A stretch of 64,000 nt of DNA from positions 44,319 through 108,318 of the forward strand of contig NIVC01000154.1 in the NCBI GenBank assembly GCA_002269645.1, in the 5' to 3' direction. The stretch comes from Macrostomum lignano (lineage: Eukaryota). Under the pieces are notes generated by a model. It was given only the letters and a program-made list of their open reading frames with translations, had not been told where the DNA came from and ran no database searches. Below, one piece after another: positions 1 through 64,000 of this stretch. Both the position numbers and the translations under genes were made by a program. Each line of letters begins with the position of its first letter. The first letter of the stretch is position 1.

Positions 1-837
1 TAAAGGATTAATGACTAGTATTGAGGTGTTGGGGCGATTCTAAAGGATTTATGGCGATTATTGGTGTCGTGCGAATCGTGCAACCTGTCGTTCAGGCTGG
101 AAGTCTTCTATTAAACTAAATTGTCAAGTTGACTCGCTTGCATAATGGTAGCCTATTGTGCGAAAATAATAAAATGATGACAATCTGAAAAGAAAAAATA
201 TTTAGCAGGGTGAAGTGAGAATGCAATTCCATCCAGGTGGTAAATGAGTGAAGACACCAACCAGCATAAGGTAAATGCTTGGGCGCCTCTTCCCTGGCTA
301 TTGAGAAACCGGTTCACAAGATCACAATAGGCAAGCAAAGCCGAATTCACAATAAAAATTCTAATGAGAACGATTGATCAGGCCCCGCATGTGTTGATTG
401 TTAACAACCTGAGGGCGGACTGAAGAGAATTTTGCTCCTCAACCACTTCTCCATCGTTGTTTTGTTCCTTCTTTTCTCATTTCTTTTGTTAACAACAGCA
501 TACATGTAGGAGCTACTTTGTCGTCCCCAGCCAGAGACAGGCATGGTGACGACAGGTGACTTCTATAGCTAGCTAGTTAGCAGTACAGTACGCGGTCGCG
601 CTTCCATTGTTTCACTCGATGGGTGAATGAATGAATTGGGAGACGACGGTGTTGGAGACAATAGGGGGGAATCGACGGGTGATTATGCTCAACCCTCCCC
701 CCGTCTAAACTGTTGTTCAACACACCGTTGATCTTGTTTCTATAAATGCACACCCGTAATTTAATTGAAAATTTTCTCATCTATAATAAGCAGACTTGCA
801 AACAGCATATCTAGCTAGCGTTGCTTGATCCGGTGGT

Positions 838-2157
838 CATAGGCGTAGGAACCGGGGGGGGAGGGGGCAGTGGGGACATGGCTTCTCCACATTTTAAATG
901 CAAAATGCAGACTTTTTGCTTATTTTTTATTCTTTTTTTTATTTTTGCTGCTTTGCATGAATGCATTTTGCTGCAGGGCGACAAAACAGAGCGCCTGCGG
1001 CGCTAAAATGAGTGCCTGCGGCGCTAAAATGAGTGCCTGCGGCGCTAAAATGGGTGCCTGCGGCGCTAAAATGAGTGCATGCGGCGCTAAAATGAGTGCT
1101 TGCGGCGCTAAAATGAGTGCCTGTGGCGCTAAAATGAGTGCTTGCGGCGCTAAAATGAGTGCTTGCGACGCTAAAATGAGTGCTTGCGGCGCTAAAATGA
1201 GTGCATGCGGCGCTAAAATGAGGGCCTGTGGCGCTAAAATGAGTGCTTGCGGCGCTAAAATGAGTGCTTGCGACGCTAAAATGAGTGCCTGCGGCGCTAA
1301 AATGGGTGCCTGCGGCGCTAAAATGAGTGCTTGCGACGCTAAAATGAGTGCTTGCGACGCTAAAATGAGTGCCTGCGGCGCTAAAATGAGTGCCTGCGGC
1401 GCTAAAATGAGTGCATGCGGCGCTAAAATGAGGGCCTGTGGCGCTAAAATGAGTGCATGCGGCGCTAAAATGAGGGCCTGTGGCGCTAAAATGAGTGCTT
1501 GCGGCGCTAAAATGAGTGCTTGCGACGCTAAAATGAGTGCCTGCGGCGCTAAAATGGGTGCCTGCGGCGCTAAAATGAGTGCTTGCGACGCTAAAATGAG
1601 TGCCTGCGGCGCTAAAATGAGTGCTTGCGGCGCTAAAATGAGTGCATGCGGCGCTAAAATGAGGGCCTGTGGCGCTAAAATTGGGACTGCGGGGCTAAAA
1701 TTGGGACTGCGGCGCTAAAATGAGTGCCTGCGGCGCTAAAATGGGTGCCTGCGGCGCTAAAATGAGTGCTTGCGGCGCTAAAATGAGTGCATGCGGCGCT
1801 AAAATGAGGGCCTGTGGCGCTAAAATTGGGACTGCGGGGCTAAAATTGGGACTGCGGCGCTAAAATGAGTGCTTGCGACGCTAAAATTGGGACTGCGGCG
1901 CTAAAATGGGTGCCTGCGGCGCTAAAATGGGTGCCTGCGGCGCTAAAATGAGTGCCTGCGGCGCTAAAATGGGTGCCTGCGGCGCTAAAATGAGTGCTGA
2001 CACAGATTCTAAAAATAATTGGTACATGATAATGTGCATTTTCCATAAAAATAGAAAAATCTATCTCGACATTCAGAACGTGCACCCTGTGCGCCCCCCC
2101 CCCTTAAATCCGCCACTGAAGCCCCCCCCCACTTTTTGAAACGTTCCTACGCCTATG
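838..2157. mobile_element. Non-autonomous hAT-like DNA transposon carrying an internal minisatellite
   Basis: Perfect 15-bp TIRs CATAGGCGTAGGAAC (838-852) / GTTCCTACGCCTATG (2143-2157), flanked by an identical 8-bp TSD CCGGTGGT (830-837 and 2158-2165). No transposase. Confidence 0.85.
993..1998. repeat. 21-bp minisatellite (CCTGCGGCGCTAAAATGAGTG)n, about 47 copies
   Basis: Direct tandem periodicity; explains the 'MSACGAK' ORFs. Confidence 0.95.
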
Positions 2158-3709
2158 CCGGTGGTGTGGGTTCTTTAGTTAGTATCGATTTTTATTCTAG
2201 TAAAACGATCATCTACTTTGTTATTGTAGTTGAAAATTGCAAAGCAAGTTATCAATTGCAGCTGGCTTGGTCTGGATCTTGACTTCGGGCTCCGTTCACT
2301 TTCACTTCGACATTCAGTTTCGATTAAATTTCGAAATATTACCAACCATTTTATTTTTTATTGTACTAAAATTGGTCCTTTGCCCAAAATCTAATCAATG
2401 CTTCACAATGCGATAATTCTAAAACTTTCTCCAAAACAGGTGCTAAACTGGAACACGTCAAACTCGAATGCAGTTAGCTCAAAATTATTAGAAAAAAACC
2501 TTTTTCTACTGACCCTAAAAGTTGCGGGGAGAGGGGGGGAGGGCAGCAAACTTAAGGATAATGCCAGGCCTTGTCGCGGGCTCTGCAGATGAGGCGAAAA
2601 TGCCCCAATTCTTCCCATCAAGCGGCTACTGCAGGGGGGGGGGCGATCCGAGCTCTCGGTCGCGTGACGAGGCGGAGCTTCGAATGGAAGGGGCGCTTCA
2701 TCGATCCGAGCGGAGGCTGGGGGGCGCACTGCTTTAGTAAGCCGGGCTTTCTCAACAATGGACAGGCAGCAGAGAGGAGCGGAGAGCGCGATAGAGAGGC
2801 CGAGTGGTTCGGGTCCGGGGTCCAGTTTTGTGGAAGTGGAAAGAAGAGCTTGATTTCAGAGAGAGGGAGAGGGGAGGGACGGGAGCTACCGTTGCGAGTC
2901 GACTGTTGGCATTGCAGAATCCCGACAATCAATCCCTGCCCCAAATAGCTCCCCTTTTCCTTCCAGAGCGCCTGGAGAATAAGGAGAGCGGGAGAGGGAC
3001 GGGCCGAGCAAAAAGGGGCCTAGAGAAGAAGCAGCTCAAGCATTCGAGTACTCGGCGCAAATAAGGGGGTGCATTGGGAGAAAAGAGTGAGAGGAAGAAG
3101 AGGGAGAAGTATAGGAAGGGATGGGGCATTTTGGGAGAAAGAAACTGGGCAGAGGAGGCGGAGGAGCACGGTGGGACTCCGGGGAGGTAAGGACTAAGGA
3201 AAGAAAGATGGAGAATTCGAGGCTCGTCGGAGGAAGCGGCGCAGCCGCAGTTTCGCTCAGGCGTAGGGGGCATTTGGAAGGCTTGTCGGATTGAGCCTGG
3301 GAGAAAGGGGAGGAGGAGGCGGGTAAGAAAGCGAGTTTGGGTTCTGTGCGATTCGCGCTTGGCTGAATAAGCTTTCTTCCTTTCTTCTTCTTGTCTCTCA
3401 TTCTACCGCCGCCTCATCTCCGCACCATCCAGCTTCTCCGGGATATCACGGCAGCAGCTTGTATAGAATGGGAGAGCGCCTTCTCCTAATGGGATATATA
3501 AATATCTGAAGAGGGCAATGCCGTTGACAGGGCGGTCAACGACAAGGGCGTCCCAGATTCTGGCAACAAATCCATTATCCTCATAGGCATCACTGAAAGA
3601 GTGGAGAGAATGTAGCGCTGACTCCATAGTTTTTCCCAGATACCTGTAGCATTATATTAATGCTCAATGCCTTTATTCTGAAGTATGAGTTCCGCATGTA
3701 GCTTCGGAG

Positions 3710-4850
3710 ATCTCGATTCACAGAGTAGATCCCGAATCACAGAGTAGAAGATCCCGAATCATAGAGAAGATCCCGAATCATAGAGAAGATCCCGAATCAT
3801 AGAGTAGAAGATCTCGAATAAAAAAAGTAGAATATCCCAAATCATAGAGTAGAAGATCCCAAATCATAGATTAGAAGATTCCGAATCATAGAGTAGAAGA
3901 TCCCGAATCATGGAGTGAAGATTCCGAATCATAGAGTAGAAGATTCCGAATCATAGAGTAGAAGATCTCGAATCATAGAGTAGAAGATCCCAAATCATAG
4001 AGTAGAAGATCCCAAATCATAGAGTAGAAGATCCCAAATCATAGAGTAGAAGATCCCAAATCATAGAGTAGAAGATCCCGAATCATAGAGTAGAAGATCT
4101 CGAATCATAGAGTAGAAGATCCCAAATCATAGAGTAGAAGATCCCAAATCATAGAGTAGAAGATCCCAAATCATAGAGTAGAAGATCTCGAATCATAGAG
4201 TAGAAGATCCCAAATCATAGAGTAGAAGATCTCGAATCATAGAGTAGAATATCCCAAATCATAGAGTAGAAGATCTCGAATCATAGAGTAGAAGATCCCA
4301 AATCATAGAGTAGAAGATCCCAAATCATAGAGTAGAAGATCCCAAATCATAGAGTAGAAGATCCCAAATCATAGAGTAGAAGATCCCGAATCATAGAGTA
4401 GAAGATCTCGAATCATAGAGTAGAAGATCCCAAATCATAGAGTAGAAGATCCCAAATCATAGAGTAGAAGATCCCAAATCATAGAGTAGAAGATCCCGAA
4501 TCATAGATTAGAAGATCTCGAATCATAGAGTAGAAGATCCCAAATCATAGAGTAGAAGATCTCGAATCATAGAGTAGAAGATCCCAAATCATAGAGTAGA
4601 AGATCTCGAATCATAGAGTAGAAGATCCCAAATCATAGAGTAGAAGATCTCGAATCATAGATTAGAAGATTCCGAATCATAGAGTAGAAGATCCCGAATC
4701 ATAGAGTAGAAGATTCTGAATCATAGAGTAGAAGATTCCGAATAATAGAGTAGAAGATCCCAAATCATAGAGTAGAAGATCTCGAATCATAGAGTAGAAG
4801 ATCCCAAATCATAGAGTAGAAGATTCCGAATAATAGAGTAGAAGATCCCA
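3710..4850. repeat. 22-bp minisatellite (GATCCCGAATCATAGAGTAGAA)n
   Basis: Direct tandem periodicity, about 50 copies. Confidence 0.95.
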
Positions 4851-5434
4851 AAGCATAGGATTTAGCATCATATAGATGTAAATCTACATGTAGGTTTGTA
4901 GATAAAAATATAAATGGAACAAACATCATCATACGAGTAGATAGACATCAAAGTCGATTTATTTTACACCAATATTGGTAGTCACAGTGCAGTATGTATA
5001 CGATAACAAGTCTAATGGTTATACCTGGCAGTGTCACACCTATTGTGCCTCGGTGCAACCGCAATCCAGTTATATTTATGACAATCTTAGCAAGTAAAAC
5101 TCACTGAGTACAAGCAGTAAGGATACCCGATTCCTAAATATATACCAAGAGCAAATAACCGAATTTCCAAAGCACACAGAAAAACAATTATAATTAACAA
5201 GACTTAATTGTTTTGAAAAGCAAACTAACATTCATTAGATGCCTGATTTACTCTGCTTTTCCTTTTTCCTCTTCCGAAAAATTCCAAAAGTGAACTCTCG
5301 GAAATTTTTGGCCAGCGAAATTAACATTCATGATGATACACGTTAGTGGATAAAGGTCATATGCAATAAAATAATTAACAAAAAACTACACGAGTTGACT
5401 CAAGAGAAGAGATCGGTGAAGACTTTCAGTTCAC

Positions 5435-5975
5435 CAGACAGTGTCACCAGAGTGTCACCAGATACAGTGTCACCAGATACAGTGTCACCAGACACAGTGT
5501 CACCAGACAGTGTCACCAGACACAGTGTCACCAGATACAGTGTCACCAGACACAGTGTCACCAGACAGTGTCACCAGACACAGTGTCACCAGACAGTGTC
5601 ACCAGACAGTGTCACCAGACACAGTGTCACCAGATACAGTGTCACCAGACACAGTGTCACCAGACACAGTGTCACCAGACACAGTGTCACCAGACACAGT
5701 GTCACCAGACACAGTGTCACCAGACACAGTGTCACCAGACACAGTGTCACCAGACACAGTGTCACCAGACATAGCGTCACCAGACACAGTGTCACCAGAC
5801 ACAGTGTCACCAGACACAGTGTCACCAGACACAGTGTCACCAGACACAGTGTCACCAGACACAGTGTCACCAGACACAGTGTCACCAGACACAGTGTCAC
5901 CAGACACAGTGTCACCAGACACAGTGTCACCAGACACAGTGTCACCAGACATAGCGTCACCAGACACAGTGTCAC
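5435..5975. repeat. 15-bp minisatellite (CAGACACAGTGTCAC)n
   Basis: Direct tandem periodicity; explains the DTVSP/HSVTR ORFs. Confidence 0.95.
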
Positions 5976-6294
5976 AACCAAATAAGTCACCGTCTCATTA
6001 TAGAAATAAAGCAAAAACTCCCTTTGCATTCTGCAGTTTAACCTCTGCAGGGAGTTGACTAAGATGAGCCAAATTTTGCACCTGGACTCGACCCAGTCAA
6101 TAATTCCAGTTGTTTCCAAACAAGAACAAAAATCTACTAAAGTCATTAACGTACTCAGAAATGTTCACAAACATAGCATAAATATATCGATAGGGTAAAG
6201 CGGTAAATTGAAATGAATTTAACTAAGCAAAAAAACAAATAGTTAAGGAGAGAAGCATTTGTCGGCGATCTAGAAGTACAAGCTGTCCTTTTCT

Positions 6295-9200
6295 CTACTT
6301 CAAAAGCGACCACTTGAACTGCTCTTTGGCCTGCTGGAGAACCTGAAATACGTTAGATAAATAAATAAATTTAGATTAATTTGCGACTTAGCAGTAAAAT
6401 TGCATAAAAGGTAAACACGTTAAAGACACTACTCATAGTAGATAGTCTGGTACGTACTAGTGTACTATAATGTAGCCGGGGAAAAAACACGAAAGCACAA
6501 CTAATAAAATCAGTCTCGATTCTATTCAAAAAAATTATGGTTCGAATATAGCAATACGTATTAGAAGGCAAATATTCACTCGGGTATTTAAATGCGCATT
6601 AGAATTTTAAATTAAATAGTTATGAGCATTTAAGTCTAAATGCTGCGCCCACCACTCTATGAGGTAATTTGATTGGCTCATCTGGTAGCTGCACCTGCCA
6701 CTCTATGAGGTAATTTGATTGGCTCATCTGGTAGCTGCACCTGCCACTCTATGTCATTTGATTGGCTCATCTGGTAGCTGCACCTGCCACTCTATGAGGT
6801 CATTTGATTAGCTCATCTGGTAGCTGCACCTGCCACTCTATGAGGTAATTTGATTGGCTCATCTGGTAGCTGCAACTACAACTCTATGATGTCATTTGAT
6901 TGGCTCATCTGGTAGCTGCACCTGCCACTCTATGAGGTCATTTGATTGGCTCATCTGGTAGCTGCACCTGCCACTCTATGAGGTCATTTGATTAGCTCAT
7001 CTGGTAGCTGCACCTGCCACTCTATGAGGTCATTTGATTGGCTCATCTGGTAGCTGCACCTGCCACTCTATGAGGTCATTTGATTGGCTCATCTGGTAGA
7101 CATCAATATACTTTATAGAATTTTATGTATTGCACGAAGTTAAGATACCAAAGCACTGCTAGTAAACATTAATTAAGCACAGAAAGTAGGTCGCCTTTAA
7201 CTTCCCTTCGGCTAATAATACCACGTTGAATAAGATTTTTTCACCAAAACATTTCCAGGAAAAACAAATTACACAGGACAAGGGCATGGTGCATTATTCG
7301 AACGCTTACAACTGCCAATTGGTACAAGCAAAGCGGAGCTCGTTTTGAAGTTGGACTTTCCCACGGCTCGATCCTACACCAGGATCCCAGTCCCTAATAC
7401 CAGGATCCCAGTCCCGGATACCAGGATCCCAGTCCTGAATACCAGGATCCCAGTCCCGGATACCAGGATCCCAGTCCTGAATACCAGGATCCCAGTCCCT
7501 AATACCAGGATCCCAGTCCCGGATACCAGGATCCCAGTTCCGAATACCAAGATCCCAGTCCCGAATACCAGGATCCCAGTCCCGAATACCAGGATCCCAG
7601 TCTCGAATCGAATACCAGGATCCCAGTCCCGAATACCAGGATCCCAGTCTCGAATCGAATACCAGGATCCCAGTCCCGAATACCAGGATTCGAATACCAA
7701 GGTCCCAGTCCCGAATACCAGAATCCCAGTCCCGAATACCAGGATCCCAGTCCCGAATACCAGGATCCCAGTCCCGGATACCAGGATCCCAGTCCCTAAT
7801 ACCAGGATCCCAGTCCCGGATACCAGGATCCCAGTTCCAAATACCAAGATCTCAGTCCCGAATACCAGGATCCCAGTCCCTAATACCAAGATCCCAGTCC
7901 CGAATACCAGGATCCCAGTCTCGAATACCAGGATCCCAGTCCCTAATACCAGGATCCCAGTCCCTAATACCAAGATCCCAGTCCTGAATACCAGGATCCC
8001 AGTCCCTAATACCAGGATCCCAGTCCCGGATACCAGGATCCCAGTTCCGAATACCAAGATCCCAGTCCCGAATACCAGGATCTCAGTCCCGAATACCAGG
8101 ATCCCAGTCTCGAATACCAGGATTCCAGTTCCGAATACCAGGATCCCAGTTCCGAATACCAGGATCCCAGTCCCGAATACCAGGATCCCAGTCCCGAATA
8201 CCAGGATCCCAGTTCCGAATACCAGGATCCCAGTCCTGAATACCAGTATCCCAGTCCCGAATACCAGGATCCCAGTCCTGAATACCAGGATCCCAGTCCT
8301 GAATACCGAGATCCCAGTCCCGAATACCAGGATTCCAGTTCCGAATACCAGGATCCCAGTCCCGAATACCAGGTTCCTAATCGGCAATACTAAGATCCAA
8401 GTCACGAATCATTCTATCATGATTTCTAACCCTAGATTTTCGAACCTTACTTGTGTCTTAATCACGAATCACAGGACCAGAGTTCCAATTCGAAAATCTC
8501 AATTCAGAGTTAGAATTCACACCTTCACCAAAGCGTGTGACCGAGTGTACTAATGCTAATTAATGAGCCAATAGACGTGTCACAGTTAAAGACGGTGATA
8601 AAAAAGATACACAATAGGTGACAAAACCCATCAAAACTCGAACTGAGCTATCTTACTCACCTGCAGTTTCTGGGAGACTTGCTATAAATAGACAGATATA
8701 ATAGACAGGTTAGACGGATAGAGGTGACAACTACAGATTAACTAATTCAAATTGATACAAAATTAAACGACGTGCGGAACATTCTAAGCAAAACAATATC
8801 AAAGCAAAATGTTATTAATGCAAAGAAGAACTGCATTTAGGACCAGAAATTCTTTTGGAATCTGACATGCTCCCTCTGACATCTGGAACTGTATCTCACA
8901 TGCTCCCTCTGACATCTGGAACTGTATCTGACATGCTCCCTCTGACATCTGGAACTGTATCTCACATGCTCCCTCTGACATCTGGAACTGTATCTCACAT
9001 GCTCCCTCTGACATCTGGAACTGTATCTGACATGCTCCCTCTGACATCTGGAACTGTATCTGACATGCTCCCTCTGACATCTGGAACTGTATCTGACATG
9101 CTTCCTCTGACATCTGGAACTGTATCTGACATGCTCCCTCTGACATCTGGAACTGTATCTGACATGCTCCCTCTGACATCTGGAACTGTATCTGACATGC

Positions 9201-10414
9201 TCCCTCTGACATCTGGAATAGTATCTGACATGCTCCCTCTGACATCTGGAATAGTATCTGACATGCTCCCTCTGACATCTGGAACTGTATCTGACATGCT
9301 CCCTCTGACATCTGGAACTGTATCTGACATGCTCCCTCTGACATCTGGAACTGTATCTGACATGCTCCCTCTGACATCTGGAACTGTATCTGACATGCTC
9401 CCTCTGACATCTGGAACTGTATCTGACATGCTCCCTCTGACATCTGGAACTGTATCTGACATGCTCCCTCTGACATCTGGAATAGTATCTCACATGCTCC
9501 CCCTGACATCTGGAACTGTATCTGACATGCTCCCTCTGACATCTGGAACTGTATCTGACATGCTCCCTCTGACATCTGGAACTGTATCTGACATGCTCTC
9601 TCTGACATCTGGAATAGTATCTGACATGCTCCCTCTGACATCTGGAACTGTATCTGACGTGCTCCCTCTGACATCTGGAACAGTATCTGACGTGCTCCCT
9701 CTGACATCTGGAACAGTATCTGACGTGCTCCCTCTGACATCTGGAACTGTATCTGACACCCTCCATCTGACAATTAATGACATTCTGTACATCAAAACTT
9801 TTATGTACAATGAGGCCCCCCTGACGACATGGACAACTATTGGAAAATGGCATCACTAACAACAAGCCATAATGACAAAATATAAACAACGAAAACTCGA
9901 CATCATCTAGATTGAAGTCACGAACCTGCGTGACGGAGCCCTCCAACTGCTGCGTGTCGTCTAGTCTGGAGCCGACCCTGGACACCAGCTGGATGCTGTC
10001 GGTCTCCAACACGATGCCGCTGTCGCACAGCTCATCGATAGCAAGAAATACCAAGTCCAAGCTATCCAACAAGGCGCGCTTCTCCACATTTTTCTTTAAA
10101 ATCTGCGACACTGCATCGTACAGAGTGTTGAGAGTGTTAGATAAGATTAGTTCGTTCTCGACCGCGTCTCCAATCACGTAGAAGATTAGATCCACGTTGC
10201 TCTTGAATACGCAGGTGTAACCTTCAAACATGACTATTTCGGCGGCCAAATTCTTCGACGTCTTGGCAAATAGGCTGGTCTCGAATGCGCGCTGTTCTTT
10301 TACAGACGGCATCGAGTCTGCGCCATAGTATTTGGCAATAATGCGCCTCCCATCGTTGTCAAGGATGAGGATGGCTTTGATCGTGTGCAACGAGATATCC
10401 AGGAAATTGTCGAT
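6295..10414 (-). CDS. COPZ1: Coatomer subunit zeta (COPI zeta-COP); exons complement(9926..10414, 8661..8681 microexon, 6295..6342)
   Basis: Translation LDISLHTIKAILILDNDGRRIIAKYY...FKSNVDLIFYVIG...NELIL...DELCDSGIVLETD matches zeta-COP. Donor CAG|GTTCGT at 9926. The last exon TTTCAG|VLQQAKEQFKWSLLK* matches the conserved VLQSAKEQIKWSLLR C-terminus. The expected start codon reads ATC (10414-10412). Confidence 0.93.
6645..7098. repeat. 46-bp intronic minisatellite (CCACTCTATGAGGTCATTTGATTGGCTCATCTGGTAGCTGCACCTG)n
   Basis: About 10 tandem copies in the last COPZ intron. Confidence 0.93.
7375..8375. repeat. 21-bp intronic minisatellite (GAATACCAGGATCCCAGTCCC)n
   Basis: Tandem periodicity; explains the NTRIPVP/GILVFGT ORFs. 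Confidence 0.95.
8860..9770. repeat. 33-bp intronic minisatellite (TCTGACATGCTCCCTCTGACATCTGGAACTGTA)n
   Basis: About 27 tandem copies in COPZ intron 1. Confidence 0.95.
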
Positions 10415-10444
10415 TTTGCGAAAGATGTATGCATTGAAGTGAAA

Positions 10445-10940
10445 ACTGGGTTTTTGGTTTGATTTAAGGTCAAGACTGGGTTCTGGGTTTGATTTAAGGT
10501 CAAGACTGGGTTTTAGGTTCGATTTAAGGTCAAGACTGGGTTCTGGGTTTGATTTAAGGTCAAGACTGGGTTTTAGGTTCGATTTAAGGTCAAGACTGGG
10601 TTCTGGGTTTGATTTAAGGTCAAGACTGGGTTCTGGGTTTGATTTAAGGTCAAGACCTTAAATCAAGGATTTAAGGTCAAGACTGGGTTTTAGGTTCGAT
10701 TTAAGGTCAAGACTGGGTTCTGGGTTTGATTTAAGGTCAAGACTGGGTTTTAGGTTCGATTTAAGGTCAAGACTGGGTTCTGGGTTTGATTTAAGGTCAA
10801 GACTGGGTTCTGGGTTTGACTTAAGGTCAAGACTGGGTTCTGGGTTTGATTTAAGGTTAAGACTGGGTTCTGGGTTTGATTTAAGGTCAAGACTGGGTTT
10901 TGGGTTCGATTTAAGGTCAAGACTGGGTTTGATTTAAGGT
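10445..10940. repeat. 30-bp minisatellite (GATTTAAGGTCAAGACTGGGTTCTGGGTTT)n immediately upstream of COPZ
   Basis: About 16 tandem copies. Confidence 0.93.
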
Positions 10941-11096
10941 TGGGGCTGTGCTTTGAGCTTGGCTAGAGGTCAAGGTTAGCTCCTAGGTCAGGTTAGGGTT
11001 AATGTTATATTCTGTATATGAGAATAACATTTAATCCATCTTCTATTCTGGCTATATGAACTAGTAGTGAAAATTCAAAGTTAGACTAGTTATTTT

Positions 11097-11497
11097 TAAG
11101 GGTTGGACGTGATCACAATCGTGATCATGATTTCGTGAATTCACGACCATTTTTTTACAATCGTTATTTCCTTAAAACCCATTCACGACAGTCGTGAATT
11201 TCCGATTTATTACATTTTTATTAGAAGTATAACTTTTCTACTTGGTTTACCAAAACATGTGAACACAAATGTGTAAAAGAGTAATAAATTTTAAATTTGT
11301 TGACTTGACAGCATTACCGAGTAGCTATTATCTATTTATAAATATTTCTTTTCTTGTTTTGTTATTTTCAACACTTGTAACTTACAAGCTCAAAATACGT
11401 GTATGCAAATATAAATTCACGATCACGATCACGATCGACTTTGAAAATTTCACAAAATTTCACGCCTGACCAAAATTTTCTGCTTGTCCGACCTCTA
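11097..11497. mobile_element. hAT-like MITE (401 bp)
   Basis: Imperfect 12-bp TIRs TAAGGGTTGGAC / GTCCGACCTCTA; identical 8-bp TSD GTTATTTT (11089-11096, 11498-11505); subterminal TCACGA/CGTGA motifs. Confidence 0.75.
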
Positions 11498-12759
11498 GTT
11501 ATTTTAATTGATTTTGGATATAGAACCCAACTTTGAAAATTATGGTTTAATAAAAAATTAATATAGCATTAAAAAACTGCTATTTAAAAGAATGAAAAAA
11601 AATAATAATTGATTTTATACCCTGTATTTATTAAACATTTTACTTATGACCTGGTAACAATGAAAATTACAATAGATTGCATACATTGAATTGTTGACAA
11701 CTAATAATCTATTTGACATTTCTTCAATAATAAAATTGGAAGCATCATTTGCATCACCTGTTAAGAAGCCTTGTCTATTAGATCTGGTACTGTTAATTGC
11801 AATTGCAATCTCTACTATTAATTGGTACTGGTACTGTTAATTGCAATCTCTAGAGCATTATGGACATTCAAGCATTCAAGCATAAAACCTTAGAGATTTA
11901 GTATATTTGGATAGATTGTAATGAAATATCCTATGATTAGTAAATTTAACAATTGTACAAGTATGGCGATTTTTAATGGTATATTAGGAATTGGACAACA
12001 ACAACTTAGTCACATATCATATACCTATGTCTTATCAAGGTATAACTTAATAGATAACAGCATTTAAATTTGTGCCAAGAACAATCTGATCAAACAAAAT
12101 CTATGCATTTAAACTTTTATTCATAAACAGAAAACAGTAAATAAATAAATTATATATTTGGAATAGTTGATAATGGAAATTACAAAACTGTTAATACATA
12201 GGACTGAGAAAAAACCTTTATAGGAGTAAAATAGTGAGAATAGAATAAACAGTGCCATTAGACTGCTTAGGCCAGAAGTATAGTACATATACATATGCTA
12301 CTAATAGTACAGAAGTAGATAGAGAAGTAGATACATTACCAATAGATATAAGTATAAGCATCAAGTATATACATTCAAAAGTACATTAATAACTGTCAAT
12401 AGGAGAATATAGGAATTACACCATTTTACCCATTTTACCCATGTAAAATGGATTTTATACTTGCGAGGGTAACATGGTATACCTCTAGCATAATACTAAT
12501 GACATTGATAGGATTATTCTAAGGGAACTTCTTATCCCTATGTCAACTTTGGTGGCAGCTTTAGGATATTTATAATAATAACAATCAGCATCGTTATAGC
12601 TTGGTAAGTGCATTGGGATTTCTAAAAGAGGGAATATAGCCCCTGCTACATAATTAATAGATTAAATAATAAAAAATTCCAGAGTTTAAACTTTATAAAA
12701 ATCTTGCTAAAGTCCCTACGTATGCCGTATGGTATAGACAAAAGAAATCATGCTTGGGC

Positions 12760-12911
12760 GCAACCTTGGGATTCACTCGGCTGTTTCTGTTAGCAATACA
12801 CACATGTAAGGTGCTATTGGATGGAATAGTAGTCATGTGACTGCTCTCAGCCAATAGGGACTTACATGTATATGTTGCCAATAGAAATGGCTGGGTGATT
12901 CCCAAGGTTGC
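12760..12911. repeat. 152-bp imperfect palindrome (foldback)
   Basis: GCAACCTTGGG...CCCAAGGTTGC arms pair along essentially their whole length around the centre AGTCA-TG-TGACT. Confidence 0.85.
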
Positions 12912-15354
12912 ACATGTATAAAAGACATATAGGTAATAGTATCCTATCAATTGAAAAAAAATTAAGCAAATGCTTATTTTAGGCAAAAATGATGTTTTCC
13001 ACTAGCTAGTAGTAATAATGGTAGTCATAAAATATAATGAAAATTAGCAAATTTAGTTTTTATCTTTATAAAGTTTTTATTATTTAGCTACTAATTAATA
13101 ACCATTCCATATATAGAGTATAGTTAAAATAGCATACACTAGAAATTTTTTTGACGACAATATATCCACTATCTATGCCCTGTCTCTAATTATGATTGTG
13201 TAAATTGAAACAAACAAAAGAGCCCACTGGAACTATGTCTATGTTCAAAACTAATAATTCTTCATTCTAATACTAATAGAAGTCTAGAAGACTAATAAAA
13301 CAGAACTCCAATAAACGACAAATTAGGAAGTCTAAAAAAGACAAATCAAGAAGTATATTATCCTTGCTTGTATGAGTTAAATGTTTTACTTTTAAGTAAC
13401 ATTGAATGCACATGAACTATGCTGCTGCTGCACCAAATAGTAAAAAGAATTGCGATGTAAAGAAATTGAAAATGTGCATTGGCGCGTCAGAATTAATGAA
13501 GAATGAATAACAAAACAATACATAAAATAAAACTTTAAACTAATGTATTAGAGACAGGGAAAAATTTACAAATGAATTTTAGTATTTCAATTTGAAATAG
13601 CTGAGTATAGTAATTTGCCTTGTTATCAATGTGATGGATGGCGGATTTGTCGGTAAAATACATGGTTTGTTGACATTTTATGTCATAAAGGGATAAAGCC
13701 CACGTTTCGTGCGTGCTAAAAGATAGTAATTTCCTTAATTTTAGTAGTCTTGATTTAAGTCTTACTAAAACAAAACTGTAATAATAACTTAAGACGAAGA
13801 AATAGAAATATAGTTAATTTTTTTTGCCACAAAAGCTTCAACATCTGTCCTTTATGCTCATTTCTGAACCAAATATTTATCGTTAAAGAATTTGTATACA
13901 GTGACCCACCTTTCTGCTTCAATTTGAAGGAGTTTTACTAAAGCAGGAAGGGCACTCAAAAATGCATACATGTATATCTCTTGGAAAATGTTGTAGGCGG
14001 TTGTTAACGAAAATATACATGCACACTAAACGAGCGTAGAGATGCCAAGGACCACTTGCAGTATACAGTGGTCCTTGCGAGATTCATGCAGTAAAAATTC
14101 TAGAATACACAAGTTTGATCGTTGCAGTAGTATCGAATCTAGCAATTCTTACCGCATTACATATGTAAAAGTGTTGTTTGAACGACATACAGACCGCCTG
14201 TTCACTCATACATGTACGAGTATATATGCAAATATATTCTTGCTTATCTCTTATAAATGTACACCATTTTGCTATTTTTCGAGCTGTGCGAAATCGATCC
14301 AGCTTTGAAGACAAGCAAATGTAGCTAATATTTTGCAAGAAATCCTAGCTTATAATGTAGTAAATTCCTTCCGTCACGGAATGCGATCTCAGATACATGG
14401 TGGGTCCAACGCAATACACAAGTGGCTAGAGAAAGCTTAGGCTTATTTTAAATTCGTATACGAATTCGAGTTACAGATGGATAGCTAATAATGATGCGTG
14501 TGTGGTGTGCTTAATCAGATACATGCTGCAGAGATTCATCGGACATATATGTGCACTTCAAGTGCACAAGATCGATATTGAATTGTCCGAGCTATTTTTT
14601 AGCTTGAATCTGCAAGCCCTACTATGATTAACTAATCAATCAGTGGCCGGTTTCCACTTTCTACAGATGAGTTCGAATTGAAGCGAGCCAGCCAGATCAA
14701 CTACTGTGTACGGCATGACTGAATCCATTAAAAAGCTATTCATATTTTGAGCAATCAACCTTGGTCTCCGGGGCGGAGCGAGCGCGTGCCTTCCGGTGAA
14801 TCCTCGTTGGACCTGAACAATGGGGCCCGCACCTGTGAAAGTAGGGCAGCAGGTGGGGGCTCAAATTCAATTTCCTGAGCGCGGGACCGTTCGGCTTTGA
14901 CCAATTGCTGCTTCAGCGAAAGCATCACGAAATAGAAGAGAGCAGCCATGAGAAGAGAAACCCCTCCATATCCCTCTCGTGCAACTCTTGTCATAGTTTT
15001 ACCCTATCCAGACTGCCTCTGATCCCAGTTTCTGATCTCAATCCATCAATTATCTCAAACGGTTGAGTGGCTTTCGTGTTCGATTCGCCGCTTTTGTTCT
15101 TCATCGTCGTCGATAAACAGCGAATCCCAGACATTTCCCTTCCCTCCTCTTTATCTGCCGGTCGGCCGAGAATCAAGAGAGGACCACTTCAGAAAGTATT
15201 GAATATTTTGATTGGATACAGTATGAATGATAGCGGGCTATTTGTTCAATCAAAACTCTCGACTTTTTTCTCATCTTACTAGATATGGAAAGTTGAGAAA
15301 ACTCCGATCCAAATATTGGTTAAATATAATTTTAGCGGCATTACCGGTGTCACT

Positions 15355-16326
15355 AGGGCAATATTAGAGACAGCAGGGCACTATTAGAAACAGCAGGGCA
15401 CTATTAGAGATAACAGGGCACTATTAGAGATAACAGGGCACTATTAGAGATAACAGGGCACTATTAGAGACAACAGGGCACTATTAGAGACAGCAGGGCA
15501 CTATTAGAAACAACAGGGCACTATTAGAGACAGCAGGGCACTATTAGAAACAGCAGGGCACTATTAGAGACAACAGGGCACTATTAGAGACAGCAGGGCA
15601 CTATTAGAGACAGCAGGGCACTATTAGAGACAACAGGGCACTATTAGAGATAACAGGGCACTATTAGAGACAACAGGGCACTATTAGAGACAGCAGGGCA
15701 CTATTAGAGATAACAGGGCACTATTAGAGACATCAGGGCACTATTAGAGACAGCAGGGCACTATTAGAAACAACAGGGCACTATTAGAGACAGCAGGGCA
15801 CTATTAGAAACAGCAGGGCACTATTAGAAACAACAGGGCACTATTAGAGACAGCAGGGCACTATTAGAAACAGCAGGGCACTATTAGAAACAACAGGGCA
15901 CTATTAGAGACAGCAGGGCACTATTAGAAACAGCAGGCACTATTAGAGACATCAGGGCACTATTAGAGACATCAGGGCACTATTAGAGACATCAGGGCAC
16001 TATTAGAAACAGCAGGGCACTATTAGAGACAGCAGGGCACTATTAGAAACAGCAGGGCACTATTAGAGACAACAGGGCACTATTAGAAACAGCAGGGCAC
16101 TATTAGAGACATCAGGGCACTATTAGAAACAGCAGGGCACTATTAGAGACAGCAGGGCACTATTAGAAACAGCAGGGCACTATTAGAGACATCAGGGCAC
16201 TATTAGAAACAGCAGGGCACTATTAGAGACATCAGGGCACTATTAGAGATAACAGGGCACTATTAGAAACAGCAGGGCACTATTAGAAACAGCAGGGCAC
16301 TATTAGAGACAGCAGGGCACTATTAG
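15355..16326. repeat. 20-bp minisatellite (GGGCACTATTAGAGACAGCA)n
   Basis: About 48 tandem copies. Confidence 0.95.
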
Positions 16327-17664
16327 TTGCGCTACCAAAGGCATGTTTTTTCTAAGAACAACTTAATATAGTAAAATATTTTTGAGACACTACATGGGTC
16401 ACGACACCAACGCCCTTTCAGACAGATTTTCAGCTGCTTAAAATCCATGCTATTTCTACTTTTCGGCCAAGTTCGTGTTACTTTTTTCTCTGACGCCTTT
16501 CTTCTTTCACTTCCCGTTGCCACTGGCAACACACCAGCGTCATTGCATTGCATATCGACTTGCGCTCCACGCATATAGACTATCCAATTTGCCCACTCTT
16601 CCGTTTGGGGGGTTTTGTTGGCTCACTTGGGCCGATCAGAAACTGCACATGGGGAGAAAAGGTGCAGGACTTCAGACTGACGACGAGAAGACAGCGATGC
16701 AAATAAAGTGTCTCTGCAGTTTTTTGGTGGACCAGCAGGGCAATCATCCCCCCAATGGATTGGTCTAACTCATCGATTGAGTGCTGATAAATTTTAGCAT
16801 CACAATTTATATAGCTTTTATTCTCTCGTGTTAGCTCAATGACCGTTTGCCCCGACAGGCAGCATAGCCCGAGACCAAGTGTATGCGAACGGATCAAACA
16901 ATGAATGAATAAATGCTGATCGAGATACACAAGTCTTACCGGGGAGAGTGCCGCGATTACCATCCATCATCAGGCTCAGAATGCTCACTGTACTATAAAA
17001 TTGGGATTATTGAATGCTGCACGGCTGCAATTGCAGGCGATCATGACTTTTTTGGGCACCGAAAACTGTCTCGGAGCTTCTCCTAACTTGCCTAACTTGT
17101 TTGCCTCCATTCTATAGCTGGCCAAAAAGCGAAAATGGGAAGAGAGAGAGTTCAGAGTCAATCAAACAATGACTGCATTGTTTGTCCGGCTGTTAGAGCC
17201 ATCATTTTAGGCGGGATGAGGCGTAAGAGAGAATGGGAGGCTCAGTGGAGTGGGGTAATGGACTTTGTGCTACCGGGTGGAAGCAGATCTGAAAGACAGA
17301 ATTAGCCAGGAAAAAAGTAACTAAAGCTGATGCCAAATTCGTCCTAAGATGAAAAGTGACTGTGAGGACAGAGCTATAGGCTGAAATCGAAGTAATGCCC
17401 GACATTAGGCTAGCAACTAACTGATCGAACTGCTGATATTATCGTCAAATTCCTCCCTGTTTTAAGCCATGGTGGGGCTTCAGCTCCCCCTGCCATATAT
17501 GGTCAACGCATTTCCCGCTTGTGACAATTGATTTTTTTGGAACGCCTCATTTGGCTGATGAAGCAAGGAAAGCATTGCTCAGGAATCTTTAGATCAGAAA
17601 CTAACATAAACAAAAGGGAAATTGTAAGAATCGGATGAAACTGTAGATTATTTATCGCAGGGAA

Positions 17665-17995
17665 GCAGCGGGGATCACAGGGGAGCAGTGGGGATCACAG
17701 GGGAGCAGTGGGGATCACAGGGAGCAGTGGGGATCACTGAGGAGCAGTGGGGATCACAAGGGAGCAGTGGGGATCACAAGGGAGCAGTAGGGATCACAGA
17801 GGAGCAGTGGGGATCACAGGGGAGAAGTGGGGATCACAAGGGAGCAGTAGGGATCACAGAGGAGCAGTGGGGACCACAGGGGAGAAGTGGGGATCACAAG
17901 GGAGCAGTAGGGATCACAAGGGAGCAGTGGGGACCACAGGGGAGAAGTGGGGATCACAAGGGAGCAGTGGGGATCACTGGGGAGCAGTGGGGATC
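17665..17995. repeat. 20-bp minisatellite (GGGATCACAGGGGAGCAGTG)n
   Basis: Tandem periodicity. Confidence 0.9.
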
Positions 17996-19077
17996 GTGTT
18001 TTACAGAAACCGAAGACCGTTGCGTTTGCTCAGGTCTTATAATTTTACGATCCAAGCAGGCAATATCCTTGCGATAAGACGCTCGATCGCCAGGAGCAGA
18101 AAAATTGTTGAACATAAAAAGACTGGCGGATCTGCGACCCTTTGAGTGAGGCAGATTTTGGGCGAGGCCCTCGATGCAAGGATGAATTCGCTGCTGATTG
18201 GAAAGCAGTATTTAGCTAGCTGGTTACAGCAGGTTAAACAAATTCATTGAGCCCCTGTTAACCCAGACACCAAGGTGAAACTTGATCACATTGTAATAAC
18301 AATTGATGCATGAATGCAGTTCTAGAAGACTCCCCGCTTAACACTTGGTTGCGATACAGATACGAGTTGAGATGGGGCCAGGGAGCATTAGAAAGAAAAT
18401 CTGGAGTGGCGGCTAAATTTAATTGAACAATTTTTTTTACAAATTTAACACTTTGGTGAGGATTAGTTCATTGGTGTAAGGGTGTTGTTACAAAGCTGGC
18501 TCAGTAAGAGCTCCTTTGACAATCCAGATTTCTATTCGGAGGTGTCCCTGGTTGGGAGGGGGACAAATTCTGCCCCCATTCAGGCAGCGAATCAGGCACT
18601 CAGGGACCCGGCGCCCACTCAGAGAGCCAAGCCAAGAGGCTGGACCAGCTATATAAGGCCGAATTGGGACGCCAGGCTCGGATCCCGCCACTGGGGAGTC
18701 GAACCTTGTCTCTCTTAACCAGCCCGTTCTTGATAATCTGGCAACCCCGAACACCGTTCTACACCGAGATGAGGCACTGCACACTGACACTGCTTCTGGC
18801 TGTGGTCGCGGGTGAGTCCTGGCAGGTGGTAAATTGTAACTATGCGTCATTCGCACATTCCCGCCTGAAGACTTGTTCGCCTGCGCGTGTTTTTTAGGCC
18901 GGCTTAGAGGTTAGAACTCTTTTTTGTCAATTTTCTTTCAGCCGCAACACTTTCCCTTGCCGTCTCATGGGGTCGCGAAATCTTCTCAATCACGCAGCGT
19001 TTGTCGAGCAGGAGAAGACGAATGCGAGAGATTCTCCTCTGACAGGTCTGCAAACGCGTGGCGGCGCTACCCACCTC

Positions 19078-19182
<105 letters not shown>

Positions 19183-19528
19183 GCTCGATAATATCGAAGC
19201 AGAACAGTGACGAATTCTCTTATTATATCAATTAATATAGCTACGACGTCGAATTATATATAACTGGGTGGGCACACCCAACGAAGAATAGTGCGGCTCG
19301 ACTGACGGCCACTCAATTAGGAAAAGTTGCGCCTTTCAATTTCAAGCGACTCTTCATCTTTCGAATCTTTCGCCTTTTCTTCCTACTCCAGTCTTCAAGT
19401 CTTTGGCTGAATTTCCTGACGCGCTTTTTTCGTCTCCGGAGGATCGGGCAAAGCGGCAGAATTGAGCGAATTTAGAGCAATGAGTTGAGAACTATTGAGC
19501 AAAACTGGGATAGAACGGAGAGCGCAGA

Positions 19529-20102
19529 CTAACAGGCCTTCATATTTCTAATACCATCCGATATGGCTAATCTGCCGACGAGGTTTTTTATTGAATAGTT
19601 TGCCATTTTTCCCATCATCAGGCCAAAGTGTGTTTCACCAGCAGAAACCGAGTCGCACAGAGAGCATTTTTGCAATGCGTAGCGAATGACGGGCCGGTAA
19701 GGCCATGCGCACAGGCTTGGATCAACAGCGATTTGATTGATCACCTTGTCTATAGGTTAGGCAGAGGAGCCAGCATGTTTGTCATTGATATTAGCCGGGG
19801 CACAGGACCCAGGGGGGGGGGGTCGATCCCGGGCCAATTCTGATAATAAAATGTCAACTTCCCGCATCCCGGAGTTCCGGGGATTCTCGAGAGGGCGGTG
19901 GAGAGAGGGGGCGTAGAATTTGTTTGAGCAAGAATGAGTCTCGTATCTTTTGAGTGCAGATTAAACAGTTGATGACCAGATTTGGCATCCGTGGCCCATT
20001 TCTCCCCCCCCCTAGCAACTAACGCAGTCCGACTGGCCACCTGCGGTACTCACCTACGTCGAAGACAGTGAGACCAATCACGGGAATTGCGCGCTGGCTC
20101 AT
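19529..20102 (-). CDS. Putative 2-exon orphan small protein (89 aa); complement(20054..20102, 19529..19749)
   Basis: ATG at 20102; strong donor G|GTGAGT; acceptor CTAACCTATAG|. The phase-1 junction joins to MSQRAIPVIGLTVFDVDKVINQIAVDPSLCAWPYRPVIRYALQKCSLCD...KAC*. No family recognised. Confidence 0.42.
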
Positions 20103-21458
20103 ATAGTATTTTCTTTAACCATTAAGCAAACAATTTTTGGGCATCATTCTGAATACACAGAACTGCGACTGTTTCCGATCTGGTTGGGTCACCGATCCCA
20201 GCACGACGGAGTGCAAACTGCGCCTAATTAATGAGGAAATCAACCCTCCCGACCGCTACCTCTGCCTTCTCCCTCATCTCCCACTGCCTCCCATCATTCG
20301 TGTTTGAGTAGCAAATTTTTCTCCAACTAAAACTTTGCTAGTAGATAAAAAAACATTCGATAAAATATTCAAATTTTCTCTCTCTACATATTAAACGACT
20401 TTCTAGCTGCAAAAGTTTTAGTGTAAATTTATTCGAGAAAACGACCCAGAAACGGCCTGGATGGATCACGGACCAATTTTGTCTTGGATTAAACCGTAAA
20501 TTTCAGGCTCAAAACGAAGCTGAGAAGAAATAATTAATTAATAATGCAAAACGTTCTTTCCAAACCTTCAGACATACATTATTGAAGTAGCGACTTGAAT
20601 TAGAGCTCGGGGGGGGGAGCAAGCACCGCAACCCGAGGCTGACATGTTCATCGAGCGTAAAATAGGTTCTGGAATGGGGACTTCAGCGGCTATATTTATG
20701 AGCGACGTCAGTTCATCAGAGTCCGGCATCCTATACTAGAGTTCATGCTAGGCAGAAAGCAGCTCCGCTTCTGCCACTCCGCTAGGTTAATTGACAACAA
20801 GAGCCCAGCGGAGTGGTTTGCAGGGCCGGTTACGGCTGCTTGGTTTTGAGCAAAAATCTCTGCAACTTCCGATTATTTGGGCCGGTGTGTGGGGGGGGGC
20901 GGGCGGGGGTTCAGCGCTACTTAAGAGCCAGGTTTCAGGATGCGGGATGCGAAGCAAACTCACGGGGCGTGCCTAACCAGGCCATTGTGCCAGAATCGAG
21001 GGGGGGGGGTTGAAGTCAACTTTCGCCTCGTTCATTCTTCGCCTATTCTATAGTCCAATAGTTCTTTTTAATTCACTAACAGCTGGCTGGCTCGCCGCAC
21101 TTGTGTATTCACAAATCTGCAGCGGGGAGATAGATCGCCACTCTCAGCGGGACATTGTCAATGCTGGATGGGAAGCGGCGTGGCACCGGAGAGCAATAGA
21201 GATAGAATGGAATAGGTAGGAGAACAATCGGTTGCTATGGTGACTTGTGTGACAATTCATGGGAGCAGAAGCAGTCAGTACTAACACGTTCCATACAGCG
21301 CTAATCTCAGTTGATTGCATGAATGCCTCAGGAGAGTCGAGTGCGCGATGATGATTAATCTATATGGCTGCGGAACAAGCTGCGTGGTAAATGAATTGAA
21401 AACTAGCCGCTAATTGGATGATTGTTAATCCCGAACTGGATTCCCTTGCATCCCTCAG

Positions 21459-22144
21459 CCATCTGCATGATGAACGGCGCCACCGGCGAGGAAGTCAAAA
21501 AGCGCAGCTCCATCGACAACCAGGAGATTGAGCAATTTGAGCCGGAACCCTTCGACGAGGAAACCGACGATGAGGACGACGTGGACAAGAGGGCGATGCG
21601 CCTCATGCGCTTGGGCAAGAAGCGCGCCATGCGTCTAATGCGTCTGGGCAAGCGCGACTGGGACGACGGCGCGGACGAAGAGAAGCGGGCGATGCGCCTC
21701 ATGCGCCTGGGCAAGCGCGAGTGGGAGGAGGAAATGGACGAGGAGAAGCGCGCCATGCGCCTCATGCGTCTGGGCAAGCGTGACAACGACAAGCGCGCCA
21801 TGCGCCTCATGCGCCTGGGCAAGCGTGACAACGACAAGCGCGCCATGCGCCTCATGCGCCTAGGCAAGCGTGACAACGACAAGCGCGCCATGCGTCTCAT
21901 GCGTCTGGGCAAGCGTGACAACGACAAGCGCGCCATGCGCCTCATGCGCCTGGGCAAGCGTGACAACGACAAGCGGGCCATGCGCCTCATGCGCCTGGGC
22001 AAGCGTGACAACGACAAGCGGGCCATGCGCCTCATGCGCCTGGGCAAGCGTGACAACGACAAGCGGGCCATGCGCCTCATGCGCCTGGGCAAGCGTGACG
22101 ACATGGAAGAGAAGCGCGCCATGCGTCTCATGCGCCTTGGCTGA
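21459..22144 (+). CDS. Neuropeptide prohormone (myomodulin-like, flatworm npp-6/mpl type), main exon encoding 12 x AMRLMRLamide
   Basis: 12 copies of KR-AMRLMRL-G-(KR/stop) separated by acidic spacers (7 x DND). The last copy ends G-stop. Acceptor CCCTCAG| at 21458; the signal-peptide exon was not located. Confidence 0.93.
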
Positions 22145-23076
22145 GCTTTTTAACGTTACCTTTACTCTCCGCTTTCGATTTAACAGTCTCTCTATATTTG
22201 TCTCTCGTCCCGCCCGATATACTAAACAAAGACTGACTGCTTGAAAATGGAAACCAGAATGCCCCAGCGCCACCGGAACCTCCTTGACTAGCGCTTGAGA
22301 CTAGGCAATGGCAGGCAAAGAGCTCGAAAAAAAGAACAAGAGAACAAGCAGGCCACCAATGAGACTAAGCCCAGATTGACAAATAACCATGCTTCGATAA
22401 TAATAAAACAGCGTTGCGACCAAAAAATGCAACCATTTAAAAGATGATCTAATAGTTTGTTTTCGGTGATGATTCGTTAATTTTCAAGCAATTCAATGCA
22501 ACTTTTGCTTTTATCAGTGATTGGCCAATAAGAAATTCACTGCAAAGAGGGCGTCGTGCGTTCGTCGCGTTCTACTTCAGCTTATTTCTATCGTGCAAAG
22601 AAAGTTAACCTGCATCATCATTAATCCTGCCTGCTGTCAGAGTCTTAAGAGAGTTGCGATGGCAGAACAAAAATACTTGCATCATAGGATAAGCAGCGAG
22701 GGAGCTAAGACTACACAAAGGCTCCATCACTCTTTGATTGGACTCACAGAAGAATTCCAGCGACGGCTGTACGCGGAGACTCAAAAACAAGCGTCGGAGG
22801 GTTAATTAAAGATTCAATTTTTTCAGTTAAAAGCGGCAGCAGTAGCGTGAAGATACGTCAAAGGAGGTTGGAATCAACACGACGCATTTTCCTCGTTAAA
22901 GAAAGCCGAAAGGGCCCGTGTAGCCGCTCCATTATCTCATTAGTCTTTAATCCTGACGCTTTCATTTCTTCATCTTGATTTCATGAAGAGACCGTTTTTT
23001 TCTCTGTGAACGTTATCCCTTTTCGTCTAATTGAATATCCCAATCACCTTCATGACCCCTTCATGCGCGAACACTA

Positions 23077-23340
23077 GGGGGTTGTAGCCTAAGTGGTCAG
23101 AGCGTCAGACTCACGACTTGAAGGTCGGGGGTTCGATTGCCGATCCCGCTGGAACAATCTGTGTCCTTGAGCAAGACACTTAACTCTGCATTGCTTCAGT
23201 TCACCCAGCTGTAAAATGGGTGCCAGCTGGGGTAATTGAAGGGGTTGTGCGTGGCGATCCCCAGTCCTTGGACTGAACAGCCGTACGCAGTCTTCAGATG
23301 CGCCACGCACATCTGCCCAGGTAGGGCAGGTATAAAAAAA
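23077..23340 (+). mobile_element. tRNA-derived SINE with MIR/CORE-like central domain (copy 1)
   Basis: A box TAGCCTAAGTGG, B box GGTTCGATT, then GTGTCCTTGAGCAAGACACTTAAC...CAGCTGTAAAATGGG; short A tail. Homologous copies at 39.6 kb and 61.4 kb. Confidence 0.85.
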
Positions 23341-24159
23341 TCCTACCGAAGTTCACAGGCCTTACAGTTTCCTGGAACCTGCGGCGTCGCTAAAAAATAA
23401 TCCACCATCTACCAAATAAGCCTTCTACCGAATTCACCAATCTACCCAATGTATCTGTCATTTCTCTAAAAGTTAAGCTAAAAAACATCACCGAAAATTC
23501 ACTCCCACAGAGTTGGACAAATTTCGAGCTTCGGATGCTCTGTCTGAGTAGCAGGATTAGTTTAACGCAGTTATACACCTGCTTCATCACGCGACTAGTC
23601 GGCATATAATCAAGGCTGCAAATAACTTTGTCGGTAACAGAAGCACTTACTAGGCTATAGCAAACACAGGGCACTGATACTAGGCATTGGTCTCGCTCTG
23701 CATGTAACTCGGCGGCAGGGTTAATTTGATTGCTTGCAGCATCGACAGCCCCACCATGGCCCTCAGAGCCTAATCTCTCGTTGGTTTATCCGTCGAAGAC
23801 GCCACAGATTGGGGCTGTGCAGCGCCAGAGACTCATGAAAACAGCAGGAAGGGAGAAAAACTTTAATAACTTTGCATCAGGCGTCACATCTAATTCGGCC
23901 CAGGACGACATGGAATTATGACTCTTTTATCGGGAGCAGCCGCCAGCTAGCTGGAAACTGGGCCAAGCAAAGGGAAGGCTCAATTACGAGGAACGGCTCG
24001 TAAAAGAGGCGCAAGAAATGCCGAGCAATTCTTAAGCAAAACCGGTGGAGCTCAGTAAAATAATTGTGAGAACTATATTAGCTGCTCCTGAAAGTTCTCG
24101 ATAAAATAGATAGATAAATAAATATATCTAGATACGAGCCAAGATGTAGACTTGATAGA

Positions 24160-24183
24160 TTGATACAAGACGGATAGATAAAC

Positions 24184-24214
<31 letters not shown>

Positions 24215-24217
24215 TAA

Positions 24218-24290
<73 letters not shown>

Positions 24291-24303
24291 TAGACAGACA
24301 GAC

Positions 24304-24350
<47 letters not shown>

Positions 24351-24365
24351 GAGACAGACAGAAAG
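24160..24365. repeat. (GATA)n/(GACA)n compound microsatellite
   Basis: Direct observation. Confidence 0.97.
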
Positions 24366-24792
24366 ATACTGAAGTAGATAACCAGACAAGGGCAGCAATA
24401 CACACGGGATACTGGAGCAGAAGCTCAAGCTGAGTGTGGAACTGGGCCCTTAATATCCAGCTGGCATGCAAATAACCGAGCCGTTTCTCAAGAAGCGATC
24501 AGATGCGCTTCGATTCATGCGAGGCGGGCACGCAGAGCGTAGCAAAATGGAGACTCGGGAGAGACGGAGAAGCTAAAATAAGTTTCTACTACTTGAATCA
24601 AGAAGACAGACGATTGAGAAGAATGAGAATCTGAATGTTTATCAACGCATACAGCCAGTTGGCACAGTAATACAGGAAGCATTGCTTAAATATCTGGGAA
24701 ACCATGAAAGGAACGCCACCCTAGTTGTGAGAGGTGGGGTCAAATAGTATCGATAATAATGAAGTGACTTAAAAAATAGAATCTAATCTAAT

Positions 24793-26851
24793 CCATTAAA
24801 CGTCTTTCCGGCCGTGTCACCTCCTCAGCTCGTAACATCATCATCATTTTCGACGGAAGACCGACCAAGACCGACGCGGAGGCGGCTAATCGGCTTAATA
24901 AACAGTTCACGCAGCCGCGTGCTCACTGTTCGAATCCAGCCATGCGCTTCGTCCGCCGCAAAGTTGCTGCACTCCCGCGCGAAGACCCTACCCTCCTGTA
25001 TTTCTCCAAAGACAACCTGGTGCAGGCCATCAAACGCTCTAAGCCTTCGAAGGCTATCGGCCCTGACGGTATCTGTCCGCTAGTCATTAAACAGTTCGGC
25101 CCCAAAGCCATCGACGTGCTCCTCGGCCTGTTCAACCGTTCGCTGCACTACAATGAAATCCCCGCGGTTTGGAAGAAATCGCTGATCTGCCCATTAATCA
25201 AAAGTGGCAAACCTCCGGATGACGGAGCCTCCTACCGCCCGATTTCGTTCCTCTCCCCGCTGGCTAAAATCTTTAAAAAACTCCTGCTGCCCCTGCTGAC
25301 TGACGACCACCTTAAGCTCCCAGCTTGGCAGCACGGTTTCCGCCCAATGCACTCTACCACTACCGCATTGTGTCAGGTCGCCGAGCAGATCAGTACTGGT
25401 TTCTGCCAAGCCAAGCCCCCGGCGAGAACTGGCACTGCTGCTCTCGATCTGAAGGCTGCCTTTGATTGTGTGGACCACTGTGAGCTCATCACCGACGTCT
25501 TCAACTCCGACCTGCCGAACCTCATCAAAGGCTGGCTCTGCAACTACCTTCTCGGTCGTCAAGCCCGCACAATACTGCGCGACTGCAAGTCCGCCTGGCG
25601 CCAAGTTTGTATGGGAGTGCCTCAAGGTAGCGCGATCAGCTCGCTTCTTTTCGCCTTCTACGAGCTACCTGAAGGACACCCCTACGCCGGATGACCCGAA
25701 CTCCAGCCTTATCGGCTATGCCGATGACCTTACAGCGGCTGCCTCTTCCGCGTCCATATCGCGCATCCAAGAGCAACTCAACGCCTACTTAACGCGCTTG
25801 GCGCCGTTCCTCCATGCCCGCAAGCTCAAGGTCTCGGCAGCAAAATGCACCACGACGCTCTTTACTCCGGACCAACGGGAGTACGCCAGGGCCCTCGAGG
25901 TCTACTTCGACGGTTCCAGACTACTCCAGGCTCTCTATCCTAAAATCCTGGGCGTGATCTTTGATCCGAAGATGACGTTCAGCCGTCACGTCAAGGCCAC
26001 TATCGAGAAGGCCCACAAACGTAACAGCGTCCTCCGCTGCTTGGCGGGTAGCAGTTGGGGCAGCTGCAAGGAGCTGCTGCTCAACACTTACAAGGCCATT
26101 TCGCGCAGCATCCTCAACTACGCTGCTCCTGTTTGGGGACCTGTCATCTCGTCCACCTCCTGGAACGGGCTCCAGTCGGTCCAAAACGCGGCCATTCGGT
26201 GCATCACCGGCTGCATCGTCAATACCTCTGTTGCCGACCTTCACTGCGAGACCCGGATGCTCGCGGTCCAGCAGCACAACAGGCTCCTGTCTCTCCAGTT
26301 CCTCCTGGCCTCTCGCCGTCCTGAGCACCCCTGCTACCACCTTTCCGCCTGACCGGCTCCTCGCCGGCGCATGAAGCCGTCCATTTTTACCGCACCATTC
26401 TTTGACGATTCCTGGCAGCCAGTCGACGCCCCGGCGGTCCTCGACGACGCGGCAGCCTGGGACAGGGCGAGGCGAGCTCAACACTCGCTCATCGTGCTCA
26501 ATCACATCGACGGCCTACCTCCTAACCGCGTCGTCGGCCTTCGCCCCGACGTCTGCGATTCCGAGCGTTCTTTGCCGCGTCGGACCCGCTCTCTGCTCGC
26601 CCAGCTGCGCTCTGGCTTCAGTCCTATGCTTCTTAGTTACCAGCACCGGCTGAATCCTGAGACGCCTCCAAGCTGTCCTGAGTGCGACGCGGCCACGCAT
26701 GATTGCCTGCATCTTTTTAATTGCCCGGCTCACCCCACCGAGTTGGTGCCCTCTGACCTGTGGCGCAACCCTGTTGAAGTCGCTGAGTTCCTGTCGCTGC
26801 CTGTCCAGCGCGACCCTGGCGAGGGTTAAAAACAACAACAACAACAACAAA
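24793..26851 (+). mobile_element. 5'-truncated non-LTR retrotransposon (LINE) with inactivated reverse transcriptase and C-terminal Cys/His domain
   Basis: RT motifs KAIGPDGI, YRPISFLS, QHGFRP, LDLKAAFDCV, GVPQGS, YADD, LGVIFD; C-terminal AQLRSG..CPEC..H..HLFNC. A 7-nt insertion near 25662-25668 causes a frameshift; in-frame TGA at 26350-26352; (AAC)n tail after the stop at 26829. Confidence 0.93.
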
Positions 26852-27185
26852 CCCCCAGCTTCATCACAAAACCTCAGCTTCATCACAAACCCTAAGCTTC
26901 ATCACAAACCCTAAACTTCATCACGAACCCTCAAACTCATTACAAACCCTAAACTTCATCACAAACCACAGCTTCATCACAAACCCCCAGCTTCATCACA
27001 AACCCTAAGCTTCATCACAAACCCTAAGCTTCATCACAAACCCTAAGCTTCATCACAAACCACAGCTTCATCACAAACCCTAAGCTTCATCACAAACCCT
27101 AAACTTCATCACAAACCCTAAGCTTCATCACAAACCCTAAACTTCATCACAAACCCTAAGCTTTATCACAAACCCTAAACTTCAT
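26850..27185. repeat. 19-bp minisatellite (AAACCCTAAGCTTCATCAC)n
   Basis: About 17 tandem copies directly after the LINE tail. Confidence 0.92.
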
Positions 27186-28052
27186 AAATTGTAAACTGTG
27201 AGACTGAATTTAGCCTAAAAAGATAAATATAAAAATCGAAAGCTGAAAAACAAATGTTGTTAAGTCACGAATAGGTCAAACAACACAAATAATTAACTAT
27301 ATGATATGGGATCAGTAATATATGCTTATATATTTATTTACAGAACATAATTTATTTACACTTTGCTGCTCAAACGCTAACACACTTCGCCATGACTAGA
27401 TCAGAAAACATGCATAATCAGATTTCTAATATGATGACCAAACACAGTTGAAAAAGCTGTTTTTAAGATTCCAATTATTGAGTTCCACTCCAATTGTAAG
27501 GCTAAAATGAAAATATAATAATTGTTTTATCAATAAGAGTCGCAATTCATAGTGAAATATGAAAAATGGAGGCAAATTTTATAACACAAACCCGACAGAC
27601 GCCAGAGCGGCACTGCAAGTATTAATAGATTTTTGTTGAGATGCATCCAATTGCTTGTTCGTTCGGCGGGAGAGACTGACATGGCTGAGACTGGATAGAC
27701 AGGTGTTTTAACCCCGATAAAAATGATTGTCTGAGACTGAACACTGGCATAGATTTTTAACTCATTTATTGTCCACAAAATTATTGTTACAGGGTAATGA
27801 ACATTGCAAGTAATGAGTACAAAACAATACAAAAGGTTTAATAGTAATAATAATTATAATACAATAAAATATAAACTGTGTACTTCGAAAAGCGTGCAAA
27901 TAAAATTGTAAACAGTAGGAATACTTTAAGATTTTTTGCAGGGGGCGGCTAGCTCCCTTTTAATTTAAGATGTCTTAAAAATACGAGGGCTGTCCCAACA
28001 GTGTTACTCTTCATTATATCTCTCGTTCCCATGATCCAAATAACATCATTTT

Positions 28053-28972
28053 GCACAAATTTATAGCGGCAACATTCCTCCTCATATTAATTTTAACATC
28101 TTCAAAAACAGACAATGGGGGTTGTCTGGAAGTGAGAATTCATGGTAATAGCCATAGACACGAGCGGCGATAGCCACGATTGTCAATTTGGCCATTACCA
28201 TGTTTTCTCACTTCCAGCTAACTTCATTCATTGGTGAATTACCATAGCCCCCCACTTACTACCATAGACTATTTTATCTTACGCTCATAGACTCGTTCGT
28301 TTTCTAAAATGATATCCCGCTAAATTGCTTTATTGTCAATTTCAAACAATGACCGGTCATTTCTTGAATGTCATTGCCTTAACGTAAATTACCATAGACA
28401 TTTTGAACAATGGAAACAAAAGTTTTGAGCAAAAATTTAGCAGGAGTTCGACCACAGGCTTACAGCAAGTCAACAAGCTAGCAAAATTTTGAAGTGGAAG
28501 CTAACAAACAATGGAAGCTAACAAACAATGGAAGCTAACAATTGGCTGCAGTAAATGTGTAAAATAACTGCGCATTAATCTCGGCTGCACTGTTCCCTGC
28601 CCTCAAAGGGGTTGTAAATCACACTCCTCTGAGCAACACTTGAATGCACATCCATGATTTTTGGCGCAGCAAAAGGAGGGAACAAAAAGCAATGAAGCTG
28701 AAGTTCTGCTGTTTTTAAAGTTTTTCCATAGATGTCTCTGTTACAGCAGCCTAATCAGAGAGTATAGCGCTCGATATTCTCTGAGCCTAATAAAGAAGTC
28801 TGAGTGCATTCAATCAAAAGTAATTTCACTAATTTCCGCTAGCTTGCTGACTTACTGTAAGTCTATGGTCGAACTCCCGCCACATTGTTGCTCATAACTT
28901 TTGTTCCTATTGTCCGTGTTTGAAGATGTTAAAGTTAATATGAAGAAGAGAATTGCCGCTATAAATTTGTGC
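28053..28972. mobile_element. Foldback/MITE-like element with about 64-bp imperfect TIRs
   Basis: GCACAAATTTATAGCGGCAA...ACAGACAAT (28053-28116) is inverted at 28909-28972; internal repeated CCATAGAC motifs; no clear TSD. Confidence 0.6.
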
Positions 28973-29292
28973 GCCTAAAAGTATGAATTATTTCCTTGCT
29001 CGTTAATCCTACTGTTAATAACAATAACAAGCCAGTTAATTATGTCAAACTTCGATGCTACAAGAATCTGCGTATTTTGTAAATAAACATATACAAATAT
29101 AAACGCACGATATGAGCTGTACACAGCTGCCTCAGCTCTGCAAGTTAAAAATTAGAATACTATATATGCAGAGTTCTTATAGCTAGCAAATTACACGCGC
29201 ACAAACTGTGTGATAGCTCTGATCTGTACCAATTTATATCTGATCCACTATGTACATTATGTATGTATATGTAAGCAACTGACTAGCAAGAA

Positions 29293-32200
29293 TCAATCGT
29301 AGCCACTTTGCTGACTTGGCGGCGCAGCCTGGCCCATCAGCATGGCTCCCATTGGCAAACAGGAGAATAACGAAGCTGCCGTAGGTTGAATCATGCCGCC
29401 GCCGCTGCCGCTAGCAACAGCACCGGATGCGCTGCCGTAACTTGCAGTAGCACCCATTGATGCCGACTGGGCGCTTAAATCTGGCATCGGACCTTCCAGC
29501 CACTGCAACACGATTTTTATAGATACTAAGATTTTCTCATTAAAACTTTGCATAGCCATATTCGCTGCTTGGCTACTCATAGTAGGCTAAATGAATGTAA
29601 ACAATGAAGTTTAGATGAAATAAGAAAATTTTCGATAGTCAAGATTGAGAGACAGTCATTCTGTTTTAGAAAATAGATAGAAGTAGTAGAACTATACTTT
29701 CAGAATACTACCGGTTTTCACACAGGAAGGTCTTACTTCCGGTTGTCAGACCGAAAAGTCCTATTTCCGGTTGTAAGAATGAAAGGCCCTATTTCCGGTC
29801 GCCACACTGAAAGGTCCTATTTCCGGTTGTCACATCAAAAGGTCCTACGCCGGTTATCAGACTGAAAGGTGCTACTTTCGGTTGTCAGACTGAAAGGCCC
29901 TACTTCCGGATGTCACACTGAAAGGTCCTGCTTCTGGTTGTCACATTGAAAGGTGTTACTTCCGGTTGTTAAAATGAAAGCCCCTAATTCTAGTTGTCAC
30001 ACCAAAAGGTGCTACTTCCGGTTGTTAGAATGAGATGCCCTACTCCAGTTGTTAGAATGATAGGCCCTACTTCCGGTTGTCAGATAGAAAGGCCCCACTT
30101 CCGTTTGTCAGACCGAAAGGCCGTATTTCCGGTTGTCAGATTGAAAGGCTCCACTTCAGGTTGTCAGACAGAAAGGCCCCGCTTCCGGTTGTCAAAATGA
30201 AAGGCCCTACTTCTGATTGTCACACTGAAAGGTCCTACTTTTGGTTGCCATACTGAAAGGTCATACTTCCGGTTGTCACACTGTAAGTGCCACTTCCGGT
30301 TGTCAGACAGAAAGGCCCCGCTTCCGGTTGTCAAAATGAAAGGCCCTACTTCTGATTGTCAGACTGAAAGGTCCTACTTCCGGTTGTCACACTGAAAGGT
30401 CCTACTTTTGGTTGTCAGACTGAAAGGTTCTACTTCCGGTCGTAAGTCTAAAAGGTGTTTCCGGTTGTCACACTGAAAGGCTCTACTACTGGTTGTCAAA
30501 TTCGGAGACCCTACTATTGTTCTGCAGATAGTAAATAAATTAAAAACATGCACTCACGTAAACAAGTTGATGCTCAGGCTGGGCGGTGGCCATCTCAATG
30601 CTGACCTGATACTTGTGCAACAGTGCTGAGCACTGCTGAGCGCAGCTGGCCTCCAGCACAGAGTTACCCTCGGCTCTGTACAAATCGCGCATCAATGTGC
30701 TGGCCCACAATTGAACAGCTTCGTCGGGCATTTGATCGGCAAGCTGCACTGCCGTGTCGACTACATTTTTAACCTCATCGTATTGGCCAGTGGCAAAGTG
30801 AATCTGGCCGAGAACAATTAGCGAACAGGTGAGCATGCGCTTCAGGTTCTCCATGTTGGCCAGTTTCAAGCACTCGCGGATGTACACTCTGCAAGTCGAT
30901 TTCGGGTGGTGCTTTTCTGGCTAGGTCTTTGTAGTTAAATTATACAAATTATATTAAAGGAGAGAATTGAAGCACGAAGATCTTGGAGGCTGGCCCAGCA
31001 ACCGAGGATCTGGGAGGCTGGCCCAGCAACTGAGGATCTGGGAAGATGGTGGTCAGCAACTGAGGATCTGGGAAGATGGTGGTCAGCAACTGAGGATCTG
31101 GGAAGATGGTGGTCAGCAACTGAGGATCTGGGAAGATGGTGGTCAGCAACTGAGGATCTGGGAAGATGGTGGTCAGCAACTGAGGATCTGGGAAGATGGT
31201 GGTCAGCAACTGAGGATCTGGGAAGATGGTGGTCAGCAACTGAGGATCTGGGAAGATGGTGGTCAGCAACTGAGGATCTGGGAAGATGGTGGTCAGCAAC
31301 TGAGGATCTGGGAGGCTGGCCCAGCAACTGATACTCTGGGAGGCTGGCCCAGCAACTGAGGATCTGGGAGGCTGGCCCCAGCAACTGAGGATCTGGGAGG
31401 CTGGCCCCAGCAACTGAGGATTTGGGAAGCTGGCCCCAGCAACTGAGGTTCTGGGAGGCTGGCCCAGCAACTGAGGATCTGGGAGGCTGGCCCAGCAACT
31501 GAGGATCTGGGAGGCTGGCCCAGCAACTGAGGATCTGGGAGGCTGGCCCAGCAACTGAGGATCTGGGAGGCTGGCCCAGCAACTGAGGATCTGGGATGCT
31601 GGCCCAGCAACTGAGGATCTGGAAGGCTGGCCAAGCAACTGAGGATCTGGGAAGATGGTGGTGGTGGCCCAGCAACTGACACTCTGGGAGGCTGGCCCAG
31701 CAACTGACACTCTGGGAGGCTGGCCCAGCAACTGAGGATCTGGGAAGATGGTGGTGGTGGCCCAGCAACTGACACTCTGGGAGGCTGGCCCAGCAACTGA
31801 GGATCTGGGAGGCTGGCCTAGCAACTGACACTCTGGGAGATGGCACAGCAACTGAGGCTCTGGGAAGATAGAGGCTTGGCCGAACTCACTTGGCCTGGCC
31901 GAAGTCGCCTAGCATAAAGGCCAGCAGGCCCCGAACCCAGTGCCCGGCAGCCCTGAGTCCGTGCGGCGGATCCGGGTGCCGGAATTCGTCCAGCACGGAT
32001 CGGCAATCGTTCAATCGATTCTGCCTGAGCATGAGCAGGGCCAGGTTAAGTTGAACCAGGTGCAACAGATCTGAGCGAGGCCGCTCGGCCAGGGCCCGCC
32101 TGAACTGGCTCTCAGCGGCGCCGAGGCAGTTGGTGCACATGCTGTACAGGGCTAGCATCGAGCGCGTGTGTGCCGCACGACCGCGCACCGGACACAACTC

Positions 32201-35200
32201 GGACAGCCGGACACAAGCGGCCAGATCGGATAGGGCACCCGGACGGTCGCCAGACACTAATCGGCATTGGAACAGTTGCTCCTGGTTGATGCGTGGTGGG
32301 GGAGCATCCGGATTGTGAATTAATGATAGGGGTCAGTCTAATGACTGTCAAAGGCCATTCTACTGACTGTCAAAAGCCATCATTCTAATGACTGTCAAAG
32401 ACGATTTTAATGACTGTCAAAGGCAATTCTAATGACTGCCAATGACGATTCTAATGACTGTCAAAGGCCATTCTAATGACTGTCAAAGACGATTTTAATG
32501 ACTGTCAAAGGCAATTCTAATGACTGTCAATGACGATTCTAATGACTGTCAAAGGCCAATCTAATAACTGTCAAAGGCCATTCTAATGACTGTCAAAGGC
32601 CATTCTAATGACTGTCAAAGGCAATTCTAATAACTGTCAAAGTGCAATTTTAATGACTGTCAAAGGCAGTTCTAATGACTGTCAAAAGCCATCATTCTAA
32701 TGACTGTCAAAGGCGATTCTAATGACTGTCAAAGGCTATTATAATGACTGTCAAAGGCTATTCTAATGACTGTCAAAGGCCATTCTAATGACTGTCAAAG
32801 GCCATTCTAATGACTGTCAAAGGCGATTCTAATGACTGTCAAAGGCTATTATAATGACTGTCAAAGGCTATTCTAATGACTGTCAAAGGCCATTCTAATG
32901 ACTGTCAAAGGCAATTCTAATAACTGTCAAAGTGCAATTTTAATGACTGTCAAGGGCAGTTCTAATGACTGTCAAAAGCCATCATTCTAATGACTGTCAA
33001 AGGCGATTCTAATGACTGTCAAAGGCTATTATGACTGTCAAAGGCTATTATAATGACTGTCAAAGGCTATTATAATGACTGTCAAAGTGCAATTCTAATG
33101 ACTGTCAAAGGCCATCATTCTAAGGACTGTCAAAGGCGATTCTAATGATTGTCAAAAGCCATTCTAATAACTGTCAAAGGCCATTCTAATGACTGTCAAA
33201 GACGATTTTAATGACTGTCAAACGGAGATTCTAAGGGAAAAGCTAGTCACATTTTAGATAATAGGGGGCAGCTCACCTGAATGCACAGCTGCAGCGCTAG
33301 AAATAGTCTGTTACTAATATTATTATTCAGACTGGTAGTTGCGCCTCCAGTTCCGTCTGAAACTGCGCGCAGCTTCTCAAGCTGCATCAGGGCTTTGTCG
33401 GCGTAGCGTCGAACCTGCGTTGAGAAAAGCGCAAGCACGTGGGTTGAGAAACAGTTTAATACCATGTAGTTTGATTCTTTCAAAAATAAAATTTTAATCC
33501 AGGTCAACTGACTACAATGCTTTAAATTAAGTAGAGTTGGTAGCGGTTAGTACACAGATAATCCAGAGGTGCGGATCATGACGGTCAAGACCGAGGGGGG
33601 ATCCTGTCGGTCAAAACCCAGGGGTGGGTGATCCTGACGGTCAAGACCCTGGGAGGGATCCTGTCGGTCAAAACCCAGGGGTGGGGGATCCTGACGGTCA
33701 AGACCCAGGGGTGGGGGATCCTGACGGTCAAGATCCAGGAGTGGGGGATCCTGACGGTCAAGACCCTGGGGAGGGAGCCTGACGGTCAAGACCCAGGGGA
33801 GGGAGCCTGACGGTCAAGACCCAGGGGTGGGGGATCCTGACGGTCAAGACCCAGGGGTCGGGGATCCTGACGGTCAAGACCCAGGGGTCGGGGATCCTGA
33901 CGGTCAAGACCCAGGGGAGGGAGCCTGACGGTCAAGACCCAGGGGTCGGGGATCCTGACGGTCAAGACCCAGGGGAGGGAGCCTGACGGTCAAGACCCAG
34001 GGGTCGGGGATCCTGACGGTCAAGACCGAGGGGGGATCCTGTCGGTCAAAACCCAGGGGTGGGGGATCCTGACGGTCAAGACCCAGGGGTGGGGGATCCT
34101 GACGGTCAAGATCCAGGAGTGGGGGATCCTGACGGTCAAGACCCAGGAGTGGGAGCCTGACGGTCATGACCCAGGGGTGGGGGGATCCTGACGGTCAAGA
34201 CCCAGGGGTCGGGGATCCTGACGGTCAAGACCCAGGGGAGGGAGCCTGACGGTCAAGACCCAGGGGAGGGAGCCTGACGGTCAAGACCAAGGGGAGGGAG
34301 CCTGACAGTCAAGACCCAGGGGAGGGAGCCTGACAGTCAAGACCCAGGGGAGGGAGCCTGACAGTCAAGACCCAGGGAGGGAACCTGACGGTCAAGACCC
34401 AGGGAGGGAGCCTGACGGTCAAGACTTAGGGGAGGGAGCCTGACGGTCAAGACCCAGGGGGCGGATCCTGACGGTCAAGGGCAAAAGGGGGACAAGGGGT
34501 CAAGAAACAGAGGGGCACAAGGGGTCAAGAAACAGAGGGGGACAAGGGGTCAAGAAACAGAGGGGCACAAGGGGTCAAGAAACAGAGGGGCACAAGGGGT
34601 CAAGAAACAGAGGGGGACAAGGGGTCAAGAAACAGAGAGGGACAAGGGGTCAAGAAACAGAGGGGGACAAGGGGTCAAGAAACAGAGGGGGACAAGGGGT
34701 CAAGAAAAAGAGGGGGACAAGGGGTCAAGAAACAGAGGGGACAAGGGATCAAGAAACAGAGGGGGACAAGGGGTCAAGAAAAAGAGGGGGACAAGGGGTC
34801 AAGAAACAGAGAGGGACAAGGGGTCAAGACCTAAAGAGGGGGGGGGCAGATCCGAGGGCTCAAGACCTCAAAAAGATGATGTAAAACACCATACACTTCC
34901 ATCGCTAACCTTATCGTAAGTGGCCTCCTGCATGCAGTGGAGCAGAGTGAGCAGATAGGTGAGCACAGACAGCTGCTCCCTGCTAAGCCACTCCAGCTGG
35001 CCTAGAGCTTCCAGTTCTTCGGACAATTCCAAACCGGAAGACCCATCGGCCGCGGCGGAAACAGACGCGTAACCGGAAGTTGAAGCGGTCGACGAGCCGG
35101 AAGCGGCTGCGGCGACGGCAGCGGCCTCTTCTTGCATAGCCGAATAAGACTGCACAGAGCGTTGCAGCTGGCGCAGGATTGGGCGAGCCTGTTTGGCCTG

Positions 35201-38200
35201 GCCAGCCACCAGACTGTTCAACACCTGGACAGGTGGTGGGCATTTTAAAACGTTAAAGAAACCCAGAATCACGCCAGTCTGAGCTGTCACATCTCACCTC
35301 GTTCAGATCCCATCTCAGAATCACGCCAGTCTGAGCTGTCACATCTCACCTCGTTCAGATCCCATCTCAGAATCACGCCAGTCTGAGCTGTCACATCTCA
35401 CCTCGTTCAGATCCCATCTAAGAATCACGCCAGTCTGAGCTGTCACATCTCACCTCGTTCAGATCCCATCTCAGAATCACGCCAGTCTGAGCTGTCACAT
35501 CTCACCTCGTTCAGATCCCATCTAAGAATCACGTCAGGCTGAACTGTCACATCTCACCTCGTTCAGATCCCATCTCAGAATCACGTCAGGCTGAACTGTC
35601 ACATCTCAACTCGTTCAGATCCCATCTCAGAATCACGTCAGGCTGAACTGTCACATCTCACCTCGTTCAGATCCCATCTCAGAATCACGCCAGTCTGAGC
35701 TGTCACATCTCATCTCGCTCAGATCCCATCTCAGAATAGAAATCCCCACTTCCTAAATCCCTTAAACAGATCCCTATCCAAAACCCATAAACTCCATAAA
35801 TCATGGAGACAGATGACAACTGAACGCAAGCAGAGAATACCAATTAAACCCAACAGCTACCTCTACTACACACATATCGCACCTGAATGAGTAAAGAGAA
35901 AGTTCTCAACGCCTCCTGTCGTCGCGGATGCGGCATCTGGTCCACCAGCTTGGAAGCCACAGTCAGGGTGTTGTGCACCTCGGCCAGCTGCCTGTTGGCC
36001 AGCAGCGGCACGCACTTGGCCAGCAGGAAGAGGCCCCTGGCGTATTCGCTGCCGTGCTGTTGCGCGTATTGCGAACCGAGCGCCAATAGCTCGCAGGCCC
36101 GCGAGGAATCCGATGAGCTGAGGCACTGCGCCTGCTTGAGTAGGAAGCGGCCGTACCTGCGGTGGCAAATGCATTGGGATACAGTTAGAGTAGCCATGAT
36201 TGCGTATGCACTGACATTTAGTTGCTATGACCATCTATGAACTGACATTTAGTTGCTATGACCATCTATGCACTGACATTTAGTTGCTATGACCATCCAT
36301 GCAACTGACATTTAGTTGCTGTGACCATCTATACACTGACATTTAGTTGCTATGACCATCTATACACTGACATTTAGTTGCTATGACCATATATGCACTG
36401 ACATTTAGTTGCTGTGACCATTTATGCACTGACATTTAGTTGCTGTGACCATATATGGTGACCATATATGGACTGACATTTAGTTGCTATGACCATATAT
36501 GGACTGACATTTAGTTGCTATGACCATATATGGACTGACATTTAGTTGCTATGACCATATATGGACTGACATTTAGTTGCTATGACCATATATGGACTGA
36601 CATTTAGTTGCTGTGACCATATATGGACTGACATTTAGTTGCTATGACCATATATGGACTGACATTTAGTTGCTATGACCATATATGCACTGACATTTAG
36701 TTGCTATGACCATATATGGAGAGAAATTTCACTGCTAAGACTGGAATTAATATTAGCTGGCACTGAAATTGTCTTTTAAGTGATATTAGGCGGAAAGAAA
36801 CTGTCTACGGAGTGACTTGGCGAAAGCGACTGTCTATGGAGTGATTTTTGGTGAAAGAGACTCTCAAAAAGTTTATCAGTTATCACCTCAGCGCAACACA
36901 TCAAGGTCAAGTCACACTGAAACTCACCATTCAGGCAGGTGCTGGCTAAGTCTAGCAGCCTCTTCAAGCAGCTGCGGCAGTCGAAACGCCCCGCTAAGCT
37001 GCTCATTGCTTGAGTACAAATCTGACAGCAGATCAGCGGCGTGAAGGCAAGCGGCTAACAAGTCGGCTACGTCAGTTGAGCCAGTAGCAAAGAGAGAGCG
37101 CAGCTTCCAGGCGGCCTCCAGATGCTGGGCCGCCTTGTCCTGACAGGATCGGGCGGCGTGCTGCATCAGCAGGCGACCAATCTGTAGGTTGGTCCTGTCA
37201 AGGTTGACCCGGGGGGGGGGGATTGTGCACTAAATCAACTATCGCGATACGCGCTCATACACTCGCTCACACGAGAGAGCGACCCTGATAGCTTTCTAAT
37301 CGTCAAGGCATGTACATTCGCTGCGTCTTGGGGTTGGCCCAAGGACAACTCAAAGAAGGACGGGAAACTGATATTCTTAGAAAAAGCTAAGGAGCTGGTT
37401 TTCGCAGAAAAAAGTATGACGGGAAACTACGTTTCTTAGAAAAAGCTAAGGAGGCTGGCTGGTTTTCGCGAAAAAAATAGGACCGGAAACTACGTTTCTT
37501 AGAAAAAGCCAAGGAGGCTGGTTTTCGCGGAAAAAATAGGACCGGAAACTACGTTTCTTAGAAAAAGCCAAGGAGGCTGGTTTTCGCGGAAAAAAGTAGG
37601 ACGGGAAACTACGTTTCTTAGAAAAAGTAACGGAGGCTGGCTGGTTTTCGCGAAAAAAATAGGACCGGAAACTACGTTTCTTAGAAAAAGCCAAGGAGGC
37701 TGGTTTTCGCGGAAAAAAGTAGGACGGGAAACTACGTTTCTTAGAAAAAGCTGAGGCTGGTTTTCGCGGAAAAAAGTAGGACGGGAAACTACGTTTCTTA
37801 GAAAAAGCTGAGGCTGGTTTTCGCGGAAAAAATTAGGACGGGAAACTACGTTTCTTAGAAAAAGTAACGGAGGCTGGTTTTTTTGCGGAAAAAAATAAGA
37901 CGGGAAACTACGTTTCTTAGAAAAAGCTAAGGCTGGTTTTCGCGGAAAAAATTAGGACGGGAAACTACGTTTCTTAGAAAAAGTAACGGAGGCTGGTTTT
38001 CGCGGAAAAAAGTAGGACGGGGAACTACGTTTCTTAGAAAAAGCTGAGGCTGGTTTTCGCGGAAAAAATTAGGACGGGAAACTACGTTTCTTAGAAAAAG
38101 TAACGGAGGCTGGTTTTTTTGCGGAAAAAAATAAGACGGGAAACTACGTTTCTTAGAAAAAGCTAAGGCTGGTTTTCGCGGAAAAAATTAGGACGGGAAA

Positions 38201-40307
38201 CTACGTTTCTTAGAAAAAGTAACGGAGGCTGGTTTTCGCGGAAAAAAGTAGGACGGGGAACTACGTTTCTTAGAAAAAGTAACGGAGGCTGGTTTTCGCG
38301 GAGAAAAAGTAGGACGGGAAACTACGTTTCTTAGAAAAAGTAACGGAGGCTGGTTTTCGCGGAAAAAAGTAGGACGGGAAACTACGTTTCTTAGAAAAAA
38401 GTTAAGGAGGCTGGTTTTCGCCGAAAAATACACTACAGAGATAGGAACTTTTCACTTTTCATATTAAAAATATGAAAGGCAGATTCAATGTTCATATTTG
38501 ATATGTTGTGCTTTTCTTATAGCTCTATTATTATTTAATAAAAAGGTTTTCGTTCAGAAAATTAGGGTTCTAAGTCAATTTTTTTATTCTACGTACATTT
38601 CCTGTATCTAAAAATCATAAAAATACATGGCAAGCACAGCTCGACTCTTTGGTTTAAGGAATCTACTGTATCATCTGTTGTTGTTACACAGTCAGCTAAG
38701 AATGATAAATTAACATATAGAATCCTAATTTTCTGAACGAAAAGCTTATAAATATCAATAGAACTATAAGAAAGGCACAACATATCAAAAGATGAACATT
38801 ATGTCTGCCTCCTATCCAAAGCAATAAAAATTTTAATATGTTAAAATTGAAAAGCTCCTATCTCCGTAGTGAATTTTTCGGCGAAAACCAGCCTCCTTAA
38901 CTTTCTGAGTTGTCCTTGGGTTGGCCCTCATTGCTGCGAATTGCACGAAAACCTGAATAGGCTGAGAGTGATTGGCAAATATGGCAAATACTCGCAAGGC
39001 TCGGGCTCCAGAAAGGGCGGCTGGAGCCTGAGCAATAGACACTCTTGCCTATTGAGTAGCTAAAATTGAGCTAAAAAACATGAAAGATTGGCAGTGTGTT
39101 CTTACATAACCCGCTGAAAGCGTTACTGCGACAAGGATCGCTAGAGGGTCATAGTAAACAACTCACTAGCAGCGACTTTAGCGACTTTTTAACAATTAAA
39201 ACGACCGCAATGCGACGCAAAGGCGACTGTTGAGTCACGAGCGCATCACGTGGGTTTCGGAATTGCAAGAGTGGCGAAAACGTCGTTGTGCAAACGCTTA
39301 ACTTTCTACTAGCTCAGTAGACTAAATAGAGTTTTTATAAATGCGAAATGCGCTCAAGACGCAACTCGGTGATTCCACAGCGACTCGGGAGCATGAACCA
39401 GAGACGACTCTACGGCCCCATATTTATTACAGAAGCGCCCGAGAGTCGTTACAGAGTCGCAGACAATCAAACACCTCAAATTGACTTTTGGGTGACTCTT
39501 AGACGTTATCGTTTTAGAGTCGTCTAGAGTCACTTCTTTCCTATTTTACCTGTGTTATCTGCAACGACTCTGGGGCGACCCAGGTGACACAGGGACGCTT
39601 CTAGGCCTAGACGCATCTGAAGGCTGCGTACGGCTGTTCAGTCCAAGGACTGGGGAGTCGCCACAGACACCCTCAATTACCCCAGCTAATGCTGGCACCC
39701 ATTTTACAGCTGGGTGAATTGAAGCAATGCAGAGTGAAGTGTCTTGCCAAAGGACACAAATTGTTCCAGTTCCAGTGGGACCGGGAATCGAACCCCCGAC
39801 CTTCAAATCGTGAGTCTGACGCTCTGACTATTAGGCCAGAATCTAGATAGCGGGGTCTGCACAAAGTCAAAACTCAGTAAAGCCAATCTTGATAGCTCAA
39901 AACCTCACAAATTTCGAGCTTGCGAAAGAGAATCTAAATAACATAATGCGGACTTCAGAGATAGTACCGGCAAACCCCCAACCGCTAATAGTGAAACCAA
40001 TAAAAGTGCAAACCCACCAAGCCAATTGCAGATCAGTCAATTTGCAGTGCAAAGCCGCTTTTAAACAATGCAAACAGAGTTGATAATTGCCGTCAACTCT
40101 GAACCGCTCGGCCATGCCTAGCAGGGAGGCGTAGCAGGCCTCCTGATCTGCCCATTCCGAGGCGCCGTGAGCAGCCTGGCTGGTCGATGGCGCCGCCGAT
40201 GACGCCAATGCTTTGCTGCCATGATGCGAAGCCGCAGCGGATGAGACCGGTTCGACCGGCTCCTCCAGAGCGCGGGATAAAAAGGATTCTGAGTTCCAAT
40301 GACTCAT
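29293..40307 (-). CDS. MAU2: MAU2/Scc4 cohesin-loader subunit (TPR), 8 exons, 738 aa; complement(40018..40307, 36928..37194, 35883..36156, 34910..35224, 33277..33414, 31890..32281, 30558..30888, 29293..29502)
   Basis: Matches MAU2 motifs: [102 protein letters not shown]. All junctions are GT-AG with consistent phases; total 2217 nt. Confidence 0.95.
29720..30500. repeat. Degenerate 28-bp minisatellite (TGAAAGGTCCTACTTCCGGTTGTCACAC)n, MAU2 intron 7
   Basis: Tandem periodicity with many variants. Confidence 0.88.
30975..31862. repeat. 28/30-bp minisatellite (GGCCCAGCAACTGAGGATCTGGGAGGCT)n, MAU2 intron 6
   Basis: Tandem periodicity; the same family occurs at 53205-53660. Confidence 0.94.
32335..33230. 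repeat. About 22-bp minisatellite (ATTCTAATGACTGTCAAAGGCC)n, MAU2 intron 5
   Basis: Tandem periodicity. Confidence 0.93.
33575..34830. repeat. Two adjacent minisatellites (about 27-30-bp GGGATCCTGACGGTCAAGACCCAGGGG; 25-bp CAAGGGGTCAAGAAACAGAGGGGGA), MAU2 intron 4
   Basis: Tandem periodicities switch at about 34480; both units share GGTCAAGA. Confidence 0.92.
35265..35740. repeat. 52-bp minisatellite, MAU2 intron 3
   Basis: AGAATCACGCCAGTCTGAGCTGTCACATCTCACCTCGTTCAGATCCCATCTC x about 9. Confidence 0.94.
36210..36720. repeat. 31-bp minisatellite (ACTGACATTTAGTTGCTATGACCATATATGG)n, MAU2 intron 2
   Basis: About 16 tandem copies. Confidence 0.93.
37340..38918. mobile_element. Non-autonomous TIR transposon (8-bp TSD; hAT- or P-like) whose left arm is expanded into a roughly 60-bp minisatellite
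   Basis: TIR CAAGGACAACTC (37340) / GAGTTGTCCTTG (38918); TSD GGTTGGCC at 37332-37339 and 38919-38926. The right arm (38845-38905) is the inverted copy of 38397-38452; the array spans about 37385-38420. Confidence 0.82.
39597..39840 (-). mobile_element. tRNA-derived CORE-type SINE (copy 2)
   Basis: Reverse complement aligns to copy 1 (GTCAGAGCGTCAGACTCACGA..GGTTCGATT..GCAAGACACTT..CAGCTGTAAAATGGGTGCCAGC). Confidence 0.85.
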
Positions 40308-40419
40308 GGGATGGGGATCGGGGCCGGGACTGTCGAACTGGGAGACTGCAAGGCGAGCGGTGGTGGTGTGCAAGGGGGCGAATTGGTCTGACTTAAGTGC
40401 CCCCCTAAGCATGTCTTAG

Positions 40420-40810
40420 CCTGTCTTGTGTCTTATAGGACACTTGATGTGTCTCACAGCCTGTCTTGTGTCTTTAGGACACTGTCCTAATGTGTCTCAT
40501 AGTCTGTCTTAATGTCTCATAGACTGTCCTAATGTGTCTCATAGCCTGTCTTAATGTCTCATAGACTGTTTTAATGTGTCTCATAGCCTGTCTTAATGTC
40601 TCATAGACTGTTTTAATGTGTCTCATAGCCTGTCTTAATGTCTCATAAACTGTCCTAATGTGTCTCATAGCCTGTCTTAATGTCTCATAAACTGTCCTAA
40701 TGTGTCTCATAGCCTGTCTTAATGTCTCATAAACTGTCCTAATGTGTCTCATAGCTTGTCCTAATGTCTCATAGACTGTCCTAATGTGTCTCATAGCCTG
40801 TCCTAATAGC
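40420..40810. repeat. 42-bp (20+22) minisatellite upstream of MAU2
   Basis: TAGCCTGTCTTAATGTCTCATAGACTGTCCTAATGTGTCTCA tandem copies. Confidence 0.9.
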
Positions 40811-41719
40811 ATATCTGACAACCCATTGCTTGACCAATCTATTTCCATCGAATTCCAGTTATTAGATTAGACTCTGACCAGAGCACAAGTCTGACTGTAT
40901 TCCAATGGAAAATTTCAATTGGATTCTGGTTGCTGTTTTTTCAGTAGGATCTTTGCACAATATACAGCATGTATCATTAGTGCCCTCTTGTTTTTGCTTG
41001 CCAGTTTACACCTATATGATGACTGTCCACAGAGAAGATAAATCTTCACTCAATTTTATAGGTCGCTAACTAGGCAAATTATACTAGAGACAGTAACAGA
41101 TTATTATAATTTAATGAGTTTATATTCATCAAAGGACATTTTATGAATAATAAAACTAAAACTTAGGGATCAAAAGTTCTATATGCTTTGTGTTTAATGG
41201 TACAAACTGTATCTTAATATGAGTTTTATAAAAAAACATATGAGCATTTCCTTATTGATTCATAGCTTTCCAATCAGGCCCTTAACCCCAAACTGTTATG
41301 CTACCTATACTGCTTTCCTAAACTAGCCTATCTTTACAAATAACAAATAGACAGCGAAATAAAGCCTTCATAAAAAACAACAGACATTCCCTCTAAAAAC
41401 GAAACATCCCAAGACAGCAAGCATCTCCAGACAGCATTCAAGCATCGATCCCCAAATGGCAAGAATCCCCCTAGATAGCAAGAAACCCCAGATAGCAAGC
41501 ATAACCTGGATACAAAGAGACCTTATAGATATCTAGCAACCCCCTCAGATAGCAAGTACCCTCCAACCCCCAAGAGCAAGCATGTCCCAATAGGAAGTTA
41601 CCCTAGTAGCAAGCATCCCCCCAATAGCAAGTATCCCTCAAATAGCAAGTATCCATCCTTAAATAGCAAGCATCCACCAGAGAACAAGTAGCTAGTGCAA
41701 CAATTTCCTTAGCTTTATA

Positions 41720-43400
41720 GTAGCTCCATTTTTTGGCGTGACACTTCTTTTTATGTTTGAAACGGTGTCTCTTTTATGTTTGAAATGGTGGCTCTTTAAT
41801 GTTTGACATGGTGGCTCTTCTATGTTTGAAATAGTGTTTCTTCTATGTTTGACATGGTGGCTCTTTTGTGTTTCACATGATAGCTCTTTAATTTTTGACA
41901 TGTAGCACTTCTATGTTTGACATGGTAGCTCTTTAATGTTGACATGGTGGCTCTTCTATGTTTGACATGGCGGCCCTTTTATGTTTAAAATGGTGTCTCT
42001 GTTATGTTTGACATAGTGGCTCAGTTGTTTGACATGGTAGCTCTTTAATGTTTGACATGGAGTCACGTATATGTTTGACTTAGTGGCTCCCTTATGTGTG
42101 GCATGAATCATGATGTCTCTTTTATGTTTATTGTTTGACATGGTGGCTCTTTAATTTTTGACTTGGAGTCACGTATATGTTTGACATGGTGGCTCCTTTA
42201 TGTGTGGCATGGTGGCTCTTTTATGTTTGACATGGTGGCCCTTTTACATTTTAAATGGTGTCTTTTTTGTTTGGCATGGTGGCTCAATAATTTTTTGACA
42301 TGGTAGCTCTTTTTTGTTTGATATGGTGGCTCCTTTGTGTGTAACAGTGTCTCTTTTATGTTTAATGTTTGACATAAAGTCATGTATATGTTTGACATGG
42401 TAGCACTTTAATGTTTGACATGGTTGCTTTTGAATGTTTTGCATAGTGGCTTTTTATTGTTTGACATGAAGTCATGTATATGTTTAACATGGTAGCTCTT
42501 TAATGTTTGACATGGTTGCTCTTTAATGTTTGACATGGTGGCTCTTTAATGTTTGACAATTGACATGGTGGCTTTTTTATGTTTGACATGGTGGCTTTTT
42601 ATTGTTCGAAATGGTTGGCTCTTTTTATGTTTGGCATAGTGGCTCTTTTATGTTTGACATGGTCATGGTGGCTCTTTTATGTTTGGCATGGTGGCTCTTT
42701 AATGTTCGACATGGTTGGCTATTTTATGGTTGGCATGGTGGCTCTTCTATGTTCAACATGGTGGCTCTTTTTGATGTTTGGCAAGGTGGCTCATTAATGT
42801 TTGACATGGTGGCTCTTTTATGTTTGACATAGAGTCACGTATATGTTTGACATGGTGGCTCTTTAATGTTTGACATGGTGGCTCTATAATGTTTGACACG
42901 GTGGCTCTTTAATGTTTGATATGGTGGCTCATTAATGGTTGACATGGTGGCTCTTTAATGTTTGACATGGTGGCTCTTTAATGTTTGACATGGAATAACG
43001 TATATGTTTGACATGGTGGCTTTTAAATGTTTTTCATAGTGGCTCTTTTATGTTTGACATGGAGTCACATACATGTTCAACATGGTGGCTCTTTTATGTT
43101 TGACATGGTGGAGCTTTAATGTTTGACATGGTGACTCTTGAATGTTTGACATGGTGACTCTTAAATGTTTAACATGGTGACTCTTTAATGTTCCACATGG
43201 TGGCTCTTTAATTTTTGACATGGTGGCTCTTTAATGTTTGACATGGTGGCCCTTTACATTTGAAATGGTGTCTTTTTTATGTTTGGCATGGTGCCTCAAT
43301 AATGTTTTGATATGGTGGCTCTTTTATATCTGACATGGTGACTCTTTTATGTTTGACATGGTAGCTCTTTTATGTTTGACATGGATGGTGGCTCTTTTTT
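41720..43400. repeat. Degenerate 23-bp minisatellite (ATGTTTGACATGGTGGCTCTTTA)n
   Basis: About 1.7 kb of diverged tandem copies. Confidence 0.9.
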
Positions 43401-43446
43401 GTTTAGCATTTTGTATTTTTATGGTGTTTTAACAAAAAAATTATTT

Positions 43447-43512
43447 TGCACTACTATGATTCGAACCCAGGTTGCTTCATTAGCAGTCTAGTCTGTTTGC
43501 ATCTAGGCTATC
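43447..43512 (-). pseudogene. Degenerate tRNA-like sequence (tRNA pseudogene or SINE head)
   Basis: Minus strand TAGCCTAGATG...GACTGCTAAT...GGGTTCGAATC has A-box, B-box and anticodon-loop resemblance; the acceptor stem is poor. Confidence 0.35.
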
Positions 43513-43769
43513 TCTTTTCAATTGGAGAACATGAATTGTGGCCCTTATAACTCAATACTTACAGCAAGTTGGTTAGAGTAAAAAGTTATGACATAAATCA
43601 ATTTCTCAGTTAGCCAGTATCAGTCTCAATTTAAGTTAGCAATATGGTTATGCAATTTCAATCAAGTCTTATGCACATTTCTTTGACAATGTTTTCAACT
43701 TGTTGTGATGCAATCTTTAACAGAATCAGAATTCAACTAGTCAGTTTTGTCTCTAGCATTCTTACAATG

Positions 43770-43996
43770 CATTTCAAGTCAAAAATTTAGCTTGACCTTT
43801 GAAAAAAAGCATGTTTTTCGAATATTTAATCCCTTTAACATTGAGCAATTTCTTAGCCAAGATACTGTCACGGGAAAATTTCTGATCAAATGGTGCAAGA
43901 TTGAAGAAAATTGGTAGAGCCATTTTTTCTGAAATCTATCACATACCTACCTACCCACAGATAACTAATTTTTAGTATATAGGAGAAGGAGAAGAT
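43770..43996 (+). mobile_element. Possible Helentron-associated (HINE/DINE-like) element 3' end
   Basis: TGACCTTTGA motif, AAATTTC...CCATTTTTTCTGAAATC, (ACCT)n microsatellite, then TAATTTTTAGTATATAG. The layout recalls HINE 3' ends; pattern recognition only. Confidence 0.3.
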
Positions 43997-46900
43997 GTCT
44001 TAAACTAAGTACATGATATGCATTATCAGCTAAGTGTTTTGCAGAAAAATATACATTAGAAGTACTATTAATTGATATTATTACTAATTATACATTTAGA
44101 TTTTCATTGCAAAGGTGCCTTAAGACTATAGCTAATAGTAGATAATAGATAGCTAGATTAGATTATTAGATTAATAATATTAATCTATCTAATATTATCT
44201 AATATTATAATTAATATTAGATAATATTAGATTATTATCAAATTCATTTATAATAAATCTTTGTTGCCAATTTTTTTTATTGTATGGGAGTTAGGTTGGC
44301 ACTTTAGTTGTTTGTATTTTCATTATTTTAGAAACTTAACTTTTGTAGAAGACTTTTTTTGCTTGCTTTGACCTAGAATTGGCATTATTGTTATTTTTCT
44401 CTTTGTTGGCTATTGTCTTTGTCCTAGCTATAGTGCTTTTTTGTTTTTATCTTTGGCCCTATTATGCCCCATTCTTAGTTTTAATCCCATTTTCTGCTAT
44501 TTTATCTATATTTTCTTTTATTTTCCATTGGCCTATCCAATCCCAGTTTTGTATTTGCCTATACACTGCCCTGCGGGTTGGCAATACTAATTTTGTTCAC
44601 ATAAATATATCTTAAATGATGATGGTTATAACTTCCCTCCTACCTTTTATACTTTCAACTTATAAACTTTCCTTTGATACTAATTTAATACTTGTTTAAT
44701 AGTTAGTTTACCAAACCTTTGCCACTTTAGTGACTGTTTTATTTTAACTTAGCCTCAGCACACCACAGCTCTGCCAGTTTATTTTGTTAGTCATCTCGCA
44801 TAATTTATCAACTTGCTTAATTTCAATTAACTATTTATCTATTAGCAACCAATAAAACTAAATGAAACAGTATTTATTCATTCATCAATAAAAGCCCATA
44901 GCATTATCTTGAGTCATTTGCCTATGGGCATAAAACAACCAAATTGATCTCATTTCTACATAAGCTTTAAGTAAATTAACAATAATGTTTTATAATATAT
45001 AAATTATAATGATAGTACTGCTATTCTACTAATAGTAATTATCAAATCATTTCAATATACACTGAAACTATAGTATTTAAGGACAATTAAACAACAATGC
45101 CTAATGAAGACCACTCAACTATAACAATTACCCTTCCCCCAAAAATTCCAAAATTGAGGACTAAACAGACAGAATTTAGGAGAAAAAATTGTTGGAATTC
45201 AATTATATAATTTTTCTAGCTTTATTATATGCAAACTCAATGCCAGTAGCCTTTAAAATTCTATAAACCAACCCACTGACCTAAAAGCAATTTTTTCCAT
45301 TTTATTTCTATTACTATTACTAAATTGGTTAGCATCCAAAAATGAGCTTAAGATATTCAACACATTTCCTAACATAATAGCTAATATTTCCTACCTTTAT
45401 GCTAGATATCACTATTTATATTTAAATTGATTTTTGGCAAATGTTTTCAATTTCATTCAATAATCTAGTGTTCATATTTAATATATAAATAGATAATATT
45501 TAATAGATAATAATAAGATTACCATATTATTACGAAAAATAATAATGACTTTTTTATAATCTTTAAAGTTTAATTATGATCATTTGAATATCATTATTTT
45601 TAACTAGGCCTAGGCCCTAAATTAAATGAGCAAAATATTGTTTGACAAAAGCATTTTTGGTGAAATGTCTTGGAATCCTATTATACCTATACCATTGGCA
45701 TTGTTCTTAGCCTATTTATTAAAATTATCAAAAAGATGGTATGATGTTCCTGAAGATAAGGTCAGTAAAATACTTTCAGATTAGAAACCTTTTGTAGTTT
45801 GTTAGCCTAGTCTTGTACTCAAAATGCATTCTTTAATCTTTATGCAGTTGTGTTATGTCAAAAGCATTTAACCCGAACTTGGCTTATGTTAAGCAAGGCC
45901 TATCTACTGTTGCAATTTGCAATTAAAGTTCAAGAAAATGAAAACAATGAGGTAGGCCCTAGGCCTAGCCTATTCGGTAACGTTAGTCTTAAGACTTAGA
46001 CTTAGACTTAGACTTAGCAAAAAATATACTAAGCGGAAAACTTCTTAAAGCGTGAAGATGTTTAGGGCCTACTACAGTAATGAATTGAAAAAGGCTATGC
46101 AGTAAGCAGTCTGTATTTAATGTATTGTAGACTTGTAGTTTCCAGCATGCTCACGTTGCGACTTGCGTCCCTAGACGCGCTGACTTAATTGAAAAAAATT
46201 GAAAAGAAAGTAAATTGTTTTTGTGGCTGACCCAATAAATATACTTAATTATAGGTTATCCTAAATAAAAACTGTGCTGTTTTTTTCTACCCAAAAGTTA
46301 TTGAACTATTTTGCTGCAATATATTAATTTCATAATCGCAACAAAATTTTCGTTTTGTTTAACTTTGACAAATTTAGCTTTTATTTTTTAAATAGCGCAA
46401 ATCTCTACAGAATTAATTTAGACAATTGTTGCTATTCACCTTTTGATTTACAGTATAGTAGTTGATCAAAGTCTTTTTTCTGAATTATTTACGAAGCTCT
46501 TACAGTTTTCTGGTCTTACTCGTACAATTACAGAATGAGCAACAATTGTGCAGAATGACAGAATTACAGAATTGACTCGTACAATACAGAATGACAGAAT
46601 ACAAATGTGCTGTCTGTTTGCAAAAAAACAAAACGACATGTAATGTATTGAAAATCTACTTGCACAACATCTGCTTCGTGAATTTATCCGAATATGATCC
46701 TATTAAAATCAAGTATGACTGGATTAAAAAACGCAAATAAATTTTCTGTTGGCGACCATAGTCTTGAACAAATAACCAAGAAAAAATGCCCCATAAGACC
46801 ACAAGTATATTCTTCTTCACTCGTGTACCCATGCAGCTCGCATGTAAAATCATCTTAAACCGTCTTAATCGGACGTAATTCCTCAAAAATGCTGCTCCTT

Positions 46901-47519
46901 TTTTGCATTCTTGATCAAATAGTCAGCTGTTTTTTCTTACTTTTATGCCTTTCTGAAAAGTTATACATGTACTTGCATGGAGCAACTATAAACTATAAAT
47001 TGTACCTAGATATGTAACCTGTAAATAAATGGATAGCAATCGACTTTCATTCTATACTGAATAATAATGAAATGAATGGCTCTAAAAAGCTGCTTTATAG
47101 CAATTTGTTTCTAGTTTTAATTCGGTAATTTAACAAGCAGCTGCAACTACGATCGCTACATTCATTGATCTATATATATAGAGTTTTGATTTATAGGTAT
47201 AGATTATGCTTACAGTTCGTGTTCCTTTTGTCGATACAAGTGTACTTTTTATATTAGATGATGGGCATAGCGTACTAAATACATGCTAGTGTATTGGATG
47301 CTGCATTTTACACTGTATACAGCATGTATCAACAGAAAAAATGTAGACACGAGCTAATCAGATATTTGAGTACGTTAATTCGGCTGGATTATAAATCTAT
47401 GTACATGTACAAAAACTTCGCACATTTACAAGCTCTGTACCTATATGAAATTATCCTTTGAATGAACTGCTATCCATGTACATGTTGCTCATACAATTTC
47501 AGACGGCAAATTTAGCAAA

Positions 47520-49150
47520 ATGGAAAAGCTGCTGGTCATTCAGACAGGAGGTAAGAAATTTGAGCTCGTCGTTTAGGGCCTGTTCAAACATCAGTTGGAT
47601 GCAGGAAACCTACATTGAAAGTAGGTTTTTGAACATACTTCCTTCCTGGATCCTTTCTAAGGTGTGTCCTTTTTAAGGTCCTCGGGTCATAGGGTCTTTC
47701 AGATCATCAGGCTGGGGCCACCATCTTCCTTTATCATCAGGTTGGGGCCACCATCTTCCTTTATCATCAGGTTGGGGCCACCATCTTCCTTTATCATCAG
47801 GTTGGGGCCACCATCTTCCTTCATCATCAGGTTGGGGCCACCATCTTCCTTTATCATCAGGTTGGGGCCACCATTTTCCTTTATCATCAGGTTGGGGCCA
47901 CCATTTTCCTTTATCATCAGGTTGGGGCCACCATCTTCCTACACCATTTTCCTTCCAATCTTCATGTAGTTTGGTAACCTATTTTATAGCTAGATCAAAA
48001 CTGTCGATTCCCCAGGCACCATAGACAAATGCTATCCCAGAGCCATCGGAGGCTACGCCTTTGAGTTCGGGGACAGCGGCTATTGCCGTCAACTATTGGA
48101 GCGACAGCTCTCCGATTGGGAGTCGCGATTCGAATTTCTATCGATATTTGCCAAAGACAGTCAGGACATTTCCGACGATGACAGGTACGTCTCCGTGTGT
48201 GTGCGTGTGCATGCTCAAGAGTCAGCGGATTGGGCACGACTGCTTAACTGCCTTCTCACTGGCTGCGGTTCGACTGTCACCTTGAGCTAAGGCAGTATCT
48301 AAACTGCCCCACTAAGGTAATTGGTATAAAAAACCACGCGAACTAATTTATTGCAGAGTAAAATTGGCCGAGGTCATTAAGTCGAGCGGCAGTCGAAGGG
48401 TCCTTGTAACGCATGGCACGGACACACTGTTGGACACGGCCAGGTTTCTTCAGAGCTACCTAAAATCAGGGAGGGCACTTACATGTATATTGTCGGTATT
48501 TTCTTTATAAATAATCAACTATCCTTACCAGTTAACTGCACCAAATATGGAATCCCAGTGCATGATGAATGGAAATTGATGAGTATCAAAAGGCTCATTA
48601 AGGGATTAATCAGACTAGAAAGGCACTTCCCGTTCCGTCCCGTTCCGTCCCGTTCCGTCCCGTTCCGTCCCGTTCCGTCCCGTTCCGTCCCGTTCCGTCC
48701 CGTTCCGTCCCGTTCCGTCCCGTTCCGTCCCGTTCCGTCCCGTTCCGTCCCGTTCCGTCCCGTTCCGTCCCGTTCCGTCCCGTTCCGTCCCGTTCCGTCC
48801 CGTTCCGTCCCGTTCCGTCCCGTTCCGTTCCGAATTAGCACGACAGCTCACGCGCCTAATTCTCTACAGACTTTGACGTCGCCAGCACCGCAGCGCCAGT
48901 TGTAATTCTGACCGGCGCCAGACTGCCCGGCGCTTTCAAAGACACCGACGCCGATTTAAACATCGGCTTTGCCCTCGGCTGTCTGGCCGCCGCCAGACCC
49001 GCTGCCAGAGACCAGGCCAATGGCGGCAATCGGACAACGTTGCTCAAGCCAGGTGTTTACACCTGTATGAACCTGCGACTCATGCGACCCGACGAAGTGG
49101 TCAGGAATTTGGAAACCGGAGCGTTTGACTGGCCTGCCTGTTCCGACTAA
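47520..49150 (+). CDS. Short-chain (single-domain) bacterial-type class 1 L-asparaginase, 197 aa; join(47520..47550, 48016..48184, 48357..48469, 48870..49150)
   Basis: Spliced translation MEKLLVIQTGGTIDKCYPRAIGGYAFEFG...KDSQDISDDDR...VLVTHGTDTLLDTA...VILTGARLPGAFKDTDADLNIGFALG...PGVYTCMN...* contains the TGGT and HGTDT asparaginase motifs. AAAATGG start context; 3 GT-AG introns with consistent phases (594 nt). Confidence 0.9.
47700..47945. repeat. 30-bp minisatellite (CAGGTTGGGGCCACCATCTTCCTTTATCAT)n, asparaginase intron 1
   Basis: About 8 tandem copies. Confidence 0.93.
48628..48830. repeat. 10-bp repeat (CCCGTTCCGT)n, asparaginase intron 3
   Basis: About 20 perfect copies. Confidence 0.97.
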
Positions 49151-49434
49151 CGTGTCACAAATATCCGCATCGATGCGACCGATATTTCTAAGAAATTCGA
49201 AATCATGCAGAAGTTGTCCGTGATTGAGCACTAAGACAATCGGTGCAATAAATCACTTTTAGTTGCAAAAAATTGTTTTGACTGACAATGGTTATTGATT
49301 TGATATTATTGTACGAGTATTTATTACACCGAATTCGATTTATATACACATAACGACGATAGACGTTAAATATTACGAAAATATGTCAGGCTGTGGCCGT
49401 GTGCTGGACTGTAATTAAACTTTTGGTCTTCTTC

Positions 49435-50143
49435 GATCGGGACTCATCCGGATTCTGGGATCGGGACTCATCAGGATTCTGGAATCGGGACTCATCGGGA
49501 TTCTGGGATCGGGATTCATCAGGATTCTGGGATCGGGACTCATCAGGATTCTGGGATCGGGACTCATCAGGATTCTGGGATCGGGATTCATCAGGATTCT
49601 GGGATCGGGATTCATCAGGATTCTGGGATCGGGATTCATCAGGATTCTGGGATCGGGATTCATCAGGATTCTGGGATCGGGATTCATCAGGATTCTGGGA
49701 TCGGGATTCATCAGGATTCTGGGATCGGGATTCATCAGGATTCTGGGATCGGGATTCATCAGGATTCTGGGATCGGGATTCATCAGGATTCTGGGATCGG
49801 GATTCATCAGGATTCTGGGATCGGGACTCATCGGGATTCTGGGATCGGGATTCATCAGGATTCTGGGATCGGGACTCATCAGGATTCTGGGATCGGGACT
49901 CATCAGGATTCTGGGATCGGGATTCATCAGGATTCTGGGATCGGGATTCATCAGGATTCTGGGATCGGGATTCATCAGGATTCTGGGATCGGGATTCATC
50001 AGGATTCTGGGATCGGGATTCATCAGGATTCTGGGATCGGGACTCATCAGGATTCTGGGATCGGGACTCATCAGGATTCTGGGATCGGGACTCATCGGGA
50101 TTCTGGGATCGGGATTCATCAGGATTCTGGGATCGGGACTCAT
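49435..50143. repeat. 24-bp minisatellite (GGGATTCATCAGGATTCTGGGATC)n
   Basis: About 29 tandem copies; explains the DRDSSGFW/MNPDPRIL ORFs. Confidence 0.95.
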
Positions 50144-50248
50144 CTCGAGCTGCACACCCTCGCGCTCGTAAAAGTTGGCCATGTAGGCGGCCTTATCCTC
50201 ATCGGACATGGAGGAGGAACCGCCAGACTCTTCCTTGAGCAGTGTGTC
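50144..50248 (-). pseudogene. Fragment of protein-primed family B DNA polymerase (Polinton/Maverick/adintovirus-like)
   Basis: DTLLKEESGGSSSMSDEDKAAYMANFYEREGVQLE resembles the recalled metazoan pPolB segment TFLKxKQEASG...EDKxxYIxxYYEREGIxL that precedes KNPG..AKLxLNSxWGKF. Confidence 0.5.
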
Positions 50249-50342
50249 GGCGTCCGTGCGCACACTTTTGCTACACAGAGTCCCATGCCGACCCATTGTG
50301 CGCGATAGCAATGGTCCCTTTTGTAAAAACCGCTAGTTTAAA

Positions 50343-50555
50343 GGCAGGGAGAGAGGCAGGGAGAGAGGCAGGGAGAGAGGCAGGGAGAGAGGCAGGGAGA
50401 GAGGCAGGGAGAGAGGCAGGGAGAGAGGCAGGGAGAGAGGCAGGGAGAGAGGCAGGGAGAGAGGCAGGGAGAGAGGCAGAGGAGAGAGGCAGGGAGAGAG
50501 GCAGGGAGAGAGGCAGGGAGAGAGGCAGGGAGAGAGGCAGGGAGAGAGGCAGAGG
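50343..50555. repeat. 12-bp purine repeat (GGCAGGGAGAGA)n
   Basis: Direct observation. Confidence 0.96.
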
Positions 50556-51116
50556 AGAGATGCAGGCTGGGGCACCAGCCAAAGGGAGGGGCCCGGCTAT
50601 TATCAATACTGGTCGGACACCCACCTTGCCTCCAGCATGTATTAAGTACTGTACGACTGAATATATCTCTTCAGAAGTGTGCAGTTGGTCAATCCAAAAC
50701 CCCACGAAAGCTCAAGTTGAAAGCCTGAAAGAAATCTCTTCCATTCATTGCCTTGAGTACAGTGAAACCTGAGAACTCACAAAAACGGTTTGGAAAGAGG
50801 GGGTGAGAGAAAAATGAATGTACATGTACTGCTCATGAGACGCCTGTGCGCACAACGCCTTCCATGCTTTTTACCATGCGATAGCAGCAAACTGTGCACA
50901 CTGCTTTCTCATTTCTGTCCCCCGCTACTGCTTCGGTACAAAAAGAGCCAGCTTGGAAAAGACAAAATTTTATAAATTCTTGCGCACCACTGACGGGACT
51001 CCTGCGGATAGCCCCCCCCCCCCAACGAACGTTCGTTGGAGAGCCCACCCAACGAACTGGTCGTTGCTACGTAGTCCTGTACCGGAATCTACAGAATTCG
51101 ATAAGCTGCCGTGGTC

Positions 51117-54100
51117 ATGCGACCCGCTCGAAATGAGCGAGACAACCTGGAGAGAGACATGAAGGACAGGATGACACAAATGCGGCTGAGGCTGCTGGAG
51201 GAGGTGAGGTCGGGAGTTGAAGATGCTGAGCACAGACAGTATTAAGCTGAGTACAGACAGTATTAAGCTGAGTACAGACAGTATTAAGCTGAGTACAGAC
51301 AGTATTAAGCTGAGTACAGACAGTATTGAGCTGAGTACAGACAGTATTGAGCTGAGTACAGACATTATTGAGCTGAGTACAGACAGTATTGAGCTGAGTA
51401 CAGACAGTATTGAGCTGAGTACAGACATTATTGAGCTGAGTACAGACAGTATTGAGCTGAGTACAGACAGTATTAAGCTGAGTACAGACAGTATTAAGCT
51501 GAGTACAGACAAAACTCGCACACAACCGCAGAAACTGGAAGCTGAGCGGCGGCAGAGCGCGGCATCGCCGGGAGCAGCTTCGGGCGACTCCGAGCGTCAG
51601 CTGGAGGCGGCGCGGTCTCGTCAGGCTGAGCTCCGAGACCTGCTGGATCGCGAGCGTCAGCTGTCCGAAAGGCTACGGCGCCAGGAGCTGCGGCCACCGA
51701 GGCAGCAACGACGGGACAGCGGAGACGGTGGCAGCCCGAGGCACCGACGGCGAGGAGATGAAGGGCGGGGAGGTGAGAGTTTGAGAGAGATTCAATCAGG
51801 AGATTTAAAATCCCTTGTTCAAAGCCCCATGCTGAGACAGCAAGGTTGAAGATTATTTTAGCGAATTTAGTCAGTCTTAGTGTCTGTTAGTGTCTTTCTT
51901 AGTGTCTGTCTTAGTGTCTGTTAGTGTCTGTTAGTGACTTTCTTAGTGTCTGTCTTAGTGTCTGTTAGTGTCTGTTAGTGTCTTTCTTAGTGTCTGTTAG
52001 TGTCTTTCCTAGTGTCTGTTAGTGTCTTTCTTAGTGTCTGTTAGTGTCTTTCTTAGTGTCTGTCTTAGTGTCTGTTAGTGTCTGTTAGTGTCTTTCTTAG
52101 TGTCTGTCTTAGTGTCTGTTAGTGTCTGTTAGTGTCTTTCTTAGTGTCTGTTAGTGTCTGTTAGTGTCTGTTAGTGTCTTTCTTAGTGTCTGTTAGTGTC
52201 TTTCTTAGTGTCTGTCTTAGTGTCTGTTAGTGTCTTTCTTAGTGTCTGTTAGTGTCTTTCTTAGTGTCTGTTAGTGTCTGTTAGTGTCTTTCTTAGTGTC
52301 TGTTAGTGTCTTTCAGTGTCTTTTTTAGTGTCTGTCTTAGTGTCTGTTAGTGTCTGTCTTAGTGTCTGTCTCAGTGTCTGTCTTAGTGTCTGTCTCAGTG
52401 TCTGTCTTAGTGTCTGTCTTAGTGTCTGTCTTAGTGTCTGTCTTAGTGTCTTTCTTAGTGTCTGTCTTAGTGTCTGTCTTAGTGTCTATCTCAGAGTCTG
52501 TCTCAGTGTCTGAGTTTCTGGCTTACTACTCGTATCTTTAGTATCTGTCCTAATAACTGTCTTAGTGCCATCGTAATCATCCTGCAAGTTTGAAACTCTG
52601 AAATAATATTACATCGCTATATACATACGGATTTGTTTCACTATCTTCATGAGACGAGTCTAAAACTCCAATTATACTACTTACTCGTATCAGTATCGTT
52701 AACAATCGGTAACACTATCTCACCTAAATACACATGTACAACAAATAGGCAAAATGTCTCGCAATGCACTACATACTAGCAGTAGTATTAATTAGCAGCT
52801 CGCATGCCCTTACTAAAAATGAACCATATTAAATTTAATTTTCCCTTGTCATCGATTTCTTTTTCAAAGATCGCTTCTCCAACATGATGGAGATGATGAT
52901 GATGCAGAACTCCCAGATGCACAATCTGATGCTCAACCAGATGATGGCGCGGAATACAGCGGAGCTGCAGAAGCCGCCGCCCCCGCCGCCACCTCCGCCG
53001 CCGCCGCCGCAGCCAATGTTCATGCCGATGCCAGGGTTTGAGTCTTTCATGCAGCAGCAGCAGCAGCGGCCACCGGGGACGCCTTCACGGTCGGATAGAG
53101 ATCAGCCGAAAAAGTAAGTTGCTCAGCTAAAATGCCTCTGCTGTGGTGGTGTCAATGGCTGCATCAGAAGTGACTTTCAGGGCTGGCTGACATCCCTGCC
53201 TGATCCTCAGTTGCTGTACCAACCTCCCAGATCCTCAGCTGCTGGGCCAGCCTCCCAGATCCTCAGTTGCTAGGCCAGCCTCCCAGATCCTCAGCTGCTG
53301 GGCCAGCCTCCCAGATCCTCAGTTGCTGGGCCAGCCTCCCAGATCCTCAGTTGCTGGGCCAACCTCCCAGATCCTCAGTTGCTGGGTCAGCCTCCCAGAT
53401 CCTCAGTTGCTGGGCCAGCCTCCCAGATCCTCAGTTACTGGGCCAGCCTCCCAGATCCTCAGTTACTGGGCCAGCCTCCCAGATCCTCAGTTGCTGGGCC
53501 AGCCTCCCAGAGCATCAGTTACTAGGCCAGCCTCCCAGATCCTCAGTTACTGGGCCAGCCTCCCAGATCCTCAGTTGCTGGGCCAACCTCTCAGATCCTC
53601 AGTTGCTGGGCCAGCCTCCCAGAGCATCAGTTACTGGGCCAGCCTCCCAGATCATCAGTTGGTTTTTATTCATAAACTTCAGCAACCAAGATAAATGAGG
53701 TGGAGGAATATCAGAAATTTTTCGAAGAAGATTTCACCGCAGACATTCTGCATAAATAAGCTTGACGAAGCAATTCTTTTTTCTTTGAAAAATTTCCTTG
53801 AAAAATCTATAGACCGGCTGATGCCACACCAAAGCCTGCGACACCAGCAAAGGAGTCACCGAAAGGGGCTGCGAAGGGTAAGCTATTTAAAGTCAATAAA
53901 GGTTTTTATAGATGCGGGGATTTTCACAGTGGCGTATGTCCTATCGCAATCGCGCCAATAAAAATAACGCTCCGCCAAAAATTGACGTCAGGAGCTCAAG
54001 TTTTGCCACCTCTTGGGCGTGATATCCACAAGGCCTAGGAGACAGGGGCGAACACAAAGAGACAGGGGCGAACACAAAGAGACAGGGGCGCCCACCAAGA

Positions 54101-56648
54101 GACAGGGACGCTCACCAAGAGGCTGGGGGCGCCCACCAAGAGGCAGGGACGCTCACCAAGAGGCAGAGGGCACTCACCAAGAGGCAGGGACGCTCACCAA
54201 GAGGCAGGGACGCTCACCAAGAGGCAGAGGGCACTCACCAAGAGGCAGGGACGCTCACCAAGAGGCAGGGGGCACTCACCAAGAGGCAGGGACGCTCACC
54301 AAGAGGCAGGGGGCACCTAGCAAGAGACAGGGGCGTCCATCAATAGACAGAGGCACCCACCAAGAGACGAAGGGGCAATACCTCAAAATTTCTTGAGAAT
54401 CCTATCGATCATTACAGCGGAGTCGGAGGATGAAGAGGAACAAGTCCCGTTTCCATTTCCTGGAAATAGTGAGTTATTTTTTTCAAATTCGTGCGCAAAA
54501 CCTACAATTAGATCTACATTGACTTCCGGCTGACAAATGGCGAATTTGACTTTGCAGAAAGCCAGCAGAAACTCAGGAGACTGGCCTACACAGCGTTCTT
54601 CCTGGCTTCCCTGAACCGTCTGACGAATGAGGTTGGAAAAATGTCTTTAATGAGATTTTGCATTTAAAATGATGTCAATTGGGTAATGCTTTTCTGCTTT
54701 AAAAATCTCGTGCATTCGATTTGCAGAACAAATTTCGACCCCGCTTCGATTTTCTATTCGACGTCCGCTTGAAAGAGATGCTGGAGACCCTGCATCGAAT
54801 CTACAAGACTCCGGATGGCCCCTTGTACAGCGTCACCTTTGCCACGGTGATGGGGGACGAAGCGATGGAACTGACTGAGCTGATGAATGTGCCGAAGACG
54901 CTGAGCAAAGATGAGGAACGAGTTGTAGCTCAGGAGTTGGCCTACTGTATCGAGAATACAGTGTTTCAAGTTACCGATATAATGGTATAATAGCCTGTAG
55001 TTGCTAAACACTCTACTGTCAGTAAAAATATCGACATTTACAGCCTATTTTTAGTTTACAACGCATAAACATTTCAGCCAACAAAAGGCATTCTTGGCAC
55101 TCATCGGAAGTCGGGAGTTTTCGAGATGATTCGTTCTGGCAATTTGTTTCCGAAGGGCTACTTCTATGATATGGAGAAAGTGAGTGATATGTCCACCAAG
55201 CCCCAACCAAGATACAGGGACACCTACTAATTAGGCAGGGACACCCACCAAGAGACACGGACACAAATCAAGAGACAGGGGTGCCCACCAAGAGACAGGG
55301 GTAACCCACCGAGAGACATGGACACCCACCAATAGACATCGGTAGGAACACCCACCAATAAAAGACAGGTGCATCCACCAAGAGACAGGGGCACCCACCA
55401 GAGACCATGAGACACAAAATCCTTCGGGTTGCTGTTTTAACTAATTAAAACCCTGCGTACAGCACTGACAAAAAGTTCAACGGTTTTCTCTAAACGGAGA
55501 TCGAAAGGGTTGAATTTTTGCATAGCCTTGAATAGGGATTTATCAAAGACAAACTCTAGAGGCCAAGATGTGGCCATTTTTTCTAAACTAATAAAGTTGC
55601 CGTTTTCTTCTACTGTAGTTTTTCATAATTCTAAGCCATGCAATTTATTTTTAACGGGTTTTAATACACCAATTATATTCTCGACCAATCAGAACGCGAT
55701 GGAATTTGACGACGAGGGCAGAACGAGCAGAGTGACCGACTGCAACGCCCGGATGCTGCTTATCGGCCTGTTTCTGATGCGAGCTCTGGTCGAAACGGTA
55801 GGCTAGATATCCCGCTTTACTACTCGCATTGTCTACTATAAGTAGTAAGGAAATTTAGAAATACTTCACAATTCGCTACAAAAACTATCCGCAGCTCTAC
55901 CTCAAGACTGAGCACTACGGCATGGTTGTGGAAACTACTCAGAAAGCGGAGCGCAACATTCGCCTGGTGTCAACTCTACTCACCTACATCTATCGCAAAG
56001 TTGTGGGTCAGCTGGTTGTTATGGACCAGGGCACCAAGAAGGCTCGTGTGTCCATTCCAGTGCGTGAGGGTGCAGAAAACCGGGGGTTACGGGTTACGGG
56101 AGTGAGGTGGGTACAGAAAATAAGGGGTAGCAGACGGGGAGTGAGGTGGGTGCAGAAAATAAGGGGTAGCAGACGGGGAGTGAGGTGGGTACAGAAAATA
56201 AGGGGTAGCAGACGGGGAGTGAGGTGGGTGCAGAAAATAAGGGGTAGCAGACGGGGAGTGAGGTGGATGCAGAAAATAAGGGGTAGCAGACTGGGAGTGA
56301 GGTGGGTGCAGAAAATAAGGGGTAACATACGGGGAGTGAGGTGGGTGGAGAAAATAAGGGGTAGAAGAAAGGGAGTGAGGTGGGTGCAAGCGCCAACCAA
56401 TCGGCGTGGAGCTGGACTGTACACATAAAGATGGTCTGAAAATACTAAAATCTAAATATACTAAATCTCTAATATTTGTATGCTAAAACCAGGACGTCCC
56501 AAGCGAGCTAAGCGGCGTAATGCACACAGACCAAGAGATCCGACCCGTGATAAGGGTGGTAAAGAAGAGCCTTGACTATGCCAACAATTTGCTCATGCAC
56601 TGGTCAGAGGAGTACGTCAAAAGACTGCGAGGCGCCGGTTTTACTTAA
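51117..56648 (+). CDS. C21orf58: C21orf58/DUF4587-like coiled-coil protein, 11 exons, about 515 aa; join(51117..51203, 51532..51772, 52870..53113, 53813..53877, 54418..54468, 54558..54631, 54727..54984, 55078..55179, 55693..55797, 55895..56059, 56493..56648)
   Basis: All junctions are GT-AG with consistent phases (1548 nt). RMTQMRLRLLEEKLEAER and MMEMMMMQNSQMHNLMLNQMM resemble the C21orf58 N-terminal and DUF4587 motifs. The 5' end is uncertain. Gene structure is more secure than identity. Confidence 0.72.
51220..51510. repeat. 21-bp minisatellite (GCTGAGTACAGACAGTATTAA)n, intron 1 of the DUF4587 gene
   Basis: About 14 tandem copies filling nearly the whole intron. Confidence 0.94.
51875..52560. 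repeat. 10-12-bp repeat (TTAGTGTCTG/TTAGTGTCTTTC)n
   Basis: Tandem periodicity in intron 2. Confidence 0.93.
53205..53660. repeat. 28-bp minisatellite (AGCCTCCCAGATCCTCAGTTGCTGGGCC)n
   Basis: Reverse complement of the MAU2 intron 6 unit. Confidence 0.93.
54030..54370. repeat. About 21-bp minisatellite (CAAGAGGCAGGGACGCTCAC)n; related array at 55200-55410
   Basis: Tandem periodicity in introns 4 and 8. Confidence 0.88.
56085..56390. repeat. 39-bp minisatellite (GGGAGTGAGGTGGGTGCAGAAAATAAGGGGTAGCAGACG)n
   Basis: About 8 tandem copies in intron 10. Confidence 0.93.
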
Positions 56649-57224
56649 ATAACAATTCGACTCAGTGACTTAACAATGATTTATATTGCTACTGACATGC
56701 ACGCTATGAAGTCAGTAGTAAGTTGCAGAACTGGACATTAAATAAATGATAACAATGTTGAAACTTGCAAAATTTTCTTTCCAAAACTGCATTCAAATAA
56801 CAACATTTGCACAAATGTAATTAATATGCTCCCTCAATCAGAATATGCAACGCGCTTGACTAATAGAATTTCTATTCTATAGAATTAATAGAATTTATAA
56901 AATTACAAACAACAACAATAAAAGTGACACAGCCGACACCAAAGATTGAAAAAAGAATAACATGAAAAAAATTAAAATTTTAATTGCAAATTTAGGAATC
57001 AAGTAAGCATTTTATGCGTCTCTCGTCTAGCAAGGAAGGAGTTTGGGAAGACGGAAGGCATGCACGAAGAACTGTGGAGGACAAAACTTTGCTGGAAACG
57101 TATTAGTGCATACTAAGTAGGCAGTAGTGTGCTACGCTAATTCAATGTCATTTTTGCGTAAATTTCTGAAAATAAATATTCAGGGTTACAAGCGATTTTT
57201 ATTGGCACATCTCATGAATGTGGT

Positions 57225-60200
57225 TAAGGGCTGACTCTCATGAGTGTGTTTAAGAACTGATTCTCATGAGTGTGTTTAAGAACCGATTCTCATGAGTGTG
57301 TTTAAGAACCGATTGTCATGAGTGTGTTTAAGAACTGATTCTCATGAGTGTGTTTAAGAATCGTTTCTCTTGAGTGTGTTTAAGAACCGATTCTCATGAG
57401 TGTGTTTAAGAACCGATTCTCATGAGTGTGTTTAAGAACCGATTCTCATGAGTGTGTTTAAGAACCGATTCTCATGAGTGTGTTTAAGAACTGATTCTCA
57501 TGAGTGTGTTTAAGAACTGATTCTCATGAGTGTGTTTAAGAACCGATTCTCATGAGTGTGTTTAAGAACTGATTCTTATGAGTGTGTTTAAGAACTGATT
57601 CTCATGAGTGTGTTTAAGAACCGATTCTCATGAGTGTGTTTAAGAACCGATTCTCATGAGTGTGTTTAAGAACCGATTCTCATGAGTGTGTTTAAGAACC
57701 GATTCTCATGAGTGTGTTTAAGAACTGATTCTCATGAGTGTGTTTAAGAACCGATTCTCATGAGTGTGTTTAAGAACCGATTCTCATGAGTGTGTTTAAG
57801 AATCGATTCTCATGAGTGTGTTTAAGAACTGATTCTCATGAGTGTGTTTAAGAACCGATTCTCATGAGTGTGTTTAAGAACCGATTCTCATGAGTGTGTT
57901 TAAGAACCGATTCTCATGAGTGTGTTTAAGAACTGATTCTCATGAGTGTGTTTAAGAACCGATTCTCATGAGTGTGTTTAAGAACTGATTCTCATGAGTG
58001 TGTTTAAGAACCGATTCTCATGAGTGTGTTTAAGAACTGATTCTTATGAGTGTGTTTAAGAACTGATTCTCATGAGTGTGTTTAAGAACCGATTCTCATG
58101 AGTGTGTTTAAGAACCGATTCTCATGAGTGTGTTTAAGAACCGATTCTCATGAGTGTGTTTAAGAACCGATTCTCATGAGTGTGTTTAAGAACTGATTCT
58201 CATGAGTGTGTTTAAGAACCGATTCTCATGAGTGTGTTTAAGAACCGATTCTCATGAGTGTGTTTAAGAATCGATTCTCATGAGTGTGTTTAAGAACTGA
58301 TTCTCATGAGTGTGTTTAAGAACCGATTCTCATGAGTGTGTTTAAGAACCGATTCTCATGAGTGTGTTTAAGAACCGATTCTCATGAGTGTGTTTAAGAA
58401 CCGATTCTCATGAGTGTGTTTAAGAACCGATTCTCATGAGTGTGTTTAAGAATCGATTCTCATGAGTGTGTTTAAGAACTGATTCTCATGAGTGTGTTTA
58501 AGAACCGATTCTCATGAGTGTGTTTAAGAACTGATTCTCATGAGTGTGTTTAAGAACCGATTCTCATGAGTGTGTTTAAGAACCGATTCTCATGAGTGTG
58601 TTTAAGAACCGATTCTCATGAGTGTGTTTAAGAATCGATTCTCATGAGTGTGTTTAAGAACTGATTCTCATGAGTGTGTTTAAGAACCGATTCTCATGAG
58701 TGTGTTTAAGAACCGATTCTCATGAGTGTGTTTAAGAACCGATTCTCATAAGTGTGTTTAAGAACCGATTCTCATGAGTGTGTTTAAGAACCGATTCTCA
58801 TGAGTGTGTTTAAGAACCGATTCTCATGAGTGTGTTTAAGAACTGATTCTCATGAGTGTGTTTAAGAACCGATTTTCATGAGTGTGTTTAAGAACCGATT
58901 CTCAAGTGTGTGTTTAAGAATCGATTCTCATGAGTGTGTTTAAGAACCGATTCTCATGAGTGTGTTTAAGAACCGATTCTCATGAGTGTGTTTAAGAACC
59001 GATTCTCATGAGTGTGTTTAAGAACGATTCTCATGAGTGTGTTTAAGAACCGATTCTCATGAGTGTGTTTAAGAACCGATTCTCATGAGTGTGTTTAAGA
59101 ACCGATTCTCATGAGTGTGTTTAAGAACTGATTCTCATGAGTGTGTTTAAGAACCGATTCTCATGAGTGTGTTTAAGAACCGATTCTCATGAGTGTGTTT
59201 AAGAATCGATTCTCATGAGTGTGTTTAAGAACTGATTCTCATGAGTGTGTTTAAGAACCGATTCTCATGAGTGTGTTTAAGAACCGATTCTCATGAGTGT
59301 GTTTAAGAACCGATTCTCATGAGTGTGTTTAAGAACTGATTCTCATGAGTGTGTTTAAGAACCGATTCTCATGAGTGTGTTTAAGAACCGATTCTCATGA
59401 GTGTGTTTAAGAACCGATTCTCATGAGTGTGTTTAAGAACCGATTCTCATGAGTGTGTTTAAGAACCGATTCTCATGAGTGTGTTTAAGAACGATTCTCA
59501 TGAGTGTGTTTAAGAACCGATTCTCATGAGTGTGTTTAAGAACCGATTCTCATGAGTGTGTTTAAGAACCGATTCTCATGAGTGTGTTTAAGAACCGATT
59601 CTCATGAGTGTGTTTAAGAACCGATTCTCATGAGTGTGTTTAAGAACCGATTCTCATGAGTGTGTTTAAGAACCGATTCTCATGAGTGTGTTTAAGAACC
59701 GATTCTCATGAGTGTGTTTAAGAATCGATTCTCATGAGTGTGTTTAAGAACCGATTCTCATGAGTGTGTTTAAGAACCGATTCTCATGAGTGTGTTTAAG
59801 AACTGATTCTCATGAGTGTGTTTAAGAACCGATTCTCATGAGTGTGTTTAAGAACCGATTCTCATGAGTGTGTTTAAGAACCGATTCTCATGAGTGTGTT
59901 TAAGAATCGATTCTCATGAGTGTGTTTAAGAACTGATTCTCATGAGTGTGTTTAAGAACGATTCTCATGAGTGTGTTTAAGAACCGATTCTCATGAGTGT
60001 GTTTAAGAACCGATTCTCATGAGTGTGTTTAAGAACCGATTCTCATGAGTGTGTTTAAGAACCGATTCTCATGAGTGTGTTTAAGAACCGATTCTCATGA
60101 GTGTGTTTAAGAACTGATTCTCATGAGTGTGTTTAAGAACCGATTCTCATGAGTGTGTTTAAGAACCGATTCTCATGAGTGTGTTTAAGAACCGATTCTC

Positions 60201-60760
60201 ATGAGTGTGTTTAAGAACCGATTCTCATGAGTGTGTTTAAGAACCGATTCTCATGAGTGTGTTTAAGAACCGATTGTCATGAGTGTGTTTAAGAACGATT
60301 CTCATGAGTGTGTTTAAGAACCGATTCTCATGAGTGTGTTTAAGAACCGATTCTCATGAGTGTGTTTAAGAACCGATTCTCATGAGTGTGTTTAAGAACT
60401 GATTCTCATGAGTGTGTTTAAGAACCGATTCTCATGAGTGTGTTTAAGAACCGATTCTCATGAGTGTGTTTAAGAATCGATTCTCATGAGTGTGTTTAAG
60501 AACCGATTCTCATGAGTGTGTTTAAGAACCGATTCTCATGAGTGTGTTTAAGAACCGATTCTCATGAGTGTGTTTAAGAACCGATTCTCATGAGTGTGTT
60601 TAAGAACTGATTCTCATGAGTGTGTTTAAGAACCGATTCTCATGAGTGTGTTTAAGAACCGATTCTCATGAGTGTGTTTAAGAACCGATTCTCATGAGTG
60701 TGTTTAAGAACCGATTCTCATGAGTGTGTTTAAGAACCGATTCTCATAAGTGTGTTTAAG
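57225..60760. repeat. 26-bp satellite (GATTCTCATGAGTGTGTTTAAGAACC)n, about 135 copies
   Basis: Highly homogeneous 3.5-kb array between two convergent genes. Confidence 0.98.
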
Positions 60761-61100
60761 GGCCGAATTTTGTTCTAGACTATCGAATGCAATAAAATTC
60801 GATTGAGTTGTTAGGAGAAAGGTTAGGGCTACAACACAGGGTCAGTAGTCATGGATAGAATTAATTTGAATAAAGATGAGCAAAGAAGAGCATAATTTTT
60901 ATCATAGGATAATCATAGGATCATAAAGCACAAGTCAAAACAAATTAACAAAAAGGTGCAAATAGCAGCGGGAAGACAGGCAGACAGACAGCGGGACAAA
61001 GACTACAAAAAACAGCCACAAAGACCAGCAAAGTTTAACAACAATTTGTGACCGAATTACCAGTCCAATACTTACTATATCATAGGAGTCAGAACAGTAA

Positions 61101-63035
61101 TTATTTAATATTAATTTGTCTGAGAGCAGCTTCCAAAGCTTCCTGGTTGCCAGAGAAATAGGCGGACACGGCGGATTGGAACAGACGCAACTGCTTCTGC
61201 ATCACTCGGATCTGAAATTTTGTGGCTGAGTAAATTAAATAAGTGAAGCCGTGTGAGTAACTATAATTAACCGTCTTTTTAACTCGAAACTTTTCATAGC
61301 CACAAATTTAGTAATGGTTTTATTAACTACTCTACTTACAGTAGAAATATAGACAAAATACTTAAAATAATAATATAAACAATGCTAACGCGTTATTGAC
61401 TCGACTAGGGGTTGCAGCCCAGTGGTGAGAGCGTCGGACTCACGACTTGAGGGTCGGGGGTTCGATTTTCCGCCCACTCGGAACAATTTGTATCTTTGAG
61501 CAAGCCACTCAACTATACATTGCTTCAGTTTACCCATCTGTAAAATGGGTGCCAGCATTAGCTGAGGTAATTGAGGGTTTGTTGGCGACCCCCCCATTCC
61601 TTGGACTGAACAGCCTCAAGCAGCCCTCAGATGCGCCGCGCAATAGCTGCGGCTGAGCTGTCGGTTGCACATCTGCCCATTAGGGCAGGTGTAATCAGTT
61701 ATTATTATTATTATTATTAGTCAATAATAGTAATACCGAAGGCGTCCATGGAAGTTTAATATTCGGTTTTCGACACCAAAAATCCCAACTCAAACCTTGT
61801 TCTCATCCAGGAACTGCACTTTAATTCGAACGTCATGCCGTAATTGTTCGAATTTCTGCTGCCGAATTTCGTATTGCCGTTTGAGCTCCTCGGCTTTTGC
61901 AACTTCCGCGCCTGTCCGGCCGTGGCTGGGCCTCACGGACAGGGCGTCCAGGTCGCCGCGGTGGGCGTCGAACTCCACTCTGCCAGGTGGTGGAATGGTG
62001 GGGAGCAGGGTGGTTTTGAACTTTTTTACACAACCTAGGGGTTTTCCCAGACCTCGCCTTCAGGTTCCAAGTTTTGGGCTGGTGCTACAACCTTGCTACA
62101 ACCTAATTCTGCATCCTAATCCTACAGAATGGTTCCACATCCTGCTCATGCCATCATCTTGGTTCCACATGCTGGTTCCACATCCTGGTCATGCCTACAC
62201 CCTGGTTCCACATCCTGGGCATGCCTACACCCTGGTTCCACATCCTGGGCATGCCTACACCCTGGTTCCACATCCTGGGCATGCCTACACCCTGGTTCCA
62301 CATCCTGGGCATGCCTACACCCTGGTTCCACATCCTGGGCATGCCTACACCCTGGTTCCACATCCTGGGCATGCCTACACCCTGGTTCCACATCCTGAGC
62401 ATGCCTACACCCTGGTTCCACATCCTGGTCATGCCTACACCCTGGTTCCACATCCTGGTCATGCCTACACCTGGTTCCACATCCTGGTCATGCCTACACC
62501 CTGGTTCCACATCCTGGTTCCACATCCTGGTCATGCCTACACCCTGGTTCCACATCCTGGGCATGCCATCATCCTGGTTCCACATCCTGGGCATGCCATC
62601 ATCCTGGTTCCACATCCTGGGCATGCCATCATCCTGGTTCCACATCCTGAGCATGCCATCATCCTGGTCCCACATCCTGAGCATGCCATCATCCTGGTTC
62701 CATATTCTCGTTCCACAACCTGATTCTACTGCATACTCAGGTTTTACATTATTTTAAAATATATTATTCTTACATCCGGGACATGATTAGCGCCAATCTC
62801 ACCTGGCAAACTCGTAGGCGCTGACGGTGCGCAGCGCATCCTCGAAGGTTCTGTTAACCAGAGTCGACAGGGCCGTGCAAAACGCCTGCAACGCCACCAG
62901 CAGTTGCTCGCCGCTGCGCTGCAATGCCCGCTGACTGTCGGCGCTCTGCTGAAAGTCGGTGGCGAGCGCCGGGGGCTCCTGGCGGGCCAAGTCAAGAAAT
63001 GCATCGGCGAGGACTCGCTGGGTGTCGCACATGGC
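61101..63035 (-). CDS. ARFIP2: Arfaptin (AH/BAR domain), last three coding exons; complement(62803..63035, 61796..61979, 61101..61211); 5' exons not located (probably beyond the window)
   Basis: TQRVLADAF...[31 protein letters not shown]...[42 protein letters not shown] matches the arfaptin AH domain; junction phases are consistent. ARFIP1 versus ARFIP2 orthology cannot be resolved here. Confidence 0.92.
61408..61719 (+). mobile_element. tRNA-derived CORE-type SINE (copy 3) with (ATT)n tail, in an arfaptin intron
   Basis: Aligns to copy 1; ends GGGCAGGTGTAATCAG(TTA)n. Confidence 0.85.
62125..62700. repeat. 30-bp minisatellite (GGTTCCACATCCTGGGCATGCCTACACCCT)n, arfaptin intron
   Basis: Tandem periodicity. 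Confidence 0.94.
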
Positions 63036-63064
63036 CTGGAGAGGAGCGGATGGCGTTAGTTAAC

Positions 63065-63890
63065 AGTTTCCAGTGTTGGTGACTAAGGGTGAGACTTGGG
63101 GTGAGACTTGGTGTGACTAAGGGTGAGACTTGGGGTGACTAAGGGTGAGACTTGGGGTGACTAAGGTTTTGATTTGGGTTGACTAAGGGTGAGATTTGGG
63201 ATAACTAAGGTTTTGATTTGGGTTGACTAAGGGTGAGATTTGGGATAGCTAAGGCTGAGATGATGACTAAGGGTGAGATTTGGGATAACTAAGGGTGAGA
63301 TTTGGGATAACTAAGGGTGAGATTTGGGATAACTAAGGGTGAGATTTGGGATGACTAAGGGTAAGATTTAGGATGACTAAGGGTGAGATTTAGGATAACT
63401 AAGGGTGAGATTTGGGATAACTAAGGGTGAGATTTGGGATAATTAAGGGTGAGACTTGGGATGACTAAGGGTGAGACTTGGGGTGACTAAGGTTTGATTT
63501 GGGTTGACTAAGGGTGAGATTTAGGGTGACTGAGGGTAAGATTTGGGATAACTAAGGGTGAGATTTGGGATGACTAAGGGTGAGATTTGGGATAACTAAG
63601 GGTGAGATTTGGGGGTGAGATTTAGGATGACTAAGGGCGAGACTTGGGATGACTAAGGGTGAGACTTGGGGTGACCAAGGGTGAGACTTGGGATGACTAA
63701 GGGTGAGACTTTGGGGTGACTAAGGGTTTGATTTGGGTTGACTAAGGGTGAGATTTAGGGTGACTGAGGGTAAGATTTGGGATGACTAAGGGTGAGATTT
63801 GGGATATAAGGGTGAGACTAAGGGTGAGATTTGGGTGAGTAAGGGTGAGATTTTGCATCAATAAGGGTGAGATTTCAGGTGACTATAAGG
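63065..63890. repeat. About 22-bp minisatellite (ATAACTAAGGGTGAGATTTGGG)n, arfaptin intron
   Basis: Tandem periodicity with variants. Confidence 0.92.
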
Positions 63891-64000
63891 ATGGAATTTA
63901 CGATAATGAAAAGGTGTACATATTTGGTCCATAACACTAAACCTGAACAGGTAAGAAGAGCAAGACTGGAGTGAGTTGGCAATAAGCCAGCAGCAATACC

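What the first reader, a model, noticed from the sequence alone, without database searches (positions are those of the whole stretch)
47520..49150. Intron-containing short-chain bacterial-type L-asparaginase: candidate domesticated horizontal gene transfer
Seen: four exons, not recovered as a gene by the ORF track, splice cleanly into a 197-aa protein with TGGT and HGTDT motifs that ends right after the N-terminal catalytic domain. Known: typical class 1 asparaginases are about 320-350 aa with two domains, and animal ASPG adds ankyrin repeats. Single-domain versions of about 170 aa (e.g. Rhodospirillum rubrum RrA) are characteristically bacterial. Inference: this is a bacterial-style short asparaginase integrated in an animal genome and intronised, possibly for asparagine/glutamine catabolism or ammonia handling.
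Basis: partly seen in the sequence, partly recalled or inferred. Interest (0 to 1): 0.75.

Follow-up and report, generated by a model that had tools for sequence, protein, structure and literature searches.

The report
Flatworm short asparaginase, inherited not transferred
The four-exon gene is real and encodes a short, single-domain asparaginase of the RrA type, but it is an unannotated copy of a gene found across invertebrate animals with shared intron positions, so it is not a recent bacterial transfer into this flatworm.

Summary
On the + strand at 47520-49150, four GT-AG exons give an intact 192-202 aa protein; only the exon 3/4 junction is uncertain. It carries TGGT and HGTDT and matches Pfam Asparaginase_N (E 1.7e-14). 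Its best solved relative is the 172-aa Rhodospirillum rubrum short-chain enzyme RrA.

The window comes from the flatworm Macrostomum lignano: a neighbouring coatomer-zeta exon is 99-100% identical to that species' proteins.

The HGT reading is not supported for this lineage. Orthologues of 160-200 aa occur in sponge, molluscs, brachiopod, annelid, nemertean, trematodes, nematodes, krill, echinoderms, hemichordates, amphioxus and a tunicate.

The window's first two introns sit at exactly the same codon and phase as in Haliotis, Lineus, Diadema, Clavelina and Branchiostoma. Schistosoma shares intron 1. The gene therefore predates Bilateria.

Supporting points:
- It shares 4 of 14 trematode-specific residues (0.39 expected).
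- It has host-like GC3.
- It falls on the animal side of the animal/prokaryote split in 96-98% of NJ bootstraps.

A very old bacterial origin of the whole animal family is not excluded.

Likely function: a cytosolic L-asparagine amidohydrolase working like RrA, with Arg where RrA has Lys158. This is a new, apparently unannotated member of a known kind, of modest interest.

The parts
47498..47502 (+). Acceptor-like 'ttcag', 17 nt upstream of the ATG. It could be a spliced-leader trans-splice site or a 5'UTR intron acceptor (inferred only).
   Evidence: Sequence. The first in-frame upstream stop is at 47463, with no in-frame ATG between it and 47520.
47520..47550 (+). Exon 1 (31 nt): MEKLLVIQTG plus the first base of Gly11. 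It ends inside the TGGT motif.
   Evidence: Donor GAG|gtaaga.
47551..48015 (+). Intron 1 (465 nt, phase 1). It contains a 30-bp minisatellite of 7.9 copies at 47703-47940. The position is shared with six other animal phyla.
48016..48184 (+). Exon 2 (169 nt). It encodes Thr12, Lys15 and Tyr17 (RrA Thr16, Lys19, Tyr21) and Asp58-Ser59.
48185..48356 (+). Intron 2 (172 nt, phase 2, inside the Arg67 codon of DDDR). The position is shared with Haliotis, Lineus, Diadema, Clavelina and Branchiostoma.
48357..48484 (+). Exon 3 (128 nt). It encodes the HGTDT motif (Thr88, Asp89) and the following helix ARFLQSYLK. Its 3' end is uncertain; 48443 is the alternative donor.
   Evidence: The long form scores 6-12 bits higher than the 48443-donor model and matches ARFLASHLK in krill and AKFIQTYLK in P0001.
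48485..48869 (+). Intron 3 (385 nt, phase 1). It is lineage specific, lies in a lineage-specific loop insertion of about 13 aa, and contains a 10-bp repeat of 20.5 copies at 48628-48832.
48870..49150 (+). Exon 4 (281 nt, including the TAA stop). It encodes TGARLPGAFKDTDADLNIGFALG, a 16-aa loop insertion (PAARDQANGGNRTTLL), Arg188 (RrA Lys158) and the C-terminus.
49247..49252 (+). AATAAA polyadenylation-signal-like hexamer, 97 nt after the stop codon.

Best explanation
This is the Macrostomum lignano orthologue of a short-chain (RrA-type) class 1 L-asparaginase family that is widespread in animals. It was inherited vertically from at least the bilaterian ancestor and appears to be missing from the public M. 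lignano protein sets searched.

Shown here:
- A four-exon intact ORF of about 200 aa with no signal peptide. The N-terminus starts directly at the first beta-strand.
- All 24 residues that are invariant across the 20 sequences of alignment A1 (19 animal orthologues plus the window protein).
- Two ancestral introns.

Inferred from RrA (PMC10949315):
- The protein forms a Rossmann-like alpha/beta/alpha domain that assembles into a tetramer.
- Thr12 (RrA Thr16) attacks the amide carbon of L-asparagine to give an acyl-enzyme.
- Lys15 and Tyr17 (RrA Lys19, Tyr21), probably supplied by a neighbouring protomer, relay the proton.
- Asp58/Ser59 bind the substrate.
- Thr88-Asp89 with Arg188 (in place of RrA Lys158) activate water to release L-aspartate and ammonia.
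- The two lineage-specific insertions lie in helix-to-strand loops, on the side of the sheet away from the active site.

The likely role is cytosolic asparagine (possibly glutamine) catabolism.
For: Gene model.

Family assignment:
- Pfam PF00710, E 1.7e-14.
- The best PDB hit for the window protein is RrA 8uoo at E 3.9e-13, against 5e-5 or worse for other asparaginases.
- The animal profile matches RrA end to end (profile positions 7-165 of 167) at E 1e-38, against 3.6e-21 for the best two-domain enzyme.

Host: the coatomer-zeta exon in the same window is 99-100% identical to M. lignano proteins. Cohesin-loader exons and a reverse transcriptase lie on the same contig.

Distribution: named orthologues of 158-198 aa occur in Porifera, Mollusca, Brachiopoda, Annelida, Nemertea, Platyhelminthes, Nematoda, Arthropoda, Echinodermata, Hemichordata, Cephalochordata and Tunicata.

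Introns:
- Exact spliced mapping shows intron 1 (phase 1, second Gly codon of TGGT) in Haliotis, Lineus, Diadema, Schistosoma, Clavelina, Branchiostoma and the window.
- Intron 2 (phase 2, Arg codon of D-R) is in all of these except Schistosoma.
- With about 500 possible sites, two exact coincidences by chance are of order 1e-5 (my estimate).

Flatworm affinity: the window shares 4 of 14 residues that are trematode specific and rare elsewhere, against 0.39 expected.

Tree: the window lies on the animal side of the best animal/prokaryote split in 96-98% of NJ bootstraps.

Composition: CDS GC3 is 0.62, against 0.57-0.75 for neighbouring host exons.

Conservation: the window protein keeps all 24 invariant columns of alignment A1, including the catalytic residues.

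Annotation: no M. lignano protein appears among the hits, although M. lignano proteins are in that database.
Against: - No transcript evidence could be consulted, so expression and the exon 3/4 junction (weak donor CAT|gtatat) are unverified.
- The exact sister of the window protein is unresolved. In NJ bootstraps it pairs with a Bacteroidota sequence (P0022, on a contig with PorP_SprF) in about 35% of replicates. Otherwise it pairs with Mesorhabditis, krill or trematodes.
- Mean identity to animals (44%) barely exceeds identity to prokaryotes (43%; Mann-Whitney p = 0.04).
- The catalytic Lys158 of RrA is Arg here and in at least 90% of animal orthologues. No enzyme of this Arg type has been assayed to my knowledge, so asparaginase activity is inferred.
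Confidence: 0.85

Rival explanations
1. Lineage-specific HGT. A bacterial short-chain asparaginase was transferred into the Macrostomum lineage and later acquired introns.
For: The family is abundant in bacteria, including the many Bacteroidota hits. PMC10949315 reports it in about 7% of bacterial species. A Bacteroidota protein (P0022) is the NJ sister in about 35% of bootstraps. Identity to prokaryotes is nearly as high as to animals.
Against: - Two of the three introns are at exactly the positions and phases found in five or six other animal phyla.
- Orthologues are present in 12 animal phyla, including other flatworms.
- The window shares derived trematode residues.
- GC3 is host-like.
- The best database hit of any origin is only 42-47% identical, so no recent donor is visible.
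Confidence: 0.03
2. Ancient HGT of the whole family. A bacterial scASNase, possibly from a Bacteroidota/Ignavibacteria-like (FCB group) donor, entered an early eukaryote or the metazoan stem lineage. It gained the two introns before the bilaterian ancestor and has been inherited vertically since. The window gene would then be a descendant of a very old transfer.
For: - Animal-to-prokaryote identity (43-50%) is about equal to identity between animal phyla (44-52%).
- The eukaryotic distribution seen here is patchy: animals plus the dinoflagellates Yihiella and Cladocopium. No vertebrate or insect appears among the best hits.
- The sponge Oscarella gene is intronless.
- The family paper infers frequent HGT among bacteria.
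Against: - No rooted, supported tree exists. With RrA as outgroup the NJ topology is uninformative.
- Only the 120 best hits of each search were listed, so absence from fungi, plants, cnidarians or choanoflagellates is not established.
- Equal identities can also reflect strong constraint on a small enzyme.
Confidence: 0.3
3. Unexpressed relic or pseudogene. The ORF is intact by chance or only recently silenced, which would explain why it is missing from annotations.
For: No M. lignano protein matches it in the databases. The third donor is weak (CAT|gtatat) and minisatellites fill introns 1 and 3.
Against: - The frame is intact over four exons with canonical splice sites.
- All 24 invariant family residues and all catalytic positions are retained.
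- An AATAAA lies 97 nt after the stop.
- 39% of the window is tandem repeat, and minisatellites also lie among the MAU2/SCC4 and coatomer-zeta exons, so their presence in introns is not a sign of decay.
Confidence: 0.08

Closest known systems
RrA, the Rhodospirillum rubrum short-chain L-asparaginase (PDB 8UOO and related entries; PMC10949315)
   Same: [quoted passage not shown] It is the best solved relative. Thr16, Lys19, Tyr21, Asp57/Ser58, Thr87 and Asp88 are conserved as Thr12, Lys15, Tyr17, Asp58/Ser59, Thr88 and Asp89. Neither has a signal peptide.
   Different: - The alignment is only about 30-35% identical by eye.
- RrA Lys158 is Arg188 here, and RrA Asn26 is Gly.
- The hairpin after Tyr reads PRAIGGYAFEFGD, not RLEENGLVVGD.
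- There are two extra loop insertions of about 13 and 16 aa.
- The gene has three spliceosomal introns and sits in an animal genome.
Animal 'L-asparaginase N-terminal domain-containing' proteins, e.g. Fasciolopsis buski P0004, Schistosoma P0007, Haliotis P0013, Lineus P0010, Branchiostoma P0207
   Same: The same orthogroup. Identity is 41-51% in the alignment. They share 24 invariant residues, Arg at the RrA-158 position, and introns 1 and 2. The C-x-PG-x-FK-x-TDAD style residues are shared with trematodes.
   Different: - The window protein is about 30 aa longer because of two loop insertions. These are otherwise seen only in two unidentified TARA Oceans scaffolds (P0001/P0015).
- It has its own third intron.
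- It is the most divergent animal member together with Mesorhabditis.
Bacteroidota/Ignavibacteria 'asparaginase domain-containing proteins' of about 161 aa (e.g. P0028, P0042, P0222)
   Same: Same length class and motifs, 37-39% BLAST identity, and the same K/R-R-N-x-E-T-G C-terminal motif.
   Different: They are intronless genes in dense bacterial operon contexts. The few discriminating columns (3 of 3) favour the animal state in the window protein.
Typical two-domain class 1 L-asparaginases (E. coli AnsA/AnsB, Pyrococcus 1WLS) and animal ASPG
   Same: Homologous N-terminal catalytic domain with the TGGT and HGTDT motifs.
   Different: The window protein has no C-terminal domain and no ankyrin repeats. 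NCBIfam type I and type II models score 36 and 28 bits, against cut-offs of 260 and 314.

Membership tests
Short-chain class 1 L-asparaginases (scASNase, prototype RrA) | [quoted passage not shown] | tested here: met
   The product is 192-202 aa. PF00710 covers residues 3-151. The stop follows the family's C-terminal motif. No Pfam domain is encoded in the + frames of the next 2.7 kb.
Short-chain class 1 L-asparaginases (scASNase, prototype RrA) | Occupies sequence space nearer to RrA than to two-domain class 1 enzymes. | tested here: met
   The window protein scores E 3.9e-13 against RrA and 5e-5 or worse against the others. The animal profile scores 1e-38 over the full length against RrA and 3.6e-21 against the best two-domain enzyme.
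Short-chain class 1 L-asparaginases (scASNase, prototype RrA) | The catalytic Thr16, Tyr21, Thr87 and Asp88, and the scASNase-specific Lys19. | tested here: met
   Thr12, Tyr17, Thr88, Asp89 and Lys15 align to them and are invariant in animals. Their roles are taken from PMC10949315.
Short-chain class 1 L-asparaginases (scASNase, prototype RrA) | Lys at RrA position 158. The family paper lists it as catalytic but says it is only moderately conserved. | tested here: inconclusive
   The position is Arg188 in the window and Arg in at least 90% of animal orthologues. The paper states that Lys158 is only moderately conserved among scASNases.
Short-chain class 1 L-asparaginases (scASNase, prototype RrA) | A homotetramer with active sites completed across dimers, and measurable L-Asn hydrolysis. 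| not testable with these tools
   This needs a recombinant protein.
Metazoan scASNase orthogroup (vertical inheritance) | A phase-1 intron inside the second Gly codon of TGGT. | tested here: met
   The position and phase are identical in the window, Haliotis, Lineus, Diadema, Schistosoma, Clavelina and Branchiostoma.
Metazoan scASNase orthogroup (vertical inheritance) | A phase-2 intron inside the Arg codon of the D-(D/E)-D-R motif. | tested here: met
   It is identical in the window, Haliotis, Lineus, Diadema, Clavelina and Branchiostoma.
Metazoan scASNase orthogroup (vertical inheritance) | Groups with animal rather than prokaryotic sequences in a tree. | tested here: met
   The window is on the animal side of the best animal/prokaryote split in 96-98% of NJ bootstraps. 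The immediate sister is unresolved. NJ on 163 columns is a weak method.
Typical two-domain class 1 asparaginase (AnsA/AnsB) and animal ASPG | A C-terminal asparaginase domain (plus ankyrin repeats in ASPG). | tested here: not met
   The protein ends after the N-terminal domain. TIGR00519 and TIGR00520 score 36 and 28 bits against cut-offs of 260 and 314. Nothing is encoded downstream.
Recent bacterium-to-animal HGT | Absent from related animals; only lineage-specific introns; nested in a bacterial clade; foreign base composition. | tested here: not met
   The gene is present in 12 animal phyla. Two introns are shared. There is no supported bacterial nesting. GC3 of 0.62 is host-like.

The most novel reading that the evidence does not exclude
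The whole animal (and dinoflagellate) short-chain asparaginase family could descend from one or a few very ancient transfers from FCB-group-like bacteria. In that case it was intronised before the bilaterian ancestor and then lost repeatedly; no vertebrate or insect appears among the best hits seen here.

Independently of origin, eukaryotic scASNases, all with Arg in place of the catalytic Lys158, appear undescribed. The founding paper of the family surveyed microbial genomes only, and I found no mention of them in the searchable literature.
Probability: 0.3. Interest if true: 0.45.

Novelty: new member of a known kind. Interest (0 to 1): 0.27.

Why it matters
For the scan, this removes an apparent animal HGT candidate. 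The gene is an ordinary, vertically inherited metabolic enzyme that annotation pipelines missed in a genome where 39% of this window is tandem repeat.

For asparaginase biology there is a modest point. The short-chain RrA-type family was described in 2024 from microbial genomes only. It also exists across invertebrate animals, from sponge to amphioxus, with conserved introns and a Lys-to-Arg change at a catalytic position. These proteins are auto-annotated in databases, but I found no discussion of them in the searchable literature.

An assay of one animal member would show whether an Arg-type scASNase is active. That matters for the proposed catalytic mechanism and for the interest in small asparaginases as therapeutic scaffolds.

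Tried and rejected
The organism was identified from the coatomer-zeta exon instead.
No 3D model was obtained, so the loop placement of the insertions is inferred from the alignment to RrA.
It was redone with stops masked and repeats collapsed, and gave no hit.
- NJ trees with Kimura distance on 163 columns gave only 7-25% support for an exact window + trematode clade, with the sister taxon unstable.
- Rooting with RrA gave no reciprocal monophyly of animals and prokaryotes and was uninformative. Only the coarser split test was informative. No ML program was available.
- The short exon-3 model (donor 48443, 183 aa) was rejected. It deletes the conserved helix after HGTDT and scores 6-12 bits lower.
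- I considered whether the 16-aa insertion in exon 4 is a missed intron. It has no GT at its start, and a similar insertion (GN(R/K)(T/S)xL) exists in the intronless P0001.
- Contamination was rejected. The gene has spliceosomal introns with minisatellites and lies on the same contig as the M. lignano coatomer-zeta gene and the cohesin-loader (MAU2/SCC4-like) exons.
- Literature searches for eukaryotic or metazoan short-chain asparaginases, and for HGT of asparaginase in flatworms, found nothing relevant.
- Rfam and tRNA scans of the window found nothing.
Full report
**1. What is in the sequence**

On the + strand, an ATG at 47520 opens a 31-nt exon that ends inside the TGGT motif. Three further exons follow: 48016-48184, 48357-48484 and 48870-49150. 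All introns are GT-AG.

The spliced frame is open for 202 aa and ends in TAA. The first two junctions are unambiguous.

For the third junction, five other in-frame GT-AG pairs exist, giving products of 178-199 aa. A profile built from 27 animal orthologues prefers every model that keeps the long exon 3 (181-187 bits) over the short ones (175 and 163 bits). The retained ARFLQSYLK helix matches ARFLASHLK in krill and AKFIQTYLK in P0001. I use the 202-aa model because its acceptor (ttctctacag|A) is the best. The true length could be 192-202 aa.

The first in-frame stop upstream is at 47463, with no intervening in-frame ATG. An acceptor-like ttcag lies 17 nt before the ATG, and an AATAAA lies 97 nt after the stop. 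Introns 1 and 3 carry a 30-bp and a 10-bp tandem array. There is one copy in the window.

**2. What the protein is**

Pfam Asparaginase N-terminal (PF00710) matches at E 1.7e-14. NCBIfam models for two-domain type I and type II enzymes score far below their cut-offs.

Among solved structures the best match is 8uoo and its mutants (E 3.9e-13). This is the 172-aa Rhodospirillum rubrum enzyme RrA, ahead of all other asparaginases (5e-5 or worse).

A profile of 20 animal sequences matches RrA from end to end (profile positions 7-165 of 167) at E 1e-38. The best two-domain enzyme scores 3.6e-21.

RrA is the prototype of the short-chain asparaginases (scASNases). Its critical residues are Thr16, Tyr21, Thr87, Asp88 and Lys158, plus the family-specific Lys19 (PMC10949315). 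The alignments place Thr12, Lys15, Tyr17, Asp58/Ser59, Thr88 and Asp89 of the window protein on these positions. Arg188 falls on Lys158. The paper itself notes that Lys158 is only moderately conserved in the family.

The protein ends 8 residues after the conserved R-N-x-E-T-G-x-F motif, where all homologues end. The three + frames of the following 2.7 kb contain no Pfam domain. The short-chain, single-domain reading is therefore confirmed.

**3. Whose genome it is**

A long exon at 8837-10390 (-) encodes coatomer subunit zeta. It is 99-100% identical to Macrostomum lignano proteins; the next best species are at about 61%.

The window also holds cohesin-loader (MAU2/SCC4) exons and a reverse transcriptase. 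39% of it is tandem repeat.

The host is therefore a free-living flatworm. The gene's spliceosomal introns, and its linkage to host genes on the same contig, exclude contamination.

No M. lignano protein appeared among the asparaginase hits, although M. lignano proteomes are in that database. The gene therefore seems to be unannotated.

**4. Is it a horizontal transfer?**

The single-sequence search returned 1565 relatives. The best named ones are animals: Pecten, five trematodes, Owenia, Lineus, krill, Haliotis, Mesorhabditis, sea urchins, Clavelina, Plectus, Mytilus, Lottia, Biomphalaria, Amphiura and Glandiceps.

The profile search added Lingula, three Branchiostoma species, oysters, scallops, Antedon, Acanthaster, Ptychodera, Lytechinus and the sponge Oscarella. 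That makes twelve phyla, all with proteins of 158-198 aa. Dinoflagellates (Yihiella, Cladocopium) have it too.

I fetched nine animal loci and mapped the annotated proteins exactly onto the DNA.

- The window's intron 1 (phase 1, inside the second Gly codon of TGGT) is at the identical place in Haliotis, Lineus, Diadema, Schistosoma, Clavelina and Branchiostoma.
- Intron 2 (phase 2, inside the Arg codon of D-D-D-R) is identical in all of these except Schistosoma.
- Owenia and Oscarella are intronless.
- Intron 3 of the window is unique and lies in a lineage-specific insertion.

With roughly 500 possible positions, two exact coincidences are of order 1e-5 by chance (my estimate; a proto-splice-site bias would raise it, but not enough). 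Two introns shared by spiralians and deuterostomes mean the intron-bearing gene existed in the bilaterian ancestor.

Further tests point the same way:

- Of 14 residues shared by at least 4 of 5 trematodes and rare elsewhere, the window has 4, against 0.39 expected.
- All 3 columns that discriminate animals from prokaryotes show the animal state.
- CDS GC3 is 0.62, within the 0.57-0.75 of neighbouring host exons.
- In NJ bootstraps the window is on the animal side of the best animal/prokaryote split in 96-98% of replicates.

Weak points remain.

- The immediate sister is unstable. It is a Bacteroidota protein (P0022, on a contig with PorP_SprF) in about 35% of replicates, and otherwise Mesorhabditis, krill or trematodes.
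- The RrA-rooted test was uninformative.
- Mean identity to animals (44%) hardly exceeds that to prokaryotes (43%).

The last point holds for all animal members, whose identity to each other (44-52%) is about the same as to FCB-group bacteria (43-50%). So the family is either strongly constrained or entered eukaryotes anciently. A pre-bilaterian transfer cannot be excluded. A Macrostomum-specific one can.

**5. How it most likely works**

The gene structure, the conserved residues and the homology to RrA are shown here. The rest is inferred from RrA (PMC10949315). It is a cytosolic enzyme with no leader peptide, probably tetrameric.

- Thr12 forms an acyl-enzyme with L-asparagine.
- Lys15 and Tyr17, probably from a neighbouring protomer, assist proton transfer.
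- Asp58/Ser59 hold the substrate.
- Thr88-Asp89-Arg188 activate the hydrolytic water, releasing aspartate and ammonia.

The two insertions (about 13 aa after ARFLQSYLK, and 16 aa at PAARDQANGGNRTTLL) fall between a helix and the next strand in the RrA alignment. That is the face opposite the active site, so they need not disturb catalysis. Comparable insertions occur in two AT-rich, intronless, eukaryote-like TARA Oceans scaffolds (P0001/P0015).

Whether an Arg at position 188 supports turnover is untested. RrA has millimolar affinity for Asn according to its paper. The physiological role may therefore be bulk asparagine catabolism rather than scavenging.

**6. Comparison with what is known, and novelty**

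The gene is a member of the scASNase family. Four of the five sequence-level criteria are met, and Lys158 is replaced by Arg. More narrowly, it belongs to the animal orthogroup that databases label 'L-asparaginase N-terminal domain-containing protein'. It is not a two-domain AnsA/AnsB-type enzyme, nor an ASPG.

The founding paper surveyed microbial genomes only and never mentions eukaryotes. My literature searches found no description of metazoan scASNases.

The specific finding is thus a new, unannotated member of a known kind. The broader observation is a small addition rather than a surprise: the family spans Metazoa with conserved introns and an Arg at a catalytic site.

**7. Verdict**

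- Interest is low to moderate.

Noticed in passing
window 1-64000: The window is from Macrostomum lignano (coatomer-zeta exon 99-100% identical). It is extremely rich in minisatellites: 83 TRF arrays cover 39% of the sequence, many inside introns and some keeping long ORFs open artificially.
   Followed up: partly
window 21422-22144 (+): An ORF with at least 12 copies of KR-AMRLMRLG-KR separated by acidic spacers. This is the layout of a neuropeptide precursor that would yield amidated AMRLMRL peptides. There is no Pfam hit.
   Followed up: partly
window 8837-10390 (-): The coatomer subunit zeta gene (PF01217). Its first 155 codons are in one exon, and the mechanical ORF then runs on through a minisatellite at about 8.8-9.8 kb, which is probably intronic.
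   Followed up: partly
window 30540-40412 (-): Exons of a cohesin-loading factor (MAU2/SCC4, PF10345), with a large minisatellite between exons at 30935-31851.
   Followed up: partly
window 24942-26829 (+): A non-LTR retrotransposon reverse transcriptase (PF00078), split over three overlapping ORFs in different frames. It is probably a frameshifted, dead copy.
   Followed up: partly
window 30935-31851 (-) and 53267-53698 (+): The same minisatellite, translating as [28 protein letters not shown], occurs twice in opposite orientation about 21 kb apart.
   Followed up: no
window 49415-50311 (-): Immediately downstream of the asparaginase gene, a minus-strand ORF starts at about 50297 (MGRHGTLCSKSVRTDADTLLKEESGG...). 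It continues in frame through the 24-bp minisatellite at 49435-50144. There is no Pfam hit. It is unclear whether this is the first exon of a convergent gene.
   Followed up: partly
L001 864-1523 and L012 287-871 (TARA Oceans metagenome scaffolds): The closest database relatives by E-value (P0001, P0015; P0001 is 42% identical and P0015 39%). They are intronless genes on AT-rich scaffolds; L001 has 860 bp of ORF-free upstream DNA. They carry loop insertions at the same two places as the window protein (GN(R/K)(T/S)xL). The source organism is unknown.
   Followed up: partly
alignment A1, position Arg188 of the window protein: At least 90% of animal short-chain asparaginases have Arg where RrA has the catalytic Lys158. 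No enzyme of this type appears to have been assayed.
   Followed up: partly
P0303 (Cladocopium goreaui, 421 aa), same 90% cluster as P0025 (181 aa): A dinoflagellate gene model more than twice the length of the short asparaginase in the same cluster. It is either a fusion or an over-extended model.
   Followed up: no
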